Assembly (NCBI GenBank): GCA_002709665.1
Contig: PAQK01000010.1
Coordinates: 24,245 to 83,800, forward strand
Source of the DNA: Gemmatimonadota bacterium
Lineage (GTDB): Bacteria; Latescibacterota; UBA2968; GCA-2709665
Direction of reading: 5' to 3'
Length of the DNA: 59,556 nucleotides
Shown here: positions 1 through 59,556 of the stretch, in pieces
Layout: each line of letters begins with the position of its first letter
How positions within the stretch are numbered: position 1 is the stretch's first letter
The notes under the pieces: model-generated
Databases searched by the model: none
The model's input: the letters and a program-made list of their open reading frames with translations, nothing else
What the model was told of the DNA's origin: nothing
Made by a program: the position numbers and the translations under genes

Positions 1-2
1 GG

Positions 3-1388
3 AGCATCTCTTCGGATGCATCCCCACCGGCCGTTATTCCTGGAGGGTTTTCACGGGATTCTGGGGGCGAAAACGGAGTCTTCGAGGAACTGGAGGGAGC
101 TGTGCAGGCCGCTGCAACAGCCCAGCGAGATCTCGAATCCTTGTCCCTGGAAACTCGCAGAGCGATCATCGACGCACTTCGCCAGGCCTCCCTCGATCAT
201 GCCAAGGGCCTGGCACAGATGACCATGGAAGAGACGGGAATGGGTCGCATTGCCCACAAGATCAAAAAATTTGAAGTTGTATCAAGCCTCACTCCAGGGG
301 TGGAAGATCTGGATCCTGTGGCGTGGTCAGGTGATCGTGGTCTCACAGTTGTCGAAAAGGCCCCCTTTGGCGTGGTCGCGGCTGTAACACCCTCTACACA
401 CCCTGTGCCGACAACCATAAACAATGCCATAAGTCTCATTGCTGCCGGAAACAGTGCAGTTTTCGCACCCCATCCCAGCGCGAAGAATGTGTCTATAGTT
501 GGGATCCAGATTCTAGACAAAGCCATCGTTGCAGCGGGTGGTCCCCCAAATCTATTAACAGCAGTCAGGGAACCCAGCATCCGGACCGCACAGGACCTGT
601 TCGTGCATCCCGATGTCGACCTGATCCTTGTCACAGGAGGTGGTGGCGTCGTTAAGGCGGCATTGCAGGCGCCAAAGAGGGCAATTGCGGCCGGGCCGGG
701 AAACCCCCCGGTTGTTGTCGACGAGACCGCCGACTTGGAGAAGGCGGCCGAATCGATTATCGAGGGTGGGGCCTTCGACAACAACATCCTGTGTATAGGT
801 GAAAAAGAAATCTTCGTCGTCCAAAGCGTAGCCGATGAGTTGAAAAGGCATCTACTTAACAAGAGGTGTGTGGAGATCAGTGGCGCACAGATCGATGCGT
901 TAGCCAAAATTGCCTTTCCGATAGATGAAAAAGGCGACTGGTCAATTAATCGCGAACTGGTAGGAAGAAATCCTCACGTTCTCGCTGAGACCATTGGACT
1001 GAATGTGGCCCCGGATACCGAGTTGCTCATCGGCGAAACGCCGGTGGATCACCCCTTCGTCCAACGCGAACAAATGATGCCCTTCATACCCTTGGTGAGA
1101 ACACCTGATGTGGATACCGCCATAAGGCAGGCGATACAGGCAGAACAGGGTTATCACCATACCGCTGTAATGCACTCTAAGAACGTTGAGAGCATGACCA
1201 ATATGGCAAGGGCCTGTAGGTGCACGCTCTTTATTAAAAACGGCCCATCCTCTGCAGGCCTCGGGGCAGGCGGCGAAGGATACACCTCTTTCTCTATAGC
1301 TACACCTACAGGCGAGGGATGTACATCTGCACGGACCTTCACCCGCCAGCGCCGGTGTACGCTCGTAGATTACTTCAGGATCGTCTGA
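3..1388 (+). CDS. CoA-acylating aldehyde dehydrogenase (PduP/EutE-like BMC core enzyme), 5' end cut by window edge
   Basis: The frame stays open back to nt 3 (..GENGVFEELEGAVQAAATAQRDLESLS..), so GTG 102 in the track is probably internal. ALDH-type catalytic Cys context NNILCIGEKE and the PduP/EutE-like tail TFTRQRRCTLVDYFRIV are present. The stop overlaps the next start. Confidence 0.85.
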   Translation, partial: SISSDASPPAVIPGGFSRDSGGENGVFEELEGAVQAAATAQRDLESLSLETRRAIIDALRQASLDHAKGLAQMTMEETGMGRIAHKIKKFEVVSSLTPGVEDLDPVAWSGDRGLTVVEKAPFGVVAAVTPSTHPVPTTINNAISLIAAGNSAVFAPHPSAKNVSIVGIQILDKAIVAAGGPPNLLTAVREPSIRTAQDLFVHPDVDLILVTGGGGVVKAALQAPKRAIAAGPGNPPVVVDETADLEKAAESIIEGGAFDNNILCIGEKEIFVVQSVADELKRHLLNKRCVEISGAQIDALAKIAFPIDEKGDWSINRELVGRNPHVLAETIGLNVAPDTELLIGETPVDHPFVQREQMMPFIPLVRTPDVDTAIRQAIQAEQGYHHTAVMHSKNVESMTNMARACRCTLFIKNGPSSAGLGAGGEGYTSFSIATPTGEGCTSARTFTRQRRCTLVDYFRIV

Positions 1389-1651
1389 TGCGACTCGGAC
1401 AGGTCATCGGCAAGGTGGTGGCTACCCAGAAGGAGACATCCCTTTCCGGTACACGGTTGCTGGTGATTCAGCCCCTCGATCATAGCAGAAAGCATGTTGG
1501 CCGCCCGCTGATCGCTGCGGATGTAGTCAGTTCCGGTCAGGCCGAGACGGTGTATTGGGTTAGTGCAAGAGAAGCCCCCAACGCCCTCCCTTCGGGGCAC
1601 GGCCCTGTTGACGCGGCTATTGTGGGTATCGCAGACCGGATTGATGTGTAG
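1388..1651 (+). CDS. BMC vertex pentamer protein (BMC-P; EutN/CcmL/PduN family)
   Basis: MRLGQVIGKVVATQKETSLSGTRLLVIQPLD.. has the EutN/CcmL pattern. ATG 1388 overlaps the upstream TGA (ctgATGc). The longer track ORF from 1319 lies inside the aldehyde dehydrogenase gene. Confidence 0.85.
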   Translation: MRLGQVIGKVVATQKETSLSGTRLLVIQPLDHSRKHVGRPLIAADVVSSGQAETVYWVSAREAPNALPSGHGPVDAAIVGIADRIDV

Positions 1652-1688
1652 ACGCTGGAATTGAACTCCCAACTCGAGATGATCCCGT

Positions 1689-1976
1689 ATGTTCCTCGCC
1701 CAGGTGCTGGGTAGTGTTGTATCTACCGTTAAACATCAGTCCTATGACGGCACAAAGCTGATGGTCGTGCAACCTGTTTCGCCCGGCGGGACTGTCACTG
1801 AGGATTCCCTTCTCGCCGTCGATACAGTGGGTGCAGGCCCTGGGGAAACTGTTCTGGTGCTCCGTCAGGGTGTTGCGGCTGCACAGGTCCTTGGGATCGA
1901 TCGTCCACCCATCCGTTCCGTGATTGTTGGAATTGTAGACCCGGTGGACACATCAAATTTAAGAAGGCTAAAATGA
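1689..1976 (+). CDS. BMC vertex pentamer protein (BMC-P; EutN/CcmL family), second copy
   Basis: MFLAQVLGSVVSTVKHQSYDGTKLMVVQPV.. is paralogous to the preceding gene. Its stop overlaps the aldolase start (ATGA at 1973-1976). Confidence 0.85.
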   Translation: MFLAQVLGSVVSTVKHQSYDGTKLMVVQPVSPGGTVTEDSLLAVDTVGAGPGETVLVLRQGVAAAQVLGIDRPPIRSVIVGIVDPVDTSNLRRLK

Positions 1977-2800
1977 CACTGCACCAGACAAAAATGGATA
2001 TCCTTGAAGCGGGAAGACGACTTTACCAGAATAGGTACATCGTTTCCAGCGACGGTAATGTTTCGGCTCGTGTCGAGGAAGATCGAATCGTTGCTACTCC
2101 AACTGGCCTATGCAAGGGCACACTGGGGATGGAAGACCTCTGTGTCTGCGATATGGATGGAACCCTTGTAAGCGGCCGCCTGAAGCCCTCGTCCGAGGTG
2201 GGCATGCACCTCTTTCTCTATCGAGAACGTCCAGATATCAAGGCGGTCGTCCACGCCCATCCACCAACTGCTACAGGATTTTCCGTTGCCGGGATTCCTC
2301 TAACGGATTGTGTACTCCCGGAAGTGATCATAACCGTAGGTTCCATCCCGATAGCCAAATATGGGACACCGGGTGGGCCGGAGATCTCAGAGCCGATTAG
2401 GCAGTATGTCAAAGACTACGACGCTTACCTTCTGGAGAACCACGGTGCAACCACCGTCGGGTCGGATGTCATGGACGCCTACTTCAAAATGGAAACGATG
2501 GAACACTTTGCAAAGATTCTCTTCGTTGCCAAGCAATTGGGTGGCGTCAATGTCCTGAATAACGAACAAGTAGGAAAGCTCCTTCAGATACGCGACCGTC
2601 TCGGGATCAAGGGTCCAAATCCAGCATGCGACCTCAACAGTTCACAGCCAGTGCCCCAAGCATCGGCGAATGGCATCCCGACAGTACGGACTCGGTCTGC
2701 AGGCAGTCAGACCGCCCGGCCGGAGGCAGATACTGGCCCGCGGAACAACTTGGTCGATGAAATCACCCGCAGGGTTATGGATCAGCTGAAGAAAGCCTGA
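1973..2800 (+). CDS. Class II aldolase (fuculose/rhamnulose-phosphate aldolase family) with C-terminal linker and encapsulation-peptide-like helix
   Basis: Class II aldolase/adducin motifs are present (SSDGNVSAR, VVHAHPPTATGFS, LLENHGATTVG). Residues ~205-257 are Pro/Ser/Ala-rich, followed by the amphipathic NNLVDEITRRVMDQLKKA. Confidence 0.85.
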   Translation: MTLHQTKMDILEAGRRLYQNRYIVSSDGNVSARVEEDRIVATPTGLCKGTLGMEDLCVCDMDGTLVSGRLKPSSEVGMHLFLYRERPDIKAVVHAHPPTATGFSVAGIPLTDCVLPEVIITVGSIPIAKYGTPGGPEISEPIRQYVKDYDAYLLENHGATTVGSDVMDAYFKMETMEHFAKILFVAKQLGGVNVLNNEQVGKLLQIRDRLGIKGPNPACDLNSSQPVPQASANGIPTVRTRSAGSQTARPEADTGPRNNLVDEITRRVMDQLKKA

Positions 2801-2851
2801 GCCCTTCCCACTCCCTCGGTTGTAGCTCTCACAATCAGCCTCTCCAATTCC

Positions 2852-4030
2852 ATGAAAATCCTAATCGCCAATGTGGGCAGTACATCATTCAAGTACAAGC
2901 TGCTTGAAATGCCCGAGGAAACCACATTGGCTGAAGGTCGAATCGAGCGAATTGGTGATGAAGAGGCCCCGGTCGAGCATCGAATAGGTGAGCAACTTTT
3001 TGTGAAGACCTGTCGGATGCCGGACTATCCTTCCGCAATCAAGGAGGTGATGACGAGCCTCTCAGATCTCATCACACAGCCGGCTGACCTTGATGCGGTG
3101 GGCTTCAAAACGGTACATCTTCGTGGTGAACCTGGCACCTATCTACTCAATGAGGATACGCTTCAGCGGATGGCCGACTACAATGATCTGGCCCCCGCCC
3201 ACAACCCTCCATATATCCAGGCGATTCGGATCTTTCACGAATTGTACCCGGATCTCCCACTGATCGGCCTCTTCGAGACGGCTTTCCACACAACCATTCC
3301 GGACTACGCTTATACCTACGGTTTGCCCTACGAGTGGCAGGAGCAATACGGTGTGCGCAAATACGGATTCCACGGGGCGTCCCACCGATATGTCTCACAA
3401 AGGGTACCCGAATTGATCGATACGCCTGTTGCAGGATTCAAACTGGTCTCCTGTCATCTAGGTGGAAGCGCGTCTCTGTGCGCCATTGTGGATGGATGCT
3501 CAATCGATACAACTATGGGGTTCTCCGCGCAAGACGGGCTCCTGAACAGTACCAGAAACGGTTCCATAGACCCATTCATCATACCCTTTATGATGGACAG
3601 GGAAAGGTTTGCTACATCTGACATCCGCGAAATCCTATCCAAGAAGAGTGGATTGCTGGGTATTTCAGGACTCAGCGGAGACATGCGAGATCTCCAGGAG
3701 GCTGCGCAAAAGGGACATAGACGAGCAAAACTGGCAGTGGATGCGTTCTGTTATGGCGTAAAGACGCAGATCGCTGCTATGGCCGCTGCGATGGGCGGGG
3801 TAGATGCCATCGCCTTCGCCGGCGGCATTGGCGAACGAGGTGCCGACGTCCGTATGCAAGTTTCCAAAGGCCTCGAGTTCCTGGGCGTTTGTATTGACGC
3901 AACGCTCAACCAACAGGGACCTCCGGAACGTGTGATATCGCTACCAGATCCCCCTGTAGATGTGGTTATTGTACAAACAAATGAGGAGATTATAGTCGCC
4001 CGAGAAACAGCCCGTTTCCTTCAGGCCTGA
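2852..4030 (+). CDS. ackA: Acetate kinase
   Basis: MKILIANVGSTSFKYKL.., FHGASHRYV, SCHLGGSASLCAI and FAGGIGE are canonical acetate/propionate kinase motifs. Length is 392 aa. Confidence 0.9.
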   Translation: MKILIANVGSTSFKYKLLEMPEETTLAEGRIERIGDEEAPVEHRIGEQLFVKTCRMPDYPSAIKEVMTSLSDLITQPADLDAVGFKTVHLRGEPGTYLLNEDTLQRMADYNDLAPAHNPPYIQAIRIFHELYPDLPLIGLFETAFHTTIPDYAYTYGLPYEWQEQYGVRKYGFHGASHRYVSQRVPELIDTPVAGFKLVSCHLGGSASLCAIVDGCSIDTTMGFSAQDGLLNSTRNGSIDPFIIPFMMDRERFATSDIREILSKKSGLLGISGLSGDMRDLQEAAQKGHRRAKLAVDAFCYGVKTQIAAMAAAMGGVDAIAFAGGIGERGADVRMQVSKGLEFLGVCIDATLNQQGPPERVISLPDPPVDVVIVQTNEEIIVARETARFLQA

Positions 4031-4043
4031 GGAGTTAACCTCA

Positions 4044-5492
4044 ATGTCTGTGCTCTCCATTCTGCTATTCACATTCCTCCGCTTCTTTACCCCCTCCACC
4101 CTTACTGCCTTCGACCGCGAACTCTGGACAACCTTCGCCAATATGAATGAAGTTACCGCGATTGCCGAGGGTGACACTCACATCTACATTGGAACCACCC
4201 GGGGCATCCGGCGATATGACCGGTATGCCAATCGCTGGATCTCCCCACTCACAACGCTCGACGGTCTTCCACACAACCGCATAAGAGATTTGGCCTATGA
4301 CCCTGCTACGGGTGATCTTTGGGTCGATACACATGCCGGCGAAGTGGTTTGGCTCACCCGCTTGGAATCCATTTCCCTCTTTGTTGAGAAGCCACCACCA
4401 CCTCATCCTCATCTCACCGTACCACCATTGTACTTGCCATTCGGATATCATCTGGATGCACCCAACTGGATCCGTGGAAATCGGAATTCCTATGCAATTA
4501 CTGATATCCATATAGATACGTGGCGGATCCTGTGGCTAGGCACATATGGCCTGGGCGTTGGCCGGGCGGATATGCGAACGGAGGAGTTGGAATTCCACAG
4601 ATTTGGACCCTTGGACGAAAACATAAAGGCAATGGCCCTGGATGGGGAGACCATCTGGTTCGGAGGTGGTCAATCTCAATCCTCCGCCTCCCGGGGCATT
4701 TCACGATACCATACAGGAACAGAGGCCTGGACCTATTTCGAGTCGGAAAACACATTCGAAATTCACAATATCAAGGTATCCACGATATTACCGGACAGTA
4801 CCGATGTGTGGTTTGGTACACCTGAGGGCCTTGTTCGGTTTAAAAGGAAGACCAACCGATGGCTTACTTATAGAATCTCCAGACGAAATTGGGGGCATGT
4901 TACCGCTCTTGCCAGAACACCCAACAGAATCTGGATTGGAACCCTCGACGGCCTTGCGGTTTATGACCCGGGAGTCGACTCAATCAGGACTGTGGGAGGC
5001 AGCGAACGGTTTACCATTTATGATCTTGCCGTTGGACCTCGAAATGTCTGGGCTGGAACCGAATTTGGAATGTTCAATTGCCCATTGGATGATGTGACCT
5101 GGACTCCGGTTCAAGATGACCTGGTAAGAATGCCCGTAAATGGTTTATTCGCCGATTCATCGGGCGTTTGGGCAACCCTCGAATCCCCATCCGCTTTGGT
5201 TCACCTGCCTGCATCGGGCGGCAATTGGCAGCGGTATCCTTTCTCGGAGGTCAGTGGTAATCGCCAGGTCGGAATGGACGCAGACTCCGCTGCTGTATGG
5301 CTGGCTACTGATATGGGCGCGTTCAGGTTCGACATCCGCAGGCAACAGTTCCGAAGGTATCTCCCCTCGGATGGCCTTGTGGACGAAAACGTGAATTCCG
5401 TTCTGCTACAAGATGGGTTTGTTTGGTTCGGAACCTCCATTGGGGCTTCAAGATACCGTTGGGAATTGGATTTCTTTGACTCAAATCATTGA
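4044..5492 (+). CDS. Beta-propeller protein with two-component-regulator-propeller (Reg_prop)-like repeats, N-terminal hydrophobic segment
   Basis: Repeated ..W(F/I/V)GT..GL..(Y/F).. blades occur (IYIGTTRGIRRYD, LWLGTYGLGV, VWFGTPEGLVRF, IWIGTLDGLAVYD, VWAGTEFGMF, VWLATDMGAFRF, VWFGTSIGASRY). GAGGAG lies 9 nt upstream of the ATG. The start is only 13 nt after ackA. Confidence 0.6.
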   Translation: MSVLSILLFTFLRFFTPSTLTAFDRELWTTFANMNEVTAIAEGDTHIYIGTTRGIRRYDRYANRWISPLTTLDGLPHNRIRDLAYDPATGDLWVDTHAGEVVWLTRLESISLFVEKPPPPHPHLTVPPLYLPFGYHLDAPNWIRGNRNSYAITDIHIDTWRILWLGTYGLGVGRADMRTEELEFHRFGPLDENIKAMALDGETIWFGGGQSQSSASRGISRYHTGTEAWTYFESENTFEIHNIKVSTILPDSTDVWFGTPEGLVRFKRKTNRWLTYRISRRNWGHVTALARTPNRIWIGTLDGLAVYDPGVDSIRTVGGSERFTIYDLAVGPRNVWAGTEFGMFNCPLDDVTWTPVQDDLVRMPVNGLFADSSGVWATLESPSALVHLPASGGNWQRYPFSEVSGNRQVGMDADSAAVWLATDMGAFRFDIRRQQFRRYLPSDGLVDENVNSVLLQDGFVWFGTSIGASRYRWELDFFDSNH

Positions 5493-5668
5493 TATAAATG
5501 AATTAAGGTGAATAATACGTTCAGTAGTGATTTAAAAAGTGCGTGACAGAGGCCGCCCTTTTTGTTATCTTTCGATTTGTTCGCCCCTTACGTGATGGCC
5601 TGAAGTCCAACTCCCGAATTGGTCATTATGATTTCCCCTTTGCTCCCCTACAAATCGATTTTTAAATG

Positions 5669-5718
5669 CGGCCAGCCTGAGCTATTCAGCTTCAGCGGGA
5701 TGGCCGTTTTGTGTTTTT
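5669..5718 (+). terminator. Terminator-like imperfect hairpin plus U-tract 26 nt upstream of the BMC-H start
   Basis: An outer stem CGGCCA/TGGCCG encloses an imperfect inner stem (CCTGAGCT..AGCTTCAG), followed by TTTTGTGTTTTT. It may end the upstream operon or act as an attenuator for BMC-H. Confidence 0.5.
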
Positions 5719-5745
5719 AGACAATAAGAGCGGGATCACTATCAA

Positions 5746-6210
5746 ATGAGCAAGAACGCGTTGGGTTTAATTGAAACACGAGGCTTCGTCGGGGTTGTGG
5801 AAGCTGCCGATGCTGCTGTCAAAGCCGCCTCAGTAGAGCTGTCCGCGGTTGAAAAAATCGACGGTGGGTTGATTTCAATCCAACTGCTCGGGGATGTTGG
5901 AGCTGTGCAGGCCGCGGTGCAGGCCGGTGCCGAGGCGGCACAACGTGCAGGGCAGCTTGTTTCTCAACACATAATTCCCAACCCACACGACGATCTCGTA
6001 GATGCTTTTGCATTGGATGGAAAAGATTCAAAAGACTTCGACCTGGAGTCCCTGTCGGTAACGCAGTTGCGCTCCCTCGCACGACAAACTTCCGGGCTTT
6101 CGATCCAGGGCCGTGAAATCTCAAGATCCAATCGCGACCAACTCATACAGGCTCTCAAATTGGCGAGAGATGGAGATCAAGCGGATTCCGGAGAAACTGA
6201 TGGAAACTGA
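5746..6210 (+). CDS. BMC-H hexamer shell protein (Pfam BMC domain, PduA/CcmK-like) with 65-aa C-terminal extension
   Basis: ALGLIETRGFVGVVEAADAAVKAASVEL..GGLISIQLLGDVGAVQAAVQAGAEAA is a canonical single BMC domain (~res 1-90). Residues 91-154 are an extra tail. Confidence 0.85.
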   Translation: MSKNALGLIETRGFVGVVEAADAAVKAASVELSAVEKIDGGLISIQLLGDVGAVQAAVQAGAEAAQRAGQLVSQHIIPNPHDDLVDAFALDGKDSKDFDLESLSVTQLRSLARQTSGLSIQGREISRSNRDQLIQALKLARDGDQADSGETDGN

Positions 6211-6544
6211 CACACTTTGGGAAAGAATCAAACAGGGTGTCCTCGAGAGCGCATCTACGGCAGCCGAGAAGGCGGAGTACCTGGGAAGGATTGGCCGGGC
6301 CAGGCTAGATATTGCTGGTACTCGGCATGCCATTCACGAGGCATTTGCAGAGTTGGGTGGTGTTGTCTACACCTATCTTCAGGATGGAAAAAAAACGGCT
6401 GTTGCTCAGAAGGATGACGTACAGGAACTGGTAGAAAAGATTGGTGCTTTGGAAGATCTGCTCAAGGAACGGGAGGTCTCTCTGGAGGGACTGAGAGACG
6501 GAAATGGTGAAGAGGCACCGGCTGAAGAAACCCAACCCGGGTAG
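6200..6544 (+). CDS. Hypothetical coiled-coil protein (114 aa)
   Basis: The ORF is open from 6113. I prefer ATG 6200 (METDTLWERIKQG..), which overlaps the BMC-H end by 11 nt. The protein is helical and charged with an acidic tail; no family was recognised. Confidence 0.45.
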   Translation: METDTLWERIKQGVLESASTAAEKAEYLGRIGRARLDIAGTRHAIHEAFAELGGVVYTYLQDGKKTAVAQKDDVQELVEKIGALEDLLKEREVSLEGLRDGNGEEAPAEETQPG

Positions 6545-6550
6545 AATACC

Positions 6551-7969
6551 ATGGGCAGAGCGGGTCCAGTCCGGTTGGCAAAAAGATTTCCAATGTCCAT
6601 GATATTCTTGGGATTGAGCCTGATTTCCATCAATCCAGTCGTGGCCTCGGAGAGAAAGAGCCCATTTCCTGAAGTTGCAACCAGTGTCCGATCAACAGTC
6701 GTTAGTATTTCATCAAGTACCGCTAGAGGCAGTAGAATCCCCTGGGCCAAATCCCGACGGAGTCCATCCGCTCATCGGTTTGGTTCCGGATTCATACTGG
6801 ATGCCGACGGTCACATCCTCACCAACAATCACGTTGTAGATGAGGCGTTCGGGATTCAGGTTGCACTTTCGGATGGAACCGAGTTTCCAGCGGAGATTAT
6901 CGGACAGGACCCTGATACCGATCTTGCGCTGATAAAGCTGAAACTCAACCGTCCGATCGCACAGAGTCGCATCGCTAATCTGGGCTCTTCCGACTCTGTT
7001 TCAGTTGGCGATTGGGTTATGGCTGTTGGTAGTCCATTTGGCTTTCACCACACTGTAAGTGTGGGTGTAATCAGCGCGAAGGGCAGGCATCTTGACCGGA
7101 TAGAGGGTGAGGACCTCCCGCCCTCCTACCAGGATTTTCTTCAAACGGACGCTTCCATAAATCCGGGCAACAGCGGTGGGCCGTTGGTAGATCTTGAGGG
7201 AAGCGTTGTAGGAATCAATACAGCCTACAACCCTGGCGGTGCTGGAATTGGGTTCGCGATTCCGATCGATTTGGCGAAGGATGTTGCCGAAGAACTATTG
7301 CACCACGGCGAAATAGTAAGAGGATATCTTGGCGTCCACCCTCAAGATTTGACCCCGGACCTTGCAGAAGCACTTGGTAGAGATGTACCGACAGGGGTAC
7401 TCGTTGCCGAGATAGAACCAGGAAGCCCCGCAGAGAAGGGTGAATTAAGGCGGGGAGATTTGATTCTGAGGCTCGGCGGGCATCCGGTGACCGAAGGCGC
7501 CGATTTTCTGAAACTGGTTGCTGATTTGGTGCCGGAGACATCCGTAGATATTGAAGTATTGCGGGATAATTCAGTTTTAAACCTGCTCGTGAAACCAGGC
7601 AGGCGTATCTCCAGTACCGGTCGTGAACCACCTCCAGTGGCAACCAGTGCCGACTGGCCCGGGTTGGAGGTTGGGAACCGATGGGATCTTGAGAGCCGCC
7701 GTCTCAAGGTGCCAAAGTCGGGACAAGGTGTTGTCGTTACCTACGTGGCTCCTGGTGGCCCTGCCGACAAAAAAGAAATAGAAAGGGGTGATGTCATCCT
7801 GGAAATAGGTGACACCGCCATTTGGAACGTTCGTGATTACCAGACATTGATCGAAAAGGTGCAAGACCACGCCAAACCTACCCTCTTCCTCGTCCTTAAA
7901 AGGAGTGAGGGACACACGTGGTACGTCGCCATTCGGCAAAACGGTAACTCCTCTTCAGTCACACACTGA
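6551..7969 (+). CDS. Periplasmic serine endoprotease, HtrA/DegP/DegQ family (two PDZ domains)
   Basis: The catalytic triad contexts are intact: TNNHVV, DTDLALIKL, GNSGGPLVD. Two PDZ-like segments follow (GYLGV.., GVVVTYVAPGGPA..), and the N-terminus is signal-like. Confidence 0.9.
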   Translation: MGRAGPVRLAKRFPMSMIFLGLSLISINPVVASERKSPFPEVATSVRSTVVSISSSTARGSRIPWAKSRRSPSAHRFGSGFILDADGHILTNNHVVDEAFGIQVALSDGTEFPAEIIGQDPDTDLALIKLKLNRPIAQSRIANLGSSDSVSVGDWVMAVGSPFGFHHTVSVGVISAKGRHLDRIEGEDLPPSYQDFLQTDASINPGNSGGPLVDLEGSVVGINTAYNPGGAGIGFAIPIDLAKDVAEELLHHGEIVRGYLGVHPQDLTPDLAEALGRDVPTGVLVAEIEPGSPAEKGELRRGDLILRLGGHPVTEGADFLKLVADLVPETSVDIEVLRDNSVLNLLVKPGRRISSTGREPPPVATSADWPGLEVGNRWDLESRRLKVPKSGQGVVVTYVAPGGPADKKEIERGDVILEIGDTAIWNVRDYQTLIEKVQDHAKPTLFLVLKRSEGHTWYVAIRQNGNSSSVTH

Positions 7970-8171
7970 AGGTGATCTCAAGCACCCTTTATCCAGGAGG
8001 CAGTTAAATGTAGATACTCCCCTTCTACGGTGAAGATTTAGAGACCTATTCGAGATCAGCAAGGTTCACTGCGACAGTCTAAACCCCTCTGGAGATTTCC
8101 GGGTATCCCTTTGTCATCCGGACCTCCATCCAACCGCACTGTACCTCCCCGGTGCAAGGAGAGGCTGACGA

Positions 8172-9029
8172 GTGTCTAAGCTAGCTAAAAGACCATACGC
8201 GCGAGAAGACGAATCACTAGATCAGTATTTGCAAGAGATCGGCGAAGTAAACCTCCTCACAGCAGCTGAGGAGATCACACTCGCAAAAAGAATCAAGAAG
8301 GGCGATCAGGATGCCCTGGAAAGACTTACTAAGGCCAACCTGAGATTTGTTGTCAGTGTGGCCAAACAATACCAGAATCAGGGACTCTCCATGGGTGACC
8401 TGATTAATGAAGGCAACCTTGGCCTTATCAAGGCTGCCAAAAGATTCGATGAAACTAAGGGCTTCAAGTTCATTTCTTACGCTGTCTGGTGGATTCGACA
8501 AGCGATACTTCAAGCCCTTGCTGAACAGTCCAGAATCGTGCGACTCCCTCTAAACAGGGTTGGAGCACTACACAAGATTGGTAAAGCATCAAGTGGGTTG
8601 GAGCAGGAATTCGGACGTGAACCCAGCCCAAGTGAGATTGCGGATCAGCTGGACATGAGCGACTATGAGGTCATGGATACACTTAAGATTTCAAGTCGCC
8701 ATTTGTCATTGGACGCCCCCTTCAACGAAGGTGAGGACAACAGCTTGCTGGATGTTCTGGAAGACGATCTTCAGCCTCCACCAGACGAATCCCTCATAGA
8801 CGATTCCCTCGGCCGAGAAATCGAAAAGGCGCTTGCTACCCTGACACCAAGAGAGGCGGAAGTCATTAGCCTTTATTTTGGGATTAATCGGGAACAGCCC
8901 CTTACCTTGGAGGAAATCGGTGAGCGATTTGGTCTGACCAGAGAAAGGGTGCGCCAGATTAAGGAGAAAGCAATCCGGCGACTCAGACACAACTCGAGAA
9001 GTCGCCCGTTGAAATCGTACCTGCATTGA
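8172..9029 (+). CDS. rpoD: Primary-type RNA polymerase sigma-70 factor (short FCB-group RpoD/SigA type)
   Basis: [19 protein letters not shown].., [58 protein letters not shown] and region 4 [23 protein letters not shown] are present. GTG start with AAGGAGAGG upstream. Region 1.1 is absent (285 aa). Confidence 0.9.
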
Positions 9030-9053
9030 TTGACGATTGATATAGGATTCACC

Positions 9054-9092
9054 AAAGTCCACGGCCTCTGGAATTTTCGGCCGTGGACTTTT
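9054..9092 (+). terminator. Rho-independent terminator after rpoD
   Basis: 13-bp stem AAAGTCCACGGCC / GGCCGTGGACTTT with a 12-nt loop, T-rich 3' end. Confidence 0.7.
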
Positions 9093-9154
9093 CACGTACC
9101 ACTGTTAATTCCTGTTTTTCCAAATGTTGCACGGGTCACTGAGCGTCCTACCAC

Positions 9155-9183
9155 TTGACTGCAGTGTCTAAACATTTTAAATT
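9155..9183 (+). promoter_or_regulatory. Sigma-70-like promoter candidate (TTGACT-17-TAAATT)
   Basis: TTGACT at 9155-9160, 17-nt spacer, TAAATT at 9178-9183, about 55 nt upstream of the 9239 ATG. Confidence 0.4.
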
Positions 9184-9238
9184 ACGGCTGATTCCGTAAA
9201 GAGTTGGTCACCGTTACTTCCTGCAGAAAGGACTCGAT

Positions 9239-9490
9239 ATGTCAGGCAACAAGGTCACGAATTACCTGCTCCTTATCCTAGCGATCCTGCTCACAGCAAA
9301 TCTCGTACGCCCCATGCTCACACCCGGCACCGCCCACGCAGATGACGACGCAGAAAAGGCTGAGTTCATGGCAATTACAGGCGCCGGGAGGGCTTGCTGG
9401 ATCCTAAAGGACAATAAAGTGTACTACCTCACGGCCGACAACGAAGGATACATCAAGCACATCAACCGTCCCGAAGAACTTCCGGAATAA
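9239..9490 (+). CDS. Small hypothetical protein with N-terminal membrane anchor/signal (83 aa)
   Basis: Hydrophobic NYLLLILAILLTANLV is followed by AHA-DDD. AAAGGA lies upstream of the ATG. No family was recognised. Confidence 0.45.
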   Translation: MSGNKVTNYLLLILAILLTANLVRPMLTPGTAHADDDAEKAEFMAITGAGRACWILKDNKVYYLTADNEGYIKHINRPEELPE

Positions 9491-9567
9491 CGCTTTGTTA
9501 CTCCAGATTGGTGATATCTGGCTCATGCTTTAGCGCTTAGGATGATGATTCTGCCTAAAAGGGATCA

Positions 9568-10599
9568 ATGACGACATCCCAGGTCTACGAATACAGTTGT
9601 GCCATTCATGTCCATTCCACAATTTCCGACGGCACAGGTGAGGTTCATGAGATTATACAGGCAGGTCAGGCTGCTGAATTGGACGTCCTGATACTGACGG
9701 ATCACAACAGTCTTAGGGCGAAAACGGAAGGTTGGGAGGGCTGGCACGGCGGCTTGCTGTTCGTGGTTGGCGAGGAGGTCTCCAGCCGTCGAGGACACTG
9801 TCTTGCGCTTGGCACCAAAAGTGAAGTGAATCATTATCAATCAGCCGGTGGCATCGTTCGCGACATCCGAGTGCAAAATGGCCTTGCCTTCCTTGCCCAT
9901 CCCCATGGGGTCTACCGGCCGCTCCTGCATACCAGAGACCATTCATGGAAAGACTGGAATGTCGCAGGTTTTACGGGAATTGAACTCTGGTCGTACATGT
10001 TCGATTGGGTAAGCGAACTCAAGTACCACCACTTCCTCAGGCATTACAGAAATCCTCAAGCACAAATCAAGGGCCCATTTCCCAAAACTGTCCACCTATG
10101 GGACCGACTGTGCCAGAAGGAAAGAATTGTAGCGATCGGAGGAGTGGATGCCCACGCAAAGAAGTATCCATTCTTGCCCTTCGTGGTTTTCCCTTATGAA
10201 TACCTGTTCAAAACCCTGCGGACACATATACTGACCAATGAGCCGTTGGCAGAGGACAAGTCGGAGGCCATAGAAGCATCATTGGCAGCGATGCGTCAGG
10301 GCAACTGTTTCGCATCCTACGATTACCTGCACAATGGGAAGGGTACCAGATTTTTCTCTGCCGACAACAACTTGATCATGGGAGATGAAGCAGAGTATCA
10401 CGAGCCCCTGGACTTGGTGGTTACGCTCCCCTGGAAGGCCCACCTGTCGGTGGTCAGAAACGGTGTCGCAATAAAGCGAGCCGAAGAGAAAGACCTGGAA
10501 TTCAGGGCTGATTCGCCCGGAGTTTACCGCGTAGAGGCAAGGTTGGACGGCAAACCCTGGATTTACACGAACCCAATTTACCTGAGGTCGACATCTTGA
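9568..10599 (+). CDS. PHP-domain metal-dependent phosphoesterase (CehA/McbA-like)
   Basis: CAIHVHSTISDGTGEV.., LILTDHN and GGVDAHA are PHP-type His/Asp metal-ligand motifs. Confidence 0.7.
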   Translation: MTTSQVYEYSCAIHVHSTISDGTGEVHEIIQAGQAAELDVLILTDHNSLRAKTEGWEGWHGGLLFVVGEEVSSRRGHCLALGTKSEVNHYQSAGGIVRDIRVQNGLAFLAHPHGVYRPLLHTRDHSWKDWNVAGFTGIELWSYMFDWVSELKYHHFLRHYRNPQAQIKGPFPKTVHLWDRLCQKERIVAIGGVDAHAKKYPFLPFVVFPYEYLFKTLRTHILTNEPLAEDKSEAIEASLAAMRQGNCFASYDYLHNGKGTRFFSADNNLIMGDEAEYHEPLDLVVTLPWKAHLSVVRNGVAIKRAEEKDLEFRADSPGVYRVEARLDGKPWIYTNPIYLRSTS

Positions 10600-13031
10600 T
10601 GGAATCCTTTGAAAAACAGAACCGGCTTGTGGCGATGGCCGTGCTTCTTTTTGCCTTCTTGATTTACCTCAAGACTGTTGCGCCTACAGTTACCTTCTGG
10701 GACACCGGTGAATTCATCGCAGCATCTCACATCCTGGGTGTACCTCACCCACCCGGCGCCCCCTTTCATACCCTTTTGGGGCGCTTCTTCTCCATGTTGC
10801 CGATCCCAGGTGAGATTGCATTTCGTGTGAACATCATCTCCGTAATCGCAGCGGCGGTCACTGTCCTGTTGATCTACCTGTGTGTTGTGCGACTCCTATC
10901 GATCTGGCTGGAGACCTCCCAGACGCTCGACAGGATCGCGATATTCGCCGGAGGTGCTGTCGGGGCTTTGAGCACAGCGTTCTCCACCTCGTTCTGGTCC
11001 AATGCCACGGAGGCCGAAGTCTACGCTCTATCCATGATGCTTACGCTTCTGGCATTCTGGTTGGCACTCAGGTGGGATGGAAATCCAGGTGAAAAAAACA
11101 GGGATCGTCTTCTGATCTTTATCGTTTATCTCTTTGGCCTTGGGGCTGGTGTGCACTTGCAGTGTCTGCTCACCATCCCGGGAATTTTGATCCTGATTTT
11201 CACCGATCTGTTACGTACACATCGGCAGAAAGATCAGGTGACCGTGGTCCTGGCGCTGATCCTTTATCCGTTCCTATCCATCATTCTGCCTATGGAATTC
11301 AAGATTCTGATGAGTCTGGGCATATTGGTGGCGCTGGTCGTTCTGAGGACTGCCTGGAGGAACCCGTGGTTTTGGATCTGTGGACTGGGTGTGGGACTGC
11401 TGGGGTACTCAACCTACCAGGCGCTTTTCATCCGGTCAGGTCTTAATCCAATCATAGATATGAACAATCCCGAGAACTGGGAAAACTTCAAGGCCTTCCT
11501 TTCCCGTGAGCAATACGGCACTCACTCCATCACCCCGAGGAGAGGTGCGGTTTGGACTTATCAGTTGAACATCCACATAAAGTACTTCCTGCAGCAATTC
11601 CCATTCTACGATGAGGGCGTCGCAGGCGGTTTCTTCTCTCTCCCTGTGATGCAGTTCCTACTCCACAAACTTCCCTTCTATGATATGCTCGCGGGAACTT
11701 TCAGAAGGGCCGTGAATACCCTGGGAAGCAATTTTCAGAGTGTCCCCTACTCAGTCCTGCCGATCGCCCTAGGGATTGGTGGCGCAATCTATCACTTCAG
11801 GAAAGACTGGAAACGTTTTGCCACAGTGTTCGCCCTCTTTTCATTGATGGGCATTGGACTGGTAATCTACCTGAACATGCCTGATCCTGAACCGAGAGAG
11901 CGTGAGTACATTTTCGTAGGCGCTTACACCTTCTTCGGCATTTGGATGGGCATTGGGGCGGCGGGTCTAATCCATTTGATCGGTCGTTCGACAGTCTCTT
12001 TGTCCATGGCTGGAGCCATTGCTGTTGTCACATTGCTGTTCCCAATAGGAATACTAGGAAAGAACTATTATACCCACAATCGCAGCCAGGACTATGTTGC
12101 CCACGACTACGCATATAACATCCTGCAGTCTTGTCCCCCGAACACTATCTTGTTCACAAATGGGGACAACGATACCTACCCGCTCTGGTTCCTGCAGTAC
12201 GTCAAGGGTGTCCGGCGAGATGTGCGTGTCACGAACCTCAGTTTGCTGAAAACAACCTGGTATGTCAAGCAACTCAGAGACCTGGAGCCCAAAATCCCTA
12301 TCGGAATGACCGACCAGCAAATCAACCAGCAGGTTACCGCCCGCCCTTGGAGAGAGACGAAAGACATCCCTCTGGCAGGGCTTACGATCAAGGGAGAAGA
12401 GATACCTACTGCCGAATACCTGGCAGGGAATTCGAGCCAACGGATACGGGTGTTGGAATCCCATTCCTATATGATCTGGTGGATTGTTCAAAAGAATAAC
12501 TGGGAGCGTCCGATCTACTTCTCGGTCACGGTTCCCGAAAGCAATATGGCAGGCCTGAAGCCATTTCTGTCCATGGAAGGCATGGGATACCGTCTGGTCA
12601 AGGAACGTGCCCCTGGCCAGTTCGATGTAGGACTCACGGCGGATCACCTGATGAATACCTACAGGTTTTCAGGCGTAGCCGACCAGAATGTCTACAAGGA
12701 TGCCGTTGCCCGACGACTCCTGGGAAATTACCTCGTCCTCTTTGACGGCCTGATCCGAGCATACCTACAGCAAGACCTTCCCGCAATGGCCTTCCAAACG
12801 CTCCAGAAAGCGGAGGTTTTGGTGCCACCTCACTCTCTCGATACACCGCTTGTCTGGGCATCCATGGCGAACCACTATCGTCAAACCGCCTTGAAGTTTG
12901 CTGAAGCCGGACGCCCGGACAGCGCACTGGTCTGTTTAGAGGAGCTTATTCGCCTGGATCCGGAGACCACGGACCGCCAGCAGATCGAGGAGACGATCCG
13001 AACCTGGCAACACCAAATCGACTCCTTATAA
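10599..13031 (+). CDS. DUF2723-type polytopic membrane glycosyltransferase-like protein with C-terminal TPR-like region
   Basis: TFWDTGEFIAASHILGVPHPPGAPF is the DUF2723 signature as I recall it. The N-terminal half has many TM segments and the C-terminal part is soluble. ATG 10599 overlaps the PHP gene's TGA; the track uses TTG 10596. Confidence 0.7.
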   Translation: MESFEKQNRLVAMAVLLFAFLIYLKTVAPTVTFWDTGEFIAASHILGVPHPPGAPFHTLLGRFFSMLPIPGEIAFRVNIISVIAAAVTVLLIYLCVVRLLSIWLETSQTLDRIAIFAGGAVGALSTAFSTSFWSNATEAEVYALSMMLTLLAFWLALRWDGNPGEKNRDRLLIFIVYLFGLGAGVHLQCLLTIPGILILIFTDLLRTHRQKDQVTVVLALILYPFLSIILPMEFKILMSLGILVALVVLRTAWRNPWFWICGLGVGLLGYSTYQALFIRSGLNPIIDMNNPENWENFKAFLSREQYGTHSITPRRGAVWTYQLNIHIKYFLQQFPFYDEGVAGGFFSLPVMQFLLHKLPFYDMLAGTFRRAVNTLGSNFQSVPYSVLPIALGIGGAIYHFRKDWKRFATVFALFSLMGIGLVIYLNMPDPEPREREYIFVGAYTFFGIWMGIGAAGLIHLIGRSTVSLSMAGAIAVVTLLFPIGILGKNYYTHNRSQDYVAHDYAYNILQSCPPNTILFTNGDNDTYPLWFLQYVKGVRRDVRVTNLSLLKTTWYVKQLRDLEPKIPIGMTDQQINQQVTARPWRETKDIPLAGLTIKGEEIPTAEYLAGNSSQRIRVLESHSYMIWWIVQKNNWERPIYFSVTVPESNMAGLKPFLSMEGMGYRLVKERAPGQFDVGLTADHLMNTYRFSGVADQNVYKDAVARRLLGNYLVLFDGLIRAYLQQDLPAMAFQTLQKAEVLVPPHSLDTPLVWASMANHYRQTALKFAEAGRPDSALVCLEELIRLDPETTDRQQIEETIRTWQHQIDSL

Positions 13032-13037
13032 TTGGAA

Positions 13038-13062
13038 TAAGAAAAGCCGTCACAGTCGACGG
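13038..13062 (-). terminator. Weak terminator candidate after the GT2 gene
   Basis: On the minus strand, CCGTC-GACTGT-GACGG (5 bp) is followed by CTTTTCTTATT. The stem is short, hence the low confidence. Confidence 0.3.
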
Positions 13063-13121
13063 TATGAACTGAAATTCCACCTTCGGAAATTTCTCCATAT
13101 TCCTGAGAGTGCCCCCTTCTG

Positions 13122-13892
13122 CTATACCCTTTCTTTGTATCTGATGCGAAACAAATCGATCAGATTGCGTACAACGCCCGATACGATTGTGGTACGTGTG
13201 TCATGGTCGCTATTCCACAACACCGGGATCTCTGCGATCTGATACCCTAATCTGTGCGCCAGAAAGAAGACCTCTACATCGAACATGAAACGGTCTATGG
13301 TCAGCCGGGAAAAAATATCTTTGGCTACATGGGCCTGAAAGAACTTGAATCCACATTGAGTGTCCTGGTGGCCCCTTAATTCCGGGAACAGGAGATGCAT
13401 GAATCGCCTGAATACGATCGAACCCACCCGACGATAGAATCTCGGCTGAAGATCAATCCTTGACCCCGCCAGACGGCGGGAACCAACAACCACATCCTTC
13501 CCGTTTTCCAGACATCGAAGCGCTTCCTCCGTACACCCCACGTCGGTCTTGTAATCAGCATCCATGAAGCCGATGAATTTCCCCATCGCTTTTCTCACAC
13601 CCATCTTTAGGGAATGTCCTTTTCCTCTGTTCTCTCTTTCTCGGATGACCAGCACACGCTTTTCAGAGGCAATCGCCTTTTCCACCGTGTCTGCGGTCCC
13701 ATCCGTACTGCCATCATCCACCACGATCAACTCCCAACTGTATGGTTTGTCTTCCAAGTAGGAGAGCGTCTTTTGTATCGTAATGGGTATACGGCGAGAC
13801 TCATTGTATGCAGGAAGAATTAGAGAGAGATGCGGCGAACAGGGCCTGGACGGGTCTCGACTGTCTGCGATGTAATCTTCAGAAGGTTCCAA
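13122..13892 (-). CDS. Family 2 glycosyltransferase (dolichyl/polyprenyl-phosphate hexosyltransferase-like)
   Basis: LSLILPAYNE, LIVVDDGSTDGT and FMDADY are GT-A fold DxD-type motifs. Confidence 0.85.
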   Translation of the reverse strand: MEPSEDYIADSRDPSRPCSPHLSLILPAYNESRRIPITIQKTLSYLEDKPYSWELIVVDDGSTDGTADTVEKAIASEKRVLVIRERENRGKGHSLKMGVRKAMGKFIGFMDADYKTDVGCTEEALRCLENGKDVVVGSRRLAGSRIDLQPRFYRRVGSIVFRRFMHLLFPELRGHQDTQCGFKFFQAHVAKDIFSRLTIDRFMFDVEVFFLAHRLGYQIAEIPVLWNSDHDTRTTIVSGVVRNLIDLFRIRYKERV

Positions 13893-13911
13893 ATTGCCTT
13901 TCTACCAGCAT

Positions 13912-14901
13912 TCACTTCCAGATTGATCTTCGGTAATTGAATATCACTTTACTACCATCCGGTTCAATCCCAACAGGCATCCAACGATAATCCTTCATAC
14001 CTTCTCGTAGTCGCTCCTGCTTGGTCGGTAGGCAGTAAGCCATCAAAAACCCTCCCCCGCCCGCACCACAAACTTTCGCACCGGTTGCGCCCGAGGTCAT
14101 TGCAAGGGAATACATACGATCCAACTCTTCGTTGCTTACCTTTTCGGAGAGATCTTTCTTGAGTCTCCATCCACAGTCCATCAGCCTTCCGATCTCCCCG
14201 AATTCTCGATCGATCAATGCCCTTCGTGCCTCCTTGGCAAGTCCTGCCATCTGGTGAAGCCTCGCCAGATTCTCCTCAATTCGTCCCTTCTGGTCGGCCA
14301 GAATGGGGTCGGCCTTGCGTGTCTGGTTGCTGAAGAACAAGAATAGGTTGTCTGAAAACCGTCTCTGCTCAGCCTCGGATAACGAGATCTGCTCGCACAT
14401 TACCGGTCCATTCCGCTTGAATTCAAGTGCCATCACACCACCGTGAGCTGCGATATACTGGTCCTGTTTTCCAATCGGTTTCCCACATCTATCTATCTCG
14501 ATCTCACAAGCCTCCTCAGCGATCGTCGGAGGGTCTGCTGGACTGCCAAGGTAGGTGTGAAAAGCTGTTAGAAGGCCTACCGTAAAGCTGCTGGATGATC
14601 CCAATCCGGATCCTTCGGATGGAATGTCAGAAAGCATTGTCACCTCGATACCATTCGAGATTCCGGTAAGGTACATCGCCTCACGAACCAACTCGTGTTT
14701 GACTTCCTCTACGCGGTCAACGATTTCCTTGCGTGAGTAGTTGACGTATATCTTGTCATCGTTCCGACGTGTCAGGATAACAAACACCGATTTATCGATA
14801 GCCGCGTTCACTACAAGCCCGCCATGATTCTCGTAGTAGTCAGGAAGATCTGTTCCACCACCTGCGAAACTCACTCTCAGGGGCGTCTGTGTAATGATCA
14901 T
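13912..14901 (-). CDS. GHMP-family sugar kinase (D-glycero-D-manno-heptose-7-phosphate kinase/HddA-like)
   Basis: MIITQTPLRVSFAGGGTDLPDYY and the GHMP motif PSEGSGLGSSSS are present, with a C-terminal GAGGGGF. Confidence 0.8.
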   Translation of the reverse strand: MIITQTPLRVSFAGGGTDLPDYYENHGGLVVNAAIDKSVFVILTRRNDDKIYVNYSRKEIVDRVEEVKHELVREAMYLTGISNGIEVTMLSDIPSEGSGLGSSSSFTVGLLTAFHTYLGSPADPPTIAEEACEIEIDRCGKPIGKQDQYIAAHGGVMALEFKRNGPVMCEQISLSEAEQRRFSDNLFLFFSNQTRKADPILADQKGRIEENLARLHQMAGLAKEARRALIDREFGEIGRLMDCGWRLKKDLSEKVSNEELDRMYSLAMTSGATGAKVCGAGGGGFLMAYCLPTKQERLREGMKDYRWMPVGIEPDGSKVIFNYRRSIWK

Positions 14902-14910
14902 GGTCGTCCC

Positions 14911-16038
14911 TTAACCGTTCACTTGACGGACAACATTGAGCTTTTTCATATGGTTCTCTACATACTCCAGAATGTCCTCCACGCTTTGCTGAGCACGGAG
15001 CCACTCCACGTATTCAGTTACGCTGTGCTTCGGTGTTCGGGTGGGAGACCAACCCAGCCCCTTTAGTTTGCTTATATCGGACACGATATGTCTCGTGTCG
15101 CCAAACCTGTAGGAGCCTGGGATCCTTGGAGAGGAATCCTTGCCGTACACATCAGCGACAATGGCCACAAACTCCGCTACACTATACGCCTTCCCACCCC
15201 CTACATTGATCACTTGATAATCGACTTCCGGTGAAGACAGAACCAGGAGGTTGGCCGCCACCACATCATGAATGTTCACATAATCTCTAAGCTGCGCGCC
15301 ATCTTCGTAAAGGATAGGCACCTGATCGAAATAGAGGCTGAGGCAGAATATTCTACAGGCGCCCGAGTAGGCGTTGTAAAAAGACTGTCGTGGTCCCTGA
15401 ACAATAGAATACCTCAAAGCAACGGTGGGAATTCTATACCGTTTGCCCAGGGTGAGCGCAATCATCTCCTGGGCGTATTTGGAGATGGCATACTGATTCT
15501 TTGGATTTACGGTCTCCTCATCCGTTGCCCGCCAGTCGATCTCCCCTTCACAGGATGGACAGACAGGTTCCCATATCCCCCGCATCAGCTGATCTTCGGA
15601 GCGAATGTCCGGATAGACATCTGCATGGCTTTCACAGGTGTAACAACCCTCACCGTAGACAGCCTGTGAGGATGCCACTACAACCTTTTCTACGGCCAGG
15701 TGGTGTTCAACGATCAGTTCGTACAACAAAGCTGTGCTTTCAGCGTTAACGTGAATAAATGTACTGAAATCGGGAAGGTAGTCTTGATAGGCGGCAAGGT
15801 GAAAGACACAGTCGACACCTTTGAGTGCCGACAACAGGTCAGACGCTGAGCAGGCATCGCCCTGGATAAACTCTGCATGGTCTGATATGTAACCCGGCTT
15901 TCCATGTGGATGCACTCTGGTCTGCAGAGAATCCAGAATGCTTACGGTATGCCCTGCCTTAAGCAAGGCATCAACCGTGTGGGACCCTATGAATCCCGCG
16001 CCTCCGATGACCAAGCAGTTCTTCTTGTTTCCCGCCAT
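14911..16038 (-). CDS. NAD-dependent sugar epimerase/dehydratase (extended SDR) with Cys4 insertion
   Basis: Rossmann motif VIGGAGFIGSH and catalytic YAISKY (YxxxK) are present. A CYTC..(24)..CPSC insert lies between them. Confidence 0.85.
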   Translation of the reverse strand: MAGNKKNCLVIGGAGFIGSHTVDALLKAGHTVSILDSLQTRVHPHGKPGYISDHAEFIQGDACSASDLLSALKGVDCVFHLAAYQDYLPDFSTFIHVNAESTALLYELIVEHHLAVEKVVVASSQAVYGEGCYTCESHADVYPDIRSEDQLMRGIWEPVCPSCEGEIDWRATDEETVNPKNQYAISKYAQEMIALTLGKRYRIPTVALRYSIVQGPRQSFYNAYSGACRIFCLSLYFDQVPILYEDGAQLRDYVNIHDVVAANLLVLSSPEVDYQVINVGGGKAYSVAEFVAIVADVYGKDSSPRIPGSYRFGDTRHIVSDISKLKGLGWSPTRTPKHSVTEYVEWLRAQQSVEDILEYVENHMKKLNVVRQVNG

Positions 16039-16047
16039 TGGAACCCT

Positions 16048-16749
16048 CTATGCCTCCCAACGTCCCTGGAAGTATGTCGCCAACCTTTTGACACGTCTTC
16101 GCATAAGCAAATACCCAACGATGAAGCCAACAATATGGGCATACCAGGCCACGCCGCTGTCACCACCCGATGATTCTGTTGTGGCGCTGAAGACCTGAAT
16201 GACAAACCACCCCCCCAAAACCAATAGTGCAGGCACGCGTACTATCTGTATAAAGAAGATTAGAAAAACCAGGACATGGACACGCGCACCTGGGAATGCG
16301 GCCAGATAAGCCCCTAGGACCCCGGAAATCGCGCCACTTGCCCCAACCAGAGGAACCATCGAGTTCGGGCTGGAGATAACGTGAGCAGCGGTTGCGGAAA
16401 TACCACAGAGGAGATAGAAACACAGGAACCCGAATGGTCCAAGAGACTCTTCTACATTGTTACCGAAAATCCAGAGATAAAGGAGATTGCCGCTCAGGTG
16501 CATCAACCCTCCATGCATAAACATAGCGGAAAAGATAGTAAGGTAGAGGGGAATTGACGTCGGCGATACTGCATCCACTGCATGGATGATTTCAAACGGA
16601 ATCAGCCCCATTCTCTGGATGAACACGTCAAATCCATGCGTTCCCAGGAGGTAGGAGTACAGAAATACTATAGAATTTATAGCCACAATCGACAGGGTAA
16701 CCCACGGCCTGGTGATGGTAGGGTTGTCATCTTTGATAGGTAGGATCAT
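16048..16749 (-). CDS. Rhomboid-family intramembrane serine protease
   Basis: HGGLMHLSGNLLYLWIFGN and GASGAISGVLGAY (GxSG) with a later AHIVGF His. ATG 16749 overlaps the M23 gene's TGA (ATGA). The track start at 16806 lies inside the upstream gene. Confidence 0.85.
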   Translation of the reverse strand: MILPIKDDNPTITRPWVTLSIVAINSIVFLYSYLLGTHGFDVFIQRMGLIPFEIIHAVDAVSPTSIPLYLTIFSAMFMHGGLMHLSGNLLYLWIFGNNVEESLGPFGFLCFYLLCGISATAAHVISSPNSMVPLVGASGAISGVLGAYLAAFPGARVHVLVFLIFFIQIVRVPALLVLGGWFVIQVFSATTESSGGDSGVAWYAHIVGFIVGYLLMRRRVKRLATYFQGRWEA

Positions 16750-19085
16750 CGGTTCACCCCTCGGTGAACAGTGAATTGCGTGCTCTTCCGGGATACGTTC
16801 CCGCACATATCCTTAACCGAAACCGTGAGTTTGTGAGCCCCTTCTGCCAGTTGATGGTCCAGGTGAACGAAAATGCGATCTTCTTCCGGATCGAATTCGA
16901 ATATCAGAGGGTTCCCATCGAGAGTCATTTCTATATCCTCTTCTCTCCCGATTCCTGTTCCCTCGTCTCTGATTGTTGCAGAAAGGGTTGGTAATGCGTT
17001 CTCTATCACACCCGAGGGATTGAGATTTGCCAGTATGGGCGGAATCTCATCCAAGAGCAGGGCGTATGTGGAAAAATGAGAGATCCTGGCGGAAACCGTA
17101 CCTGACTCGATGTCAAGTACGTTGTCCAGAAAGCTCCAGGTTGAATCGGGCTTCATCTCGTATACACCCAGCTTCTCGGCTCGCTTGTATCCGTTCGGAT
17201 AGCGTAGCTTCAAGTGGACTTTTCCATGGAAGGGGACATGATCCGGGGAGAATTTGTACCCCAGGCCTACCGCCGGCAGGCCGTCAGACCCGACAATAGG
17301 CTTGGGCACAGCACCACAATAGATAGGTTCGTATACCCTGCTGGAGTCGAAATTGATTTCCGCCAGTCCGTCTTCAGATCGCACTATGCCGCCGGCAGTT
17401 GTAACCATTTGCTGATGCAACTGCATTGAATAATGGCCTGTATTGCCGTTCAGATCTACTGCTAAAATGGTCACGTCAAGAACCCGTCCTTGATCCGGAC
17501 CTGATTCTACGACAACTTCATAGGCCACCGGACCTGTCTGCGACACGACGGGAACACGCTCATCTCCCTTCTCCGGACGAATTCTGACCAAGGGCGGTTC
17601 CGTAAGCATCCGTTCCGACCGTATTTCAAGCACAGCAAAATCTGCGTAGGTATCTGCTCTACAGGTCAGCAGGCTGCCTGGCGCAGATCCAGTCCTGATG
17701 ACTTGGGGTGCACATGTCTGAAATGCTGTTTCGCCAAAGATATCCTCAACTGTCACACGGTACAGCCCATGGTGACCTAGCGTCCCAACTCGAATTGCCC
17801 TCTCCGAGGTTTCGAACTCCTTCAGGTCGAGCCAGGAAACCCCACCATCTTTTGAGGCCGATATATGCACCTGAACAGAGCTGCTGGATCCACAATCAAT
17901 ATTGGCAGTGACATAGACTGAGTCTCCGACGGACTCCACCGCAGCCCCCTCAACACCTGGTCTGGTATTGGCCAACACACTGACCTCCGCCGAGGAACGA
18001 TTTCCATTGACATCTTCTGCCTCTATCCTTAGCAGATGGTAGCCGGGAGAAAGCGTCATGCCTCTGCCTGAGGTCTTGTCGCCAGAGTACAAAATGCCAT
18101 CGCCTATTTTAAACTTTCCATACAGTGAGAGTCGATTGCCAGTTAGTCTGTAAAGATTATGGAAGGTCCCTTCCCCTTGTGCCCTCAGTTCAAAATTTCG
18201 ATCTAGCTCTACCAAACCCATTTCATCCTGACGCCAATCCACACCATATGCAATCCGAGTGTACCTGGTCTGGTATACCTCCCTCCCATCCACGTACAAC
18301 CTTAGTCTGAATGGCGCCAGTCGATTGGCAAGCTGAGAAGCGTCGGCCCTGTCATATACCTTCACCGCCACACCAAGTCTACCCTGAATGGAAGTGCTCC
18401 CCGAATGGAGGTATCTCCCCTTCCTGTCGTTCCAGCGCAGGCCAAGCGCCTTTGCAGAATGAGCACCATCTACCAGGGATCTGGCATCCAGAGGTACGAA
18501 CGCCACAGCCTGGATAGTGGGAGGAATCGTGTCCTTGACCTTGAAACCATGCAGAAGAGGATTGGTTGCCCTCCCGGCACGGTCACGGTATTCAAAATGA
18601 AGATGCGGGTACCCAATCCCAGTGCTGCCAGAATATCCCAGCGTATCGCCCCTTGATGCCCTTATCTGTCCCGGATTCAGGAAAAGATTAACGCTAAACT
18701 TTCCGTGGCGGATCTGTTCTGAGGCCACCACCCGCTCAATTTTCTCCGAGAATTTGGAGAGATGTGCATATACTGCGAGGTAGCTGTCCTCCAATTGGAA
18801 GTAGATCGCCTTGCCATACCCCCACGGCGAAGTTCGAACACGCCAGACATAACCGTCATCCACGGCCAGGATCGGATATCCTTCCTTGCCCCAGGTCTTG
18901 ATGTCCAACCCAGCATGAAACCTGCCCGGACGGTACTCTCCAAAGGTTGAAGTCAATGCCTTGGGAGCAGCAAGCGGCCATAGATACTCTCCCGCAAGGG
19001 CGTTTTGGCACCACAAGATGAAGAAAAGTGCGACTCCAGTCCGAAGACCATTCCACAACAGCGGGAACCAACAGATCTGCTGCAT
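16746..19085 (-). CDS. M23-family metallopeptidase with long C-terminal Ig-like/beta-rich region (779 aa)
   Basis: FHAGLDIKT and GYPHLHFEYRD (HxxxD / HxH LytM-type zinc motifs) follow a signal-like N-terminus. Confidence 0.8.
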   Translation of the reverse strand: MQQICWFPLLWNGLRTGVALFFILWCQNALAGEYLWPLAAPKALTSTFGEYRPGRFHAGLDIKTWGKEGYPILAVDDGYVWRVRTSPWGYGKAIYFQLEDSYLAVYAHLSKFSEKIERVVASEQIRHGKFSVNLFLNPGQIRASRGDTLGYSGSTGIGYPHLHFEYRDRAGRATNPLLHGFKVKDTIPPTIQAVAFVPLDARSLVDGAHSAKALGLRWNDRKGRYLHSGSTSIQGRLGVAVKVYDRADASQLANRLAPFRLRLYVDGREVYQTRYTRIAYGVDWRQDEMGLVELDRNFELRAQGEGTFHNLYRLTGNRLSLYGKFKIGDGILYSGDKTSGRGMTLSPGYHLLRIEAEDVNGNRSSAEVSVLANTRPGVEGAAVESVGDSVYVTANIDCGSSSSVQVHISASKDGGVSWLDLKEFETSERAIRVGTLGHHGLYRVTVEDIFGETAFQTCAPQVIRTGSAPGSLLTCRADTYADFAVLEIRSERMLTEPPLVRIRPEKGDERVPVVSQTGPVAYEVVVESGPDQGRVLDVTILAVDLNGNTGHYSMQLHQQMVTTAGGIVRSEDGLAEINFDSSRVYEPIYCGAVPKPIVGSDGLPAVGLGYKFSPDHVPFHGKVHLKLRYPNGYKRAEKLGVYEMKPDSTWSFLDNVLDIESGTVSARISHFSTYALLLDEIPPILANLNPSGVIENALPTLSATIRDEGTGIGREEDIEMTLDGNPLIFEFDPEEDRIFVHLDHQLAEGAHKLTVSVKDMCGNVSRKSTQFTVHRGVNR

Positions 19086-19170
19086 CGTTCACCCCGTAGG
19101 CAGCCCTGTCCACCTGCACAAAACCGATCTAATCATTGGAAAGTATGAAGTTGGGAGACAACTCCTGCTG

Positions 19171-19199
19171 AGTATAGGTATTTTGATCCGACCCGTCAA
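19171..19199 (-). promoter_or_regulatory. Sigma-70-like promoter candidate for the M23-rhomboid-SDR-GHMP-GT2 operon (TTGACG-17-TATACT)
   Basis: On the minus strand, TTGACG (19199-19194), 17-nt spacer, TATACT (19176-19171), about 80 nt upstream of ATG 19085. Confidence 0.45.
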
Positions 19200-19425
19200 G
19201 CCTTCATGGGGGACTGGAAAACGGCTTTACTAAAAAAGACTTGCTTAGCATAAGCACTTCCTATAATTTATGTATTGACAAGAATTTAGCTTCATATTCG
19301 GCCCCATAAATCGAATAGGTTCACCCTCCAGGTGATTCGTTATGTGTCCCTGGATTCTTTTATTTACCCCACAATCCTAGGCATCTGGAAATACCTCATT
19401 TTGGAGTATAGGAGGACGTACCTAA

Positions 19426-21255
19426 ATGCTGAACAGCCTGAGAAACGTCACATTTATCAAAGCTATGATGTGGATTGTCGCGTTTGCTTTCGTCGGACTA
19501 ATCGTATTTGAATGGGGGGCCGACTTCAGCGGTCGCTCAGGAGACGGCCCTGTAGGGGATGCAGTTGGGAGTATTAATGGCCGGAAGATTTCATATCAGG
19601 AGTTCGAGGAAGCTCTGCGTAACGCCTATCAGCAGGCCAAGACGGAGCAGAATCCCGAGCCGGAGCTTGCCCCTCTGATCCGCCATACCTGGGACCGCAT
19701 GGTGGCGCAAACCCTATTCGCCCAGCAAATCGAGAAACTCGACATTTCGGTCTCGGACCAGGAAGTGGATTTCATAAATCGCGTTCAGCCTGCGGAATGG
19801 GTCAAGGGCCAGGAAGTTTTCCAGACTGAAGGAAGCTTCGATCCAGCGAAATACAGCCAATTTCTGGATGATCCGGGAACCTATAGTGATCCGCAGAGAA
19901 AGCAGTTTGTGTTGGGTGCTGAATTTGCTGCTCGTCAAGCCCTTCTCTCTCAAAAATTGCAGGAAATGATAGCTGGTGGTGTGAGGGTAACAACCAGTGA
20001 AGTACGCCAGGCCTACGCCGATGAGAATGAAAAGGTTAAGGTTGAATACGCAGGCATCGAGTCAAGGAGCATCGAAGACTCCCTGGTTTCTGTTTCGAAC
20101 GATGAGATTCAATCGTACTACGTTGAACACAAGGACGAATACAATCAGGCTGCAGCTGTTAAAGCGGCCTTCGTTACCTTTTCCAAGACCCCATCGGAGC
20201 AGGACAAGGCGGATACCGAGTCAGAGATTCGCACCTTGCTGGAAGAAGTAAGAGGTGGAGAAGACTTCGCTCGACTGGCTCGGAACAACTCCGACGATCC
20301 GGGAAGTGCTCGAAAAGGCGGCGATCTTGGATTCTTCAAACGGGGACAAATGGTCAAGGCTTTCGAGGATACGGCATTCTCACTTGAGCCTGGCCAGATA
20401 TCGGAACCATTCCAGACCCGATTCGGCTGGCATATCCTGAAGGTTGAAAGTCGGAAGGGAGCATCCGACAGCCTGCAGGTACGTGCCCGACACATTCTGT
20501 TGAAGATAGATGCAGGGAGAAACACGCTGTATGATCTCCGACTACAGGCTGAGGAATTCCGCGACAGGGCAATCGAGGACGGTTTCGATGTGGTTGCGCA
20601 GCAAATGGACCTGAAGCCGCAGGAGTCGGGATTCATCACCGCTGGTGGATTCTTTCCTTTGCTTCAGAATAGAACCGCCGGTCTGGTCAATAATTTCCTG
20701 AACTCCTCCGAAGGGACACTGTCCAACACGATCGAAACAGATCAGGGCATATATATCTTTTCGTTAGTGGCAAAGCGGGATAAAGGTCCTCAGCCCCTTG
20801 AGGAGGTCCATACGCGGATACTCACCAAGCTCAAGACTGATAAGAAGGTGGAACTGGCTGCAAGCCGAATGGAACCCGTGTTGTCCGATGTGGAGGGTGG
20901 CCAAACGATGAAGAACGCATCGGAGTCCCGGGGGTTGGAATACAAGGTTTCGAAACCAATCAACCGAACTGGCTTCCTGCCGGGTGTGGGGGGCCGCAAT
21001 GCCTTCGTATCTACTGCATTCCAACTCGAGCCAGACCAGCTGAGCAAGGTTGTAAAAACAGACAGAGGCGCATATATCCTGAGGGTTATTGAGCGCGAAG
21101 CTGTTGACGAAACCGGGTTTCAGACCGCCGCTGATGCCTTGACCCAGAAACTCCTGGGTCAAAAGCGAAACGAGACATTTTCGGCATGGTTCACAGATCT
21201 GAGAGGCAACTCTGATATCATAGATAATCGCCACCGATTTTATTCTAACTTCTAG
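19426..21255 (+). CDS. PpiD/SurA-like periplasmic chaperone with parvulin peptidyl-prolyl isomerase domain
   Basis: N-terminal TM anchor, then the parvulin motif GGDLGFFKRGQMVKAFEDTAFSL..GQISEPFQTRFGWHILKV. AGGAGG lies upstream of the ATG. Confidence 0.8.
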   Translation: MLNSLRNVTFIKAMMWIVAFAFVGLIVFEWGADFSGRSGDGPVGDAVGSINGRKISYQEFEEALRNAYQQAKTEQNPEPELAPLIRHTWDRMVAQTLFAQQIEKLDISVSDQEVDFINRVQPAEWVKGQEVFQTEGSFDPAKYSQFLDDPGTYSDPQRKQFVLGAEFAARQALLSQKLQEMIAGGVRVTTSEVRQAYADENEKVKVEYAGIESRSIEDSLVSVSNDEIQSYYVEHKDEYNQAAAVKAAFVTFSKTPSEQDKADTESEIRTLLEEVRGGEDFARLARNNSDDPGSARKGGDLGFFKRGQMVKAFEDTAFSLEPGQISEPFQTRFGWHILKVESRKGASDSLQVRARHILLKIDAGRNTLYDLRLQAEEFRDRAIEDGFDVVAQQMDLKPQESGFITAGGFFPLLQNRTAGLVNNFLNSSEGTLSNTIETDQGIYIFSLVAKRDKGPQPLEEVHTRILTKLKTDKKVELAASRMEPVLSDVEGGQTMKNASESRGLEYKVSKPINRTGFLPGVGGRNAFVSTAFQLEPDQLSKVVKTDRGAYILRVIEREAVDETGFQTAADALTQKLLGQKRNETFSAWFTDLRGNSDIIDNRHRFYSNF

Positions 21256-21287
21256 TCACTATTTGGGGTAGTTCCCCCGTCTCAGAC

Positions 21288-22031
21288 TTGAACATTAGTT
21301 CATTCCGAGAAAGTGATACCGTGTCCGTTGTCACAATATCGCGTCAGTTGGGAAGCATCGGTGATCTTGTTGCCCGCAGATCCGCAGAGCTTCTTGAATA
21401 TGAGTGGGTAGACAAGGACCTGATCACTGAGGTCGCCAAGGAAGCGAATGTCCCCGAGTCAGAGGTCGAGAAGTTCAACGAACAGAGTCAAAGCGCCGTC
21501 AAGCGATTCGTTCACGGACTGATCACACCCTCTCAGTCCGTTCCAGTACCGCCCGCGATGTTCTGGGGACTCGAATTTCCTTATGAGGTGTCCGCTGCCC
21601 TTCTGGCGGATGATGCCGCACTCAATGAAGAGCGGCACCTGCTCGACCAGAGGGACTACTTGAAATTCCTCCAGGCTACGGTCAATTGCCTCTACAAGAG
21701 GGACCGAACGATAATTGTGGGACGCGGCGGTCAGGCGATTCTTGGAGAACTGCCAGACACGATCCACGTCAGAACGGTAGCGCCTCTTGAGACCCGAGTG
21801 AAGGTTGTGATGGAGAGGCGTAGAATTGAGACGAAAAAAGAGGCGGAGGAAGTCGTTTTGGGAAGCGCCAAAAGACGATCTGCTTACATTAAAGACAACT
21901 ATGGAATCGACTGGGATGATTACACCAACTACCATCTCACCATCAATACTGGCAAGACGAGTGAGGAGATGGCCGCGAGGCTGATCGAGCAAGCTGCCCG
22001 GCACGTCGACACCGGAGAAAGTGGTACCTGA
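21288..22031 (+). CDS. Cytidylate-kinase-like family protein (Cytidylate_kin2-type P-loop-like)
   Basis: VVTISRQLGSIGDLVARRSAELL.. and GRGGQAIL fit the family pattern. The start is ambiguous (TTG 21288 or GTG 21321). Confidence 0.6.
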   Translation: MNISSFRESDTVSVVTISRQLGSIGDLVARRSAELLEYEWVDKDLITEVAKEANVPESEVEKFNEQSQSAVKRFVHGLITPSQSVPVPPAMFWGLEFPYEVSAALLADDAALNEERHLLDQRDYLKFLQATVNCLYKRDRTIIVGRGGQAILGELPDTIHVRTVAPLETRVKVVMERRRIETKKEAEEVVLGSAKRRSAYIKDNYGIDWDDYTNYHLTINTGKTSEEMAARLIEQAARHVDTGESGT

Positions 22032-22034
22032 CCC

Positions 22035-23792
22035 GTGGCCGCTACAATGCTAAAGCCAGACTCGCGAACCATTCGCATTGCCCTAGCGCAAATCAATGTC
22101 TCGGTCGGAGATCTGGACGGTAATCGAACCAGGATTATGGAAAGCATAAAGAGAGCCAGAGAATTGGGCGCAGCTCTGGTCGCGTTTCCAGAACTCGCCA
22201 TCACCGGATATCCCCCTGAAGATCTGCTTTTCAAGCCTCGCTTCATTGAAGCCAATATTCGGACCCTCCATCAGCTGGTCAAAGAAACCCAAAACATCGC
22301 TGCCGTAATCGGATTTGCAGACCGAAAGGATGACATCTACAATTCCGCTGCAGTCGCCTGCGATGGAAACCTCATTGACGTGTATCACAAGTCCTTTCTG
22401 CCCAACTACGGTGTATTCGATGAGGATCGGTATTTTCGTCCAGGCGAAAGGGTAGGTGTATACACGCTCAACGGTGTCACCTTTGGAGTTAACATCTGCG
22501 AAGACATCTGGTATCCGGGTGGCCCCGCCCACATCCAGGCGCTGTCAGGAAACGCAGAATTGATTGTGAATATATCCTCTTCACCTTTTCACGACGGTAA
22601 AGGGCTTCAGAGAGAGCAGATGATTGCGACAAGGGCATCGGATTACGGTTCCGCCCTGGCATTCTGCAATTTGGTGGGAGGGCAGGACGAGCTTGTCTTC
22701 GATGGCGGAAGTTTTGTGATGGACCAGGAGGGTGGGATCCTCGCTTCGTCTCCACGGTTCGAGGAAGACTTACTGGTTGTAGACATCGACGTGGAGTCGG
22801 TCTTCAGACATCGGTTACACGATCCGAGACGGCGTAAAGAAGATCTTGGGAGCTCGGTTTACAGAATCGACCTCCCTCCCGTTGACGACCCACGCGATAG
22901 CTTGCCCTGTAAAGGTGCTTCTCAGCCGGATCATTCAGATTCTAGACTCAAGAACATCTACGATGGGTTGGTTTTGGGTACTAGGGATTACGTTAAGAAA
23001 AACGGATTCGAGAAGGTTTTGGTCGCCCTGTCAGGTGGCATAGACTCCGCGCTCGTCTCGGTGATTGCCAGCGATGCCCTCGGGCCTGAGAATGTCATCT
23101 GCGTCACCATGCCCTCTAGCTATTCTTCAGAAGACACACGAAACGATGCGGTTGTGATGGCAGATAACCTCGGCGTACGTCTGATCACACTACCTATCCA
23201 GGGAATATTCGATACCTATCTTGCGGAACTCTCTGATGAATTCGAAGGTCGGCCTAAAGATATTGCTGAGGAAAACATCCAGCCCCGAATTCGAGGCAAT
23301 TTGTTAATGGCGCTCTGTAACAAATTCGGTTGGATAGTATTGACAACGGGGAACAAGAGCGAAATGAGCATGGGATATGCAACCCTCTATGGAGATATGG
23401 CTGGAGGGTTCGCCGTCATCAAGGACATTTACAAAACCCTGGTCTACGATCTTGTTCACTACAGAAATGACCTCTCCGACAAATCTGTTATCCCTCAGTC
23501 CACCGTTCAGCGTCCTCCCACGGCCGAACTTAGGGAAGACCAGCTGGACACGGACAGTCTCCCCGCTTACCCCATCCTCGACCCGATTCTGGAGGCATAC
23601 GTGGAAGAAGACCGCAGCCTGTGGGAAATCGTCTCGATGGGCTTTGAGAAAGAGCTGGTCCTCAAGGTGATTCAGAACGTGGACCGGAACGAATACAAAC
23701 GGCGACAGTCTCCCCCGGGGATCAAGATCACCACTCGGGCCTTCGGTAGGGATCGACGGCTCCCGATTACAAACCAGTGCCGTGAGTACTAA
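22035..23792 (+). CDS. nadE: Glutamine-dependent NAD+ synthetase
   Basis: N-terminal CN-hydrolase domain (IALAQINVSVGD, FPELAITGYPPEDL, ICEDIW) plus the C-terminal synthetase PP-loop ALSGGIDSALV. GTG 22035 or ATG 22047 could be the start. Confidence 0.9.
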   Translation: MAATMLKPDSRTIRIALAQINVSVGDLDGNRTRIMESIKRARELGAALVAFPELAITGYPPEDLLFKPRFIEANIRTLHQLVKETQNIAAVIGFADRKDDIYNSAAVACDGNLIDVYHKSFLPNYGVFDEDRYFRPGERVGVYTLNGVTFGVNICEDIWYPGGPAHIQALSGNAELIVNISSSPFHDGKGLQREQMIATRASDYGSALAFCNLVGGQDELVFDGGSFVMDQEGGILASSPRFEEDLLVVDIDVESVFRHRLHDPRRRKEDLGSSVYRIDLPPVDDPRDSLPCKGASQPDHSDSRLKNIYDGLVLGTRDYVKKNGFEKVLVALSGGIDSALVSVIASDALGPENVICVTMPSSYSSEDTRNDAVVMADNLGVRLITLPIQGIFDTYLAELSDEFEGRPKDIAEENIQPRIRGNLLMALCNKFGWIVLTTGNKSEMSMGYATLYGDMAGGFAVIKDIYKTLVYDLVHYRNDLSDKSVIPQSTVQRPPTAELREDQLDTDSLPAYPILDPILEAYVEEDRSLWEIVSMGFEKELVLKVIQNVDRNEYKRRQSPPGIKITTRAFGRDRRLPITNQCREY

Positions 23793-23830
23793 AACAAAAA
23801 AACCGGAAAACGACCTTTCGTTCTCCGGTT
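23791..23830 (-). terminator. Rho-independent terminator at the end of the atp operon (also closes convergent nadE)
   Basis: Stem AACCGGAAAACGA / TCGTTCTCCGGTT (one mismatch), loop CCTT. On the minus strand it is followed by TTTTTGTTTT. Confidence 0.7.
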
Positions 23831-23853
23831 CTCAGCTGCTCATCTTACCCGCA

Positions 23854-24264
23854 TTAACCTTCCGAACCTAGCATCCTCAGTCTGTTCACCGCCCTCAGTA
23901 ATGCGATCTCTGCTCTGGCCTCGTCCACATCCACATCTCGTCTTCTACCCAAACGTTCACGAGCCCTGTCTCTGGCAGCTTCCGCCCGGGCAAGGTCTAT
24001 TTCCTCGCCAAACTCGGCTGTCTCTGCAAGAATAGTTACTCCAGAACCATGAACTTCCGCGAATCCACCACTTGTGGCCACCTGACGGTCTTCCGCTCCG
24101 GTTTCCTTAAACTGTATCCTACCCACTCCAAGTGCCGCCAGCATAGCCCTATGCCTTGCAAGTACCCCGAACTCGCCTTCGGAACCGGGCGCACGCAAGC
24201 TCTCTATTTCGCCTGAATACACTGTTTTTTCCGGCGTTACAATCTCAAGTTGAAACGTAGACAT
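23854..24264 (-). CDS. atpC: F1 ATP synthase subunit epsilon
   Basis: MSTFQLEIVTPEKTVYSGEIESLRAPGSEGEFGVL has the typical AtpC N-terminus, and the gene follows atpD. Confidence 0.9.
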   Translation of the reverse strand: MSTFQLEIVTPEKTVYSGEIESLRAPGSEGEFGVLARHRAMLAALGVGRIQFKETGAEDRQVATSGGFAEVHGSGVTILAETAEFGEEIDLARAEAARDRARERLGRRRDVDVDEARAEIALLRAVNRLRMLGSEG

Positions 24265-24306
24265 CCGGTTTCATTCTCCCTTTGAGCATTACCTTAAACT
24301 TAAGTG

Positions 24307-26587
<2,281 letters not shown>

Positions 26588-26606
26588 CCTTACTCCTTAT
26601 TCTAAT

Positions 26607-28127
26607 TTATTCGGATGCCTGGAAGCCAGCTTTGACCTTCTCAATTGCCGCCTCAATAGTAGCCATCGCTTCATCGGATGCTTCGCCTGAACTGGAAATC
26701 TCGTCCAGTAGATCCTGATGCAAGTTACGCGCCTGAGACAATACCTCTTGCTCGAAACGTGATATGTCCTGCACAGGAATGTCGTCCACGTTCACGCCAA
26801 CTGTCAAAGAGAAAACCTGTTCACCCAGAGAAAGCGGCTGAAATTGATCCTGTTTCAGGATCTCCATCAACCGTTCGCCCCGGTTCAGAAGGTTCCGTGT
26901 TGCCGTATCCAGATCAGAGGCGCCGAATTGAGCGAAGGCCTGTACTTCATTGTATCGGGACATATCACCTTTTAGGGTATTGGACACAGCACGCATCGCC
27001 TTTGTCTTGGCTGCGCTGACCCTTGAAACCGATGCACCCACATCCATAGCAGGACGTATACCCGAATAAAAGAGTTCGGGTTTCAATAGGATCTGTCCGT
27101 CCGTGATCGAAATTACATTGGTCGGAACGAACGTGGATACATCACCTTCGAGAATCTCGATCACAGGCAGAGCCGTCAGGGAGCCGCCCCCTTCCTCATC
27201 ACTCAACTTGCACGCTCGCCCAAGAAGCCTTGAGTGTAGATAAAACACGTCTCCCGGGTATGCCTCACGACCTGGTGGACGCCGTAGTACCAGGGACATC
27301 TCTCTGTAAGCCCACGCCTGCTTTGAGAGATCATCGTAGACTACCAATGCATGCCCACCCTTGTCTCGGAAGTACTCACCCATGGAACAGCCTGCATATG
27401 GTGCGAGGAACTGAAGGGGGGCCGGATCACTGGCAGTGGCGGATACGACAATGGTGTACTCCATAGCACCATGTGCTTCCAGTTCGGCAACAACCTTGGC
27501 TACGGAGGAGGCTTTCTGGCCAATGCCCACGTATATACATTTTACGCCTGTGCCCTTCTGATTGATAATCGCATCCAGACATATGGCCGTTTTCCCCGTC
27601 TGCCTGTCGCCAATGATCAACTCTCTTTGACCGCGGCCGATAGGCGTGGTTGAATCCACAACCTTCAATCCTGTTTGAAGCGCTTCGGTTACCGGCTGTC
27701 GCTGAATCACACCCGGGGCAATACGCTCTACAGGCAGTGTTTGGGTTGCAGATATCGCACCTTTTCCGTCAATGGGCTGACCCAGGGGATTAACAACACG
27801 ACCAAGGAGTTCCTCGCCTACCGGTACTTCCACGATGCGCTCGGTACGCTTAACGACATCGCCCTCCTTAATCAGCGTATCATCTCCAAAGAGCACGCAA
27901 CCCACGTTATCCTCTTCGAGATTCAACGCCATACCGAGGATATCGTTGGGGAAGGAGACCAATTCGCTCGCCTGAACATTGGCCAGTCCGTGTACACGGG
28001 CAACTCCATCACCCACCTGGAGCACCGTCCCGGTTTCATATACATCAATCTCACGTTCAGCTTCCAATATCTGACGCTTCAGAATATCTGAAACCTCATC
28101 GGGACGAATCTGCAAGTTCATTGCCAT
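26607..28127 (-). CDS. atpA: F1 ATP synthase subunit alpha
   Basis: Walker A GDRQTGKT, with overall alpha-subunit motifs and length (506 aa). Confidence 0.95.
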
Positions 28128-28152
28128 AGTGTCTTTCCACCTCGCTTTTTTG

Positions 28153-28695
28153 TCATACCCCTGCAGCCAATCCCCGGCGCAAGCGGCTCAATTGGGAGTC
28201 GAGCGATCCGTCGAAGACCTGGTCGCCCAAACGGGCAACGAATCCGGCCTTCAGTCCTTCGTCCACTTCAATTTCCAACCGAACTTCCTTGCCCGAATAC
28301 GCGGAAAGCCGCTCCGAAAGACGAGCCTGCTGTTCCTCAGACAGGCGTTGCGCCGAACGCACCTCTGCGGTAACCACACCTCGCCGCTCATCCAATAAGG
28401 CAAGGAATCCGCGGCTGATCCCTTCAAGGGTTTTCTCCCGCCGTTTCTCACACAACAAAACGAGAAAACCCAACGTAAGATCGTCCACTTTGCCTGAAAA
28501 AAGCGTTTTGAAGGCAGCCACCTTCTGGGCGGGGTGGATTAGTGGATCGGCCAAGAAATCACACAAATCTTTTGATTCCTGTATCAGATCTAGGATGCCA
28601 CTGATGTCATCCCTAACTTGATCCAGAATGTCCTTATCTTCGGCTGCGCCGATAAGCGCATTGGCATATCTTAACGAAACGGGCGTTTCGTTCAA
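28153..28695 (-). CDS. atpH: F1 ATP synthase subunit delta (OSCP)
   Basis: [14 protein letters not shown].. has the OSCP-type pattern; the gene lies between atpF and atpA. Confidence 0.85.
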
Positions 28696-28724
28696 TTTTT
28701 CACTCCCAATTGATCGGAATTGAG

Positions 28725-29222
28725 TCAGTTCCGGTTTACGCCCGGAATTCCCTCGATAAAGTCGTCTACAATCTTCCTGTTTCTTCCCTCGTCCAGATTC
28801 TCATCCAGGACTTTTCCAGCCGCAAGGATCGCGAGATCTGCAACTTGATTCCTCAATTCCTGAATCGCCTGGTCCTTTTCCTGACGTATCGTTCTTTGGG
28901 CCTGTTGGAGCAACTGCTGTGCTTCGGCCTCCGCCCTGCTGCGAACGTCCGCGGCTACTCGTTCTGCGGCTTCACGTCCTTCGGTGATGGCACGTTGCGC
29001 TTCGGCTTGCGCCTGAGTCATCGCCTCGCGGTTTTCCTCAGCCGCAGCCTGTGCCTCCTGGCGTGCTTTGTCGGCCTGCTCAAGTGACTCCTGGATTCGC
29101 TGCTCCCGTTCATTCAACATACCCAGAAGTGGTTTCCAGGCAACAACCCGTAGTACGATAAGAAGCAATACAAACGTAACCAGAGTCCATATCATCAGAC
29201 CCGGCTCTACCTGTAGAAGCAT
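28725..29222 (-). CDS. atpF: F0 ATP synthase subunit b
   Basis: A single N-terminal TM is followed by a long charged helix (..EREQRIQESLEQADKARQEAQAAAEE..). Confidence 0.85.
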   Translation of the reverse strand: MLLQVEPGLMIWTLVTFVLLLIVLRVVAWKPLLGMLNEREQRIQESLEQADKARQEAQAAAEENREAMTQAQAEAQRAITEGREAAERVAADVRSRAEAEAQQLLQQAQRTIRQEKDQAIQELRNQVADLAILAAGKVLDENLDEGRNRKIVDDFIEGIPGVNRN

Positions 29223-29306
29223 AGTCTTCCCCTTCCGCCTCGACTCAGTGCCAATCAGACCTGAGACGCGATCAGATCTTTCAATTCAACGCGAGCCCTG
29301 ATGAGA

Positions 29307-29555
29307 TTACTTTGTGGCCAGAACGATACAAATCACCTGACCAAACAGCGATACACCTTCTATCAGAGCCGCTGCAATGATCATGGAAGTCCTGATATCG
29401 CCGGCTGCTTCAGGCTGTCTTGCCGTGCCTTCCATCGCGTTTCCGGCCAATCGACCGATTCCCAGTCCGGCTCCGAAAGTCACCAAACCTGCTCCGATTC
29501 CGGCTGCCAGGTAACCATATGCCTCAGCTGCCACAGTTGCTACTTCAGCTGCCAC
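29307..29555 (-). CDS. atpE: F0 ATP synthase subunit c
   Basis: Helical hairpin with the loop ARQPEA and the ion-binding Glu in AALIEGVSLF. Confidence 0.9.
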   Translation of the reverse strand: MAAEVATVAAEAYGYLAAGIGAGLVTFGAGLGIGRLAGNAMEGTARQPEAAGDIRTSMIIAAALIEGVSLFGQVICIVLATK

Positions 29556-29611
29556 AGAACGCCTCCTTGTGATGAACGTGAGTGACGTGTACGACCTGTT
29601 GTAAGAACTGA

Positions 29612-30409
29612 CTAATGATCCTGATGAACAGCCATGCCAATGAACACAGCCGTTAACAGAGTAAAAATGAAGGCCTGAACGAAGGCCACGAAAATTTCAA
29701 GCAGATATACACCCAGGGCAAACAAGACAGCGGCGGGTGCCAGTGCCAGAGAGTTAAACATGAATATTAGACCAAGAACGGACAGGATGATGACATGGCC
29801 CGCTGTCATATTTGCAAAAAGTCGAACGCAAAGTGCGAAAGGCTTGGTAAAAAGCCCTACGACCTCGATGGGAATCATGATGGGCAACAACCAGGCCGGC
29901 AAACCGTGCGGGATCAGACCTTTGAAATAACCGAAGAAACCGTTGTGAATTATGCCGCCGATCTGAATCATCACGAAAGAACAAATTGCCAGAGTTGCAG
30001 TCACATTGATATTGCCAGTGGCTGTTGCACCGTAGGGTATCATGCCCACCAAATTGCAGGTCAGAATGAAGAAGAACACCGTGCAAAGAAACGACACAAA
30101 TCTCTGAGCCTCAGATTTACCGATATTGGGAATCGCAATTTCATCCCTAATGAAAATCACAACTGACTCTACCACATTTGCGAATCCCCTGGGCACCATT
30201 CCTCTTCGCCTTGTATTGAGGGCGAGTACAACGATTAGGAACAGAGCCGCAACCCACATCATGACAACATGGCGGGTTATGGAGAGGTCAATCCCGTAAA
30301 ATTCAAAGTGCGGGAGATGCACATGGATACCAAAAGGCAGATGGAGTTCGGACGAATCCAGAATGTGCTCCATCACAAAATTGTCATTGCCCTCGGCGCC
30401 TTTAGCCAT
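29612..30409 (-). CDS. atpB: F0 ATP synthase subunit a
   Basis: Polytopic, with the essential Arg context LCVRLFANMTAGH. Confidence 0.9.
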   Translation of the reverse strand: MAKGAEGNDNFVMEHILDSSELHLPFGIHVHLPHFEFYGIDLSITRHVVMMWVAALFLIVVLALNTRRRGMVPRGFANVVESVVIFIRDEIAIPNIGKSEAQRFVSFLCTVFFFILTCNLVGMIPYGATATGNINVTATLAICSFVMIQIGGIIHNGFFGYFKGLIPHGLPAWLLPIMIPIEVVGLFTKPFALCVRLFANMTAGHVIILSVLGLIFMFNSLALAPAAVLFALGVYLLEIFVAFVQAFIFTLLTAVFIGMAVHQDH

Positions 30410-30818
30410 CGGTCCGAACCCCTTCTTTCGGAATCTGTCTACCTGGTAAACACCGCATTAAGAAACGTATTTCAAGAATCTGAAACAACACATAAAATAC
30501 AAAAAGTGACAGAATAAGACTAAACACTTGTATCGAAGTAAGCTTTATAAGTACAAAGACAAGAATCCCAATAACCATCATTCTAGCGAGCATGCCGCCG
30601 AATAGAATCTTGAGGAAATCCTGATTCGGTTTATCAAACCCGAGAAGGATTGAGAGAGATCCTGCCAGGACATTTGCTGTACAAATTCCGCAGCCCACTG
30701 CAACGCTCAAAACCAGTCCAGGGTCGCCGTATGCGTATAGAGGATACGATCCAATAGCGAAGGTCCCGGCAAGCGCGATGCCTAACTGTTTCAAAAAACC
30801 GGTAAATTCTCCCATCAC
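30402..30818 (-). CDS. ATP synthase protein I-like small membrane protein
   Basis: A four-TM, 138-aa ORF immediately upstream of atpB and overlapping both neighbours. The call is by position and topology only. Confidence 0.5.
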   Translation of the reverse strand: MMGEFTGFLKQLGIALAGTFAIGSYPLYAYGDPGLVLSVAVGCGICTANVLAGSLSILLGFDKPNQDFLKILFGGMLARMMVIGILVFVLIKLTSIQVFSLILSLFVFYVLFQILEIRFLMRCLPGRQIPKEGVRTDG

Positions 30819-31090
30819 CCTCGGCCTTCGGATCCACCCTGATTTCTTGAGGAATCCTTGTTTTCCTGCATCTTCAGCACGGTGCGAATGAACGCCACAA
30901 AACCTGCTGTTGCACCAACAAATGCACCTACCAACATGAACGTAGGATCGGTCCCAAATCTACTATCCAGCCATCGACCAGCGAACAAACATAGCAAGAT
31001 GGCAGCAACGAATTCTATACCAATGCCAAGGTAGGGACCAACCTCCCGGTAGATTCGAGTGCGTTCCGATGGACCCTTTTCACCAGGCAT
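30815..31090 (-). CDS. AtpZ/AtpI-family small membrane protein
   Basis: YLGIGIEFVAAILLCLFAGRWLDSRFGTDPTFMLVGAFVGATAGF resembles the AtpZ/AtpI family. It is the first gene of the atp cluster. Confidence 0.6.
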   Translation of the reverse strand: MPGEKGPSERTRIYREVGPYLGIGIEFVAAILLCLFAGRWLDSRFGTDPTFMLVGAFVGATAGFVAFIRTVLKMQENKDSSRNQGGSEGRG

Positions 31091-31124
31091 AACCAGAGCA
31101 TTTCAACGTGAACTCGTTGGTCCT

Positions 31125-32561
31125 TCAGTTCAAGACCGAAGGAACTGTCTCGCGTGCGAGCTGCAGAAATCTGGTAGGTGCAATTCCCAGATATAGTGTA
31201 GCAACTGAAGTGACCAACAAAGCGGCTCGGGCGAAAAGGGGTAGTGACTGAATCCTTCTATCATCTACCGATTGCTTCATATACATACTGACCACCACAC
31301 CCAGGTAGAAATACACGGAAACCAAGCTGTTCAGAACTCCAATGATAGCCAGTGAAACCAGATTTGCTTCAACTGCGGCGCTGAATATGTAGAACTTGCC
31401 CAGAAATCCAGCGGTTGGTGGCAAGCCAGCCAATGAAAGCATGAAAATCGTCATCGTCAGACCCAGAATCGGATGACGAAATCCCAGCCCGGCATACCCC
31501 GATATGTCCAAATTCTCCTCGCCCTTTTTTCCAACCATAATGATCACAGCGAACGCGCCGATATTCATAAAGGTATAGGCGAACAGGTAGAATAAAGCAG
31601 CCGAAATTCCCCTCTCACTTGCTGTAACCAGGGCGATCAGCACATAGCCGGCATGGGCAATGCTGGAATACGCCAGCATGCGTTTGATGCTTCGCTGTTT
31701 GAGTGCGCTGAGATTTCCGACGGTCATTGTCAGAACCGCGATAATCCACAGCACTGCCGTCCATTCCACTCTCAGTGAACCAAGCGATACAAACAACACC
31801 CTCAACAGGGCGATGAAGGCTGCAGCTTTAGGACCCGCCGAAATGAATGCCGTGATTGCCGTCGGAGCGCCCTCATAGACATCGGGGGCCCACATATGAA
31901 ACGGCGCAGCAGCAACTTTAAAGGCGAATCCAACGATCAGGAGGGCCATGCCGGCGTGTATCATCAAATCAAAGCCGATACCCTTGTGTTCCGCAATTTC
32001 GTTCAGGTTGGTTGATCCCGTAGCGCCATAGATCAGGGCAATTCCGTAGAGCAGGAATCCGGTCGCAAATGCTCCCAACAAAAGGTATTTGAGCGAAGCC
32101 TCATTTGAGACAGACCTGGATCGAATGAAACCAACCAGGATATAGAGCGAGATCGACATCAGCTCCAGGCCGAGGAAGATCACGATCAGGTCCGTCCCGG
32201 CAGCCATCAACATCATCCCAAGCGTGGATGTAAGCAGCAACAGATAGTACTCGCTCCGACTGCATTCCTCCCTCTGCAGATAGTCAGCCGAAATAAATAT
32301 GGTCAGTCCGGTCCCTGCCAGAAACAAGATGTTGGAAAAGGTCGCGAACTTATCCAGAACCACCATCCCATTGAACCCTGTCTCAACCCGCCCCCATAGC
32401 AAGGCACAACTTACGATTGCGACTGCAATACCCAAAAGCGAGATGTACGATGAAACGCTCCCTCGGTTTCTGGGCCATATGATGTCAATAGCCAGAACGA
32501 TAAGGGCGAAAACTCCTACTACGAGGAGGGGAATCAGGAGCGTCCAGTTCAGGTCAGGCAC
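31125..32561 (-). CDS. nuoN: NADH-quinone oxidoreductase subunit N
   Basis: Antiporter-like 14-TM subunit with motifs such as FHMWAPDVYEGAP and MLAYSSIAHAGY; GTG start. Confidence 0.9.
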   Translation of the reverse strand: MPDLNWTLLIPLLVVGVFALIVLAIDIIWPRNRGSVSSYISLLGIAVAIVSCALLWGRVETGFNGMVVLDKFATFSNILFLAGTGLTIFISADYLQREECSRSEYYLLLLTSTLGMMLMAAGTDLIVIFLGLELMSISLYILVGFIRSRSVSNEASLKYLLLGAFATGFLLYGIALIYGATGSTNLNEIAEHKGIGFDLMIHAGMALLIVGFAFKVAAAPFHMWAPDVYEGAPTAITAFISAGPKAAAFIALLRVLFVSLGSLRVEWTAVLWIIAVLTMTVGNLSALKQRSIKRMLAYSSIAHAGYVLIALVTASERGISAALFYLFAYTFMNIGAFAVIIMVGKKGEENLDISGYAGLGFRHPILGLTMTIFMLSLAGLPPTAGFLGKFYIFSAAVEANLVSLAIIGVLNSLVSVYFYLGVVVSMYMKQSVDDRRIQSLPLFARAALLVTSVATLYLGIAPTRFLQLARETVPSVLN

Positions 32562-32774
32562 AAAAGAAATTCCCGGTAAAATTCATTAGCTTTCTTAATT
32601 AATCAGTAAACGTTAGAAAAGTCAAGCGCAAACTTTCTGCAATCCTTAACAGTCCGAGTCAGTAAGGTACAAAATACGGGTTTCCGACTCAAATTTAGCA
32701 TTTACAATGCTTAACGCTCTACACGCGCTACCAATCCAGCAGGAAATAAGCAGTCCATCCGATTTCTCAGTTAC

Positions 32775-34241
32775 CTAGAAAAAAATGTATGTGATGACAA
32801 CGAAGAGGGGAACCAGAATCACAATGGAATAGACCATATAACCAAAAAAGCTTGGCATCTTCACACCTTGCGACTCCGCTATCGATTTCACCATAAAATT
32901 CGGCGCATTGCCGATGTATGTGTTGGCTCCCATAAAGACAGCACCGACAGATATGGCCGTCAAATATCTCACAAAGGTAGCCAGTTTCTCCGGGTCGGCA
33001 GCTAGAGTGGACCATTGCTCCGCAGGCATTCTGAGCGCCTGAGCGATTGTGGCCTCATCCAAACCCAGTTTGCCAAGTGCAGAAGTAAAGAACGTTAGAT
33101 ATGTGGGTGCATTGTCCAGAAAACTAGATAGTGTCCCCGTGATCCAGAAATAGCTGGCTTCGCCTTGAGTGGCGGCAATCACAAACGCAAGTGCGCCGTT
33201 TTCACCGGCCTTTAGAATGGCAAGCGCCGGCACAATGGTCATGAAGATTCCTGCAAACAGGTAACCGACTTCCTTGATGGCGAACCAGGTGAATTCGTTT
33301 GCCTCTCTCAAACTCCAGGGTGTCGCCTTTAATGATAACAGCCCCATTAGTATGATCCCCAGATCCCTCACGATATTCTGCAGGGCCATATGAACACCCA
33401 GAACATTGATCTCGATATGCGGATTCCAAACGCCGCTCATCAAGACTGCCCCCATTATGCCGCCGAGGAAGATCAGGTTATAAAGTCCGTCAACTCCCAA
33501 GGGCTCCTTTTCGCCCTCTTCAGGAGGAAGATCCGTCCGCTCTCGTTTATACATAATCGTGTCGATGATGTAGAACAATGCAATCAGGATCACGCACATT
33601 ACCACCATATGAGGCAATAGACTCATCGTCCAGAAAAAGGGCACGCCATGAAGGAACCCGAGGAACAAAGGCGGGTCTCCTAGAGGGGTAAGTGAACCAC
33701 CAATGTTGCTCACCAGGAAAATGAAGAACACCACGATGTGAACTTTAGACTTCCGGTCTGCATTCGCCCTGAGGATAGGACGTATCAGCACCATCGAGGC
33801 CCCGGTAGTTCCCATCCACGATGCCAGAACTGTCCCAATCACGAGAATTGCGGTATTGACTGCAGGAGTTCCCTTGAGGGAACCACGGACGACAATCCCA
33901 CCCCCTGCGGTGTACAACCCCCAAAGCAGTATGATGAATGGGAAATAATCCGCAAGATAGATATGTAGAATTTCGTGGAACCCCGCTTCACCATAGATCA
34001 CTACGAACGGAATCGCAAACACGAGCGCCCAGGCAGCGGACACCTTTCCAAGGTTATGTTCCCACCAGTGAAAATTGATCAGTGGCCAGATGGCAATCGA
34101 AAGCAGAATACCAACAAAAGGGATAACACTCCACAATGGAAGTATTTCACCCAGGTTCTGGCCTCCAGAGGCCGCAAATACGGCGTTGGGGACACACAAC
34201 ATAGCCAGCAGGAAAAAGAGACAGACTTTTCTCATGATCAC
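32775..34241 (-). CDS. Ion-transporter-superfamily permease (ArsB/NhaD/citrate-transporter-like; homologs are usually annotated sodium:proton antiporter)
   Basis: 488 aa, polytopic, with a signal-like N-terminus (..VPNAVFAASGG) and motifs GGSLTPLGDPPLFLGF and DNAPTYLTF. The family call is from memory of similar annotations. Confidence 0.6.
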   Translation of the reverse strand: MIMRKVCLFFLLAMLCVPNAVFAASGGQNLGEILPLWSVIPFVGILLSIAIWPLINFHWWEHNLGKVSAAWALVFAIPFVVIYGEAGFHEILHIYLADYFPFIILLWGLYTAGGGIVVRGSLKGTPAVNTAILVIGTVLASWMGTTGASMVLIRPILRANADRKSKVHIVVFFIFLVSNIGGSLTPLGDPPLFLGFLHGVPFFWTMSLLPHMVVMCVILIALFYIIDTIMYKRERTDLPPEEGEKEPLGVDGLYNLIFLGGIMGAVLMSGVWNPHIEINVLGVHMALQNIVRDLGIILMGLLSLKATPWSLREANEFTWFAIKEVGYLFAGIFMTIVPALAILKAGENGALAFVIAATQGEASYFWITGTLSSFLDNAPTYLTFFTSALGKLGLDEATIAQALRMPAEQWSTLAADPEKLATFVRYLTAISVGAVFMGANTYIGNAPNFMVKSIAESQGVKMPSFFGYMVYSIVILVPLFVVITYIFF

Positions 34242-34246
34242 TCCCT

Positions 34247-35845
34247 CTATCTATTTGCCTTACCTGGAACTTCGGTACCGGCCGCGGCATACGCGTTTGT
34301 AGAACCTTCAATTTGCCGTGCCTGAACCTGGGAGATTACGTGTTTTACGGAAGCTTCTGTCTTGTTGAGTATTGAACCGGGGTATACCCCGATCCAGAAC
34401 ATCAGCAGGACAAGCGGCACCATAACAACCCACTCCCGAACGGAAAGGTCAGTCAAGCTGCGATTCTCCTCATGCGTAACTTCTCCCCACACAACCCGTT
34501 GAAACATCCACAACATATATACGGCCGCCAGAACCACACCTGTTGCGGCGACCACACCAAAAACTGTATTGGCCTTGAAAGCGCCCAGCAAAATCAAGAA
34601 TTCACCTACAAAACCGTTCAGTCCAGGAAGACCAATCGAAGACAAGGTGGTAATCATGAAAAACGTAGCGAAAACCGGAACAACCTTCGCCAGTCCACCA
34701 AAGTCCTCAATCAGACGGGTGTGCCTTCGCTCGTAAATCATTCCGACGATTAGGAACAACGCACCAGTCGAGATCCCATGGTTCACCATCTGAATCACGC
34801 CACCTTGCATCCCCTGTGCATTCAACGCAAAAATTCCCAACACTACAAAACCGAGATGGCTCACGCTGGAATAAGCCACAAGCTTCTTGATATCCGGCTG
34901 CACCATCGCCACCAATGCCCCATAGATAATGCCAATGACGGACAGAACCATAATGTGTGGTGTGAAATAAAGCGATGCCAAGGGGAACAATGGCAGGCAG
35001 AACCGAATCAGTCCATACGTGCCCATTTTCAGCAGCACACCGGCAAGAATGACACTACCAGCGGTTGGCGCCTCCACATGTGCATCAGGCAGCCACGTGT
35101 GGAATGGGAAAAGGGGAACTTTGATTGCGAAACTCAGGAAGAATGCCAGGAATAGCCAATACTGAGCATCCCTGGCTACAGCGAATCCATAGAGCTTCAT
35201 CAGGCTAAAGGTATAGTCGCCGGTTGCATCACCATGCAGGTAGTAAAGATAGATGATGGCGACTAGCATCAGAAGGCTTCCGGCCAGCGTGAACAACACG
35301 AATTTTATTGCAGCATAGATCCGCCGTTCGCCTCCCCAGACACCTATCAGAAGATACATTGGGATGAGCATTGCTTCCCAGAACACATAGAACAGAAAAA
35401 GATCCAGGGAACAGAACACTCCCAACATCCCGGTTTCCAGAAGAAGCATGGCGGCCATGTACTCCCGAACTCTGGAAGTAATGGCCTTCCAGGAGGCCAA
35501 GATCGCCAGGGCGGTCAGGAGAGTGGTAATCAGAACCAGAAACACACTGACCCCGTCTATACCAAGTGAATAGCTCGCTCCGAGGCTCTTGATCCAGTTT
35601 GCATGCTCCTGAAACTGCATCTCGTGCGTGTCGCTCCTGAACTGCGTGAAAAGGGGAATCGACAGTACGAAATTTAGCAGCGATACGCCCAGGGCGAACA
35701 CTCGGCTGAATTCATCCCGTCCCTTACCAGCTAGCAGTAATACAATTGCGCCAACAAGGGGAATGAATATTAGAGAGGTAAGCAATCCAGGCATCAATTC
35801 AGAAGACCTCAATATGGATGAACTGTCTACGGCAATTTGTCCCAA
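34247..35845 (-). CDS. nuoM: NADH-quinone oxidoreductase subunit M
   Basis: Antiporter-like subunit with FHTWLPDAHVEAPTAGSVILAGVLLKMG and LVAYSSVSHLGF. Confidence 0.9.
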   Translation of the reverse strand: MGQIAVDSSSILRSSELMPGLLTSLIFIPLVGAIVLLLAGKGRDEFSRVFALGVSLLNFVLSIPLFTQFRSDTHEMQFQEHANWIKSLGASYSLGIDGVSVFLVLITTLLTALAILASWKAITSRVREYMAAMLLLETGMLGVFCSLDLFLFYVFWEAMLIPMYLLIGVWGGERRIYAAIKFVLFTLAGSLLMLVAIIYLYYLHGDATGDYTFSLMKLYGFAVARDAQYWLFLAFFLSFAIKVPLFPFHTWLPDAHVEAPTAGSVILAGVLLKMGTYGLIRFCLPLFPLASLYFTPHIMVLSVIGIIYGALVAMVQPDIKKLVAYSSVSHLGFVVLGIFALNAQGMQGGVIQMVNHGISTGALFLIVGMIYERRHTRLIEDFGGLAKVVPVFATFFMITTLSSIGLPGLNGFVGEFLILLGAFKANTVFGVVAATGVVLAAVYMLWMFQRVVWGEVTHEENRSLTDLSVREWVVMVPLVLLMFWIGVYPGSILNKTEASVKHVISQVQARQIEGSTNAYAAAGTEVPGKANR

Positions 35846-35848
35846 CGA

Positions 35849-37711
35849 CTAAGGTGCGGTCACGTAATAGAGCATGGTTACCACACCCAGTGCCATCCAC
35901 AGAGCATAGGTCGGGGCTCGTCCAGATTGGAACCGAGTTGCTATCCAACCCACACCCTGAACGAAATATCCCAGACCGTTCACGATTCCATCTACGATAA
36001 TGGTATCGAACACCGTCCACAGCCCGTGGGAGAGCTTGTGAATGGGTCGTACAATAACTGCATTGTAGATCTCGTCAACATACCATTTGTTTTCCAGCGT
36101 CTTGTATATCGTTTTGGTCGAAACTGCACCCAATCTCCCAGACCGAAACATCGCGAATGCTATGCCGATGCCCAATACCGCCACAACCACGGAAATCGAC
36201 ATCAGTGCCCAGTTCGATAGCCCGTGTGAGACCGCACCTGCCTGATGACCACCAACCACGGAGACCAGGAACCCGTCTATCCAGCCGTGTCCGGGTGGCA
36301 CACCAACGAAGCCCACCACAACTGATCCAGCTGCGAGTGCAATCAAGGGAACTGTCATACTGGAAGGAGACTCATGCGCATGGTCGTGTAGTGCCTGATC
36401 TCTGGGTGTTCCGTGAAATGTCATGAAAATCAGTCGGAACATATAAAAGGCCGTCATAGCGGCCCCTACAACCCCCAGCAACCAGATCTCCGTGTGACCG
36501 GCATGGTATGCGCTAACAAGAATTTCGTCCTTGCTCCAGAATCCTGCAAGAGGCGGAATCCCTGCGATGGCCAGTGCGCCGATCCAGAAGGTGATTCCGG
36601 TAATCTTCATCTTGGACAAAAGACCACCCATCTTGCGCATATCAAGCTCGTCGGACATCGCGTGCATAACGCTGCCAGCTGCCAAAAACATCAACCCTTT
36701 GAAAAATGCGTGGGTAAACAGATGAAAGATCCCAGCTGTATATGCACCCACACCCACCGCGATGAACATGTACCCGAGTTGACTAACAGTTGAATATGCA
36801 AGCACCCGTTTGATATCCGTATTCACCACAGCAATGGCCGCCGCTAGAAGGGCTGTAAAGACACCCACCCAAGCAACCACGACCCCTGCCGTCGGAGCCA
36901 ACGTATAGAGTACATTCGACCGCGCAACCATATACACACCAGCAGTAACCATAGTTGCCGCGTGAATCAGTGAACTCACGGGTGTCGGACCTTCCATCGC
37001 GTCAGGAAGCCAGACATAGAGGGGGAATTGTGCCGATTTTCCGCAGGCACCGACAAAGAACAGCAAGGCAATAGTTGTCGTAGTTCCTGTAGAAATAAGG
37101 TCTGGAGCTTGTGCAAACACCTCAGAGAACTGTAACGTACCCAGGTTTGAAATCAGTAGAAACATACCCAGCAGAAAACCAAAGTCACCTATCCTGTTTA
37201 CAATAAAGGCCTTCTTACCTGCATCCGAAGCAGATTTGCGTTCGTACCAGAATCCGATTAGGAGATAGGAACAAAGACCAACGCCTTCCCACCCCACGAA
37301 CATAAGCAAGTAGTTGTTCGCCAGCACCAGAACCAGCATCGAAAACACGAATAGGTTCAGGTAGGTATAAAACCTCGCAAATCCGGGGTCGCCGTGCATA
37401 TATCCAAAGGAATAAATGTGGATAAAGAAGGAAACCGTCGTAACCGTGACGATCATCATCGTTGACAGGGCGTCCACCTGGAAACCAACTGATGCACTGA
37501 AATTTCCTGCCGATATCCATTCGTATATATTTTCGTTCAGGCTTTCTCCCCCAACAACCCACAGGAGAACACGTAAGGACAGCAACCAGGACAGTCCAAC
37601 CGCAAGAGTCCCTACATAACCCGATACCTTTTGCAGTCTATTCCCCAGAAGCCCGTTGATCACGGCTCCTGCCAATGGAAAAAGAATGATCAGAATTGTG
37701 GCTGTCAGCAT
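35849..37711 (-). CDS. nuoL: NADH-quinone oxidoreductase subunit L
   Basis: 620 aa, with LYVWLPDAMEGPTPVSSLIHAATMVTAGV and VLAYSTVSQLGYMF, plus a C-terminal lateral-helix region. Confidence 0.9.
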   Translation of the reverse strand: MLTATILIILFPLAGAVINGLLGNRLQKVSGYVGTLAVGLSWLLSLRVLLWVVGGESLNENIYEWISAGNFSASVGFQVDALSTMMIVTVTTVSFFIHIYSFGYMHGDPGFARFYTYLNLFVFSMLVLVLANNYLLMFVGWEGVGLCSYLLIGFWYERKSASDAGKKAFIVNRIGDFGFLLGMFLLISNLGTLQFSEVFAQAPDLISTGTTTTIALLFFVGACGKSAQFPLYVWLPDAMEGPTPVSSLIHAATMVTAGVYMVARSNVLYTLAPTAGVVVAWVGVFTALLAAAIAVVNTDIKRVLAYSTVSQLGYMFIAVGVGAYTAGIFHLFTHAFFKGLMFLAAGSVMHAMSDELDMRKMGGLLSKMKITGITFWIGALAIAGIPPLAGFWSKDEILVSAYHAGHTEIWLLGVVGAAMTAFYMFRLIFMTFHGTPRDQALHDHAHESPSSMTVPLIALAAGSVVVGFVGVPPGHGWIDGFLVSVVGGHQAGAVSHGLSNWALMSISVVVAVLGIGIAFAMFRSGRLGAVSTKTIYKTLENKWYVDEIYNAVIVRPIHKLSHGLWTVFDTIIVDGIVNGLGYFVQGVGWIATRFQSGRAPTYALWMALGVVTMLYYVTAP

Positions 37712-37735
37712 TGGGAACTCACACCAGGTAGTATC

Positions 37736-38041
37736 CTAAAACTTCAATATATTCAATTCGCCAACATCGACTGTTTCACGGTTGCGAAACAATGCAATGA
37801 TGATAGCCAATCCTACCGCTACTTCTGCGGCAGCAACGGCCATAACAAAGAACACGAACACCTGACCCTCCCCGGCGCCGTGGTGCTTTGAAAAAGCAAC
37901 AAACAAAAGATTTACTGCATTGAGCATCAGTTCGATACACATAAAAATCACGATCGCGTTCCGACGAATCAGAACGCCCGCGACACCAATAGAAAATAGC
38001 AAGGCGCTGAGGATCACATAATATGAGATCGGTACTTCCAT
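37736..38041 (-). CDS. nuoK: NADH-quinone oxidoreductase subunit K
   Basis: 101 aa, three TM, with [10 protein letters not shown] and [12 protein letters not shown]. Confidence 0.9.
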
Positions 38042-38056
38042 AGGCCTCTCACAGAT

Positions 38057-38596
38057 TCAGCTCAATCGTGCATCTTCCGGCTGGCCTTTCTTGACCATCA
38101 CCATTACACCAACCAGGGCAACAAGTAGGATCATGGACGCAACTTCGAATGGGAAAAGGAAATCAGTATAGAGCAATTTCCCTATGTAGGGAATATTGTC
38201 CGTATAAATAGCTGGGTCTTCGGGCTGGCTAGAAGTGCCGATACGGCGCCCTGTCATAAGCCCGAGTTGTGCAACTAGAACCGACATCAGAAGCACAACG
38301 GCAACCCTGCGATACTTCCCGGCCATCACCTCGAGCGCCCCTGAATGCCCGAGATTCAACAGCATAATAACGAAGAGGAAAAGCACCATGATCGCACCGG
38401 CGTAGACGATCACTTGGACGGCGGCCAGAAAATATGCGTTCAGGAGGACATAGAGGCCGGCCAAGGCGAAGAATGTCGTCACAAGGGAGAGAGCACTGTA
38501 AACGGGATTGCGAAACATCACCAGTAACAGTGAGGATGCAACCGCAATCGCAGCGAATATGAAAAAGAACAACGACTCCATCAAATCTCCAGACAA
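38057..38596 (-). CDS. nuoJ: NADH-quinone oxidoreductase subunit J
   Basis: 179 aa, with NPVYSALSLV.. and IVYAGAIMVLFLFVIMLLN. Confidence 0.85.
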   Translation of the reverse strand: MSGDLMESLFFFIFAAIAVASSLLLVMFRNPVYSALSLVTTFFALAGLYVLLNAYFLAAVQVIVYAGAIMVLFLFVIMLLNLGHSGALEVMAGKYRRVAVVLLMSVLVAQLGLMTGRRIGTSSQPEDPAIYTDNIPYIGKLLYTDFLFPFEVASMILLVALVGVMVMVKKGQPEDARLS

Positions 38597-38602
38597 CTCG
38601 CT

Positions 38603-39643
38603 TTAGCGGCCAAGTGTTAAAACCAGACCGGTTAGAAAAACATTCAGAATGGCCAGTGGCAACATCACCTTCCATCCCAACCACATCACCTGATCGTACC
38701 TGAAACGCGGCAATGTCCACCTTACCCAAAGGAACAAAAACATGAAGAATCCTGTTTTCAAGGAAAATGCCAGAATCTTCAGGAGGCTTGCAAAGAGTGA
38801 CTGATCACCTGGCTGAATTAACCAAGGAACGTGCCACCCACCGAAGAACAGACTCGCTATCACCGCAGAAGCCGTGATCATCGAGGCGTATTCCGCCATG
38901 AAGAACATGGCGAATTTCATACTGCTGTATTCTGCGTGGTAGCCCGCAACGAGTTCTTGTTCGGATTCAGGTAAATCGAATGGCAGACGATTCGCTTCGG
39001 CGAAGGCTGCGACCGTGAACAGGAGAAATGCCAGGGGTTGGGTGAATACGTTCCAATCGGGGAGAAATCCGAGCAACGTTGTGTTCGCCTGCAGGTCTAC
39101 GATTTCACCCAAACGCAAAGAACCCGCTACCATCAGGATGCCAATCAAAGACAACCCCAGGGACAACTCGTAACTGATCATCTGCGCCGAGGCTCGAATA
39201 CCCCCCAACAGCGCATATTTATTGTTTGATGCCCAGCCACCCAGAACAATTCCATAAACACCTAGGGAAGCCAATGCGAGCAGATACAAAACACCGATGT
39301 TCACATCGGCTACCTGCATCTGGATTTGCTTTCCCAGAATTGGAATTGTGTCACCTACAGGTACAATAGCGAAGGCCATCAGCGCTGGAACCAGAATCGC
39401 TGGTGGGGCCGCTACGTAGATCAACCGATTCACGTGTCCGGGTATCACATCCTCTTTGAAGAGAAATTTCAACCCGTCAGCCATTGGCTGGAGCAAACCC
39501 CACGGACCAACACGATTAGGGCCCAAACGGTTCTGGATGTACGCGCTCACCTTCCGCTCAGCGAGTACGAGGTATGCCACCGCACCCAGCAAGGCACCGA
39601 TCATGACTGCGATCTTGATCAGGCTTTCAAGCGCGTAATCCAT
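38603..39643 (-). CDS. nuoH: NADH-quinone oxidoreductase subunit H
   Basis: AERKVSAYIQNRLGPNRVGPWGLLQPMADGLKF and NRLPFDLPESEQELVAGYHAEYS are present. Confidence 0.9.
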   Translation of the reverse strand: MDYALESLIKIAVMIGALLGAVAYLVLAERKVSAYIQNRLGPNRVGPWGLLQPMADGLKFLFKEDVIPGHVNRLIYVAAPPAILVPALMAFAIVPVGDTIPILGKQIQMQVADVNIGVLYLLALASLGVYGIVLGGWASNNKYALLGGIRASAQMISYELSLGLSLIGILMVAGSLRLGEIVDLQANTTLLGFLPDWNVFTQPLAFLLFTVAAFAEANRLPFDLPESEQELVAGYHAEYSSMKFAMFFMAEYASMITASAVIASLFFGGWHVPWLIQPGDQSLFASLLKILAFSLKTGFFMFLFLWVRWTLPRFRYDQVMWLGWKVMLPLAILNVFLTGLVLTLGR

Positions 39644-39648
39644 GCCCC

Positions 39649-41271
39649 TTACGCCTCCACCTTCTCGATGGTAGAGAGCAGGGCACCCAGACTGCCCACG
39701 GATGAGGACTCCAATTGTGCAAACGCTTCAACAGCATTTGCCAGGTCCGCCATCACATCCTCAACTTCATCGTATGGCGCACTCCCACCCATCATCTCAA
39801 TCACGTCCTTGAGGATTCGCCAATCTGCACGTGCATCACCCACGGGTTCCAGACCTTGATTGATTTTTTGAACCCTACCGTCGCAGTTGGTGAATGTACC
39901 ATTTTTCTCAATGAATGTAGCTCCCGGTAGAATCACATCCGCCTGCCGACTGAGATCATTTGCCAATATGTCCTGCACCACCAAGAACTCGAGTTTACCC
40001 AAACTGCTGCGCTCCGCCTCCGTAATCCTTTCCAGTGGATCCCCACCAAGGATGTAAAGCGCCTTGATGTTTCCCTCTTGGATCCCCCGCCAAATCTCGA
40101 CCGGATCGGTTATGGACACCCCCAAGCCGCTCAGGATCTCAGTGACACCCCGACTGTTGGGCGATTTGTCAGCGCGAATTGTAAACCCACCCTTGAAAGT
40201 AGTATCTCCTTCCTGACTGACCTTTGGTCGAATCCCGATTGACGCACCTTCAAGCGGATCCTTGAACAGTATGCCGAACAGAAAATTCTCCTCATTGGTC
40301 AGGTGAGAGGATGCAAAACCTGCGATCGAGGCAGGTCCGTGAGCTTCGCGTATCTTTTCAAAGCCATCCCTGACCTTTTCCAGCGCTGCCTCCCAGAGAA
40401 CCAGATCGGGATCGGCGCCCCTGCCGATCATCGGAAAAAGTAGACGATCATCACTGTGCACGTATCCCCAGCCGTGTCTGCCATCATCACACATCCAATA
40501 CTCATTCACGTCCATATTTTCTCTGGGGACAAGCCGGTAGATCCTTTCATTGTTGTAGTCTGCACGTATGTTACATCCAGCGCTGCAGCCTGTACATAGC
40601 GTGTCTACCTCCTTGAGAAACCAGACACGCTGCTTGAACAGAAAATCCTTATCCAACAGGGCACCAACCGGACAAATATCTACAGTGTTTCCAGAAAGTC
40701 GGTTGTCCAGACGCTCACCGGGGAATATATCGATCTCGTTGTGAACACCCCTGTTGAAGTAGCCAAGTTCACTTGTCCCTGAAACTTCGTCGCAAAATCG
40801 GATGCATCGTGTGCAGCGTATACACCGGTCGGAATAGAGGAGTGTGTGCTCGCCAATATCTTTCTTCGGTTGAATCGTCTTTTGATCCAGAAAACGACTC
40901 CTGTCCGGTCCGTAGGTATAGCTGTAGTTCTGTAACTCACATTCTCCGGACTGATCACAAACGGGACAGTCCAGGGGATGGTTGATAAGCAGGAACTCCA
41001 TCACCGCATTCTGGTTACGTTTCACCTGTTCACTCTGCGTACCCACTACCATTCCTTCCGCAGGCATGGCGGTACAAGATGGGGCCATCCCCCGCCGCCC
41101 GCCTGCTTCGATCTCAACAAGACACATCCTGCAGTTGGCCGGAGCGCTCAAACCAGGGTGATAGCAATAGTGGGGGATATAGACGTCGTTCTCGACGGCG
41201 GTCTGCAGCAGGTTCTTGCCTGGAACAATCTCGATCTCTTTGTCATCTATCGTAAATGTCGCCATCAGCAA
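39649..41271 (-). CDS. nuoG: NADH-quinone oxidoreductase subunit G (short, 540 aa)
   Basis: N-terminal 2Fe-2S and 4Fe-4S motifs are present: CYHPGLSAPANCRMCLVE, HPLDCPVCDQSGECELQ, CIRCTRCIRFC, and CPVGAL. Confidence 0.9.
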   Translation of the reverse strand: MLMATFTIDDKEIEIVPGKNLLQTAVENDVYIPHYCYHPGLSAPANCRMCLVEIEAGGRRGMAPSCTAMPAEGMVVGTQSEQVKRNQNAVMEFLLINHPLDCPVCDQSGECELQNYSYTYGPDRSRFLDQKTIQPKKDIGEHTLLYSDRCIRCTRCIRFCDEVSGTSELGYFNRGVHNEIDIFPGERLDNRLSGNTVDICPVGALLDKDFLFKQRVWFLKEVDTLCTGCSAGCNIRADYNNERIYRLVPRENMDVNEYWMCDDGRHGWGYVHSDDRLLFPMIGRGADPDLVLWEAALEKVRDGFEKIREAHGPASIAGFASSHLTNEENFLFGILFKDPLEGASIGIRPKVSQEGDTTFKGGFTIRADKSPNSRGVTEILSGLGVSITDPVEIWRGIQEGNIKALYILGGDPLERITEAERSSLGKLEFLVVQDILANDLSRQADVILPGATFIEKNGTFTNCDGRVQKINQGLEPVGDARADWRILKDVIEMMGGSAPYDEVEDVMADLANAVEAFAQLESSSVGSLGALLSTIEKVEA

Positions 41272-42606
41272 TTACCCCAAAACCTTTATCGATTTGTCCT
41301 GGTGGATCGGACAACACCCTTGTTCAATGTGGGCTTCGAATTCACTCCTGAAGGTCTCCACGAACCCTTGAATCGGATATGAAAATGCCGGTCCAAACAG
41401 GCAAATCGTGGAATAACGTGGACTCAGAAAGCCTGCCACATTGTCTGCCACTTCCATGAGCGTGTCGAGATCTTCGGCTGTTCCCTGTCCATGTTCAATT
41501 CTCCAGACAATATCCCTGGTCCATGGGCACCCCTCTCGACAAGGCGTACATTGACCGCAAGACTCGTGGGCAAAGAAATTCATAAGATTCAGCAGCGCGT
41601 CCACCATACAAACCGTATCGTCCATCACGATGATCCCGCCGGTGCCGAACATCCCTTTGAACTCGCCTCGCCCGGGCAAAAGAAAATTTGAAGGGTCCAT
41701 CACAATATCGATCTGGTCCGGCGTCATTGGCGCCGTAGAAGCCCCACCGGGGATAACCGCCTTCAACTCTCTGCCTTCGTATAGTCCTCCGGCATAATCA
41801 TAGATAAGCTCTCGCATAGTGGCCTTACCAATTTCCAGTTCGAATAAGCCCGGTTTCTTCACATTGCCACTTAAGCAAAATATGAATGTGCCTGGATATC
41901 GTTCGCTCCCGATTCCCTTGAACCAATCCGCCCCTTGATTAATGATATGGGGAACGTAGGAGAGGGTTTGGACATTATTTACTGTGGTCGGACAATCAAA
42001 GATCCCCTTCTGTGCGTGAAAGGGCGGCTTCACTCTGGGTTCGGCCCGCTTACCTTCCAGAGACTGCATCAATCCGGTCTCTTCACCACAGATATATGCG
42101 CCAGCCCCCGGATGGGTGTAGACCTCAAGATCGAATCCGGATCCGAGGATGTTCTTGCCTACAAGTCCAGCGTCTCGGGCCTGGCTGATACACTGTTCCA
42201 TCATTTCCAGCTCTTCCCACATCTCGCCTCGAATATAGATATAAGCGGCCTTCGCCCTGATGGCATAGGATGCGATGATCGCACCTTCCAGGAGCTGGTG
42301 AGGATTATTCTCTAGGAGCTGTCGGTCCTTGAACGTACCGGGCTCGCTCTCATCCGCGTTGACACACAGATAGGAAGGAACCGGCGCATCTTTGGGCATG
42401 AAGCTCCACTTCATGCCCGCGCTGAACCACGCTCCGCCTCGGCCCGCCAATCCTGACTCCTGGACCGTCTCAATGACTTCATCCGGAGACATCTGCAGGG
42501 CCTTTTCCAGGGCCTGGTAACCATCGTAGGATTTGTAGATGTTGATATCCTGAAGATTGTCAACATCGAACAAATTGGTGATAATTTTAAATTCTTCTGG
42601 CATCAA
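41272..42606 (-). CDS. nuoF: NADH-quinone oxidoreductase subunit F
   Basis: GLAGRGGAWFSAGMKW, the FMN/NADH site GAGAYICGEETGL and the N3 cluster motif ESCGQCTPCREG are present. Confidence 0.9.
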   Translation of the reverse strand: MMPEEFKIITNLFDVDNLQDINIYKSYDGYQALEKALQMSPDEVIETVQESGLAGRGGAWFSAGMKWSFMPKDAPVPSYLCVNADESEPGTFKDRQLLENNPHQLLEGAIIASYAIRAKAAYIYIRGEMWEELEMMEQCISQARDAGLVGKNILGSGFDLEVYTHPGAGAYICGEETGLMQSLEGKRAEPRVKPPFHAQKGIFDCPTTVNNVQTLSYVPHIINQGADWFKGIGSERYPGTFIFCLSGNVKKPGLFELEIGKATMRELIYDYAGGLYEGRELKAVIPGGASTAPMTPDQIDIVMDPSNFLLPGRGEFKGMFGTGGIIVMDDTVCMVDALLNLMNFFAHESCGQCTPCREGCPWTRDIVWRIEHGQGTAEDLDTLMEVADNVAGFLSPRYSTICLFGPAFSYPIQGFVETFRSEFEAHIEQGCCPIHQDKSIKVLG

Positions 42607-42631
42607 TCAACTCACACCGTGTTTGTCCGGA

Positions 42632-43111
42632 CTATTCCAGTCCATCAAGCATCTTGTCCAGCTTCTCTTTCGTCAGATACCGATGCAGCTCATCATTGAT
42701 CCGAATTGCCGGTCCCCCCTCACAGGCAGCAATACATTCCGCCTTTTCCAGAGTGAACCGTCCGTCTCCCGTGGTTTCTCCAACCTCAATCTTTAGCTTC
42801 TCCTTGAGATAATCCACTACCTCTTCAGCTCCGCATAATGCACAGGACAACGTGCTACAAACCTGAATAATATGACGCCCAACCGGTGCCTTGTGAAACA
42901 TTGGGTAAAAGCTCATTACACCGGCCGCCCTTGCAGCAGGCATGCCAAGTAGCTGAGAAACATACTTCAGCCCTTCAAGAGATACATACCCCCACTCCTT
43001 CTGGACAAGGTGCAATACAGGAAGGATAGCCGCTTCTTTCCAACCTTCAGGATACCGACCGATAATCTCTTCACATTTTCTGGCCGTTTCAGCCGTTAGT
43101 TCTACAGCCAT
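42632..43111 (-). CDS. nuoE: NADH-quinone oxidoreductase subunit E
   Basis: The 2Fe-2S ligands are in VCSTLSCALCG and AECIAACEGGP. Confidence 0.9.
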   Translation of the reverse strand: MAVELTAETARKCEEIIGRYPEGWKEAAILPVLHLVQKEWGYVSLEGLKYVSQLLGMPAARAAGVMSFYPMFHKAPVGRHIIQVCSTLSCALCGAEEVVDYLKEKLKIEVGETTGDGRFTLEKAECIAACEGGPAIRINDELHRYLTKEKLDKMLDGLE

Positions 43112-43128
43112 CTTCTAAGGTCTCCACC

Positions 43129-44907
43129 CTATCTGTCCAATTCACCTGCAATTACGTTTATGCTTCCCAGAACCGCCACAACATCCGCTACCATCAATCC
43201 ATCCACCATCTCAGGAAAGCACTGGTAATTCATAAACGACGGTGGACGAACACGCAGACGATATGCGTGTCCACTGCCGTCACTCACTATATAGAAACCA
43301 AGCTCACCATTTGGGGCCTCTGTTGCTGTGTAGGCCTCTCCAGGTGGCGGTGTTAAACCGTGGTCGTCCATTGTAATCTTGAAGTGATGAATCAATGATT
43401 CCATTCCAGTATACACTGCGTCCTTCTCAGGAAGTATCACCTTCGAATCATCAACTTTGACCAAACCCTCTGGTAACTTGCCAACTGCCTGCTCGACAAT
43501 GGCGTTGCTTTGCCTGAGCTCCTCCATCCGTACCAAGTACCGGTCGTAAACATCACCATTGGTGCCGACGGGAATATCGAATTCAAGATCCTCATAGACC
43601 AAGTATGGCTCGTCCTTCCGAAGGTCGTAGTTCACACCGGATCCGCGCAGCATCGGGCCAGTGACATTCCAGGCGATCGCATCTTCCCCTGAAATCACAC
43701 CTATTCCTTTTGTCCGATCGATCCAGATCCGATTCCGTGTCAGAAGCCGGTCCACCTCTTCAAGCGCCGCAGGAAACTGGGAAGTGAAATCGGTTACAAT
43801 TGCTTGAAAGTTCTCCGGAACGTCCCATCCTAAGCCACCAATTCTGGTGTAACTCGTGGTCAGCCGAGTACCTGTCACCATTTCAAAGATGTTATACAGT
43901 CGTTCTCTTTGCTCGAAAGTGTATAGGAATACCGTCATCGCACCGATGTCGAGTGCGTGTGTTCCCAGCCACACCATGTGGTCGGCGATCCTTGATAGTT
44001 CGGCAAGGATGACGCGCACATACTGAGCACGAGCCGGCACTTTGAGTTCCATCAAATTCTCGACTGCAAGGGCATACCCGATGTTATTGGACAGTGGAGA
44101 AAGATAATTCATCCGGTCAGTTACAGTCACCCACTGGTTGTAGGTATGATGCTCACCCAGCTTTTCAAATCCCGTGTGCAAATACCCGATATCCGGAATA
44201 CACCTGGCAATCTTCTCGCCTTCGAGCTCTAGGGTCAGTCTGAGCGTACCGTGTGTGGCGGGATGCTGGGGACCCAGGTTCAGGATCATTCTCTCGGACG
44301 AGATTGGATCATCTTCCGCCTGATCGTCATCTTCTGCAAAGGGATTCCCTACAAACCCCGGGTCCTCGGGTGCAATCACATCTCGCTCACCCTTGCCGCT
44401 AACCGGGTAATCCTTACGTAACGGGTAATGCTCAAAATTCACCGGCATGAGAATTCGCCTCAAGTCGGGGTGACCTTCGAAGCGAATGCCGAACATGTCA
44501 AAGACCTCACGCTCAGGCCATTCGGCTCCTTTCCAGATAGAGCAGGCTGAGGCAATACTTTCGTCTTCACGAACCTGCACACGGAGTCTGAATCGGTGAT
44601 TCAACGAGTGGGAATACAGCTCATAGACAATGTGGAACCTGGCGCCGTGGTCAGCACCAGGATACTCAGAAAAATCAACTGAAGTCAGGTCGGTCAACCG
44701 GTCGAACACCAGACCCGGTTCGTCTCTCAAAAAGGTGAGGATTTCGAGGACCCGGTCTGGCCTGCAAACAACTGTCCATTGGTCGCCGGCCTCAACCGCC
44801 TCCACTACTTCGTCACCGAAACGATCCTGCAGCTTGCTGCAAACTATGTGTGTCTCGATCTTCCGGACACCTTCGGTTTCGGTCTCTTGTATGGTCTCTT
44901 CTGGCAT
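43129..44907 (-). CDS. nuoCD: Fused NADH-quinone oxidoreductase subunits C and D
   Basis: A single 592-aa ORF. The N-terminal half is NuoC-like (..[19 protein letters not shown]..). The C-terminal half is NuoD-like ([16 protein letters not shown].., ..[18 protein letters not shown]). Confidence 0.9.
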
Positions 44908-44931
44908 AATTTGTTGGCGACGTCTGTCTCT

Positions 44932-45417
44932 CTAAGCATTCGCCACTTGAGTGGGGTGCTCTCTGTCTATTTTGTCCTGAATCTTCATCAGTGCGTATAG
45001 CAAGTCTTCTGGCCGGGGAGGACAACCCGGCACGTAGACGTCTACAGGTAAAAATTGGTCGACGCCCTGTACCAGTGTGTACGTGTTGAACACCCCTCCT
45101 GAAGACGCACACGCACCCATCGAAATGATCCATTTCGGATCGGGCATCTGGTCGTATATCTTCTTCAAGACGGGCATCATCTTGATCGAAATCCTTCCGG
45201 AAACGATCAGCAGGTCGGATTGCCTGGGAGAAAACCGAACCGCCTCCGCTCCGAAACGAGCCATATCGAATCGCCCCGACAACGTAGCCATCATCTCAAT
45301 GGCACAGCAAGCTGTGCCGAAGGGCATCGGCCAGAGAGACGACTTGCGCGCCCAGTTGATCATACGGTCGAGTGTAGTGGTGATGGCATTGTCTCCAAGA
45401 CCGGACTCTAATCCCAA
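44932..45417 (-). CDS. nuoB: NADH-quinone oxidoreductase subunit B
   Basis: [23 protein letters not shown] and PGCPPRPE are the N2 cluster motifs. Confidence 0.9.
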
Positions 45418-45812
45418 TCAAGCCCTCCCTTCCGCCAGACATACAACAGCCCCATCACAAGCACACCTATGAACACGACCATCTCAGTAAAAATAAAAGT
45501 CCCCTGGGCGAGCAATTCCTTGAAAACAACCGCCCAAGGGTAAAGGAAAACGACTTCAATATCAAAAATAATGAACAACATTGCTACTAAGTAAAATTTC
45601 ACCGAGAATCTGAGTCTGGCATCCCCTACAGGCGGTACTCCAGACTCGTAGGGGGATAACTTGACAGGGTTGGGTCTGCGAGGACCAAACAGGTGAGTTG
45701 CAGCCAATGATACTGCGGCAAACCCGCCGGCAACGAGCATCAGAATTACAATCGGTAGATAATCAACCAACATTGGTCTGGACAACCCTCCCATTAAGCC
45801 ACCGGCAGGCAA
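45408..45812 (-). CDS. nuoA: NADH-quinone oxidoreductase subunit A
   Basis: [39 protein letters not shown] is present. The exact start among the N-terminal Met codons is uncertain. Confidence 0.85.
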
Positions 45813-45920
45813 TAACCTGCAATGAAAACAACCCTATGTGTCCCATTACCCAAAGGTGGAAGATTACAACAAAGACTCACAATTAAGGGCCCTAATGATT
45901 AGTCTTGCTCAAGTCCGAGC

Positions 45921-45949
45921 ATTATATGGTATGCCCAAATGAATGTCAA
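45921..45949 (-). promoter_or_regulatory. Consensus sigma-70-type promoter for the nuo(-atp) cluster (TTGACA-17-TATAAT)
   Basis: On the minus strand, TTGACA (45949-45944), exactly 17 nt, TATAAT (45926-45921), about 100 nt upstream of nuoA. Confidence 0.6.
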
Positions 45950-45996
45950 GCCATTTAACCTGATGAAATTCACCCCTGACAAGCCGGGCTAAACAC

Positions 45997-46026
45997 TTGA
46001 CAGGACCCTGGCACACAGCCTATTTT
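45997..46026 (+). promoter_or_regulatory. Sigma-70-like promoter candidate for the GT2 gene (TTGACA-18-TATTTT)
   Basis: TTGACA at 45997-46002, 18-nt spacer, TATTTT at 46021-46026. It overlaps the track's TTG 46025 start, which argues for a downstream start. Confidence 0.35.
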
Positions 46027-46087
46027 GATCTGCAATCTAGTCTTTACCGGCACCACAATATCGTCTCTGTCAACCAAGAGCATTTAT

Positions 46088-47107
46088 TTGGATCCAGCAA
46101 TTTCGTTTGTCCTTCCCGTCCACAACGCAGAGAAAACGCTCGGACAGGCCATACAAAGTATCCTGTGTCAAAGATACACATCGTTCGAGGTAATCGCCGT
46201 CGACGACGGGTCTACGGATGCAACACCCGCTATTCTCCGAACCTATTCTGCAAGAGACCCACGCATACGACCCGTATTCTGCCAGAAAAACGGGCTGATT
46301 GAAACACTGAACAAGGGTCTGAGTCTCTCAAAAGGAACTTTTGTGGCTAGAATGGATGCCGACGATATCTGCCACCCGGATCGTATCGGCATCCAACTCC
46401 AGTTTATGATGCGCAATCCTGAAATTTCAGTCTTGGGGACTCAGATCCGATGCTTCCCACTTCCTGACGTAGGCGAGGGCTTCCGAATTTATGAAAGCTG
46501 GATCAACGCTCTACTTTCTCCCGGGGATATTGGAAGGGAAATATTCATCGAGAGTCCTCTGGTTCACCCAACGGCATTTATCAGAAAATCAGCTCTGGAT
46601 GAGGTGGGAGGATATGAAGACAACGGTTGGGCCGAGGACTACGACCTCTGGCTGAGACTGTATACAAATCACAAGCAGTTTGCGAAGATACCCAGAATCC
46701 TTTTTTCCTGGCGAGAAGGAAGAGACAGACTCACAAGAACTGACTCCAGATATTCCGTAGAGAACTTCCTGAAGGCCAAAGCACATTACCTGAAGCTGGG
46801 TCCACTAAAAAAGTCACCAAATGTCATCATATGGGGAGCAGGACAGATTGGCCGGCGAATCTCCAAGCATCTTCTGCGGGAGGGTGTCACTTTAAACACG
46901 TTTGTCGACATCGACCCAAAAAAAATCGGCAGGTCCAGGAGAGGCGCACCCATAGTTTCACCAGATGAATTGCCGTCAGTCTGGCGGGCGGCAGGCCGAC
47001 CTCTCGTGCTAGCAGCAGTGCCATCTCGAGGGGCTCGGGAACTCATACGCAACCACTTGAATCGATTGGGTCTGAAAGAAGGGGAGCACTTTATCTGTGT
47101 GGCATGA
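46088..47107 (+). CDS. Family 2 glycosyltransferase fused to a C-terminal Rossmann-like (GxGxxG) domain
   Basis: ISFVLPVHNAEKTL, VIAVDDGSTDAT and RMDADD are GT-A motifs. The C-terminal part has VIIWGAGQIGRRISKHLL..FVDIDPKK. The ORF is open from 46025. I prefer TTG 46088 (MDPAISFVLPV..), but the start is uncertain. Confidence 0.7.
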   Translation: MDPAISFVLPVHNAEKTLGQAIQSILCQRYTSFEVIAVDDGSTDATPAILRTYSARDPRIRPVFCQKNGLIETLNKGLSLSKGTFVARMDADDICHPDRIGIQLQFMMRNPEISVLGTQIRCFPLPDVGEGFRIYESWINALLSPGDIGREIFIESPLVHPTAFIRKSALDEVGGYEDNGWAEDYDLWLRLYTNHKQFAKIPRILFSWREGRDRLTRTDSRYSVENFLKAKAHYLKLGPLKKSPNVIIWGAGQIGRRISKHLLREGVTLNTFVDIDPKKIGRSRRGAPIVSPDELPSVWRAAGRPLVLAAVPSRGARELIRNHLNRLGLKEGEHFICVA

Positions 47108-47156
47108 ACCCTTTCTTCGGAACTGACATATCCAACCACGAACTTCGGAAACATAT

Positions 47157-47735
47157 ATGGTGGATGGTTTCTTCGCGCGTCTTTTCCGGAAACCTGCTGA
47201 GCCTGCGCCGCCTCAGTTGGAAATGCTCAGAAACAACCTTGAGAATCTCCCTGAAATCGTTGTGCCTAAGGGTTACAAACTCCGGTCCTATCACCCAGGG
47301 GATGAGGATGCCTGGTGTCGGATCATGGAGGGTAACGTAGGTAGAGAGTGGACTCCGGGAAAATGCCGAGAAAAGCTCACCGAAGATCCACGGTTCTCAT
47401 CTGAGAGTCTCTTTTTCGCGACCCTTGAAGGAGAACCGGTTGCCAGCGCCTGCGCCTGGACCAAATTGGTAGAGGAACGTGTGACAGGTGAGGTCCACAT
47501 GGTCGCCGTCCTTGAGAATCACCGAGGAAAGCGGCTGGGTCATCTGGTCAACAGTGCCGTCCTTCACCGTCTGAAGGAACTTGGTTTTCAAAAAGCACAT
47601 CTACTCAGCGATGATTGGCGAATCCCTGCAATTAAAAGCTATCTCACCGCAGGTTTTCATCCCCTCAATACGCACGAAAGCCACCCACAGCGATGGGAAA
47701 AGATCTTCGATCAACTGGGTATCTCCGGAAATTGA
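47157..47735 (+). CDS. GNAT-family N-acetyltransferase
   Basis: VAVLENHRGKRLGHLV (the R/QxxGxG/A acetyl-CoA motif) occurs in a ~190-aa protein. Confidence 0.75.
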   Translation: MVDGFFARLFRKPAEPAPPQLEMLRNNLENLPEIVVPKGYKLRSYHPGDEDAWCRIMEGNVGREWTPGKCREKLTEDPRFSSESLFFATLEGEPVASACAWTKLVEERVTGEVHMVAVLENHRGKRLGHLVNSAVLHRLKELGFQKAHLLSDDWRIPAIKSYLTAGFHPLNTHESHPQRWEKIFDQLGISGN

Positions 47736-47739
47736 ACAC

Positions 47740-48447
47740 CTACGCAAGCAATTCTGTATAGCCAAACCCTATGGCCTTCTTGACTCGTTCCAGCGTGTGC
47801 TGACCTTGGACTCTTGCTTCTGAACACCCAAGATTCAGGACGTCTCCGACAAGACCGGGCACTTTCTCCAGCTGCTGGCGCCTGGACTCGAATTCTTCTC
47901 CCAGCACACAATTGCAATCGCCTATTCCGGTGTAAATCGACGTAGGCTTGTGAAAGACATCCCCAAACCTTTCATTAAATTGTCCCGCCAGGCCTTGAGC
48001 CAGCAGAATACGATCCTCTTGATCGACCCCAACAGGTACGAGGGTGGGCCCGAACATCAGTATATACGCTGCCTGGAACAGAGAGTAACCAAGGTGCCCA
48101 TAAGTAGTGTCATCCAAACTGTCCTTCCCCAACAGCCTTTTAACCTGAACAAGGTTACTCAAGATGGATGCGAGTTCAGCAAGTTGTGGAACCTGGGATT
48201 GTAGGAAGCAAATACCACGCTCCAAATTGAAACCTAGCGCCAAAGCATCCAGAACCATTTCGGTGACACTGTCTTCGATATTTCGCCTAACGTAACTGCC
48301 TGATTTGAGTGTATGGTAGTCTGCTATCATCAGTAAGCAAGTATGGTCATTCTGAAGTGAGATAAGCCTACCCAGCGGGTTCGCGTAATCTTGAATGAAT
48401 GACCCAGCCGCGGGTTTAAGCCCGGTATGTGCAATTTGCCTTTTCAT
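47740..48447 (-). CDS. Truncated, catalytically degenerate tryptophanyl-tRNA synthetase paralog (TrpRS-fold pseudo-enzyme, 235 aa)
   Basis: It aligns by eye with the adjacent TrpRS: IADYHTL / IADLHTL, FLQSQV / YLQSAV, GYSLFQAAYILM / GYPVLQAADILM, LVPVGVDQED / LVPVGKDNEA, TLERVKKAIGF / TLKEVKKAMGL. HIGH is replaced by SFIQDY and KMSKS is absent. About 100 residues of the C-terminal domain are missing. It has its own GGAGAT SD and ATG. Confidence 0.75.
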   Translation of the reverse strand: MKRQIAHTGLKPAAGSFIQDYANPLGRLISLQNDHTCLLMIADYHTLKSGSYVRRNIEDSVTEMVLDALALGFNLERGICFLQSQVPQLAELASILSNLVQVKRLLGKDSLDDTTYGHLGYSLFQAAYILMFGPTLVPVGVDQEDRILLAQGLAGQFNERFGDVFHKPTSIYTGIGDCNCVLGEEFESRRQQLEKVPGLVGDVLNLGCSEARVQGQHTLERVKKAIGFGYTELLA

Positions 48448-48483
48448 GATTTCATCTCCGAAGAAGTGTTGTGGAGAATTTTC

Positions 48484-48524
48484 AAAAGAAAAAAGCCGCT
48501 GATCACCTTCCGGCGATCAGCGGC
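48484..48524 (-). terminator. Strong intrinsic terminator between trpS and the TrpRS paralog (attenuator candidate)
   Basis: On the minus strand, a perfect 10-bp stem GCCGCTGATC / GATCAGCGGC with a 10-nt loop is followed by TTTTTTCTTTT. It ends 36 nt before the paralog ATG. Confidence 0.8.
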
Positions 48525-48610
48525 TCAGTAGCACGCCAACGACGACCCGGTGTTGGCCATACCTCACCCCTTGACCAAATCCACCAAGCCCTTGTCCTAA
48601 AGGCACACAT
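48503..48610 (-). CDS. Candidate regulatory leader peptide 2 (35 aa, 5 Trp: MCAFRTRAWWIWSRGEVWPTPGRRWRATEPLIAGR)
   Basis: AAAGGAA lies 6 nt upstream of ATG 48610. Trp codons are at positions 9, 10, 12, 18 and 25. The TGA lies in the loop of the 48484-48524 terminator. The ORF is below the track's size cutoff. Confidence 0.55.
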   Translation of the reverse strand: MCAFRTRAWWIWSRGEVWPTPGRRWRATEPLIAGR

Positions 48611-48657
48611 CCAAATTCCTTTATATTCAAACGTCATTGTAACCTCGGTTCTAACCC

Positions 48658-49719
48658 CTATTCTTGGTTTTCCCTCTTTCTGTCTCTGGCTCTACGAGAA
48701 ATGCGATTCCATATTCCCGTCAAACCCATCGCCTTCTTCACTTCCTTCAGCGTCTCGTCCGCTATTTCTACGGCACGCAAGGTTCCCTCGTAGAGCACCT
48801 CCTCAACATATCCCTTGTCCTCCTCGAACTGTCTTCGACGATCTCTGATCGGATCCAGAAACGTGTTAAGGGCTGCAGTCAACTTTGCCTTCACTTCCAC
48901 ATCGCCCACTTTCCCTTCCCGGTATCTGGTCTTGAGATCTTCCACCTCATCCCTGTTCGGGTTAAACGCGTCGTGATAGATGAAAACTGGATTTCCCTCG
49001 ACCTTTCCAGGGATGTCAGCCCTCGTCCGATTAGGATCAGTAAACATTCCCCGAACACGCTTCTCGATGGTCTTAGCGTCATCTGAAAGAAGGATGCAAT
49101 TGTCCAGGCTCTTGCTCATTTTTGCCTGACCATCTGTCCCTACCAATGTTGGTACATCACCAATCATAGATTCCGGGATCGGGAAGACCTCTCCGTAGTA
49201 ATTATTGAATCGCCTGGCAATTTCCCGAGTGACTTCTACGTGGGCCTCATTGTCTTTCCCTACTGGGACCAGGTGGGACCTCGGCATCAGGATGTCGGCT
49301 GCCTGAAGTACAGGATAACCGACCAGTCCGAAAGGGATCGCTTCGTCATCCATATTCGCTGCCTTCGCCATATCCTTTATACTGGGCAGCCTGGCAACCC
49401 TCGGCAACGTCACCAACATCTCAAAAAACAGATTCATCTCGTAGACGGCGTGGACTGCCGACTGAAGGTAGATCGTCGATTTGGCGGGATCGATTCCAAC
49501 TGCCAGATAGTCCAATACCAGTTCCCGCGTGTTCTCTCTCAATGCCTCGATGTGTACCTTCTCCGGTCGGGTGGTAAGCGTATGCAGGTCAGCGATTAGG
49601 AAATAACACTCATACTCATCCTGAAGGCGGAGCCGATTCTGAAGCGAACCGACATAGTGACCCAGATGCAGCCGACCAGTCGGTCGGTCGCCTGTCAATA
49701 TTCTCTTCTTCTCACTCAT
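48658..49719 (-). CDS. trpS: Tryptophan--tRNA ligase
   Basis: HIGH motif (TGRLHLGHY), KMSKS, GYPVLQAADIL and VPVGKD are all present. ATG 49719 (MSEKKRILTG..) has AAGGAG 7 nt upstream; the track start at 49740 is a TTG. Confidence 0.92.
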   Translation of the reverse strand: MSEKKRILTGDRPTGRLHLGHYVGSLQNRLRLQDEYECYFLIADLHTLTTRPEKVHIEALRENTRELVLDYLAVGIDPAKSTIYLQSAVHAVYEMNLFFEMLVTLPRVARLPSIKDMAKAANMDDEAIPFGLVGYPVLQAADILMPRSHLVPVGKDNEAHVEVTREIARRFNNYYGEVFPIPESMIGDVPTLVGTDGQAKMSKSLDNCILLSDDAKTIEKRVRGMFTDPNRTRADIPGKVEGNPVFIYHDAFNPNRDEVEDLKTRYREGKVGDVEVKAKLTAALNTFLDPIRDRRRQFEEDKGYVEEVLYEGTLRAVEIADETLKEVKKAMGLTGIWNRISRRARDRKRENQE

Positions 49720-49742
49720 TTGTATGCTCCTTCTCGACAATG

Positions 49743-49772
49743 AAAAAACCCCTGCGGTCTGGCCGGCAGGGG
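49743..49772 (-). terminator. Intrinsic terminator in the trpS leader (attenuator candidate)
   Basis: On the minus strand, CCCCTGC-N10-GCAGGGG is followed by TTTTTT, ending 23 nt upstream of the trpS ATG. Confidence 0.75.
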
Positions 49773-49802
49773 TGAATCAAAAAGTCACTTTGTTGTCTTG
49801 AA

Positions 49803-49874
49803 TCAGTGCACGGTAAGCCAACCGGTATGATGTCGATCATACCACCAACTGCTCCGAAACCAACCGTGTACCAT
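49803..49874 (-). CDS. Candidate regulatory leader peptide 1 (23 aa, 4 Trp: MVHGWFRSSWWYDRHHTGWLTVH)
   Basis: AAGGAG lies 8 nt upstream of ATG 49874. Trp codons are at positions 5, 10, 11 and 19. An 8-bp hairpin (49824-49843) starts within the tandem Trp codons. The ORF is below the track's size cutoff. Confidence 0.6.
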   Translation of the reverse strand: MVHGWFRSSWWYDRHHTGWLTVH

Positions 49875-49913
49875 CTCAGATTCTCCTTGGAAGGTATGCC
49901 AATGCTCCTTCGA

Positions 49914-49942
49914 ATAATAGCCGAAACCACCCAACGTGTCAA
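49914..49942 (-). promoter_or_regulatory. Sigma-70-like promoter for the trpS leader (TTGACA-17-TATTAT)
   Basis: On the minus strand, TTGACA (49942-49937), 17-nt spacer, TATTAT (49919-49914). Confidence 0.5.
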
Positions 49943-49992
49943 GTTAATTGTATCTTGTCAACGATCCATACACCCTTAGGCACCTACCGACT

Positions 49993-50979
49993 TTACGCGG
50001 TCAGTAGTTTCGCCATATCCTTGGCAAAATAGGTCAATATCATGTCCGCCCCTGCGCGCTTGATGCCCAAGAGTGTTTCGACCATAGCTCGATCTTTATC
50101 CGCCCAACCTTTATCAGCCGCCGCCAGCACCATCCCATATTCTCCCGAAACATTGTAGGCGGCAATGGGTACATCAAACGCTTCCTTCGCCTTTGCGATT
50201 ACGTCAAGGTAGGGTAAGGCCGGCTTCACCATCACCACGTCTGCACCTTCCTCTATGTCCAACGCAATCTCTCTCATCGCCTCGCGGACATTTGCAGGAT
50301 CCATCTGATATGTCTTTTTGTCTTTGGGTATCCCGGACTGTTTCACTGGTGCTGACTTCAATGCGCCTCGAAATGGTCCATAGAAGCAGGACGCGTACTT
50401 TGCAGAGTAGGCCATTATGGAAACCTGCTCAAACCCCTCGTCGTCGAGGGCGTTCCGGATTGCCCCAACGCGACCGTCCATCATATCCGACGGGGTCACC
50501 CAATCGACGCCTGCCCTTGCGTGGGACAACGCCATATTGCACAACATGGCCACGCTTTCGTCGTTGGCGATCTCCCCATCAATCACCAGTCCGTCGTGTC
50601 CGTGGGTGGTGTAAGGGTCCAGAGCCAGATCCGTCTGGACACACAGTTCCGGCAGTGCATCCTTGAGTGCTCGAATGGCACGTTGTACAAGGCCATCGTC
50701 ATCGCAGGCCATTGTGGCCTTTTCATTCCTCTCTTCCGAGTAGCCGAACATGTTCACCGCACCTATGCCCAAGTCCCACAGCTCTTTGCATTCGGTCACC
50801 AATTCGTCTACCGTGTGACGAAACTGCCCCGGCATAGAATCGATCGGCTCCCTCCTGCCTTCGCCATTTGTTACAAACATCGGGTAGATAAAATCGCCTA
50901 CTGCGAGAGAAGTCTCGCGTACAAGTGTCCTTACTGGTTCGGTTCTTCTGAGTCTTCTAGGTCTGTAGGTCAAGTCCAT
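49993..50979 (-). CDS. hemB: Porphobilinogen synthase (delta-aminolevulinate dehydratase)
   Basis: The N-terminal YRPRRLRRTEPVRTLVRETSL..DFIYPMFV is typical of HemB. The active-site region includes MVKPALPYLD (Schiff-base Lys). Length is 328 aa. Confidence 0.92.
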   Translation of the reverse strand: MDLTYRPRRLRRTEPVRTLVRETSLAVGDFIYPMFVTNGEGRREPIDSMPGQFRHTVDELVTECKELWDLGIGAVNMFGYSEERNEKATMACDDDGLVQRAIRALKDALPELCVQTDLALDPYTTHGHDGLVIDGEIANDESVAMLCNMALSHARAGVDWVTPSDMMDGRVGAIRNALDDEGFEQVSIMAYSAKYASCFYGPFRGALKSAPVKQSGIPKDKKTYQMDPANVREAMREIALDIEEGADVVMVKPALPYLDVIAKAKEAFDVPIAAYNVSGEYGMVLAAADKGWADKDRAMVETLLGIKRAGADMILTYFAKDMAKLLTA

Positions 50980-51035
50980 TACTTGTCCTTTTTGCCAACC
51001 TGAAATTGTCGCGCGATGTCCACATGATCGACAGA

Positions 51036-51064
51036 AAGCTAGTTCGTGCTGAAGTGCTTGTCAA
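51036..51064 (-). promoter_or_regulatory. Sigma-70-like promoter candidate for hemB (TTGACA-17-TAGCTT)
   Basis: On the minus strand, TTGACA (51064-51059), 17-nt spacer, TAGCTT (51041-51036), about 50 nt upstream of ATG 50979. Confidence 0.4.
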
Positions 51065-51089
51065 GGTTCTTTGCCTGAATTATTTGGTG

Positions 51090-51118
51090 TTGACAGTTGC
51101 CCAATTGTGAATTATGTC
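51090..51118 (+). promoter_or_regulatory. Sigma-70-like promoter candidate (TTGACA-17-TATGTC)
   Basis: TTGACA at 51090-51095, 17-nt spacer, TATGTC at 51113-51118. AGGGGGA then precedes ATG 51148. Confidence 0.35.
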
Positions 51119-51147
51119 TAACCCGACTGCAAAGGGGGACACGACGA

Positions 51148-51816
51148 ATGCGAACGATTATTGTAGGCGATATTCACGGTTGTGGCGCCGAATTTGAAGA
51201 TCTCCTTGACGTGGCAGGATACGACTCGAATGAAGATCGCCTGCTGCTCACTGGAGATATCCTGTCCAAGGGACCTGACCCCATCCGCGTTTGGGAGAGG
51301 ATAGGGCAGACCCGCACAGAGATGGTCCTTGGAAATCACGACGATAGACTATTGACTCATCTCAGAGGCATCGCTGACGGGCAACCGAGAAAGCTCAAAA
51401 ATCAGGATCATGTTCGTCTGTTGAAACTGGTTACACCCGTGATTGAGGGGCTCCTTCCCTGGTTAGGCGGCATTCCACTTTTCATTTCCGATCCGAAATT
51501 CCTTCTCGTCCACGCCGGCATCAACCCAAGCAAGGGATTGGAAGGTACTTCGCGTGATGAATTCCTTGCAATCCGTACCTGGCCGCCAACCGGTGGCATC
51601 GAAGGTCCCAGGTGGCACGACAGCCTCTCTCCCGACAGCCGTCTCATCATCTTTGGACACGATGCTCCGGGCGGACTCGTTGAAAAAAGAAGACCTGATG
51701 GCAGTCCATATGCAATTGGCCTAGACACAGGATGCGTCTATGGGAATCAGTTAAGTGCATACATTCTCGAGGAGGACAGGTTCGTCCAGGTGGAAAGTCG
51801 GTCAGCTGGAACCTAG
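51148..51816 (+). CDS. Metallophosphoesterase (ApaH/PrpE-like Ser/Thr or diadenosine-tetraphosphate phosphatase family)
   Basis: IVGDIHGC, LTGDILSKGPD and LGNHD motifs are present. I prefer ATG 51148 over the track's 51097. Confidence 0.8.
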   Translation: MRTIIVGDIHGCGAEFEDLLDVAGYDSNEDRLLLTGDILSKGPDPIRVWERIGQTRTEMVLGNHDDRLLTHLRGIADGQPRKLKNQDHVRLLKLVTPVIEGLLPWLGGIPLFISDPKFLLVHAGINPSKGLEGTSRDEFLAIRTWPPTGGIEGPRWHDSLSPDSRLIIFGHDAPGGLVEKRRPDGSPYAIGLDTGCVYGNQLSAYILEEDRFVQVESRSAGT

Positions 51817-51878
51817 GCTTCGATGTCCACAGGCTTCCCTGCAGGCGGGGCCATGGCAGGAATTGGGAGGATTATGAT

Positions 51879-52298
51879 ATGGCTGGCAACAATGCAATCA
51901 TCGAGGATTGTGGAATCCATCACGTAGCCATTCGTGCGTATGACTTCGAGGCCTCGGTCAAATTTTACACGGAAGCATTGGGATTTACAGAGAAGATCGC
52001 TTGGGGTGATGGAGATGGAAAAGCCGTAATGCTTGACACTGGGGATGGAAACTACCTTGAAATATTCGCCCGCGGTCAGGACGGACCCAAGTCCGAAGGA
52101 TCAATCCTACACTTTGCGCTGAGAACCGATGATTGTGACGGCGCCCTGGAACGTGCAAAATCCGCAGGCGCTGAGGTTACCATGGAGCCAAAGTACATCG
52201 ACATCCCAAGTAGACCAACAAGCACACCTGTGCGAATTGCCTTCTGCAAGGGTCCGGACGGTGAAACCATCGAGTTTCTTCAGAACGAAATCACGTGA
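51879..52298 (+). CDS. VOC-family (glyoxalase/bleomycin-resistance/dioxygenase fold) protein
   Basis: GIHHVAIRAYDFEASVKFYTEALGF.. and ..GPDGETIEF are present. I prefer ATG 51879; the track ORF from 51732 overlaps the previous gene. Confidence 0.8.
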   Translation: MAGNNAIIEDCGIHHVAIRAYDFEASVKFYTEALGFTEKIAWGDGDGKAVMLDTGDGNYLEIFARGQDGPKSEGSILHFALRTDDCDGALERAKSAGAEVTMEPKYIDIPSRPTSTPVRIAFCKGPDGETIEFLQNEIT

Positions 52299-52313
52299 AT
52301 ACGGAGATTTGAT

Positions 52314-53420
52314 ATGATTATACAGACTGGCCTGGTCGGAACTCCAAAGCACGAACTGGATACACCGTCTCTCCTGGTGGATATGCCTACTCTGGATCGG
52401 AACATTAGCAAGATGTCCTCGACCATCATCGAGGAAGCCGGTGTAAATTGGAGACCTCATACAAAGGGGATGAAGACCCCGGTGCTCGCGCATATGCTGC
52501 TTGATGCGGGAGCCATTGGGATCACCTGCGCAAAGCTAGGTGAGGCCGAAGTGATGGCCTACGCAGGAATCAAGGATATCCTCATAGCCAACCAGGTCGT
52601 CGGCCCCAGGAAGATTGCTCGACTTGTGAATTTGTGCAGTCGTGCAGATGTAATCGTCTGTGTGGACGACATTCGAAATGTAAACATGATCGGTCAGACG
52701 GCAGCCAACAAAGGCGTCACCGGTCGCGTGCTCATTGAAGTCAACGTGGGTATGGATCGGGCAGGTGTGGAGCCGGGAGAACCTGCCCTGGAACTGGCTG
52801 CCCAGATTGCCGCGTGCAATGGCGTCGAGTTCTCCGGACTGATGACTTGGGAGTCGCATGCCCTTACAGTCGAACCGATTGAAGAGAAGAAACGTGTTAT
52901 CACGGAGGCGCTGGACAGGCTCACTGAAACAGCGGATCTGTGTCGCAGCAACGGTCATACAATCGACATCGTCAGTTGTGGTGGAACGGGAACATACTGG
53001 ATCAGTGCTTTCCACTCTGGAATAACGGAGATCGAAGCCGGCGGCGGGATTTTTGGAGATATCAGATACAGGACCGTCTTCGGTGCTGATCTGGAATATG
53101 CCCTCACTATACTCTCCACGGTGACTTCCCGACCAGACGCCACTCGCATAATCTGTGATGCAGGCAAGAAAGCAATGAGTAGTGACGCTGCGACACCAGA
53201 ACCCATCGGAATTCCGGGCGTGAAATCCGTGGCGCTCTCCGCAGAACACGGCAAGATAGTCCTCGAGAAGGAAGCCAACGATCCGGACGTGGGAGACCAG
53301 GTCGAATTCGTGGCAGGCTACTCCGATACCACTGTCGTCCTTCACGACGAGCTCTATGCGATCAGGGATGGCGTAGTCGAAGCCGTATGGCCGCTGCCGG
53401 GTAGGGGACGGGTCCAATAG
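52314..53420 (+). CDS. DSD1-family PLP enzyme (D-threonine aldolase / D-serine dehydratase-like, alanine-racemase N-terminal fold)
   Basis: LDTPSLLVDMPTLDRNI.., RPHTKGMK (PLP Lys context) and the C-terminal ..GDQVEFVAGYSDTTVVLHD are present. Confidence 0.75.
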   Translation: MIIQTGLVGTPKHELDTPSLLVDMPTLDRNISKMSSTIIEEAGVNWRPHTKGMKTPVLAHMLLDAGAIGITCAKLGEAEVMAYAGIKDILIANQVVGPRKIARLVNLCSRADVIVCVDDIRNVNMIGQTAANKGVTGRVLIEVNVGMDRAGVEPGEPALELAAQIAACNGVEFSGLMTWESHALTVEPIEEKKRVITEALDRLTETADLCRSNGHTIDIVSCGGTGTYWISAFHSGITEIEAGGGIFGDIRYRTVFGADLEYALTILSTVTSRPDATRIICDAGKKAMSSDAATPEPIGIPGVKSVALSAEHGKIVLEKEANDPDVGDQVEFVAGYSDTTVVLHDELYAIRDGVVEAVWPLPGRGRVQ

Positions 53421-53602
53421 CAGGATCTGCAACCTCGCTGGATGTCAAACATTTCGCTCACCCGAGATCAGTTGCACGTTGTGGGGAATGAAATCCAATC
53501 TGTTTCAAGCTGAAATTCTACCCTCCGAAATTCCTCAAAATAAGGCAGCCAGGTCGCGGCCTGTTTACACAGAGCACAACGTTGCAAGTATCCAATTTCC
53601 CA

Positions 53603-53631
53603 TTGACTGGACATACATCAGGACTTATAAT
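53603..53631 (+). promoter_or_regulatory. Near-consensus sigma-70-type promoter for frdABCD (TTGACT-17-TATAAT)
   Basis: TTGACT at 53603-53608, exactly 17 nt, TATAAT at 53626-53631. GAGGAG then precedes ATG 53687. Confidence 0.55.
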
Positions 53632-53686
53632 AAGCCTCATTCGAATTTTAGGATTTGCACAAAAGTAGCTCATCATAGAGGAGTTT

Positions 53687-55396
53687 ATGAACATTTCTAC
53701 ACACGATGTCCTGCTCGTCGGAGGAGGTGGCGCGGGACTGCGTGCTGCCATTGCCGCAGCCGAATCCAATGAAAGCATGAATATTGGCGTTGTATCCAAG
53801 GTATATCCCATGAGAAGCCATACGGTATCCGCCGAAGGTGGGACCGCGGCTGTAATGCGCGATGATGACAACCTGGATCTCCATGCCTATGATACGATCA
53901 GGGGAAGTGACTTTCTGGCCGACCAAGATGTGGTTGAGGCTTTTGTCGGTGAGGCACGTGATGAGGTAATACAGTTGGAGCACTGGGGATGTCCCTGGAG
54001 CCGCGACCCGGATGGACGGGTCAGCGTAAGGGCCTTTGGTGGGATGAGCACCAAACGGACGCTCTACGCTGCTGACAAGACCGGATTCCACATGCTTCAT
54101 GCCCTCTTCCAAACGTCCTTGAAATACAACGAAATCACCCGGTATGACGAATGGTTTGTCACCTCTTTGCTGGTCGATGACGGGCAGGTCAAGGGAGTTT
54201 CCGCACTCAACCTGCGCTCCGGTGTGGTACACGCCATCCCCGCCAAATCCGTGATTATTTGCACAGGTGGAGGCGGGAGGGTTTTTCCCTTCACCACCAA
54301 TGCTGCCATCAAAACAGGCGATGGTATGGCGTTGGCTTATCGAGCCGGGTGTCCTCTCAAGGACATGGAATTTGTCCAATACCACCCAACAGGCCTTCCT
54401 GGGACTGGCATACTTATGACCGAGGCATCGAGGGGTGAAGGTGGTTACATGATAAACAACAAAGGGGACCGGTATCTCAGCGAGTACGTGCCAGGCAAGA
54501 TGGAGCTGGGTCCCCGAGACATACTTTCCAGGTCGTTTGTCCACGAGATGCGGGCGGGCAGAACTTTCGAAGACGCCCAGGGGAACTACGTGCATCTGGA
54601 TCTTCGTCACCTAGGTGAAAAGGTGATCGATGAGAAACTGCCCTTTGTCCGAGAACTCACCCGAAACTACGTTGGCATTGACCCAGTCAAGGAACCGATC
54701 CCTGTCCGCCCCGTCGTACATTACATGATGGGTGGGGTCCATACCGATATAAATGGCTCAACTCCAATCGCGGGACTCTATGCTGCTGGTGAAGCAGCGT
54801 GTGTCAGTATGAACGGTGCCAATCGATTGGGCTCCAACTCCCTATCAGAACTACTCGTCTTTGGCGCTCGAGCCGGAAAATCTGCAGCTGCCTTCGCTTT
54901 GGAACAGGACATCCCTTCAGTCAGCGTACTCGAAGCTCTCGCTCAGGACGAACAGCAGAAGATCGAGTCACGGTTCGCGAAAAGCGGTGAAAGAACGGAA
55001 AAGATTGCCACGATCAGGCAGGAAATGCAGAACACGATGGAGCAGGGTGCAGGTATCTTCCGCAAGGAAGAAGACCTGAAGAAGACTTGCGAAACCATCA
55101 GGGAGCTCAAGGAGCGATATCAAAATGTAGGCCTAGATGATCAGTCCAGCGTCTACAACACGGAGATAACCACAGCTCTGGAACTCGGATATACCCTCGA
55201 TGTAGCAGAGACACTCGCTCACTCGGCCCTTCTCCGAGAGGAATCCAGAGGATCGCATTCCAGGTCAGATTTTGAAAAAAGGGATGATGAGAGGTATCTG
55301 AAACATTCGTTGGCATATCAGACAGACGACGATCCCCGCATTGATTACCTTCCTGTAGCTATGACCCGTTGGGAACCCGAAGAACGCAAATACTGA
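53687..55396 (+). CDS. frdA: Fumarate reductase / succinate dehydrogenase flavoprotein subunit
   Basis: The FAD motif [15 protein letters not shown], the covalent-FAD His in [10 protein letters not shown], plus HPTG and RLGSNSL are present. Confidence 0.92.
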
Positions 55397-55477
55397 TATC
55401 GCACCCAGGTCTGTTTTCTCCGTCAGATGCAGATACCTGGCTGGTATATATCTACATTCAGGATTGAGGAACATATT

Positions 55478-56227
55478 ATGAGTGACAAGACTATCAAGAT
55501 TACCGTAACGAGGTATCGCCCGGAGGAGGAAGAAGAACCTACCGAGCAGTCCTACGAAATAGAGTACAGAGACGACTGGGTGGTCCTGGATGCATTGAAT
55601 CACATAAAGGACGAAGTCGACGGTTCACTGTCTTACAGATGGTCGTGTCGTATGGGGGTTTGCGGAAGCTGCGGAATGATGGTTAACGGCGAGCCGAAGC
55701 TCTCCTGTGCCGCCTTTCTACGGGATTACTATCCAAACGAGATCAAAGTCGAGCCCCTACACAACTTCCCGATAGTCCGGGACCTGGTCATCGACATGAG
55801 TGACTTCATGGACAAGCTCCAGGCCGTACAGCCCTGGATTATTCGAGATGAGGAGAAACCGGTATCCGAAGGGGAATACCTCCAGACACCAGATGAACTA
55901 AAGGAATTTAAACAGTTCAGCATGTGCATCAACTGCATGTTGTGCTATTCTGCATGTCCTGTGTATGGGCTAGAAACAGAATTTGTGGGTCCAGCCGCCA
56001 TTGCGCTTGGACACAGGTACAATCTTGACTCAAGGGATCAGGGCACTGAACGACGGCAGCACGTAATTGCAAGCAGCGAAGGTATCTGGGAGTGTACCTA
56101 TATTGGTGAGTGCTCCGTTGTTTGTCCTAAGGATGTGGATCCCGCTGCTGCAATTCAACGCACCAAGGTGGCAACCACAAAAGGCTGGTTCAAGTCGATG
56201 CTGCTTCCGTGGGGGGAAAAGAAATGA
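55478..56227 (+). CDS. frdB: Fumarate reductase / succinate dehydrogenase iron-sulfur subunit
   Basis: Cys clusters [27 protein letters not shown] and [12 protein letters not shown] are present. ATG 55478 has GAGGA upstream. Confidence 0.9.
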
Positions 56228-56637
56228 TCGACACAGAATCCGATTATACATATAAGACATTTACTCGACCAATATCTGCTACCTGGTGGATGCGGAACCG
56301 AAGATATTTCATGTTCATGATCAGGGAATTAACGAGTGTGTTTGTAGCTATGTTCGTGCTTCTTTATCTATACGAATTCTTCCTGATTTCGAAAGGCGCG
56401 GAAGTACACGGCCTCTTTCAGCAATCTTTAAGGTCCGTCCCCTTCATCATTTTCTACGTCATTTTATTAATCTTTGCGCTCTACCACAGCTGGACATGGC
56501 TTGGTCTGACCGCAAAGATCCAGGTCGTCAAGCTGGGTCGAATGACCGTTCCACCTGCTCTTGTTTCTATGGGCGCATACTTGTCCTGGATTGCAGCCAC
56601 AGCCGTGGTCGGCTACCTATTTCTGAACTTGAAGTGA
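56224..56637 (+). CDS. frdC: Fumarate reductase membrane anchor subunit C
   Basis: ..[32 protein letters not shown].. parallels E. coli FrdC (..[27 protein letters not shown]..). Its ATG overlaps the frdB TGA. Confidence 0.8.
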
Positions 56638-56648
56638 GGGAGCATATC

Positions 56649-57008
56649 GTGTACAAAGAAGACAAGAATGAACCATTCTGGTGGGGGATGTTCTCAATGG
56701 GCGGGGTCGTCGCAGCTCTGTTGGTACCTCTGCACATTTTCCTCGATGGTCTGGCCGTCCCCCTCGGGCTCGTGCCGGAAGAAGCCCTTGGCTACGACCG
56801 TATGCGGGGTCTGCTCACAAATCCTCTGGTCAAAATCTACATCTTCGTCCTCGTCGTTCTGCCGCTCTATCACGCAGCTCATCGAATCAGGTTTTCGCTG
56901 TATGAATTGGGTATCAGGGAATTTCGTCTTTCTATGGATGTCCTCTGCTATGGAGGAGCGTTGGCGGGAACAGGGGTAGCACTCTATGTCCTGTGGGGTC
57001 TGCTATAG
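56649..57008 (+). CDS. frdD: Fumarate reductase membrane anchor subunit D
   Basis: VYKEDKNEPFWWGMFSMGGVVAALLVPLHIFLDGLAVPLGL parallels E. coli FrdD (..[37 protein letters not shown]). GTG 56649 has GAGGGAG 6 nt upstream. It is the 3' part of the 240-aa track ORF. Confidence 0.75.
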   Translation: MYKEDKNEPFWWGMFSMGGVVAALLVPLHIFLDGLAVPLGLVPEEALGYDRMRGLLTNPLVKIYIFVLVVLPLYHAAHRIRFSLYELGIREFRLSMDVLCYGGALAGTGVALYVLWGLL

Positions 57009-57070
57009 TGGCCGACCCGAGAGTCTGCCTACTTTTTCGAAGCCGGAGTAACTGATTACAAAGGATTGCA

Positions 57071-58396
57071 ATGAGACTGAAAAAGCTGCACTTTGTGAGA
57101 CTTCTACCGGCGATCATACTAAAGGTGACATTCCTTGTCTCATCACCATTGGTCTTCGCTCAGAGCAAAAACCCTGATGTTATCTACAAAGAAGTCTTGC
57201 CCTCAATTGTAACCCTTGCGGTGGATAAAGTAGATGGCTCAAAAATCTCAGGGTCAGCCTTTCTAGCGATCGACAATAAGGTAGCGGTAACTGCTTTGAG
57301 TCTCCTGGAAAATGCTACGGGTGCGGTTGCCACATTCGCTTCGGGTGAGGGATTTGATGTTTCCGGTATTATCGACAAGGACGAGAAACGGAATTTGGCA
57401 CTTGTGCGCATCAAAATTTTTGGGGGGCCACTGCTGGAATTGGCATCTTCCGATCCTACCATTGGCTCAAGAGCCTACTTGATTGGTTCTCCCGAAGGCA
57501 AGAACTTCACCATTACCGATGGGTTGGTAAGCAGCACCAAAATCGAGGGCGGAGTGAAGACGTACAGATTCACCTGTCCAGCGGAAGCGGGAAATGCCGG
57601 TGGCGCACTGGTCAACGACCAAGGACAGGTTGTCGGCATTGTATCGTCTATCGGAGAAGGCCAGGGTCTGAATTCCGCCATCCCTTCTATTTTTGCTCTG
57701 GGTTTGGACGCTACCTTGCCTACACAGCCCTGGCGGGCGAAAGTAGCCGTCCAGCAACCCAAGGTTGCTATTCCTGTCCCGGCGATCGTGCCGACTGCGG
57801 CGCCGGTCGCCCCCCCTGAGAAGATCGACCCTACAGCGATCCGAGTCCAGTTCTATATCGCTGAGGACCTAAAGTCCTACAACAACAACAGGCAGCTGTG
57901 GATCGATGCAATCCAGTGGTGGGCAGACCATATCAATCAGAAATGCTCAGCCAAGGTTTCGAACATCGATGTCCGTCAAAACGACAGGCAGTCCCTTCCT
58001 CCCAAAAAAGCAAGATTTACAACCAAATTAACGGGATGGGCATCGTGGGTACTCGGGGAAGCAAAACTCAAAGAGTATATCGGAAGAACCAACACACCAC
58101 GTGATTTTCATATCGGGTTGTTCAAGGAGTTGAAGGCTCGCAGGGATGAGAAGTGGTTAGAGACGTCGGCCCATTATGTCTATCCTAATGTTGCTGCACT
58201 GAAGGAAAAGACCACGCGTGTAGGTAAAGATGAGCGGATGCACCACATCGGACATCTCTTTGGGCTGCAGACAGGAGACGGGGGTGTAATGTCCATCTTC
58301 TACCCAAGGGGACCGGGTTCGGATCCAGCTTACGGCAACCTCTCGGAATGGCCTGAAGAGTGGTGCGACAAAATCGAGAAGCATTTTGGGAAGTAA
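57071..58396 (+). CDS. Secreted trypsin-fold (S1C/HtrA-like) pseudo-protease fused to a C-terminal domain with a degenerate metzincin-like HHxxH motif
   Basis: Signal peptide (..SSPLVFA-QS). The protease-domain order is conserved, but the triad contexts read VTALSLL (His site), RNLALVRI (Asp site) and GNAGGALVN (Ser site). The C-terminal part has MHHIGHLFGLQ. Confidence 0.7.
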   Translation: MRLKKLHFVRLLPAIILKVTFLVSSPLVFAQSKNPDVIYKEVLPSIVTLAVDKVDGSKISGSAFLAIDNKVAVTALSLLENATGAVATFASGEGFDVSGIIDKDEKRNLALVRIKIFGGPLLELASSDPTIGSRAYLIGSPEGKNFTITDGLVSSTKIEGGVKTYRFTCPAEAGNAGGALVNDQGQVVGIVSSIGEGQGLNSAIPSIFALGLDATLPTQPWRAKVAVQQPKVAIPVPAIVPTAAPVAPPEKIDPTAIRVQFYIAEDLKSYNNNRQLWIDAIQWWADHINQKCSAKVSNIDVRQNDRQSLPPKKARFTTKLTGWASWVLGEAKLKEYIGRTNTPRDFHIGLFKELKARRDEKWLETSAHYVYPNVAALKEKTTRVGKDERMHHIGHLFGLQTGDGGVMSIFYPRGPGSDPAYGNLSEWPEEWCDKIEKHFGK

Positions 58397-58416
58397 GCCC
58401 AAGTCTGGCAATAATC

Positions 58417-58451
58417 AAAGAGTCCCTGTGACGACGTCACAGGGACTCTTT
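58417..58451. terminator. Bidirectional terminator hairpin between convergent genes
   Basis: A perfect 16-bp stem AAAGAGTCCCTGTGAC / GTCACAGGGACTCTTT with loop GAC is flanked by A-rich and T-rich runs. It lies between the 57071 gene and fumC. Confidence 0.8.
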
Positions 58452-58473
58452 CGTTTGTAGATATCGCCTTCTC

Positions 58474-59556
58474 TTAAGGCTTTGGACCTGTCATCTCCTC
58501 AGGTCGCACAGCCTTATCAAAGTCTTCCTCACTCAGAAGTCCCAGAGCGACCACCGACTCCTTCAAGGTGAGATTTTCATCGAATGCTTTCTTTGCTACC
58601 TTCGCGGCATTATCATACCCAATATGCGGATTCAGGGCCGTCACAAGCATCAACGACTGTCGAAGATGGTTCTCAATATTGTCTCTATTGGCCACAATCC
58701 CGATCGCACAGTGGTCGTTGAACGCTGCACAAGCATCGGCCAACAGACGAATAGATTGCAACAGGTTGTAAATCATAACTGGCTTGTAGACATTTAACTC
58801 GAAATTTCCTGAAGAGCCACCAACGGCAATCGCCGTGTCATTTCCGATAACCTGAGTTGCCACCATGGTCATAGCTTCCGGCTGTGTAGGATTGACCTTG
58901 CCAGGCATAATTGAGCTGCCCGGCTCGTTGGCGGGAAGCGTCAATTCGCCCACCCCGCAGCGTGGTCCGGAGGCCAGCCACCTTACGTCATTGGCAATTT
59001 TCATCAATGAGCAAGCCAGGGTTTTCATCACACCACTCGCTTCAACGATCGCATCGTGGCCAGCCAGCGCCTCAAACTTGTTTCCTGCCGTTACGAAAGC
59101 ATGACCTGTCAACTCCGAAATTTTCACGGCAGATCTCTCCGCGAATTCCGAGTGTGTGTTCAGGCCGGTTCCAACTGCCGTGCCTCCCAAAGCCAATTCA
59201 TAGAGATTAGGGAGACATCCATCGATTCGTTCCAGTCCCTTTGTAAGCTGGGTGACATATCCGGAGAATTCCTGTCCCAGCGTAAGCGGCACAGCGTCCA
59301 TCAAGTGGGTTCGACCAATCTTTATTATCCCATCGAACTCAGTGGCCTTGTCGGTGAGAGTGTCCCGCAATTGAGTCACCATTGGAATCAATCGTCTGTG
59401 GATCTCACTGACTGCCGCGATATGCATTGCCGTCGGAAAAGTATCATTCGACGACTGGGCCATATTTACGTCATCATTGGGATGAATGGGATCCTTGCTG
59501 CCCATTTCCCCACCTGATATCTTTATAGCACGATTAGAGATCACCTCGTTGGTGTT
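58474..59556 (-). CDS. fumC: Class II fumarate hydratase, 5' end beyond the window
   Basis: The signature [32 protein letters not shown] and the C-terminal ..PEEMTGPKP are present. The frame stays open to nt 59556 ([10 protein letters not shown]..), so the GTG at 59544 is internal. Confidence 0.9.

Follow-up and report, generated by a model that had tools for sequence, protein, structure and literature searches.

A truncated, apparently non-catalytic tryptophanyl-tRNA synthetase derivative behind two predicted Trp-codon attenuators in a Latescibacterota genome

In this study, we found that a 235-aa open reading frame (ORF) downstream of trpS probably encodes a functional, catalytically dead derivative of an auxiliary tryptophanyl-tRNA synthetase (TrpRS2), which would be induced by Trp-tRNA shortage and may act as a binding or regulatory protein. 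The ORF lies in the window, that is, the whole stretch of DNA analysed (59,556 nucleotides of contig PAQK01000010.1). It is the last element of a minus-strand module, in which a sigma70-like promoter is followed by leader ORF 1, terminator 1, trpS, leader ORF 2, terminator 2 and the TrpRS-fold ORF:

49914..49942, minus strand: sigma70-like promoter (TTGACA-N17-TATTAT, 11/12 consensus match), serving the whole module
49803..49874, minus strand: leader ORF 1, MVHGWFRSSWWYDRHHTGWLTVH, 23 aa including 4 Trp, with AAGGAG 8 nt upstream
49824..49843, minus strand: leader 1 hairpin, GGUAUGAU-CGAC-AUCAUACC, the minimum-free-energy fold
49743..49772, minus strand: intrinsic terminator 1, CCCCUGC-N10-GCAGGGG and U6 (-17.7 kcal/mol, z = -2.6)
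48658..49719, minus strand: housekeeping-type trpS (TrpRS1), 353 aa, HLGH and KMSKS intact, no Cys motif
48503..48637, minus strand: leader ORF 2, 44 aa with 6 Trp, including WWIW (..RAWWIWSRGEVWPTPG..)
48541..48590, minus strand: leader 2 hairpin, Trp-codon stretch (CUUGGUGG..UUUGGUC) paired with GGCCAACACCGGG, the proposed anti-antiterminator
48487..48526, minus strand: intrinsic terminator 2, 15-bp stem (48526-48493), GGAA loop and U6 (-29.9 kcal/mol, z = -7.8)
47740..48447, minus strand: truncated TrpRS2 derivative, 235 aa, with Rossmann-fold, CP1 domain and C-terminal helices

The original prediction had described this serial two-attenuator layout from the letters alone, and every element of it was found in its place. 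It had also seen no promoter-like sequence between trpS and the paralog, and our scan of positions 47400-50200 agreed with this: no consensus promoter was found between the two genes, and the only sigma70-like site in that interval was the one at 49942-49914. A corresponding TTGACA-N17-TAT(C/A)(G/A)T is kept 5' of leader 1 in the remaining trpS-linked loci. Trp-richness by itself is a weak signal, as 22/696 six-frame mini-ORFs of 20-60 aa in this window contain at least four Trp; the three others whose position was checked all lie inside long genes. It is the intergenic position and the conservation that raise leaders 1 and 2 above chance.

In leader 1, the tandem Trp pair occupies positions 49847-49842, and the 5' arm of the hairpin begins within the second Trp codon. 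Beyond the hairpin comes CCGG(C/U)(C/U)GG, a stretch with complementarity to terminator 1 (its 5' arm). The leader peptide ..(S/G)WW(W)(H/Y)(D/E)..(R/H)TG(R/Q)L..C* is kept in 12 loci, namely 9/9 trpS-linked loci of the genome scan, one metagenome contig (L082) and two relatives without the paralog. RNAalifold on 11 loci also predicted this hairpin, in which one pair changes from CG to UA by compensation, and terminator 1 is likewise kept across the aligned loci with one compensatory pair (alignment A6).

A leader homologous to leader 2 (RWWW.SA.GDVCPPPD) precedes TrpRS2 or its truncated derivative in 38/39 fetched loci, and in the single exception the contig ends too early to judge. The region 48487-48610 folds at -57.9 kcal/mol (z = -4.2), and the alifold helix UGGUGG:CCACCA is retained in 21-23 of 23 loci. 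For terminator 2, in whose 3' arm the stop codon of leader ORF 2 lies, 98.7% of cells are paired across the 23 loci, and covariation exceeds that of all 500 shuffles. Both Trp-rich leaders and their terminators, which the original prediction had read in one genome, are therefore kept in relatives, the terminators with compensatory changes. The apical CCGGAAGGUG of terminator 2 could pair with CACC..CCGG in region 2 of the leader, and we propose this helix as the antiterminator. The pairing is supported by complementarity and conservation (87% paired vs 27-57% in slid controls); no covariation was detected in the proposed antiterminator helices. The window's own leader 2 has PTP in place of PPP, and its region 2 carries one mismatch.

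These features suggest that the 235-aa ORF is transcribed from the single promoter 5' of trpS by read-through of two ribosome-mediated Trp attenuators. When charged tRNA-Trp is low, a ribosome would stall at the tandem UGG codons of each leader and cover the 5' strand of the hairpin. The opposite strand of that hairpin (ACCGGCCGG for leader 1, CCACCACCGG for leader 2) would then be available for pairing with a portion of the terminator, and transcription would continue. With plentiful Trp-tRNA, the ribosome would advance onto this opposite strand, where in most relatives the Pro-Pro-Pro codons of leader 2 (CCACCACCG) would make it pause, and the terminator would form. The polarity and the exact antiterminator pairing are deduced from sequence. 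Passage through two serial attenuators implies that the 235-aa protein would be made only under marked tRNA-Trp charging stress, alongside extra TrpRS1.

The leaders might instead be RNA-only or factor-dependent switches, responding to tRNA, a protein or Trp itself, with Trp codons that are incidental to base pairing. Because the UGG repeats can pair with the CCA repeats, the conservation of both is also explained by RNA structure, and leader ORF 2 runs into or through its terminator. We regard this as quite unlikely, since the WW(W) reading frame is retained in all loci and the window leaders have a Shine-Dalgarno sequence and a start codon. Moreover, leaders 1 and 2 are unrelated to each other, and in both of them, as in a third type from lineages lacking an adjacent trpS, the first hairpin has tandem Trp codons at its 5' strand; all three types stand upstream of TrpRS genes. 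No T-box or other Rfam family matched the leaders, and known riboswitches were absent even at E = 10.

In the trp leader of the E. coli type, a short ORF with tandem Trp codons covers the first strand of alternative hairpins, which precede an intrinsic terminator. Leaders 1 and 2 share this anatomy of Trp-codon ORF, hairpin and terminator, although neither resembles Rfam Trp_leader. Unlike the E. coli arrangement, the Trp codons of leader 2 (UGGUGGUGG) themselves pair with the CCACCACC (Pro-Pro-Pro) strand, the leader 2 ORF has no stop before the terminator, and two attenuators stand in series on the transcript.

The auxiliary trpS genes of Streptomyces provide a precedent, with classical attenuators upstream (PMC1262725). 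There too, a second TrpRS gene (trpS2 of S. avermitilis; the indolmycin-resistant TrpRS1 of S. coelicolor) accompanies the housekeeping one; a short leader with Trp codons and an intrinsic terminator stand before it, so that tRNA-Trp charging stress would induce it (PMC1262725, PMC9437257). The Streptomyces auxiliary enzymes are full-length and active, whereas the window gene lacks HIGH, KMSKS and the anticodon-binding domain, lies behind two serial attenuators, and has leaders of unrelated sequence.

The upstream gene is a canonical trpS, as had been predicted. In addition to intact HLGH and KMSKS motifs, it matches Pfam PF00579 (E = 1e-78) and NCBIfam trpS TIGR00233 (320 bits vs a cut-off of 176.75), and its best 120 matches, other phyla among them, are 77-100% identical. 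On the other hand, the 235-aa ORF matches PF00579 only at profile positions 9-187 (E = 6e-20) and reaches 102.6 bits with NCBIfam trpS, below the cut-off. It has SFIQ in place of HIGH, and the KMSKS region, the four Cys of the Fe-S motif and the anticodon-binding domain are missing. By every sequence criterion it is non-catalytic, which agreed with the original prediction. The fold prediction proposed there for the paralog alone gave a TrpRS fold: the AF2 model has a pLDDT of 86 and a pTM of 0.86 and is weak only across residues 171-180, at the deletion junction. The 50 PDB neighbours listed all have the TrpRS fold (TM 0.76-0.87); 49 are TrpRS entries and one, 3u1v_D, is a designed esterase whose sequence matches TrpRS.

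Sequence comparison indicates that the ORF descends from a separate, Fe-S-type auxiliary TrpRS (TrpRS2) of Latescibacterota MAGs. Its nearest full-length relatives (332 aa, with HLGH, KMGKS and C-x20-C-x6-C-x2-C) are 45-47% identical to it, vs 31% for the adjoining trpS, so that a decaying duplicate of that trpS was rejected. Rather than a partner derived from the adjacent trpS, the paralog is thus the truncated form of a different enzyme. The best PDB matches of full-length TrpRS2 are the Fe-S TrpRS of T. maritima (2G36, 3e-82) and TrpRS II of D. radiodurans (7e-78; 1YI8, 2A4M), which represent the parent lineage. The four Cys of full-length TrpRS2 lie in the anticodon-binding domain, with C-x20-C-x6-C-x2-C vs C-x22-C-x6-C-x2-C in the [4Fe-4S] TmTrpRS (PMC2954223); unlike these enzymes, the window protein has lost the whole segment bearing KMSKS and the four Cys.

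The paralog is not confined to this genome. TrpRS2 was collected from 33 Latescibacterota-type genome loci and six metagenome or long contigs, and a stop or frameshift was found in 0/33 loci at the DNA level. Some relatives retain the full-length enzyme with HIGH, KMGKS and four Cys, while trpS stands directly upstream in nine loci, which form one clade, and 9/9 have a degenerate TrpRS2; gene order and leaders are kept there. In lineages without adjacent trpS, in-frame deletions arose independently at least three times (junctions VYG|ALADV, QSKI|MTPFR and DAQ|MTAFR), and L089/P0245, P0242, L008, the window clade and the L014 group show junctions different from these. Altogether, the KMSKS loop and the anticodon-binding domain were deleted independently at least five or six times. 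Every deletion is in frame and keeps the Rossmann domain and the C-terminal helix, giving forms of 222-248 aa. Genomes with a short form and no adjacent trpS would of necessity encode another TrpRS.

Leader 2 is older than the truncation, because it precedes TrpRS2 in 38/39 loci, full-length forms included; it was apparently inherited from a still-catalytic ancestor. Many loci without upstream trpS have two tandem attenuators immediately 5' of TrpRS2. The double gating therefore appears to be an ancestral TrpRS2 trait and no invention for the dead copy; the predicted serial arrangement itself stood.

The truncated gene may be a relic, that is, a functionless open frame behind an old attenuator, the remainder of a dispensable auxiliary TrpRS that is being lost. 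TrpRS2 and leader 2 are entirely lost from close relatives (L084-L087, L091), which still carry hemB, leader 1, trpS1 and the GNAT gene, so the derivative is dispensable rather than essential. Motif erosion is stepwise: HIGH is substituted in 3/11 short vs 0/14 full-length forms and the trpS-linked clade has lost it. Erosion has gone furthest in the window copy, with L to H at the BsTrpRS F5 equivalent and Tyr at the Trp-specificity Asp (BsTrpRS D132), both changes common only to it and its 98%-identical relative. The dN/dS of the L014 group is higher (0.28-0.44, upper CI limits 0.40-0.62), and that of the window copy against the 98%-identical relative, one pair only, is 0.31 and not significantly below 1 (CI 0.08-1.27); since this interval reaches 1.27, selection may be relaxed in the window's terminal lineage.

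Nevertheless, we consider a relic unlikely, because truncated TrpRS2 forms are under purifying selection like the full-length enzymes. Short forms compared with each other gave a dN/dS of 0.105 (28 pairs, dS 0.20), vs 0.101 among full-length forms, and the HIGH-less 237-aa pair L081/L001 gave 0.13 (CI 0.08-0.19), so that post-truncation values of 0.10-0.13 equal those of intact enzymes. Private nonsynonymous/synonymous substitutions were 20/29 in short and 11/12 in full alleles (p = 0.62). The deletions fall at domain boundaries, and with a random frame the chance of six events all staying in frame would be about (1/3)^6 = 0.001. The 235-237-aa architecture persists down to 54-61% amino-acid identity, where dS is saturated, and truncated forms still have leader 2 and the ribosome-binding site in front of them.

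Having lost HIGH, the CP1 lysine, KMSKS and the anticodon-binding domain, a functional TrpRS2 derivative could neither activate Trp nor recognise the tRNA anticodon. Selection keeps the CP1 segment CFLQSQVPQLAEL, some elements of the amino-acid pocket (Q..A.IL, G.DQ) and the helix at the C-terminus. We propose that the protein works as a dimer and without ATP, in a binding or regulatory role, and that it pairs either with itself or, as a subunit, with full-length TrpRS. The dimerisation and any ligand or partner are suggested by analogy with HisZ, a HisRS paralog that regulates HisG as the regulatory subunit of ATP-phosphoribosyltransferase (PMC9437257). HisZ is the closest functional analogy for this proposal: it is also aaRS-derived, lacks adenylation activity and is kept by selection, serving the metabolism of its cognate amino acid as a regulatory or ligand-sensing subunit (PMC9437257). 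It differs in being class II, in keeping its overall domain set and in having HisG as partner, while the TrpRS2 derivative has no adjacent biosynthetic gene. YadB/Glu-Q-RS and the amino acid:carrier-protein ligases also lost the anticodon-binding domain (PMC9437257), but they retain the catalytic core with its ATP-binding signature motifs and activate an amino acid, whereas the window protein lost those motifs.

The Rossmann-only protein might alternatively sequester Trp or a TrpRS inhibitor of the indolmycin/chuangxinmycin type, with the charging-stress attenuators as drug sensor, as for the resistant auxiliary TrpRS of Streptomyces. Trp-codon attenuation has been predicted for those genes (PMC1262725), antibiotic-resistant duplicates of TrpRS are known (PMC9437257), and the pocket elements Q..AD.L and G.DQ are present in most truncated forms. 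However, high-affinity indolmycin binding by a related TrpRS reportedly requires ATP and Mg2+ (bioRxiv 10.64898/2026.03.23.713518); in the present protein the ATP site has been destroyed. The D to Y change at the indole-recognising Asp speaks against simple binding of Trp or indolmycin, for the window copy only, and the residues at the Y125 and D146 equivalents differ among members of the trpS-linked clade. Resistance by stoichiometric sequestration would be inefficient, and no biosynthetic cluster was seen near the module. We therefore judge such a decoy or buffer very unlikely.

It is still less probable that the remodelled pocket runs a new ATP-independent reaction, for example with Trp-tRNA as acyl donor. 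The idea comes from cyclodipeptide synthases, which have the TyrRS/TrpRS Rossmann fold without HIGH or KMSKS (PMC9437257) and which the 222-248-aa forms resemble in size, fold and loss of ATP motifs; the purifying selection would also fit. However, PF00579 is the only Pfam match, cyclodipeptide synthases account for 0/50 of the structural neighbours listed, and the truncated forms show no new invariant nucleophile relative to full-length TrpRS2. Tailoring genes do not adjoin the module, and expression linked to scarcity of charged tRNA-Trp is the opposite of what a Trp-tRNA consumer needs.

The original prediction could place the paralog in no described family, and we likewise found no TrpRS-derived non-catalytic paralog in the 2022 review of aaRS duplicates (PMC9437257), NCBIfam, Pfam or PADLOC. 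Taken together, conservation, selection and double Trp-sensing control point to an undescribed synthetase-derived helper protein.

The module lies on the minus strand of the window, with hemB upstream of its promoter and a convergent gene behind its last reading frame.

Features of the trpS/TrpRS2 module and its flanking genes in the window
50979-49993, minus strand: hemB, upstream of the promoter (Pfam ALAD, 3e-141)
49942-49914, minus strand: sigma70-like promoter, TTGACA-17-TATTAT
49874-49803, minus strand: leader ORF 1, MVHGWFRSSWWYDRHHTGWLTVH, with AAGGAG 8 nt 5' of the start
49843-49824, minus strand: leader 1 hairpin, its 5' arm starting within the second codon of the tandem Trp pair
49772-49743, minus strand: terminator 1 (-17.7 kcal/mol, z = -2.6)
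49719-48658, minus strand: trpS (TrpRS1), 353 aa, with HLGH and KMSKS (NCBIfam trpS 320 bits, cut-off ~177)
48637-48503, minus strand: leader ORF 2, 44 aa with 6 Trp
48526-48493, minus strand: terminator 2, 15-bp stem (-29.9 kcal/mol, z = -7.8)
48447-47740, minus strand: 235-aa ORF with TrpRS fold (the paralog), last in the module
47157-47735, plus strand: GNAT acetyltransferase gene, convergent, ending 4 nt from the stop of the 235-aa ORF

The serial order put forward in the original prediction, running from the promoter through leader 1, terminator 1, trpS, leader 2 and terminator 2 to the paralog, is present in full on one strand. The promoter is the sole sigma70-like match within 47400-50200, which agrees with the claim that none lies between trpS and the paralog. 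Because the next gene, GNAT, is convergent, the 235-aa ORF is the final gene of the transcription unit, and since GNAT ends 4 nt from the paralog stop codon, the two transcripts must overlap.

The 235-aa protein matches PF00579 in Pfam (E = 6e-20) at profile positions 9-187 of 292 only, which is the N-terminal two thirds of the W/Y synthetase domain. By BLASTP it is 31% identical to the neighbouring trpS over residues 8-173, and its last 40 residues give a second match, to the C-terminal helix of trpS. About 100 residues are absent between residue 173 and the last ~45 residues, so that the helical anticodon-binding domain is missing and the C-terminal helices alone are left. In a motif table aligned to B. 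stearothermophilus TrpRS (BsTrpRS), the HIGH positions read SFIQ, compared with HLGH in trpS and full-length TrpRS2, the KMSKS loop falls in an alignment gap spanning BsTrpRS 190-198, and the CP1 lysine loop is lost, while G.DQ is retained; the protein therefore lacks HIGH and KMSKS, as had been predicted. The Fe-S motif C-x(20-24)-C-x6-C-x2-C is also deleted, with at most a CNC remnant (GDCNCV). The Asp of the AADIL helix (BsTrpRS D132), described in a preprint as the Asp that recognises indole (bioRxiv 10.64898/2026.03.23.713518), is replaced by Tyr (QAAYIL) in the window and in the related metagenome contig L083, and is kept in most other truncated forms. The pocket of the window lineage carries an L to H change in addition to D132Y. 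On the NCBIfam model TIGR00233 (trpS) the protein scores 102.6 bits, under the cut-off of 176.75, and the neighbouring trpS 320.

An AlphaFold2 model built from a 66-sequence alignment, of the paralog alone as the original prediction had proposed, was confident (pLDDT 86, pTM 0.86), and its sole weak block, residues 171-180, is the deletion junction. The 50 PDB matches listed by Foldseek have query TM-scores of 0.76-0.87 and all share the TrpRS fold: the list consists of 49 TrpRS entries and 3u1v_D, a designed esterase with a sequence match to TrpRS. Taken together, the Pfam match, motif table, model and Foldseek search indicate a TrpRS Rossmann/CP1 domain capped by C-terminal helices, devoid of the ATP signatures and the anticodon-binding domain. 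The motifs and domains that have gone rule out ATP chemistry and anticodon recognition. What remains invariant is the CP1 motif together with Q..A..L, G..Q, FN..(F/Y)G and, in the C-terminal helix, LV.D.L.LG...AR...(Q)TL..VK; these elements point to a folded and probably dimeric binding protein.

Orthologues of 235-237 aa, with identities of 98, 61, 55 and 54%, turned up in the homologue search, and the paralog is thus not confined to this genome. Its nearest full-length proteins, at 45-47% identity, are a 332-aa TrpRS2 group that has HLGH, KMGKS and four cysteines and shares with it the motif CFLQSQVPQLAEL. This motif is invariant, and an NJ tree puts the paralog within TrpRS2. Among solved structures, this 332-aa group, whose lineage is here termed TrpRS2, is closest to the T. 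maritima [4Fe-4S] TrpRS (2G36, 3e-82) and D. radiodurans TrpRS II. The cysteine spacing of the full-length relatives, C-x20-C-x6-C-x2-C, differs from the C-x22-C-x6-C-x2-C of T. maritima TrpRS (PMC2954223) only at the first spacing. An origin as a recent pseudogene copy of the adjacent trpS is ruled out by the 31% identity to trpS versus 45-47% to another TrpRS lineage.

The TrpRS1 of the window is a distinct and very conserved type, 77-100% identical to its best 120 matches, other phyla included. Proteins labelled Poribacteria, Fimbriimonadia, Chloroflexi and Latescibacteria are 77-85% identical to it (48658-49719, minus strand). This unusually high cross-phylum identity suggests either a lateral spread of the TrpRS type or mislabelled MAGs.

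When one genome per species was scanned, 33 TrpRS2 loci were recovered, nearly all in Latescibacterota MAGs. Class A comprises the window, 8 genome loci and the metagenome contigs L081-L083, with TrpRS1 immediately upstream of TrpRS2. Its TrpRS2 is always degenerate (234-308 aa): HIGH is eroded or gone altogether, and the region of KMSKS has been either deleted or scrambled. The class is monophyletic with long branches. In class B, no trpS lies within 6 kb; TrpRS2 is full length in 14 loci and a short form in 11, the latter having 245-248 aa, HIGH kept and a clean internal deletion. TrpRS2 thus sits directly downstream of trpS in class A and not in class B. Where trpS is not adjacent, the genes upstream of TrpRS2 are UxuA-like, sigma70/HEAT, DUF2087 and gamma-glutamyltranspeptidase; a Trp-related link of these class B neighbours was rejected, as the genes are diverse and none is connected with Trp. 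Class B genomes with short forms require another, putative TrpRS. Complete chromosomes with short forms include OZ242320.1, OZ242195.1 and OZ251458.1; among those with full-length forms are OX638317.1 and OZ241986.1.

Through a look-up of TrpRS1 homologues we reached class C (L084-L087, L091), in which DCC1-like, hemB, leader 1 and trpS1 are followed by convergent GNAT and usually GT2, as in the window. These loci have neither TrpRS2 nor leader 2, and the trpS1-GNAT spacing is just 20-130 nt; their trpS1 gene lies at locus coordinates 4001-5068 or 3001-4035. The TrpRS1 homologues P0133, P0165 and P0136 all belong to genomes without TrpRS2. The TrpRS2 gene is thus dispensable, since it is wholly lost in these close relatives. 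Searching 1.84 billion representative proteins with a profile brought in two further truncated clusters that lack HIGH, P0242 (238 aa) and P0245 (222 aa), the latter with a class-B-like context and its own WWWW leader.

No conserved co-transcribed partner besides trpS1 was found in the trpS-linked clade. GNAT is 58-77% identical across class A and class B loci, that is, more conserved than TrpRS2. A functional link of the paralog to GNAT was rejected: GNAT also adjoins trpS1 where TrpRS2 is absent, and it is thus a syntenic neighbour, not a TrpRS2 partner. The GNAT protein shows weak similarity to mycothiol synthase MshD, and an equivalent convergent gene occurs in 24 related loci.

Three deletion junctions within class B were read from the DNA alignment: a 252-nt in-frame deletion in nine genomes (..QSKI|MTPFR..), VYG|ALADV in L002, in frame, and DAQ|MTAFR in L009, also in frame; the full-length locus L021 is the sister taxon of the last two. 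Additional distinct junctions occur in L089/P0245, P0242, L008, the window clade and the L014 group. Every deletion runs from the domain hinge (~residue 182-195) to the last helices and preserves the frame, and the deleted block carries KMSKS, the Fe-S motif and the anticodon-binding helices. If the paralog were a decaying duplicate, frameshifts would be expected in its relatives. We looked for these, and the 33 loci recovered as DNA showed neither a frameshift nor a stop. The Nei-Gojobori dN/dS values were as follows.

dN/dS between TrpRS2 genes
Short vs short (248 aa): 0.105 (28 pairs, mean dS 0.20)
Full vs full: 0.101 (15 pairs)
L081 vs L001 (HIGH-less, 237 aa, window clade): 0.13 (bootstrap CI 0.08-0.19)
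L014 group: 0.28-0.44 (upper CI limits 0.40-0.62)
Window vs its 98%-identical relative: 0.31 (CI 0.08-1.27; divergence too small)

Lineage-private substitutions, nonsynonymous to synonymous, numbered 20/29 in short alleles and 11/12 in full alleles (p = 0.62). Together with the dN/dS of 0.10-0.13, these counts indicate that the truncated proteins are kept by selection. The HIGH region is substituted in 3 of the 11 short forms and in 0 of the 14 full-length forms. The trend in truncated proteins runs toward losing catalytic features, though under selection.

The 252-nt-deleted 248-aa allele (L003-L007, L010-L013) and the 332-aa full allele (L020, L022, L024-L026, L030) occupy one locus. The clade is at genus level (dS ~0.2), with the gene at locus coordinates ~6001-7000. 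Neither the gene tree nor either flank tree separates short from full alleles: the two are interleaved, and sister pairs, for example L022 (full) and L005 (short), are consistent between trees. Short and full alleles also share polymorphisms up to ≤5 nt from the deletion junction. A single origin of the 252-nt deletion allele with clonal inheritance was rejected on account of the interleaved trees and the polymorphisms shared near the junction. The pattern is either an old cross-species presence/absence polymorphism with heavy recombination or the recurrence of an identical precise deletion.

Both leader ORFs have a Shine-Dalgarno sequence and ATG. Leader 1 carries WW and leader 2 carries WWIW, and they are conserved in 12 and 38 loci, respectively, in line with the two-attenuator model of the original prediction. 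Leader 2 precedes TrpRS2 in 38 of the 39 fetched loci, regardless of whether the gene is full length or degenerate; the contig of the 39th ends too early. Trp-rich mini-ORFs (≥4 Trp) are common in six-frame noise (22 of the 696 mini-ORFs of the window), so the case for the leaders is one of position and conservation, not composition. Others with 4-5 Trp include 34861-34935 (minus), 39933-40049 (minus) and 52735-52842 (plus); such ORFs were rejected as further attenuators, as three whose positions were checked sit within long ORFs, in the same or another frame.

The consensus peptide of leader 2 is ..RWWW.SA.GDVCPPPD(I/V)W.. and the consensus RNA is CGCUGGUGGUGG-N18-GUCCACCACCGG-N25-35-terminator. 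RNAalifold on 23 diverse loci predicted the helix UGGUGG:CCACCA and terminator 2. In these loci terminator 2 is 98.7% paired; 27 cells are doubly changed, and its covariation score exceeds that of every one of 500 shuffles. The apex of terminator 2 (CCGG-AA-GGUGG) is invariant while its basal stem covaries, and it is complementary to CCACC-A-CCGG of leader 2 region 2. This antiterminator pairing reaches 87% vs 27-57% in slid controls, and the window copy pairs more weakly; it is proposed to involve CCACCACC. Because the complementary segments lack covariation, the candidate leader 2 antiterminator is regarded as plausible, not proven. The strand opposite the UGGUGGUGG Trp codons is CCACCACCG, which in most loci (e.g. 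L004, -190 to -22) reads Pro-Pro-Pro followed by Asp or Gly; the leader 2 of the window (48637-48503) has PTP in place of PPP. The ORF usually extends through the terminator and U-tract (..RWRAFF..).

Every class A and class C locus examined keeps leader 1, with a conserved promoter TTGACA-N17-TAT(C/A)(G/A)T. The WW(W) of leader 1 directly abuts a hairpin with a CG to UA compensatory pair. On the 3' side of the hairpin lies ACCGGCCGG, complementary to GCCGG of the terminator, which comes next; terminator 1 is itself conserved with one compensatory pair. In many class B loci, leader 2 is directly preceded by an extra Trp mini-ORF, ..MRDWW(W)HAPVWIC*, and a terminator belonging to it, making two tandem attenuators with no gene in between. 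Serial paired attenuators therefore recur in TrpRS2 control. This third type, whose peptide can also read ..VTGWWWSG.. or ..VLGWWSVP.., has a GC-rich terminator and is present in L020 at ~5620-5800 and in L021, L002, L009, L028, L015, L018 and L019 at -300 to -640 from TrpRS2. A search of the whole window against Rfam gave no match at the gathering threshold, and with E relaxed to 10 the stretch 48400-50050 matched only generic hairpins and no T-box; a T-box, Trp_leader or other known RNA family was thus rejected for the leaders. Classical attenuators have been predicted upstream of auxiliary trpS genes in Streptomyces (PMC1262725).

Among known systems, the HisZ-like non-catalytic aaRS paralogs resemble the truncated TrpRS2 in combining adenylation motif loss with purifying selection (dN/dS 0.10-0.13). 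Cyclodipeptide synthases are a further class of synthetase relatives to be weighed; this identity was rejected, as Pfam returned only PF00579 and none is among the 50 Foldseek matches listed. A role as a defence-system component was also rejected, with no PADLOC match for the paralog, the short form or GNAT. A 2022 review of aaRS duplication lists TrpRS duplicates as full-length only and gives no TrpRS-like paralog (PMC9437257). No model for the truncated forms was found in Pfam, NCBIfam or PADLOC, and the view that the paralog stands outside the described families was upheld by these sources. The 245-248-aa short forms (e.g. L003:6001-6744) reach 190 bits on TIGR00233, above the cut-off of 176.75, and would therefore be annotated as tryptophan--tRNA ligase despite having no KMSKS or anticodon-binding domain. 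Ribosome-mediated attenuators, auxiliary TrpRS genes and truncated or inactive aaRS paralogs (HisZ, YadB, amino acid:carrier-protein ligases) are already known. What sets the present case apart is a family of pseudo-enzymes derived from TrpRS whose domain loss is recurrent and selected and whose genes stand under serial Trp attenuation.

We propose that a ribosome stalled at the tandem UGG codons would cover the 5' strand of the first hairpin and release the CCGG-rich strand, which would then invade the terminator. From this stall and strand release we infer that both terminators would be passed only at low levels of charged tRNA-Trp. The E. coli trp leader has a stop codon, whereas leader 2 has none ahead of the terminator. 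In most relatives, the strand that would be masked in Trp excess encodes Pro-Pro-Pro then Asp or Gly, and a ribosome slowed on PPP (PTP in the window copy) may stand in for that stop codon.

Among the options for the role of the protein, a putative heterodimerisation with full-length TrpRS appears the most interesting. TrpRS is an obligate dimer with the tRNA spanning both subunits (PMC2954223), and such a heterodimer would therefore be a built-in modulator of Trp-tRNA synthesis. It would alter or block charging, and could possibly serve as a dominant-negative brake or a half-site tuner. The most far-reaching interpretation, offered tentatively and judged rather unlikely to hold as a whole, is that Rossmann-only TrpRS2 forms a new family of non-catalytic synthetase-derived regulators, marked by repeated precise loss of the KMSKS/anticodon-binding module, induction only under tRNA-Trp charging stress and action by dimerisation, and that the full and deleted alleles of one genus-level clade represent a long-lived cross-species presence/absence polymorphism.

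New biology has repeatedly come from proteins derived from synthetases, among them HisZ, YadB, PoxA and the cyclodipeptide synthases. Here, one phylum provides a natural series from active Fe-S TrpRS2 through domain-deleted forms with HIGH and HIGH-less forms to complete loss, and the same Trp-codon attenuator is kept at every stage that still carries the gene. This series makes it testable what use a cell has for a Rossmann-only class I core, how a family of essential enzymes gives rise to a pseudo-enzyme, and how serial attenuators raise the induction threshold.

Follow-up and report, generated by a model that had tools for sequence, protein, structure and literature searches.

HisZ is a HisRS-like regulatory subunit of ATP phosphoribosyltransferase, and truncated or dead synthetase paralogs (HisZ, YadB/GluQRS and the cyclodipeptide synthases, CDPSs) have each revealed unexpected biology. 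S. coelicolor TrpRS1 is indolmycin-resistant, and its gene is said, from the work of Vecchione and Sello, to be under ribosome-mediated attenuation. S. coelicolor TrpRS1 and D. radiodurans TrpRS II are given as known TrpRS duplicates in a 2022 review of aminoacyl-tRNA synthetase (aaRS) duplications, which has no TrpRS-like protein of the sort described below (PMC9437257). The [4Fe-4S] TrpRSs carry the motif C-x(21-24)-C-x6-C-x2-C in the anticodon-binding domain (PMC2954223). The CDPSs have a TyrRS/TrpRS-like catalytic domain without ATP motifs that can use aminoacyl-tRNA (PMC9437257; PMC3105412). No TrpRS-derived pseudo-synthetase or TrpRS-like truncated bacterial protein was found in the literature searched.

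The locus compared here with these systems lies in a window of 59,556 nt (the whole stretch of DNA that was analysed), from an assembly of the phylum Latescibacterota. An earlier note on this DNA had described an uninterrupted 235-codon TrpRS homolog (mini-TrpRS, or mini) beside a full-length trpS gene, and had proposed that it is a selected pseudo-enzyme and not a recent dead duplicate.

Anatomy of the mini-TrpRS

The coding features of the locus are as follows:
47157..47735, forward strand: GNAT acetyltransferase gene, convergent, the syntenic anchor in all four locus states
47740..48447, reverse strand: mini-TrpRS ORF, 235 aa, ATG start, no interruption
48454..48459, reverse strand: Shine-Dalgarno sequence GGAGAT, 6 nt 5' of the mini ATG, read from the sequence
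48658..49719, reverse strand: neighbouring full-length trpS, 353 aa from the ATG of MSEKK (the mechanical ORF reaches a TTG at 49740)

The intact reading frame was confirmed, as was the claim that the mini has its own Shine-Dalgarno sequence and ATG; GGAGA or AAGGAG is kept at the Shine-Dalgarno position in orthologous loci. No tRNA genes were found in the window.

The mini is composed of a Rossmann core with the CP1 insertion, followed by a short linker and a C-terminal helix, which is all that is left of the anticodon-binding helical domain. PF00579 (tRNA-synt_1b), the sole Pfam family reported for the protein (no CDPS family was), matched residues 7-173 only (E 6e-20), and the match ended at profile position 187/292. 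The score against the TIGR00233 equivalog was 102.6 bits, under the cut-off of 176.75. A structure was predicted with AF2 (pLDDT 79.5, pTM 0.79) and compared by Foldseek with bacterial TrpRS structures, giving query-normalised TM-scores of 0.80-0.85. Judged from sequence and from this model, the mini has a class Ic Rossmann-fold catalytic core homologous to that of TrpRS, with the fold retained.

The mini lacks HIGH, KMSKS and the Cys4 segment in the alignments. AAGSFIQDY in the window copy aligns with TGRLHLGHY of its relatives, so the HIGH signature is absent; the KMSKS loop and the ~87 residues after it are deleted, leaving gap columns at K192-S196. The 10-residue loop with Lys111 (B. stearothermophilus numbering) is also deleted, and His150 is replaced by Arg. 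Careful alignment, which might have exposed functional HIGH or KMSKS equivalents missed by eye, revealed none, and the large deletion proposed before the last helix was borne out. The loss of the indole-contacting Asp held only in part: the Asp of QAADIL is indeed Tyr in the window copy, but the change is lineage-specific, being found only there and in the 98% identical twin P0001. Ala stands there in the mini L046, and Asp in all remaining minis.

Descent from a second TrpRS lineage

The 353-aa trpS product carries HIGH, KMSKS and QAADIL without a Cys4 motif, scores well against both profiles (PF00579, 1e-78; TIGR00233, 320 bits) and is 77-100% identical to many full-length TrpRSs among the matches listed; it is presumed to be the working TrpRS of the source genome. 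By BLASTP the mini was 31% identical to it over 226 columns (E 3e-25), with a separate match in the C-terminal helix (41% over 41 residues). The shared TrpRS core was thus verified, and the divergence, put by eye at a quarter to a third identity, is as deep as had been estimated.

The neighbouring gene as the source of the mini, by contrast, had to be given up. The mini is 45-47% identical to a TrpRS lineage of Latescibacterota of about 332 aa, which carries HIGH, KMGKS and the Fe-S-type Cys4 motif C-x20-C-x6-C-x2-C, and it shares with that lineage the subfamily-specific motifs CFLQSQVPQLAE and GQRTLExVK. Because the identity to the neighbour is only 31% and the subfamily motifs are those of the 332-aa lineage, a tandem duplication of the neighbouring trpS was ruled out. 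In relatives, the 332-aa enzyme occupies the syntenic slot of the mini in the DCC1...GNAT-GT2 locus, between a DCC1-like gene and the convergent GNAT gene; the flanking 6 to 8 kb on each side contain no further trpS. The top PDB sequence matches of the 332-aa enzyme include D. radiodurans TrpRS II (2a4m, E 1e-80) and the Thermotoga maritima [4Fe-4S] TrpRS (2g36, E 2e-83). On this sequence evidence, the mini is an eroded ortholog of the second, 332-aa TrpRS lineage of Latescibacterota, descended at the same locus.

The erosion history is shown by comparison of the loci, which form a series: old gene only, new gene with mini, and new gene only. In the lineage of the window, the second trpS (353-aa) stands directly upstream of the old 332-type gene. 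In-frame deletions and substitutions have taken HIGH, the KMSKS and Lys111 loops and the Cys4/anticodon-binding segment from the old gene, and have left it the Rossmann core with CP1 and the C-terminal helix. The mini form is present in 19 of the 33 species-level genomes with the 332-type lineage, and P0241, P0243 and P0336 are further, divergent minis. The homolog search called for in the earlier note therefore returned many genomes, and all copies were uninterrupted (19/19 at species level). At least five different in-frame deletion junctions were distinguished, with the C-terminal helix in frame in every case.

Young minis (245-248 aa) still have HIGH, altered in 2-3 of them (YLGH, HLEH), and no 353-type trpS was found within 6 kb of these genes. 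One of them, the 245-aa form P0010, scored 206.7 bits against TIGR00233, over the cut-off of 176.75. In some Latescibacterota the GNAT gene follows trpS-353 directly and the mini is absent altogether; since these relatives do without any mini, its function is dispensable.

Trp-codon leaders of the mini-TrpRS and trpS

The leader and promoter features are as follows:
48493..48526, reverse strand: intrinsic terminator hairpin GAGCCGCTGATCGCC GGAA GGTGATCAGCGGCTT, from a terminator scan, with a T-rich tail to ~48484
48503..48610, reverse strand: leader ORF of the mini, MCAFRTRAWWIWSRGEVWPTPGRRWRATEPLIAGR and a stop codon (alternative in-frame upstream ATG at 48637)
48548-48556, reverse strand: P-T-P codons of the mini leader, complementary to the Trp-codon segment
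48581-48586, reverse strand: tandem Trp codons within the mini leader ORF
49743..49772, reverse strand: terminator of the trpS leader, upstream of the 353-aa trpS and distinct from the mini leader
49803..49874, reverse strand: second Trp-codon leader ORF, that of the 353-aa trpS, MVHGWFRSSWWYDRHHTGWLTVH and a stop codon, with homologous peptides
49914..49942, reverse strand: sigma-70-like promoter TTGACA-17-TATTAT, 11/12, a consensus match only and the sole match in the region

A leader ORF and a terminator stand upstream of every mini and of every full-length relative. All loci have an in-frame ATG and WW or WWW in the leader ORF, and the frame and the motif W..GEV(W/C)PPP are conserved throughout; the changes among the window, L011 and L012 include third-position synonymous ones. 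The leader ORF of the mini ends at a stop codon inside the terminator hairpin. The "dedicated leader element" of the earlier note is accordingly half right: a conserved leader does precede the mini, but by sequence comparison it was already present in the full-length ancestor and is not newly dedicated, and trpS has a Trp-codon leader of its own.

Scored jointly on 17 loci, the terminator and helix P1 showed 93.8% pairing, and their covariation score stood at 0.263 vs 0.124 for shuffled alignments (0/500 shuffles reached the observed value). RNAalifold reported five pairs with compensatory changes, 4/5 of them in the terminator stem; the helix UGGUGG:CCACCR is invariant. A putative antiterminator pairing (CCACC-A-CCGG / CCGG-AA-GGUGG) was 90% paired and, being invariant, is without covariation support; the MFE structure of most loci was a different one, and MFE folding with masked Trp codons gave the antiterminator in L036 only. 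An extended antiterminator using codons past WWW was discarded (only 67% paired). The leader had no Rfam match at gathering thresholds, with only chance-level matches at E up to 10, and membership of the T-box or trp leader RNA families was excluded for want of a match.

If ribosomes stalled at the UGG codons, CCACCACCGG would be freed to pair with the terminator apex and transcription would continue, so that the mini would be made when charged tRNA-Trp is scarce. This starvation-readthrough logic is the most likely one, as inferred from the anatomy of the leader; since the leader ORF extends into the terminator, control in the opposite sense remains possible.

Peptides of the form WW(W)Y(D/E)..HTG.LTV, homologous to the trpS leader, occur in L001, L004, L008, L010, L011 and L095, and the trpS-leader terminator is conserved as CCCCTGCCGG..GGGGTTTTTT in the window, L001, L010, L011 and L094. 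The -35 and -10 boxes of the sigma-70-like match are conserved in the alignment; the interval from trpS to the mini leader gave no promoter match. The match is a candidate start, by consensus only, for a transcript carrying leader 1, trpS, leader 2 and the mini; besides its own leader, the mini probably has the separate one of trpS in front of it.

Selection and possible functions

The dN/dS check of the earlier note was carried out between minis that were already HIGH-less, and gave 0.13-0.38 with bootstrap intervals <1. The value was 0.134 [0.09-0.18] for L012-L014, 0.20 [0.11-0.31] for L011-L012, and 0.34-0.38 in the groups L027/L036/L040/L046 and L044/L045, which indicates markedly relaxed constraint in these two clades. 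The pairs with omega <1 are copies that were dead at their common ancestor (dS 0.3-1.4); distant pairs, for which the dS of YN00 and NG86 was saturated, were left out. Young HIGH-bearing 245-248-aa forms gave omega ~0.08. In the same genome pairs, mini dN was ~5x trpS dN, yet far under dS, and the order hemB-trpS-mini-GNAT is kept between genomes although their minis share no more than 41-61% identity. These coding-sequence comparisons show the dead form of the mini to be held by purifying selection. Together with the intact homologs and the conserved leader, they support the pseudo-enzyme proposal of the earlier note. The mini also fits the definition of a HisZ-like paralog: an aaRS core that has neither the catalytic motifs nor the anticodon domain and that purifying selection maintains.

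The reading that we favour, with moderate confidence, is that selection maintains the mini as a TrpRS-derived protein without catalytic activity, produced according to the supply of Trp-tRNA; what it does at the molecular level is unknown. It would act by binding and not by catalysis, an inference made without partner, ligand or expression data, and no partner enzyme could be inferred from gene context. It is inferred to be, most likely, a dimeric protein that has kept its amino-acid pocket and that, by analogy with HisZ, would be a starvation-induced ligand-binding or regulatory subunit. The pocket is likely retained because the positions of Tyr125, the Gln129 equivalent and Gln147 are kept: the latter two are invariant, and Tyr125 and Asp132 are present in most minis. 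In the window copy the Leu5 equivalent is His and Asp132 is Tyr, and these two altered positions weaken the case for a Trp-binding role in that copy.

A bolder extension, which is possible but for which we would not claim more, is that the minis are a new family of synthetase-derived regulators: the core and C-terminal helix of a Trp-starvation-controlled second TrpRS would have had a second, non-catalytic activity, and selection would therefore have stripped the KMSKS/Fe-S/anticodon module repeatedly (at least five independent times), leaving a starvation-induced Trp-binding (or tRNA- or TrpRS-binding) protein that tunes tryptophan metabolism or translation. Further out, and likewise not excluded, the HIGH-bearing 245-248-aa forms, in whose genomes no other trpS was seen within 6 kb, could be natural, urzyme-like enzymes that go on activating Trp.

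Other readings were judged unlikely to differing degrees. The mini could be a heterodimer partner of the 353-aa TrpRS, joined through CP1, and, induced by starvation, act as a brake or a modulator. TrpRS works only as a dimer and binds tRNA across its two subunits (PMC10201369; PMC2954223); since tRNA-Trp spans the subunits, pairing with one that has no anticodon-binding domain would switch the dimer off or retune it. No part of the minis is better conserved than the CP1 region and the CFLQSQVPQLAE block, and the trpS and mini genes lie side by side and probably share a transcript. Identity of only 31% between the supposed partners, and the 245-248-aa minis with no 353-type trpS nearby, make such a pairing rather improbable.

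Less probable still is that the mini is a relic, made redundant by the second trpS and decaying slowly without a function of its own. The locus series does resemble displacement in progress, and the fast dN, the omega of up to 0.34-0.38 in some clades and the HIGH damage (YLGH, HLEH) in young forms would all fit. Decay is hard to reconcile, however, with omega well <1 between copies already dead at their common ancestor, with open frames that run through to the C-terminal helix in 19/19 minis despite at least five independent junctions, and with a conserved leader peptide and Shine-Dalgarno sequence.

We consider it quite doubtful that the mini is another enzyme, whether an aminoacyl-tRNA-dependent transferase of the cyclodipeptide-synthase kind or a weak Trp-activating 'urzyme-like' protein. 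The CDPSs offer a precedent for using aminoacyl-tRNA without ATP motifs (PMC9437257; PMC3105412), the amino-acid-pocket residues are partly kept, and the young forms retain HIGH at omega ~0.08. The mini alignment, however, has no conserved candidate nucleophile, including at the start of the first helix, Pfam gave PF00579 alone, His150, Asp146 and HIGH decay freely in older minis, and no tailoring or biosynthetic genes were found nearby. Finally, a conserved trpS 3' UTR/terminator or sRNA locus with an incidental ORF is barely tenable: a strong terminator and a conserved RNA element do lie between trpS and the mini, but the element is upstream of the ORF and not within it, Rfam gave no match, and the ORF itself has a coding signature (omega <1, frame, protein motifs).

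A selected non-catalytic protein, the favoured reading, would make these loci a rare time series from an essential-enzyme fold to a pseudoenzyme. The same domain-deletion experiment has been run by nature several times in one phylum, its stages (full enzyme, young HIGH minis, old HIGH-less minis and complete loss) coexist, and the protein set for testing is clear; the case also bears on the modular dissection of TrpRS (urzyme, CP1, anticodon-binding domain). The locus also adds two undescribed, predicted Trp-codon leader attenuators in an uncultured phylum. Young minis score above the curated trpS cut-off and will be taken for working ligases in annotation, as P0010 would be mis-named by TIGR00233.

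Comparison with known systems

Human mini-TrpRS/T2-TrpRS, an N-terminally truncated active eukaryotic enzyme of unrelated architecture, has only the name in common with the mini. The trpL-type attenuators resemble the mini leader in having a short ORF, tandem UGG codons paired downstream, an intrinsic terminator and a Trp-related gene after it. The mini leader differs in that its peptide is longer and conserved in amino-acid sequence, PPP(G/D) codons complement the UGG repeat, the ORF enters or crosses the terminator, the antiterminator is not established and no Rfam match exists.

The CDPSs (AlbC family) are likewise proteins of ~230-300 aa with a class-Ic-like Rossmann fold and without HIGH, KMSKS or an anticodon-binding domain. 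They have their own catalytic Ser/Tyr/Glu set and no detectable sequence similarity to TrpRS, whereas the mini lacks that set and is 45% identical to a real TrpRS. The TrpRS urzyme and catalytic-domain constructs of the Carter laboratory are minimal fragments around the Rossmann core from which the anticodon-binding domain was removed, as in the mini; urzymes retain both signatures (HIGH and KMSKS) and lack CP1, and the mini does the opposite and also keeps the C-terminal helix.

The 332-aa parent, a second type of TrpRS under a Trp-codon leader and terminator, resembles the auxiliary TrpRSs; S. coelicolor TrpRS1 and D. radiodurans TrpRS II are active synthetases, unlike the window mini. With T. 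maritima TrpRS the parent shares a Cys4 motif whose position in the anticodon-binding domain is the same, although its first spacing is x20 vs the published x21-24 and cluster binding has not been shown, and in the mini the whole segment is deleted.

HisZ derives from a class II HisRS and the mini from a class Ic TrpRS; no partner is known for the mini, whose origin is recent and has been repeated within a single phylum through internal in-frame deletions, and whose regulatory role is putative. As in HisZ and similar aaRS-derived paralogs, a synthetase core without an anticodon-binding domain or aminoacylation capacity has been kept by selection, and the mini, like HisZ, may retain its amino-acid pocket for a regulatory role.

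The mini-TrpRS gene and its nearest relatives

The reduced tryptophanyl-tRNA synthetase (TrpRS) homolog of the window (mini) adjoins a full-length TrpRS gene of 353 codons (trpS-353):

47740..48447, minus strand: mini ORF, 235 codons, ATG start, uninterrupted
48658..49719, minus strand: trpS-353

The sequence GGAGAT lies 6 nt 5' of the mini start. Mini was 31% identical to the trpS-353 product by alignment (E 3e-25), with the C-terminal helix as a second local match, and the Pfam family PF00579 matched residues 7-173 only (profile positions 9-187 of 292). Residues were numbered on what we take to be the B. stearothermophilus TrpRS sequence. In the alignments, HIGH, the Lys111-bearing mobile loop, and the KMSKS loop with ~87 residues after it were missing from the window mini, Asp132 was replaced by Tyr and His150 by Arg, and the C-terminal helix was still in frame. 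The NCBI trpS equivalog model gave 102.6 bits (cut-off 176.75). From the alignments and this sub-cut-off score, the description in the earlier note is therefore accurate: an intact 235-codon ORF with its own Shine-Dalgarno sequence, a TrpRS core held in common with the neighbour at a quarter to a third identity, no HIGH or KMSKS, Tyr for the indole-contacting Asp, and most of the anticodon-binding domain lost with the last helix kept. An AlphaFold2 model (15-sequence alignment; mean pLDDT 79.5, pTM 0.79) gave query-normalised TM-scores of 0.80-0.85 against TrpRS structures from bacteria.

The nearest full-length relatives of mini were TrpRS enzymes of 332 aa, a separate type found at the same syntenic slot in related genomes, with the motifs TGRxHLGHY, KMGKS, QAADIL and GPDQ. 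They matched T. maritima [4Fe-4S] TrpRS (2g36, E 2e-83), D. radiodurans TrpRS II (2a4m, E 1e-80) and also Chlamydia TrpRS (6ncr). Their anticodon-binding domain carries a C-x20-C-x6-C-x2-C motif, which differs in its first spacing from the published T. maritima-type Fe-S motif, C-x(21-24)-C-x6-C-x2-C; in organisms with several TrpRS genes, the Fe-S motif occurs in only one of them (PMC2954223). The Cys motif was absent from the trpS-353 product. That mini is a copy of the neighbouring trpS-353 was rejected, given 31% identity to it against 45-47% to the 332-aa TrpRS over common parts, and the subfamily-specific blocks common to mini and the latter (CFLQSQVPQLAE and LG.S.AR..GQRTLE.VK.A.G). Mini and the 332-aa enzyme occupy one locus slot and are thus positional orthologs.

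Among the matches listed, the trpS-353 product was 77-85% identical to TrpRS labelled Poribacteria, Fimbriimonadia, Chloroflexota, Gemmatimonadota and Latescibacterota, which suggests that this trpS type either evolves unusually slowly or has recently spread by horizontal transfer.

Locus states, deletion junctions and constraint

A DCC1-like gene and a convergent GNAT-GT2 pair flank the TrpRS slot, which was found in four forms.

Table. States of the TrpRS locus (L numbers, related loci)
State A: (hemB-)trpS-353, then degenerate mini of 234-308 aa; window, L001/L014, L004/L021, L008/L036, L010, L011, L027, L040, L044-L046
State B: mini of 245-248 aa with HIGH kept, no other trpS within 6 kb; L009, L015-L020, L022-L026
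State C: 332-aa enzyme alone; L005, L006 and 14 species representatives
State D: trpS-353 directly followed by the GNAT gene, no mini; L094-L097

Group D shows that the mini gene can be lost. Loci were found in the genome scan by DNA pattern and tblastn, independently of ORF calls, and out-of-frame remnants would therefore have shown. Mini was present in 19 of the 33 species-representative genomes having this lineage, always with an open frame and the C-terminal helix in phase (L026 is cut by the contig end). The homolog search proposed in the earlier note thus returned many mini homologs, with no disruption in the species-level copies. Among 1.84 billion representative proteins searched, only seven relatives had E <1e-30; further divergent minis of 220-238 aa were found as well.

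The whole family is labelled Latescibacterota, bar L030, L042 and the L044/L045 pair (Gemmatimonas/Gemmatimonadota) and L032 (only 'bacterium'). L044 and L045 are two sponge-type MAGs with the same trpS-353 and mini tandem and leader as in Latescibacterota; possible reasons are mis-binning, mis-classification or a transfer of the cassette as a whole.

The convergent genes of the window are:

47157-47735, plus strand: GNAT acetyltransferase, present beside the slot in all four states; stop 4 nt from the mini stop
46025-47107, plus strand: family-2 glycosyltransferase with a C-terminal CoA-binding-domain match (PF02629, residues 264-342); same two Pfam families listed for the L001-L003 orthologs

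Deletion junctions were unlike between mini lineages in the alignments.

Table. Deletion junctions
Window clade: ..SIYTG joined to IGDCNCVLGEEFESRR..
Nine species representatives: ..GQSK-I-MTPFR..
L027/L036/L040/L046 group: degenerate KMSKS-region remnant kept
L021; L044/L045; L015; L022; P0009 (a related protein): a distinct junction each

L016 (248 aa) and L038 (332 aa) were collinear at ~95% nucleotide identity over 12.7 kb, the sole break being an exact 252-bp deletion. The 245-248-aa forms (L015-L026, e.g. L016 6001-6747; protein P0010) have neither KMSKS loop nor anticodon domain. With 206.7 bits on TIGR00233, P0010 passes the cut-off of 176.75, and such forms would be named functional tryptophan--tRNA ligases by annotation pipelines.

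Selection was assessed by pairwise Nei-Gojobori dN/dS (60 codon bootstraps), not by tree-based tests, on pairs whose common ancestor was already a mini.

Table. dN/dS between minis (95% interval; dS)
L012-L014: 0.134 (0.09-0.18; 0.74)
L011-L012: 0.20 (0.11-0.31; 1.45)
L027-L036: 0.36 (0.25-0.51; 0.32)
L040-L046: 0.34 (0.27-0.50; 0.42)
L044-L045: 0.38 (0.24-0.58; 0.23)

All intervals lie below 1 in this check, which the earlier note had named; with the open frames, and with the neighbour excluded as source, its claim of a selected pseudo-enzyme rather than a recent dead duplicate is supported. The window mini and its 98% twin (P0001) differ by 5 synonymous and 5 non-synonymous changes, too few to inform. 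Mini dN was ~5x that of trpS-353 in the same genome pairs (0.30 vs 0.06), and mini dN/dS was similar to the value for the GNAT gene next to it. HIGH-bearing young minis gave omega ~0.08, not above full-length values (L033-L039, 0.18, one pair bootstrapped; full-length pairs on shared columns, 0.085-0.11). Since the young-mini species are ~95% identical, some of this divergence may be older than the deletion, should recombination have spread the allele. In the site table HIGH was already substituted in 2-3 young minis (YLGH, HLEH) and in 0/14 full-length sequences. Old minis formed long branches in the NJ tree, with young minis interleaved among full-length forms.

In old minis the ATP-related positions (HIGH, His150, Asp146, KMSKS) vary or are lost. 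In the site table all minis have Gln147 and a Gln at the Met129 position, and 8 of 11 old minis retain Tyr125. Asp132 is missing only from the window mini and P0001 (Tyr) and L046 (Ala), and the Phe5-equivalent Leu only from the window mini (His). The strongest-conserved block in all forms is CFLQSQVPQLAE, in the CP1 region. Judged from sequence comparison, the catalytic elements are free to decay and constraint acts on the remainder of the protein. The residues suggest a folded, probably dimeric protein keeping the amino-acid pocket, with dimerisation and ligand binding inferred and function unknown; the putative pocket is remodelled in the window copy.

Trp-codon leaders

Mini and trpS-353 are separated by a conserved leader (leader 2), and trpS-353 has its own, unlike that of mini:

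48503..48610, minus strand: mini leader ORF, MCAFRTRAWWIWSRGEVWPTPGRRWRATEPLIAGR then stop, tandem UGG codons
48493..48526, minus strand: terminator hairpin of the mini leader, GC-rich with T-run, ~35-40 nt before the mini ATG
49803..49874, minus strand: trpS-353 leader ORF, MVHGWFRSSWWYDRHHTGWLTVH then stop
49743..49772, minus strand: terminator of the trpS-353 leader, CCCCTGCCGGCCAGACCGCAGGGGTTTTTT
49914..49942, minus strand: promoter-like site, TTGACA-17-TATTAT, the only such site upstream

The codons of a Pro-rich segment in leader 2 (CCACCACCG in relatives) complement the UGG repeat. The leader dedicated to mini, as claimed earlier, is present and conserved, but the same unit (UGG ORF, Pro segment, hairpin) precedes every full-length 332-aa gene as well as every mini. 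The peptide motif WW(W)..(R/K)GEV(W/C)PPP(G/D) is kept despite synonymous third-position changes; coding constraint thus appears to act on the leader ORF. Across 17 diverse loci, terminator and helix P1 counted together were 93.8% paired, with covariation reached by 0/500 shuffles; compensatory changes were found at five pairs, of which four belong to the terminator stem. No sequence variation is seen in the UGGUGG:CCACCR helix. A candidate antiterminator (CCACC-A-CCGG with the apical terminator CCGG-AA-GGUGG) was 90% paired and is unproven because its pairing is invariant; MFE modelling did not settle it. Stalling at UGG would free the Pro-codon segment and disrupt the terminator, and fluent translation would bring the ribosome to rest at PPP, where it covers that segment and allows the terminator to form; the direction of control is inferred from the observed anatomy. 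Attenuation of S. coelicolor trpRS1 is a precedent.

The trpS-353 leader is conserved in six related loci (L001, L004, L008, L010, L011, L095), and had no Rfam match (49743-49942). No promoter match was found between trpS-353 and leader 2, and mini therefore probably stands behind two Trp-sensitive attenuators in series, in the absence of expression data.

Upstream of 332/245-aa genes (L006 ~7590-7700, L009 ~2560-2660, L034 5497-5700), a second W-rich mini-ORF (..RDWW(W)HAPVWIC, then stop) with its own terminator lies ~200 nt before the main leader, which gives these genes a series of two attenuator-like units. L034 also carries, immediately 5' of the TrpRS leader, four tandem near-identical genes (3819-5563) for coiled-coil proteins of 123-152 aa. 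These proteins contain an 11-residue repeat (REIAESRAETK) whose copy number varies, and have a transmembrane helix at the C-terminus; fragments of the genes occur in L009, L015 and L022.

Comparison with known systems

Mini fails the criteria of a tryptophan--tRNA ligase (HIGH, KMSKS, anticodon domain, equivalog score). A 2022 review of aaRS duplications gives TrpRS II and TrpRS1 as TrpRS duplicates, and has no TrpRS entry among aaRS-like proteins (PMC9437257). Targeted literature text searches gave no description of a mini-type TrpRS-like protein. The likeness to CDPSs, in that mini is also without both class I signatures, is superficial, and mini has no CDPS signature. Mini is likened instead to the HisZ-like class of synthetase-derived, non-aminoacylating paralogs, its own function being unknown; what is unusual about it is that it arose repeatedly and independently, that intermediates survive as a living series, and that the Trp-codon attenuator was retained.

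Follow-up and report, generated by a model that had tools for sequence, protein, structure and literature searches.

A Trp-codon leader that is very probably a transcription attenuator between trpS and a TrpRS-like paralog in Latescibacterota

The minus-strand spacer between trpS and a TrpRS-like paralog (48657-48448) is very probably a genuine ribosome-dependent leader-peptide attenuator of transcription, which would set whether transcripts leaving trpS run on into the paralog. It lies in a window of 59,556 nucleotides, the whole stretch of DNA that was analysed. The same module of a Trp-rich ORF, a hairpin and an intrinsic terminator is common to 38/38 distinct leaders, which are all that were recovered upstream of the second TrpRS clade (TrpRS2). 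The element is absent from Rfam and from the literature searched, and it is an undescribed variant of leader-peptide attenuation. Sequence alone does not reveal the polarity of its response to tryptophan; an earlier sequence-only reading had said so, and masked folds, truncated folds and duplex tests left it so. A mechanism based on ribosome-polymerase coupling is slightly favoured because no conserved antiterminator was found, and the classical starvation-induced reading is close behind.

The upstream gene of the operon is a canonical trpS (48658-49719, minus strand; stop codon 48660-48658) encoding a full-length TrpRS of 353 amino acids. Its translation has both HIGH-type and KMSKS motifs and matches PF00579 of Pfam at 1e-78, and many annotated Trp-tRNA ligases are 78-100% identical to its product. 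The regulated gene (47740-48459, minus strand) comprises a GGAG at 48459-48456, an ATG at 48447 and a coding region for the 235 amino acid paralog. Both motifs are missing from its translation, its match to PF00579 is limited to part of the catalytic domain, and its alignment has an internal deletion of about 85 amino acids. The paralog is predicted to be catalytically degenerate. No promoter-like site was found between trpS and the paralog, and an internal promoter for the paralog was rejected on this ground. At the head of the operon, before trpS, lies another Trp leader (leader 1), which is conserved and whose stop codon stands well ahead of its terminator. Candidate 1:2 and 2:3 pairings were picked by hand in leader 1, and its MFE folds alone showed no antiterminator. 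Leader 1 is read as classical because of its stop-codon position and these hand-identified complementarities. In L012, a TTGACG-17-TATTAT sequence overlapping terminator 1 was rejected as a promoter, being too near the leader ATG and poorly kept in sister loci, as read by eye.

The sequence-only reading had described the second leader as a 35-codon ORF with five Trp codons. This ORF is present; it starts at ATG 48610, 5 nt after AAAGGAA (48622-48616; the whole site is 48622-48608), reads MCAFRTRAWWIWSRGEVWPTPGRRWRATEPLIAGR and ends with the TGA at 48505-48503. However, the homologous leader start is probably ATG 48637, because the distance from ATG to Trp in relatives fits its 17 codons ahead of the first Trp rather than the 8 codons of ATG 48610. 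The long form (48503-48637, minus strand) has 44 codons plus TGA, reads MTFEYKGIWMCAFRTRAWWIWSRGEVWPTPGRRWRATEPLIAGR and contains six Trp codons. A GAGG Shine-Dalgarno-like motif (48643-48646, minus strand) lies 5 nt ahead of it. ATG 48610 shares this frame and could plausibly serve as another site of initiation. An in-frame ATG stands 15-18 codons ahead of the first Trp in all 38 leaders, at a fixed 15 codons in most clades, and an SD-like GAGG or GGAGG precedes the homologous ATG by 4-16 nt in 21/38. The leader of L004 carries a similar AAGGA-N8-ATG, 9 codons ahead of WW. All six TGG triplets of the window's spacer share one frame, for which a direct count gives (1/3)^5, or about 0.004.

Conservation of the mini-ORF in relatives was one of the checks that the sequence-only reading had proposed, and the ORF, its in-frame Trp codons and the terminator were kept in every related locus examined. 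The hosts of TrpRS2 leaders are Latescibacterota and a few MAGs labelled Gemmatimonadota. WW is invariant and WWW is common, and the leaders share the peptide core RWW(W)-x4-5-G-x-V-x-PPP-[DG], followed by one or two more in-frame Trp codons beyond the Pro motif. Frame, WW codons and Pro codons are kept in 38/38 leaders. The distance from the first Trp codon to the last Pro codon is either 36 or 39 nt and no other, therefore the frame is kept, and indels between WW and PPP comprise whole codons only. The synonymous share of codon changes is 0.30 in the ORF frame versus 0.17 and 0.15 in the other two, and in-block stop codons number 0 in the ORF frame versus 2 and 13. The leader WW, frame, ATG distance and TGG bias stay conserved while the paralog proteins are 33-61% identical. 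The same leader and terminator also precede TrpRS2-clade genes that have no upstream trpS, as in L009 and L012-type loci, and in the latter both leaders stand directly in tandem ahead of TrpRS2. This agrees with the earlier suggestion that the apparent trpS terminator is the platform of a second Trp leader. A WW-containing short ORF upstream of trpS was found in 0/46 control loci from other phyla, which, together with the conservation of leader 1, bears out the view that two W-rich leaders in one operon are not due to chance. A metagenome scan for the window's own clade returned one identical strain, copies of L001 and one new variant. In the window, a second TGGTGG...CCNCCNCC match at 54264-54299 is antisense inside a 569-aa ORF and was set aside as chance. 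Rfam gave no match in the whole window at gathering scores; at E<=10, the region 47600-50400 gave only terminator-driven sRNA noise matches, with neither T-box nor Trp_leader among them.

The Trp codons of the ORF are paired with its Pro codons. Segment 1 (48572-48590, minus strand), which holds the window's Trp codons at 48586-48584, 48583-48581 and 48577-48575, is paired in the MFE fold with 48559-48544, the segment 2 strand UGG-CCA-ACA-CCG-GGU. The Pro motif within segment 2 reads PTP in the window and PPP in nearly all relatives. The 1:2 duplex energy is -21.6 kcal/mol in the window, and the mean over clades is -20.7 kcal/mol. Trp codons pair with Pro codons in every clade, and, as read by eye from the alignment, all of them keep one register when counted from the first Trp and the last Pro codon; pairing statistics were computed on a single fixed register. 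The pairs are nearly invariant and covariation support for them is absent. RNAalifold on the MAFFT alignment recovered the terminator alone and did not return the Trp:Pro helix, which was imposed on the alignment by hand. The third base of Pro codons 2 and 3 is A in 36/38 and G in 36/38 leaders, respectively, while the nearby Val codon has a randomised third base and two fixed first bases; therefore, the constraint on the Pro codons acts at the nucleotide level. The PPP[D/G] motif is preceded, at 7-12 nt, by a purine-rich stretch that resembles an SD. A GG-N8-UG motif (48537-48548, minus strand) follows hairpin 1:2, about 10 nt beyond its base. The consensus elemental pause of RNA polymerase is G-11 G-10 ... 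Y-1 G+1 (cited in PMC6336406), and by this consensus GG-N8-YG is a motif resembling a polymerase pause site. GG and YG occupy these positions in 36-38 of 38 leaders, and the codon under YG switches among Arg CGN, Trp UGG and Cys UGC. The 6-bp hairpin GCCAAC-N11-GUUGGC described by the sequence-only reading is present in the window, but it is not a conserved feature; five of its six pairs occur in the close relative L004, and elsewhere it is absent, as read by eye.

The leader runs into a strong intrinsic terminator. The inverted repeat GCCGCUGAUC/GAUCAGCGGC and its U-run, like the W-rich ORF and its SD, lie where they had been placed, but the stem is 15 bp long, not the 10 bp first proposed, and is capped by a GGAA loop. 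The hairpin reads GAGCCGCUGAUCGCC-GGAA-GGUGAUCAGCGGCUU (48493-48526, minus strand) and its U-rich tail reads UUUUCUUUUG (48483-48492, minus strand). With this longer stem, the leader TGA (48503-48505, minus strand) sits at the top of the 3' arm and not in the loop, where it had been assigned. The corresponding stretch of the 3' arm is read in frame as AGG-UGG (Arg-Trp) in 29/38 leaders, and the codon is UGA in two, those of the window and L004. The spacer folds better than 200/200 shuffles (z = -3.3). Pairing of the terminator stem reaches 98.9% across 28 leaders, and 4-5 of its pairs show compensatory changes; the strain variant L090 differs solely by C to U at 48523, which retains a G-U pair. 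The top of the stem is invariant, (C/U)NCC...GGUG, and mimics the Pro and Trp codon strands. An ORF-frame stop further than 3 nt ahead of the 5' arm occurs in 0/38 leaders, versus 9/38 and 10/38 for the other frames; where ORF-frame stops are present, they sit at or inside the terminator. The geometry is thus unlike that of leader 1, as had been noted, which stops well before its terminator where leader 2 never does. Between the Pro codons and the terminator, where the window has a further Trp codon at 48536-48538 (minus strand), TGG triplets are in frame 49 times and out of frame once over the 38 leaders.

An antiterminator conserved across clades was sought with masked folds, truncated folds and duplex energies, and none was found. 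In the duplex co-evolution test, the arms of the terminator served as the control and gave a clear signal, with native duplexes at a mean of -24.0 kcal/mol versus -17.1 for cross-clade duplexes. No such signal appeared for the 2:3 (-14.5 native vs -14.7 cross-clade), 2:4 (-17.2 vs -16.9) and 1:3 (-15.9 vs -16.3) pairings. When the WW codons were masked to mimic a bound ribosome, 16/19 representatives still had the terminator as their MFE structure. An extended 2:4 helix competes with the terminator in L005, L008 and L038 under this masking alone, and also in L042 and L037 when the 5' arm is blocked; its energy is -25 to -29 kcal/mol in clades L005, L008 and L042. The 2:4 pairing of the window clade is the weakest of all (-10.8), and its 2:3 pairing is no stronger than with foreign arms. 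In window transcripts ending before the 3' arm, CCGG/CG/GUUGGCG/GCU pairs with the whole 5' arm; the 2:3 candidates from truncated-transcript folds are clade-specific.

The tentatively preferred reading is a coupling mechanism in which plentiful Trp-tRNA would lead to read-through and ribosome stalling to termination. RNA polymerase would pause past the Trp:Pro hairpin, and the first ribosome, on reaching the Trp codons, would melt this hairpin and release the polymerase. When charged tRNA-Trp is ample, the ribosome would keep up through WW(I)W, PTP and W and would cover the 5' arm (48526-48512) as the 3' arm emerges, so that the terminator is blocked and the paralog is transcribed. A delay at any Trp codon would let the polymerase outrun the ribosome, the hairpin fold and the transcript end near 48484. 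The paralog would then be made at sufficient Trp-tRNA and be uncoupled from trpS induction during starvation. The earlier proposal that a ribosome reaching the end would occupy the 5' arm, in the manner of pyrBI, is the reading now slightly favoured. It is supported by the ORF frame without a stop ahead of the 5' arm, by the in-frame bias of Trp codons in the interval from Pro codons to terminator, and by the persistence of the terminator as the MFE structure with WW masked. The fixed distance of GG-N8-YG from the hairpin fits a synchronising pause. In the pyrL leader, a ribosome advancing through the hairpin suppresses termination and an upstream stall site raises it (PMC5021804), and at the WWW motif of Chlamydia YtgCR, Trp limitation promotes downstream Rho-independent termination (PMC7755916).

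Several points stand against this coupling mechanism. Its polarity is deduced from the anatomy of the leader. To our knowledge, aaRS and amino-acid biosynthetic leader-peptide attenuators read through when the ribosome stalls at cognate codons, so the prior favours the opposite polarity. The leader-peptide attenuators of Streptomyces trpS and pheST behave in this way (PMC1262725). Leader 2 is in series with the classical leader 1, and opposite polarities in series would look odd. Ribosomes would be slowed by the conserved PPP[D/G] in its conserved context, which runs counter to coupling and fits a parking site more naturally. The mimicry of the Pro and Trp strands by the invariant stem top is left unexplained, some clades (L005, L008, L038, L042 and L037) have a 2:4 helix that competes with the terminator, and the Trp:Pro hairpin is supported by invariance, not covariation.

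The strongest of the other explanations is the classical trpL-type one, in which starvation would cause read-through; it is possible, although doubtful. A ribosome stalled on WW(I)W would free segment 2 to pair with the 5' arm (2:3) or to compete for the 3' arm (2:4), while under plenty the ribosome would pause on the Pro codons in lieu of the missing stop, mask segment 2 and let the terminator form. As in trpL, it is precisely the 5' strand of hairpin 1:2 that holds the Trp codons, and a programmed pause over segment 2 fits the conservation of PPP[D/G] and G-x-V-x as peptide and the SD-like run upstream. Candidate antiterminators exist, namely the 5'-arm pairing in the window and the 2:4 helices in the L005, L008 and L042 clades; the invariant CACC/GGUG at the stem top copies the Pro and Trp strands, which is what rivalry for one partner would demand, and leader 1, with which the element is in series or directly in tandem, is of classical design. 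Vecchione and Sello reportedly described an attenuator of classical polarity upstream of Streptomyces trpS in 2010. Attenuators of this polarity upstream of Streptomyces trpS are on record (PMC1262725). However, co-evolution of antiterminator and terminator across clades was not found, the window clade has the weakest 2:4 pairing of all and a 2:3 pairing no stronger than with foreign arms, a ribosome on WW leaves the terminator in place in most representatives, the defining stop ahead of segment 3 is missing in every leader, and this explanation has no role for the in-frame Trp codons beside the terminator. A less probable proposal, quite unlikely overall, is that RWW(W)-x4-5-G-x-V-x-PPP-[DG] is an arrest peptide that stalls the ribosome at the Pro codons via the exit tunnel, with the Trp codons contributing just a share of the signal. 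Stalling may be governed by EF-P, proline or, as in TnaC, free tryptophan, and whether the terminator forms would be decided by the stalled ribosome. The peptide itself is conserved past the regulatory codons, and we know of no classical leader in which this is seen. Trp stands 10-13 residues before the last Pro, near the W12-P24 spacing of TnaC. The nascent chain would be about 28-30 residues long, the length of the tunnel, when the Pro codons are decoded, because the distance from ATG to W is fixed at 15 codons in most clades. PPP, PPD and PPG are strong EF-P-dependent stall motifs, and how strongly they stall varies with the upstream context (PMC4176338). The PPP codons are also accounted for by complementarity to UGG, with third bases constrained as nucleotides; the window carries PTP and not PPP; and likeness to any known arrest peptide is not evident.

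Elements of these explanations are combined in an inverse-polarity internal attenuator with a nascent-peptide pausing module, which is unlikely. The peptide core, the Trp:Pro hairpin and the consensus pause would time the race between ribosome and polymerase and would integrate Trp-tRNA supply and possibly EF-P, proline or free Trp, so that starvation would switch off the dead paralog while leader 1 induces trpS; the paralog would perhaps be a regulatory or heterodimerising partner of the adjacent TrpRS. Two explanations that dispense with control by a translated leader appear very improbable. The spacer may hold nothing more than the terminator of trpS and an ORF that arose by chance, the paralog being expressed by leaky read-through or an unrecognised promoter without Trp control. 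A textbook strong terminator does follow directly after trpS, and G- and T-rich sequence readily gives TGG triplets. However, the comparative data already contradict this explanation, since TrpRS2 genes without an upstream trpS are preceded by this ORF and terminator too, the WW codons, frame, ATG distance and TGG bias are kept phylum-wide beside such divergent paralogs, and the control loci hold nothing similar. The other is an RNA-only switch, equally hard to credit, in which the ORF is irrelevant and the RNA binds either a protein (TRAP-like, or the TrpRS paralog itself) or tRNA-Trp, the latter in a T-box-like form with UGG pairing to the CCA of the anticodon or 3' end. The many UGG motifs, the CCA at both anticodon and 3' end of tRNA-Trp and the invariant stem top are in line with it, as is the frequent autoregulation of aaRS genes via mRNA mimics. 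A T-box or other curated RNA family was rejected for want of an Rfam match at gathering scores, and T-box did not match even at E<=10. A TRAP-regulated leader has 9-11 (G/U)AG triplets spaced 2-3 nt apart. Such a run is missing from 48657-48448, which has in-frame NGG triplets and no GAG/UAG array, and a TRAP-regulated leader was likewise rejected. The frame-specific signals (synonymous excess, whole-codon indels, TGG bias of 49 to 1 and fixed ATG) speak for translation.

Leader-peptide attenuation has been worked out almost wholly in Proteobacteria and Actinobacteria, and the present element provides a phylum-wide, undescribed example from uncultured Latescibacterota. It departs from the textbook in four ways: its sensing codons pair with an in-frame polyproline motif, its peptide is conserved, it has no stop before the terminator, and its Trp codons run up to the hairpin. 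The upstream start, the Pro:Trp codon pairing, the GG-N8-YG motif, the peptide core and the phylum-wide distribution are new beyond the sequence-only reading. A normal trpS, a paralog without catalytic motifs and a classical Trp leader at the operon head are found with it in one short region. The locus is therefore a natural test of whether ribosome-polymerase coupling, rather than alternative RNA folding, sets termination, and of the purpose of a dead aaRS paralog. The defined motif can be used to annotate TrpRS2 genes in Latescibacterota genomes.

Compared with known systems, the element shares with the classical Trp leaders of E. coli trpL and of Streptomyces trpS genes, where attenuators have been both predicted and tested, a short translated ORF with a Shine-Dalgarno sequence and start, clustered tandem Trp codons that lie in the 5' strand of the first hairpin (1:2), a likely pause after this hairpin, an intrinsic terminator before the gene, and a Trp-related gene under control, which in Streptomyces trpS is also an auxiliary TrpRS (PMC1262725). 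In contrast to these leaders, it has no stop ahead of the terminator, so that the classical placement, in which a ribosome at the stop masks segment 2 and not segment 3, is missing in 38/38, and a conserved antiterminator was not found. Its Trp codons pair with an in-frame PPP motif, further ones stand right beside the terminator, conservation of the peptide goes past the regulatory codons, and the element lies inside an operon, after trpS. It has no sequence relation to the classical leaders and no Rfam match, Trp_leader included. The T-box, the usual control of trpS in Firmicutes, acts on an aaRS gene through a terminator that follows tRNA charging, as the present element would, but this element has no T-box match and bears the signatures of a coding frame.

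TnaC resembles the leader in its conserved short peptide, with Trp about 12 residues before a conserved Pro at the presumptive stall site, and in its control of downstream transcription. It differs in that TnaC senses free Trp, stalls at its stop and blocks Rho, while the present leader has an intrinsic terminator, an internal Pro run and tandem Trp codons, and its peptide arrest is putative. With the pyrBI and pyrE leaders (PMC5021804), the element shares an ORF that reaches into or through the terminator, where a ribosome close behind could block the hairpin; the other frames here carry earlier stops. Termination in those leaders depends on the gap from ribosome to polymerase, as it would in the coupling reading of the element. 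What varies in pyrBI is the speed of polymerase at U-tracts, set by UTP; here it would be the speed of the ribosome at Trp codons, and pyrL has neither a cluster of cognate codons nor a codon-paired pause hairpin. The motif of Chlamydia trachomatis YtgCR (PMC7755916) has no homology to the leader, lies within a long coding gene instead of a dedicated leader, and is described without a defined module of hairpin, pause and terminator. YtgCR nevertheless shares a triple Trp at which stalling leads to Rho-independent termination and lowers the distal product, which is the polarity favoured here.

The locus reads on the minus strand. After hemB (50979-49993), a near-consensus promoter (TTGACA-17-TATTAT, 49942-49914) precedes the leader-1 ORF MVHGWFRSSWWYDRHHTGWLTVH (49874-49803), its terminator with a U-run (49772-49749) and the canonical trpS (49719-48658). 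A 210-nt spacer (48657-48448), which holds leader 2, separates trpS from a gene for a TrpRS-like protein of 235 amino acids (48447-47740), past which lies a convergent GNAT gene. The order hemB-trpS-spacer-paralog-GNAT is kept across the window's own clade. A wider neighbourhood of hemB, trpS, TrpRS2 (the clade of second TrpRS genes that includes the paralog), convergent GNAT, a GT2 gene with a CoA-binding domain and nuoA-B-CD is conserved (window 43129-50979; related loci L001, L005 and L009). At L009, trpS is absent, yet the GNAT and GT2 genes still adjoin TrpRS2.

The spacer element is real, and the sequence-only reading, which had proposed a second Trp-rich leader ORF running into a strong terminator, was substantially correct. 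All spacer features that it claimed are present in the minus-strand sequence, the TGG triplets of the spacer share one frame (6/6), and the spacer folds more stably than 200 of 200 shuffles (z = -3.3). The leader ORF is present as described, but its start is probably not ATG 48610: the frame is already open at ATG 48637, behind GAGG, and from there has 44 codons with 6 Trp. The stem comprises 15 bp with a GGAA loop at 48526-48493, so that the TGA (48505-48503), formerly placed in the loop, sits within the 3' arm. The 6-bp GCCAAC/GUUGGC hairpin put forward as a linking element is not conserved. A strain variant of the same organism from another sample (L090) differs in 260 nt of spacer solely by C to U at 48523 in the terminator 5' arm, which turns a G-C into a G-U pair and preserves the structure.

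The element extends to a conserved family. TrpRS2-clade loci were collected in two ways, through protein identity and by scanning species-representative genomes with a protein pattern, and their hosts are Latescibacterota and a few Gemmatimonadota-labelled MAGs. The same element precedes the TrpRS2-clade gene at every locus fetched, and the mini-ORF and its in-frame WW are kept in all 38 distinct leader sequences. The scan also gave 46 trpS loci from other phyla, and 0 of 46 carry a WW-containing short ORF within 330 nt upstream. Since the element also occurs at loci without an upstream trpS, its hairpin cannot simply be the terminator of trpS, in line with the sequence-only reading. The only other match in the window to TGGTGG...CCNCCNCC (54264-54299, minus) is antisense within a 569-aa ORF (53687-55396, plus) and was dismissed as chance.

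The shared anatomy consists of the peptide core R-W-W-(W)-x4-5-G-x-V-[CRWY]-P-P-P-[DG], in which WW is invariant and often WWW, and the terminator. In most clades, 15 codons separate an in-frame ATG from the first Trp; the interval is 17 codons in the window and 18 in the L008 clade. This ATG is accompanied by an SD-like motif in 21/38 leaders. The spacing between the first Trp codon and the last Pro codon takes just two values, 36 and 39 nt, and that from the last Pro codon to the terminator is 42, 43, 47, 49 or 50 nt. In most clades a purine-rich SD-like run precedes the Pro codons by 7-12 nt (GGUGAGG at 48571-48560 in the window; GGGAGA or AGGAG elsewhere), which could reinforce a ribosome pause at these codons or pair with the terminator U-run.

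Constraint acts on both the peptide and the RNA. Among codon changes counted along a minimum-spanning tree that connects the leaders, the synonymous share was 0.30 for the ORF frame versus 0.17 and 0.15 for its two alternatives, and the conserved blocks contain no stop codons in the ORF frame versus 2 and 13. In the Val codon, bases 1-2 are kept and all four bases occur at position 3. The third base is A in Pro codon 2 and G in Pro codon 3 (36/38 each), which the amino acid cannot account for. Both pair with U in the Trp codons, and the G is in addition part of the GG-N8-YG motif. With the first Trp and last Pro codons as anchors, the alignment, read by eye, seems to show a single register across clades, W1:P3, W2:P2, W3:P1. 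In the window, the third pairing is made by W4 while the Ile codon bulges out, and one pair is weaker because Thr (ACA) stands at P2. Imposed on the alignment, the Trp:Pro helix is 78% paired and nearly invariant, so covariation speaks neither for nor against it. Pairing in the terminator reaches 98.9%, and 4-5 of its positions show compensatory changes.

The leader frame stays open into the terminator. Stops that lie over 3 nt ahead of the 5' arm are absent from the leader frame (0/38) and occur in 9/38 and 10/38 leaders in the other two frames. Where there is a stop, L042 has it on the first base of the arm, L010 and L006 within the arm, L036 in the loop, and the window and L004 at the top of the 3' arm. 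In 29/38 leaders, GGUGG of the 3' arm is read in frame as AGG-UGG (Arg-Trp), and the UGA of the window and L004 takes the place of that UGG. From the Pro codons to the end of the 5' arm, 49 TGG are in frame and 1 is out across the 38 leaders, and every leader has at least one. Among L008/L032 (about 3997-4003), L011, L023 and L034, the ORF in several passes the terminator and its TGA overlaps the TrpRS2 start as ATGA; in others it continues into the TrpRS2 coding region. On transcripts that read through, translation of the leader and of TrpRS2 may thus be coupled. The top of the 5' arm resembles the 16S rRNA 3' end (GAUCGCC at 48520-48512; GAUCACC or GGAUCACC in L004 and L026), and GGUGAUC of the 3' arm (48508-48502) resembles an extended Shine-Dalgarno sequence.

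Numbered from the first base past the last Pro codon, G occupies -1 in 36/38 leaders and 0 in 37/38, a pyrimidine +9 in 38/38 and G +10 in 37/38, while the codon at +9 to +11 switches between Arg (CGN), Trp (UGG, window clade) and Cys (UGC). The consensus elemental pause of Larson et al. 2014 is reportedly G-11 G-10 ... Y-1 G+1, with which this GG-N8-YG agrees. The motif follows the hairpin base by about 10 nt, as at the his and trp pause hairpins; we infer that it may act as a synchronising pause. PMC6336406 refers to the consensus elemental pause.

Leader 1 is conserved in the syntenic loci as M.H..F..SWW(W)YDR(Y/H)HTG.L.V. and a stop, followed after about 30 nt by CCCCUGCCGG...CCGCAGGGG-U6. 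It has a GGUAUGAU/AUCAUACC hairpin and a CCGGC complementary to GCCGG of its terminator. Judged from these elements, it is a classical stop-before-terminator design, unlike leader 2, as the sequence-only reading had noticed. At L012-type loci, both leaders stand in direct tandem ahead of TrpRS2 with no trpS between: in L012 (2563-3000), the order is promoter, classical Trp leader (MTMHDHILTDATPDRVLAPRVSETVRGWWRAVVWVC*) with its terminator, WWW...PPP leader with its terminator, and TrpRS2. Such tandem attenuators also occur in L013, L015, L016, L019-L021, L029, L033, L034 and L039.

Regarding response direction, the ORF always open into the terminator, the path-wide Trp codons and the pause-like motif after the hairpin would best fit a race, as in pyrBI, in which an unimpeded ribosome blocks the terminator. 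A polymerase paused past the hairpin would be released by the ribosome arriving at the Trp codons, which would afterwards have to keep pace with it to occupy the 5' arm. Two systems lend the race principle experimental support: pyrL constructs carrying upstream stall sites (PMC5021804), and Chlamydia YtgCR, where Trp limitation acting at the WWW motif promotes downstream Rho-independent termination (PMC7755916). This reading is slightly favoured but tentative, at somewhat below even chances. Against it stand the starvation-induced attenuators known upstream of aaRS genes (PMC1262725; Vecchione and Sello 2010), the PPP, which is conserved together with its context and resembles a parking site, the mimicry of the Trp and Pro strands by the invariant stem top, and the arrangement in series with leader 1.

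A trpL-type response, in which stalling at the Trp codons under starvation gives read-through, is the second most likely reading and not far behind. Some folds offer it a candidate antiterminator. With a WW-masked ribosome footprint, the terminator was retained in the MFE folds of 16/19 representatives; in the exceptions L005, L008 and L038, a long helix joins the 3' arm and U-run to the Pro-codon strand and purine-rich loop, and the same helix arises in L042 and L037 after blocking of the 5' arm. Folds of transcripts that end ahead of the 3' arm yield further candidates, among them CCGG/CG/GUUGGCG/GCU, which in the window pairs with the whole 5' arm. Native versus cross-clade duplex energies gave no co-evolution signal for pairing of the Pro-codon strand with the 5' or 3' arm or of the Trp-codon strand with the 5' arm, whereas the terminator arms differed by 7 kcal/mol in the same test. 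Taken together, these folds and energies leave a classical antiterminator as a candidate that lacks comparative support. An arrest-peptide variant is improbable, and all other explanations together are hardly more than a slim chance.

The paralog matches PF00579 only over the catalytic-domain part of that family. Alignment with relatives shows a TrpRS that has lost about 85 internal residues, the KMSKS loop among them, and the HIGH motif is gone as well; full-length 332-aa TrpRS2 members retain both. In the window paralog, Tyr replaces the indole-binding Asp of GYPVLQAADIL (QAAYIL), and two close relatives have Asn for Asp in the GxDQ motif. Truncated (234-307 aa) and full-length 332-aa forms are both found across Latescibacterota, sometimes in closely related genomes, and the same leader stands ahead of all. 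The response direction and the role of this degenerate paralog are directly testable.

Leader 2 has no match in Rfam. Full-text literature searches found nothing linking Latescibacter* with tryptophanyl-tRNA synthetase and no described leader with Trp plus Pro codons before an aaRS gene. Leader peptides whose Trp codons control a terminator ahead of an auxiliary TrpRS are already known as a kind; what is new in leader 2 is the architecture.

Follow-up and report, generated by a model that had tools for sequence, protein, structure and literature searches.

A conserved Trp-codon leader upstream of trpS in an uncultured bacterial lineage: a probable ribosome-mediated transcription attenuator

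Introduction

In Escherichia coli, the trpL leader (RF00513) combines a sigma-70 promoter, a short ORF with tandem Trp codons in segment 1 and overlapping 1:2, 2:3 and 3:4 pairings, of which 3:4 is an intrinsic terminator, the stop codon being placed so that an unstalled ribosome blocks segment 2. Whereas trpL controls biosynthesis genes, the E. coli pheM leader precedes the synthetase genes pheST and senses the cognate charged tRNA, and the trpRS1 attenuator of Streptomyces coelicolor has reportedly been verified experimentally, in work of Vecchione and Sello from 2010 in J Bacteriol. Classical attenuators were also predicted in Streptomyces before trpS (trpS2 of S. avermitilis) and leuS, using GGCC/GCC-type triple-complementary motifs, with the pheST attenuator of gamma-proteobacteria as precedent (Seliverstov et al. 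2005, PMC1262725). Leader-peptide systems have been noted as known only in Proteobacteria and Actinobacteria, to which hisS paralogs of Firmicutes were added; amino-acid-specific attenuation of this type is documented mainly in the two former groups, with a few Firmicutes cases (Naville and Gautheret, PMC2965389).

The locus described here lies between hemB and trpS in the window, that is, the whole stretch of 59,556 nucleotides that was analysed, and it shares with trpL the promoter type, the tandem Trp codons in segment 1, three overlapping pairings, of which 2:3 is putative, and the placement of the stop codon relative to segment 2. Unlike trpL, to which it has no sequence or covariance-model similarity, it precedes a synthetase gene, its stop codon follows segment 2 instead of separating segment 1 from segment 2, the entire ORF is enclosed by an additional base helix, and the putative antiterminator takes up no more of the terminator than the loop and the top of the arm. 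With the Streptomyces trpS attenuators it has in common the type of gene, a Trp-codon leader followed by a terminator and GGCC/GCC-type motifs, a likeness of layout and logic; those belong to Actinobacteria and to an auxiliary antibiotic-resistant second TrpRS, whereas the present trpS looks canonical, adjoins hemB and comes from an uncultured lineage with relatives that bear the label Gemmatimonadota or Latescibacterota. It is likewise similar to pheM-pheST as a probable leader-peptide attenuator placed before aminoacyl-tRNA synthetase genes, with the cognate charged tRNA as the probable signal, but pheM has Phe codons, occurs in gamma-proteobacteria and is unrelated in sequence. Finally, like the T-box trpS leaders of Firmicutes and Chloroflexota, it would convert the charging state of tRNA-Trp into read-through of a terminator before trpS, whereas a T-box (RF00230) binds the tRNA directly without any ORF. 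The kind of attenuator is already known; this trpS leader family has not previously been described in its lineage.

Results and Discussion

Organization of the trpS leader

The initial annotation had placed on the minus strand of the hemB-trpS spacer a promoter, a leader Shine-Dalgarno (SD) sequence, a 23-codon ORF with four Trp codons including a tandem pair, a perfect 8-bp hairpin beginning in the second tandem Trp codon and a terminator about 30 nt past the leader stop, and each of these elements was recovered at the positions listed in Table 1. The spacer is flanked on its other side by hemB (NF006762, 488 bits). A promoter scan over 48400-50300 returned the TTGACA-17-TATTAT sequence as sole promoter-like match, from which a transcript start is expected at about 49907. 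As in ribosome-mediated attenuators, a leader ORF with its own ribosome-binding site stands between this promoter and trpS, and an intrinsic terminator stands between the leader ORF and trpS. The Trp codons occupy 49862-49860, 49847-49845, 49844-49842 and 49820-49818, and the stop codon is UGA at 49805-49803. The terminator begins 30 nt after this stop, has a loop of 10 nt and leaves 23 nt to the trpS ATG at 49719, which has its own SD, AAGGAG, at a distance of 8 nt; the simple terminator scan had missed the hairpin, whose loop is above the 8-nt limit of that scan.

Table 1. Coordinates of the features around trpS (window positions) and leader peptides of the nine members.
Feature	Position	Strand	Description
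trpS	48658..49719	minus	TIGR00233, 320 bits (cutoff 176.75); proposed regulated gene
Sigma-70-type promoter	49914..49942	minus	TTGACA-17-TATTAT; 11/12 consensus positions
Leader SD	49883..49888	minus	AAGGAG, 8 nt 5' of ATG 49874
Leader ORF	49803..49874	minus	23 codons + TGA; MVHGWFRSSWWYDRHHTGWLTVH-stop
Tandem Trp codons W10 + W11	49842..49847	minus	UGGUGG, invariant in alignment
Base helix B	49873-49863 with 49812-49802	minus	Codons 2-4 pair with last three codons + stop
Hairpin H1 (1:2 core)	49824..49843	minus	GGUAUGAU-CGAC-AUCAUACC; perfect 8 bp
Segment 2	49817..49823	minus	GGUUGGC; in ORF, 12-18 nt 5' of stop codon; complementary to 49767-49761
Segment 3	49761..49767	minus	GCCGGCC; top of terminator 5' arm + part of loop
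Intrinsic terminator (3:4)	49743..49772	minus	CCCCUGC...GCAGGGG + U6; -15.3 kcal/mol (ViennaRNA)
trpS terminator	48526-48493	minus	15-bp, strong (terminator scan)
Second Trp-rich ORF	48637-48503	minus	MTFEYKGIWMCAFRTRAWWIWSRGEVWPTPGRRWRATEPLIAGR-stop; 6 Trp in 44 codons
TrpRS-like paralog	47740-48447		235 aa; downstream of trpS terminator
Leader peptide, window			MVHGWFRSSWWYDRHHTGWLTVH-stop
Leader peptide, L081			MARGGFQRSWWWYDRYHTDRLTVR-stop
Leader peptide, L082			MMARNGHFRGWWYESVHTGRPTVC-stop
Leader peptide, L083			MMARDGHVRGWWYESIHTGRLTVC-stop
Leader peptide, L001			MKMAVRDGHSGGWWWYDFNRAGRLTAC-stop
Leader peptide, L091			MNRVHFVKGWRWCESIRTGWLHVR-stop
Leader peptide, L097			MAARGIHSGCWWRHDFNRTGRLTAC-stop
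Leader peptide, L099			40 aa, ends ...RRLWWWPGHVHTSQPTTNA-stop
Leader peptide, L100			ends ...RFWGWWHGKIYAGRPRACQSRV-stop

To gauge how far such an ORF could arise by chance, all ATG ORFs of 15-60 aa in the six frames of the whole window were surveyed: 7 of the 436 contain WW and 4 of the 436 reach a Trp fraction equal to that of the leader. The leader ORF alone is therefore unusual without being decisive. At the level of sequence, the decisive evidence is the conservation of the entire arrangement across nine diverged lineages.

Conservation of the leader among relatives

Relatives were retrieved through TrpRS protein similarity only, the leader not being used in the search, and the sampling is consequently unbiased with respect to the leader. 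When 185,579 species genomes were scanned with TrpRS, more than 600 candidates resulted, of which the best 80 loci were examined; the closest, L001 (an uncultured bacterium with 80% TrpRS identity and the same hemB-leader-trpS layout), was the only leader carrier among these 80, and the element was not found in the Poribacteria, Latescibacterota, Armatimonadota, Chloroflexota, Spirochaetota and Planctomycetota loci listed among them. Closer TrpRS homologs, with 81-99% identity, came from a protein search, and their contigs yielded further members, bringing the number of distinct leaders to nine (the window, L081, L082, L083, L001, L091, L097, L099 and L100). A metagenome scan with a clade-specific C-terminal TrpRS fragment, dominated by one degenerate pattern, gave no new member among the 7 distant matches listed. 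A covariance model (R1) built from the seven core members recovers all leader members; run over 655 kb of TrpRS loci from other phyla it gave no further match, and the window contains only one copy of the leader.

In all nine members the promoter, SD, ATG, Trp-codon ORF, hairpin, stop codon, terminator with U-tract and trpS follow one another in this order, with leader ORFs of 23-40 codons. CTTGAC(A/G)-17-TAnnnT lies upstream of every leader (in L001 and L097 the promoter was counted from the homologous upstream site), and a purine-rich SD-like sequence precedes the leader ATG in most relatives. The Trp codons stand at a single homologous position in 9/9, as WW, WWW, W-R-W or W-G-WW, the run differing in length by whole codons between members, and UGGUGG is found at its alignment position in 7/7 core members. 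The stop codon is in place yet has changed from TGA to TAA in L081, its distance to the terminator is 30-37 nt in all nine (31-32 nt in seven of them), and each terminator carries YCYGCCGG followed by a U-tract. The N-terminal half of the leader has diverged almost completely among members, and the C-terminal ends read ...SSWWYDRHHTGWLTVH-stop in the window and ...RSWWWYDRYHTDRLTVR-stop, ...RGWWYESVHTGRPTVC-stop, ...GGWWWYDFNRAGRLTAC-stop, ...KGWRWCESIRTGWLHVR-stop, ...GCWWRHDFNRTGRLTAC-stop, ...RRLWWWPGHVHTSQPTTNA-stop and ...RFWGWWHGKIYAGRPRACQSRV-stop in the relatives. The conservation of the frame, the Trp codons and the terminator that would be expected of an attenuator thus holds in nine lineages, and members whose TrpRS identity is as low as about 80% still share the ORF, its Trp codons and the 2:3 complementarity.

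The surroundings of the unit vary. Another gene sits between hemB and the leader in L082, where the unit remains with trpS, and the species cluster of L097 is labelled Gemmatimonadota or Latescibacterota. One species (L087-L090 and L094) carries a deletion variant in which a loss of 158 nt has removed the -10 element as well as the ORF and segments 1-2, while the terminator before trpS is retained directly after hemB; its TrpRS is 96% identical to that of the leader-bearing L083.

In the leader alignment, variability is the same at all three codon positions (0.73, 0.70 and 0.74 for positions 1, 2 and 3), and the test for coding at third codon positions accordingly detected no excess variation and no selection at the amino-acid level. 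There is, therefore, no independent coding signature beyond the start, the stop, the frame and the Trp codons, and synonymous drift in the leader ORF, which had been considered, was dropped on the same ground. The peptide sequence itself is therefore not under selection, as is expected for leader peptides.

Secondary structure of the leader

The nested helices (helix B, three outer 1:2 pairs, H1 and the terminator) were tested on the seven-sequence alignment A2. Together they pair 91.2% of cells, a figure that falls to 34-44% on sliding the 3' partners; 12 cells are changed on both sides, and the covariation score was reached by 0 of 500 shuffles. H1 is paired in 94.6% of cells, with two-sided changes from UA to CG in three sequences and from AU to UA in two. 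In helix B, 85.7% of cells of the 11 pairs are paired and 2 pairs have changed on both sides, its register being common to 6 of the 7 core members and present also in the minimum-free-energy fold of the window. The terminator helix is 93.7% paired, with two pairs changed on both sides (CG to UA and UA to CG). H1, helix B and the terminator are therefore supported by compensatory changes.

In DNA letters H1 reads GGTATGAT-CGAC-ATCATACC, its first two bases belonging to Trp codon 11 (GG). Most relatives have a longer H1, extended outward by pairing of the Trp codons with CCGGCCGGC; the outer 1:2 pairing in most members joins GGC UGG U (the preceding codon and the first Trp codon) to GCCGGCC. The energy of the 1:2 hairpin is consequently -16 to -23 kcal/mol in the relatives versus -11.3 kcal/mol in the window, where 1:2 is essentially H1, since the outward extension would consist of G-U pairs only. 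Helix B, for its part, folds the entire leader into a single long hairpin in which the start region is partly buried. The H1 loop is variable (CGAC, UCCG, UCCA, UCUA or UUCA), and its possible role as a mimic of the tRNA anticodon was rejected for lack of conservation.

A candidate antiterminator

The initial annotation could not settle which segment acts as antiterminator. A candidate is identifiable in the pairing of CCGGYYGGC, near the 3' end of the ORF, with GCCGGCY in the 5' arm and loop of the terminator; in the window it corresponds to 49823-49817 with 49767-49761, and the complementarity is found in 9/9. The homologue CCGGYYGGC is present in all core members and GCCGG is invariant in all nine terminators. 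The best duplex between leader and terminator arm falls on the same homologous segments in every member, with an energy comparable with those of 1:2 and 3:4 (-13.0 kcal/mol in the window, -12.5 to -22.4 kcal/mol in the relatives); it joins CCGGCCGGC to GCCGGCYGG over 7-10 bp in the relatives and comprises 7 bp including 2 G-U pairs in the window, where its energy is not clearly beyond that of shuffled controls (fraction 0.063). On the alignment, the 2:3 helix is 87.3% paired versus 5-54% when slid. No covariation beyond shuffles was found for it in the seven-sequence alignment (256/500), and its support accordingly comes from the conserved, partly palindromic GCCGGC sequence.

Folding was also performed with a 30-nt ribosome footprint masking the Trp codons, on transcripts ending before the 3' arm of the terminator and on full-length transcripts. 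In the truncated transcripts, the terminator 5' arm was captured by segment 2 in most members. In full-length transcripts at equilibrium, masking abolished the terminator in L083 (0.98 to 0.00) and L099 (0.90 to 0.01-0.14), and it was partly lost in L082 and L100 and kept in the window, L081, L091 and L097, the window terminator having a pairing probability of 0.92 for any ribosome position. Consequently, the switch in the window, L081, L091 and L097 would have to be kinetic, as the choice between structures in attenuators usually is. The mutually exclusive pairings expected from folding are thus present as overlaps of 1:2, 2:3 and 3:4, but their effect on the terminator of the window is not seen at equilibrium. 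When the ribosome is at the stop codon, its footprint is 49820-49791 and includes 4 of the 7 bases of segment 2; in this position segment 1 (GGCUGGU) could in principle pair with segment 3, which would blur the logic of the switch.

Comparison with known RNA families

An Rfam search of the whole window at gathering score matched no family, T-box (RF00230) and Trp_leader (RF00513) included, in line with the initial reading that no T-box is present, and at E <= 10 over 49650-50050 nothing credible was returned, the weak matches covering the terminator only. Since the same search detected T-boxes in L080, L021 and L049, it works on input of this kind. In L080 the T-box lies directly upstream of trpS, and some TrpRS relatives in other phyla likewise carry T-boxes.

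Proposed mechanism

Taken together, the architecture kept in nine lineages, the compensatory changes and the absence of Rfam matches support the initial proposal of classical leader-peptide attenuation and not a T-box. It is quite probable that trpS transcription is set by the supply of charged tRNA-Trp through a ribosome-mediated leader-peptide attenuator. From the layout of the leader, we infer that the ORF is translated, that ribosomes stall at the Trp codons and that the switch works in the following direction.

Transcription would begin at the conserved promoter and a ribosome would start on the 23-codon leader. When Trp-tRNA-Trp is scarce, for example through low TrpRS activity, the ribosome would stall with Trp codon 10 or 11 in the A site, its footprint covering the 5' arm of H1 (segment 1), which begins in codon 11. 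Segment 2, thereby freed, could pair with GCCGGCC at 49767-49761 once this is transcribed, and the 2:3 pairing would remove the upper 5' arm and the loop from the terminator, allowing RNA polymerase to read into trpS. When Trp-tRNA is plentiful, the ribosome would reach the UGA and cover about half of segment 2, and after its release the 1:2 hairpin would reform; either way 3:4 would form and transcription would end 23 nt before trpS.

Alternative explanations

The alternative that survives best is a structured RNA sensed by a ligand or directly by a protein (for example TrpRS, in an autoregulation like that of E. coli thrS), the ORF being incidental and UGGUGG being kept as a strand of a helix and not as Trp-Trp codons. 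In most members UGGUGG and the preceding codon do pair with CCGGCCGGC, and RNA pairing therefore contributes to the conservation of UGGUGG; in addition, the covarying helices hold most of the ORF and the third codon position lacks excess variation. Moreover, in the second element described below, a change from UGG to UAG in L081 is matched by a change of its partner, which shows that an intact ORF is not needed for helices of this type to persist. On the other hand, across nine lineages the partner strand varies (GCC, GUC, GUU) and UGG never does, the length of the Trp run changes in steps of whole codons, and extra Trp codons occur at non-homologous places (W5 and W19 in the window, W20 in L091, W15 in L100). 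Despite the N-terminal divergence, an ATG with its SD has been retained, as has an in-frame stop whose distance to the terminator is fixed and which itself changes from TGA to TAA in place. Furthermore, the variable loop of H1 leaves neither an anticodon-arm mimic nor an obvious ligand pocket, and Rfam has no match. A purely RNA-based sensor is thus unlikely.

It could also be supposed that the hairpin with its U-tract is a plain terminator of hemB, that the promoter simply drives trpS without conditional read-through and that the mini-ORF arose by chance. WW mini-ORFs do arise by chance at about 1.6%, and the deletion variants (L087-L090 and L094) have the terminator right after hemB and no leader. 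Against this, each of the nine members has its promoter upstream of the terminator, so that every transcript from it must pass the terminator in order to reach trpS; the ORF, the Trp codons and the 2:3 complementarity are kept to about 80% TrpRS identity, and in L082 the unit stays with trpS even with a gene between hemB and the leader. This explanation is accordingly very improbable.

The slightest chance of all is left to a TnaC-like arrest peptide that would sense free L-tryptophan in the exit tunnel and not charged tRNA-Trp through codons, for despite a recurrent W-W-[Y/C/R]-[D/E/H] motif and a fairly constant C-terminus (T-G-R-L-T-V/A-C/H/R-stop), the leader has no conserved C-terminal Pro and no selection signature at the amino-acid level, the C-terminal halves of L099 and L100 are unrelated with a different WW-to-stop spacing (TnaC depends on a Trp and an Asp that are conserved and stand at a set distance from its stop codon), the residues after WW (YDRHHT, YESVHT, CESIRT, YDFNRA) track the H1 stem with compensatory base changes exactly as the stem requires and are therefore set by RNA pairing and not by the peptide, the intrinsic terminator with its antiterminator suits stalling at codons, and induction of a synthetase by free Trp would make little regulatory sense.

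Significance of the leader family

A conserved trpS leader in an uncultured lineage would widen the range of leader-peptide attenuation. It also suggests that T-box and leader peptide have been swapped for a synthetase gene between organisms whose TrpRS are about 65-80% identical. The R1 model and the nine sequences can be used to annotate this leader family in metagenomes, and the terminator-only deletion variant constitutes a natural control.

A second Trp-rich ORF and a TrpRS paralog downstream of trpS

A second Trp-rich ORF and a TrpRS-like gene were observed downstream of trpS (Table 1). The paralog is without the HIGH motif, the KMSKS loop and most of the anticodon-binding domain, and it is therefore predicted to be catalytically dead. 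It also follows trpS in L081 (as a truncated gene), L082, L097 and L100 and is absent after trpS in L001, L083 and L091, which makes the upstream trpS leader independent of it.

The stop codon of the second ORF sits in the 3' arm of the trpS terminator, and equivalent ORFs in L082 and L097 also run through their terminators. Consequently, only an unstalled ribosome would melt the terminator at 48526-48493, and the polarity of this second element would be opposite to that of the upstream leader, since translation through the hairpin would prevent termination. The region of the second ORF is strongly structured (z = -4.2), with UGGUGG as the 5' arm of a conserved hairpin and a terminator that shows compensatory changes; in L081, where the paralog is truncated, the second Trp codon is TAG and its pairing partner carries a matching change.

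These observations raise the rather doubtful possibility that two Trp-codon sensors of opposite polarity flank trpS, ample Trp-tRNA inducing the pseudo-synthetase paralog, which would then act for example as a TrpRS regulator or inhibitor or as a Trp-binding factor. If true, the two sensors would form a two-switch homeostat for tRNA-Trp charging, not described before. The second ORF and the dead paralog hint in any case at a richer Trp-tRNA homeostasis and are a more novel lead than the leader itself. Similar short TrpRS paralogs occur in other uncultured lineages, and their nearest full-length relatives form a separate group of 332-aa TrpRS, distinct from the adjacent trpS.

A natural deletion variant of the trpS leader

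In one species among the relatives compared, a natural deletion of 158 nt has removed most of the trpS leader region (L087:2046-2124, and likewise in L088, L089, L090 and L094); four of these five contigs come from different samples or assemblies, and the fifth from a further sample within the same series. The -35 box is joined straight onto the terminator, which is retained between hemB and trpS; the lost stretch carries the -10 element and the leader ORF as well as segments 1-2 (the 5' arm of hairpin H1 and the 5' strand of the proposed antiterminator). In the window, the minimum-free-energy fold of the leader displays a small GAAGG-N12-CCUUC hairpin in the transcript's 5' UTR, immediately 5' of the leader Shine-Dalgarno sequence.

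Features of the window and T-box leaders of relatives
Feature	Location	Strand	Remark
Small leader hairpin	49891-49910	-	
Second Trp-rich upstream ORF	48503-48637	-	44 aa; between trpS and TrpRS-like paralog
Terminator overlapped by second ORF	48493-48526	-	15-bp hairpin
TrpRS paralog	47740-48447	-	235 aa
T-box leader	L080:1598-1880		directly 5' of trpS
T-box leader	L021:830-1168		
T-box leader	L049:449-840		

A second Trp-rich ORF and a TrpRS paralog

The second ORF contains 6 Trp residues, WW-I-W among them, and traverses the terminator hairpin, since its stop codon lies within the 3' arm; the counterpart ORFs of L082 and L097 likewise traverse their terminators. Secondary structure in this region is strong (z = -4.2), and a hairpin whose 5' arm is UGGUGG is conserved. 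This geometry suggests a polarity reversed relative to the trpS leader, whereby translation of the second ORF would block termination.

The paralog is presumably catalytically dead, because it has neither a HIGH motif nor a KMSKS loop and most of its anticodon-binding domain is missing. It is kept 3' of trpS in L082 (234 aa), L097 (276 aa) and L100, is truncated in L081 and is absent downstream of trpS in L001, L083 and L091. Its closest full-length relatives form a distinct 332-aa TrpRS group (45-47% identity); the adjacent trpS, at 31% identity, is not the nearest one.

trpS upstream regions in other phyla

Ahead of trpS, two Poribacteria-like loci (L002:2600-3000 and L067:2600-3000) have conserved blocks in common, such as GATGGAGAC..CGGCATGACAGGCGTTT and GTAGGTTAGTAGGAAGGGTCGAT. 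These upstream regions gave no Rfam match and contain no Trp-rich ORF, and their shared blocks may represent a different, undescribed trpS leader. The relatives carrying T-box leaders are labelled Chloroflexota and Zixibacteria; therefore, the sensing system of closely related TrpRS genes differs among phyla.
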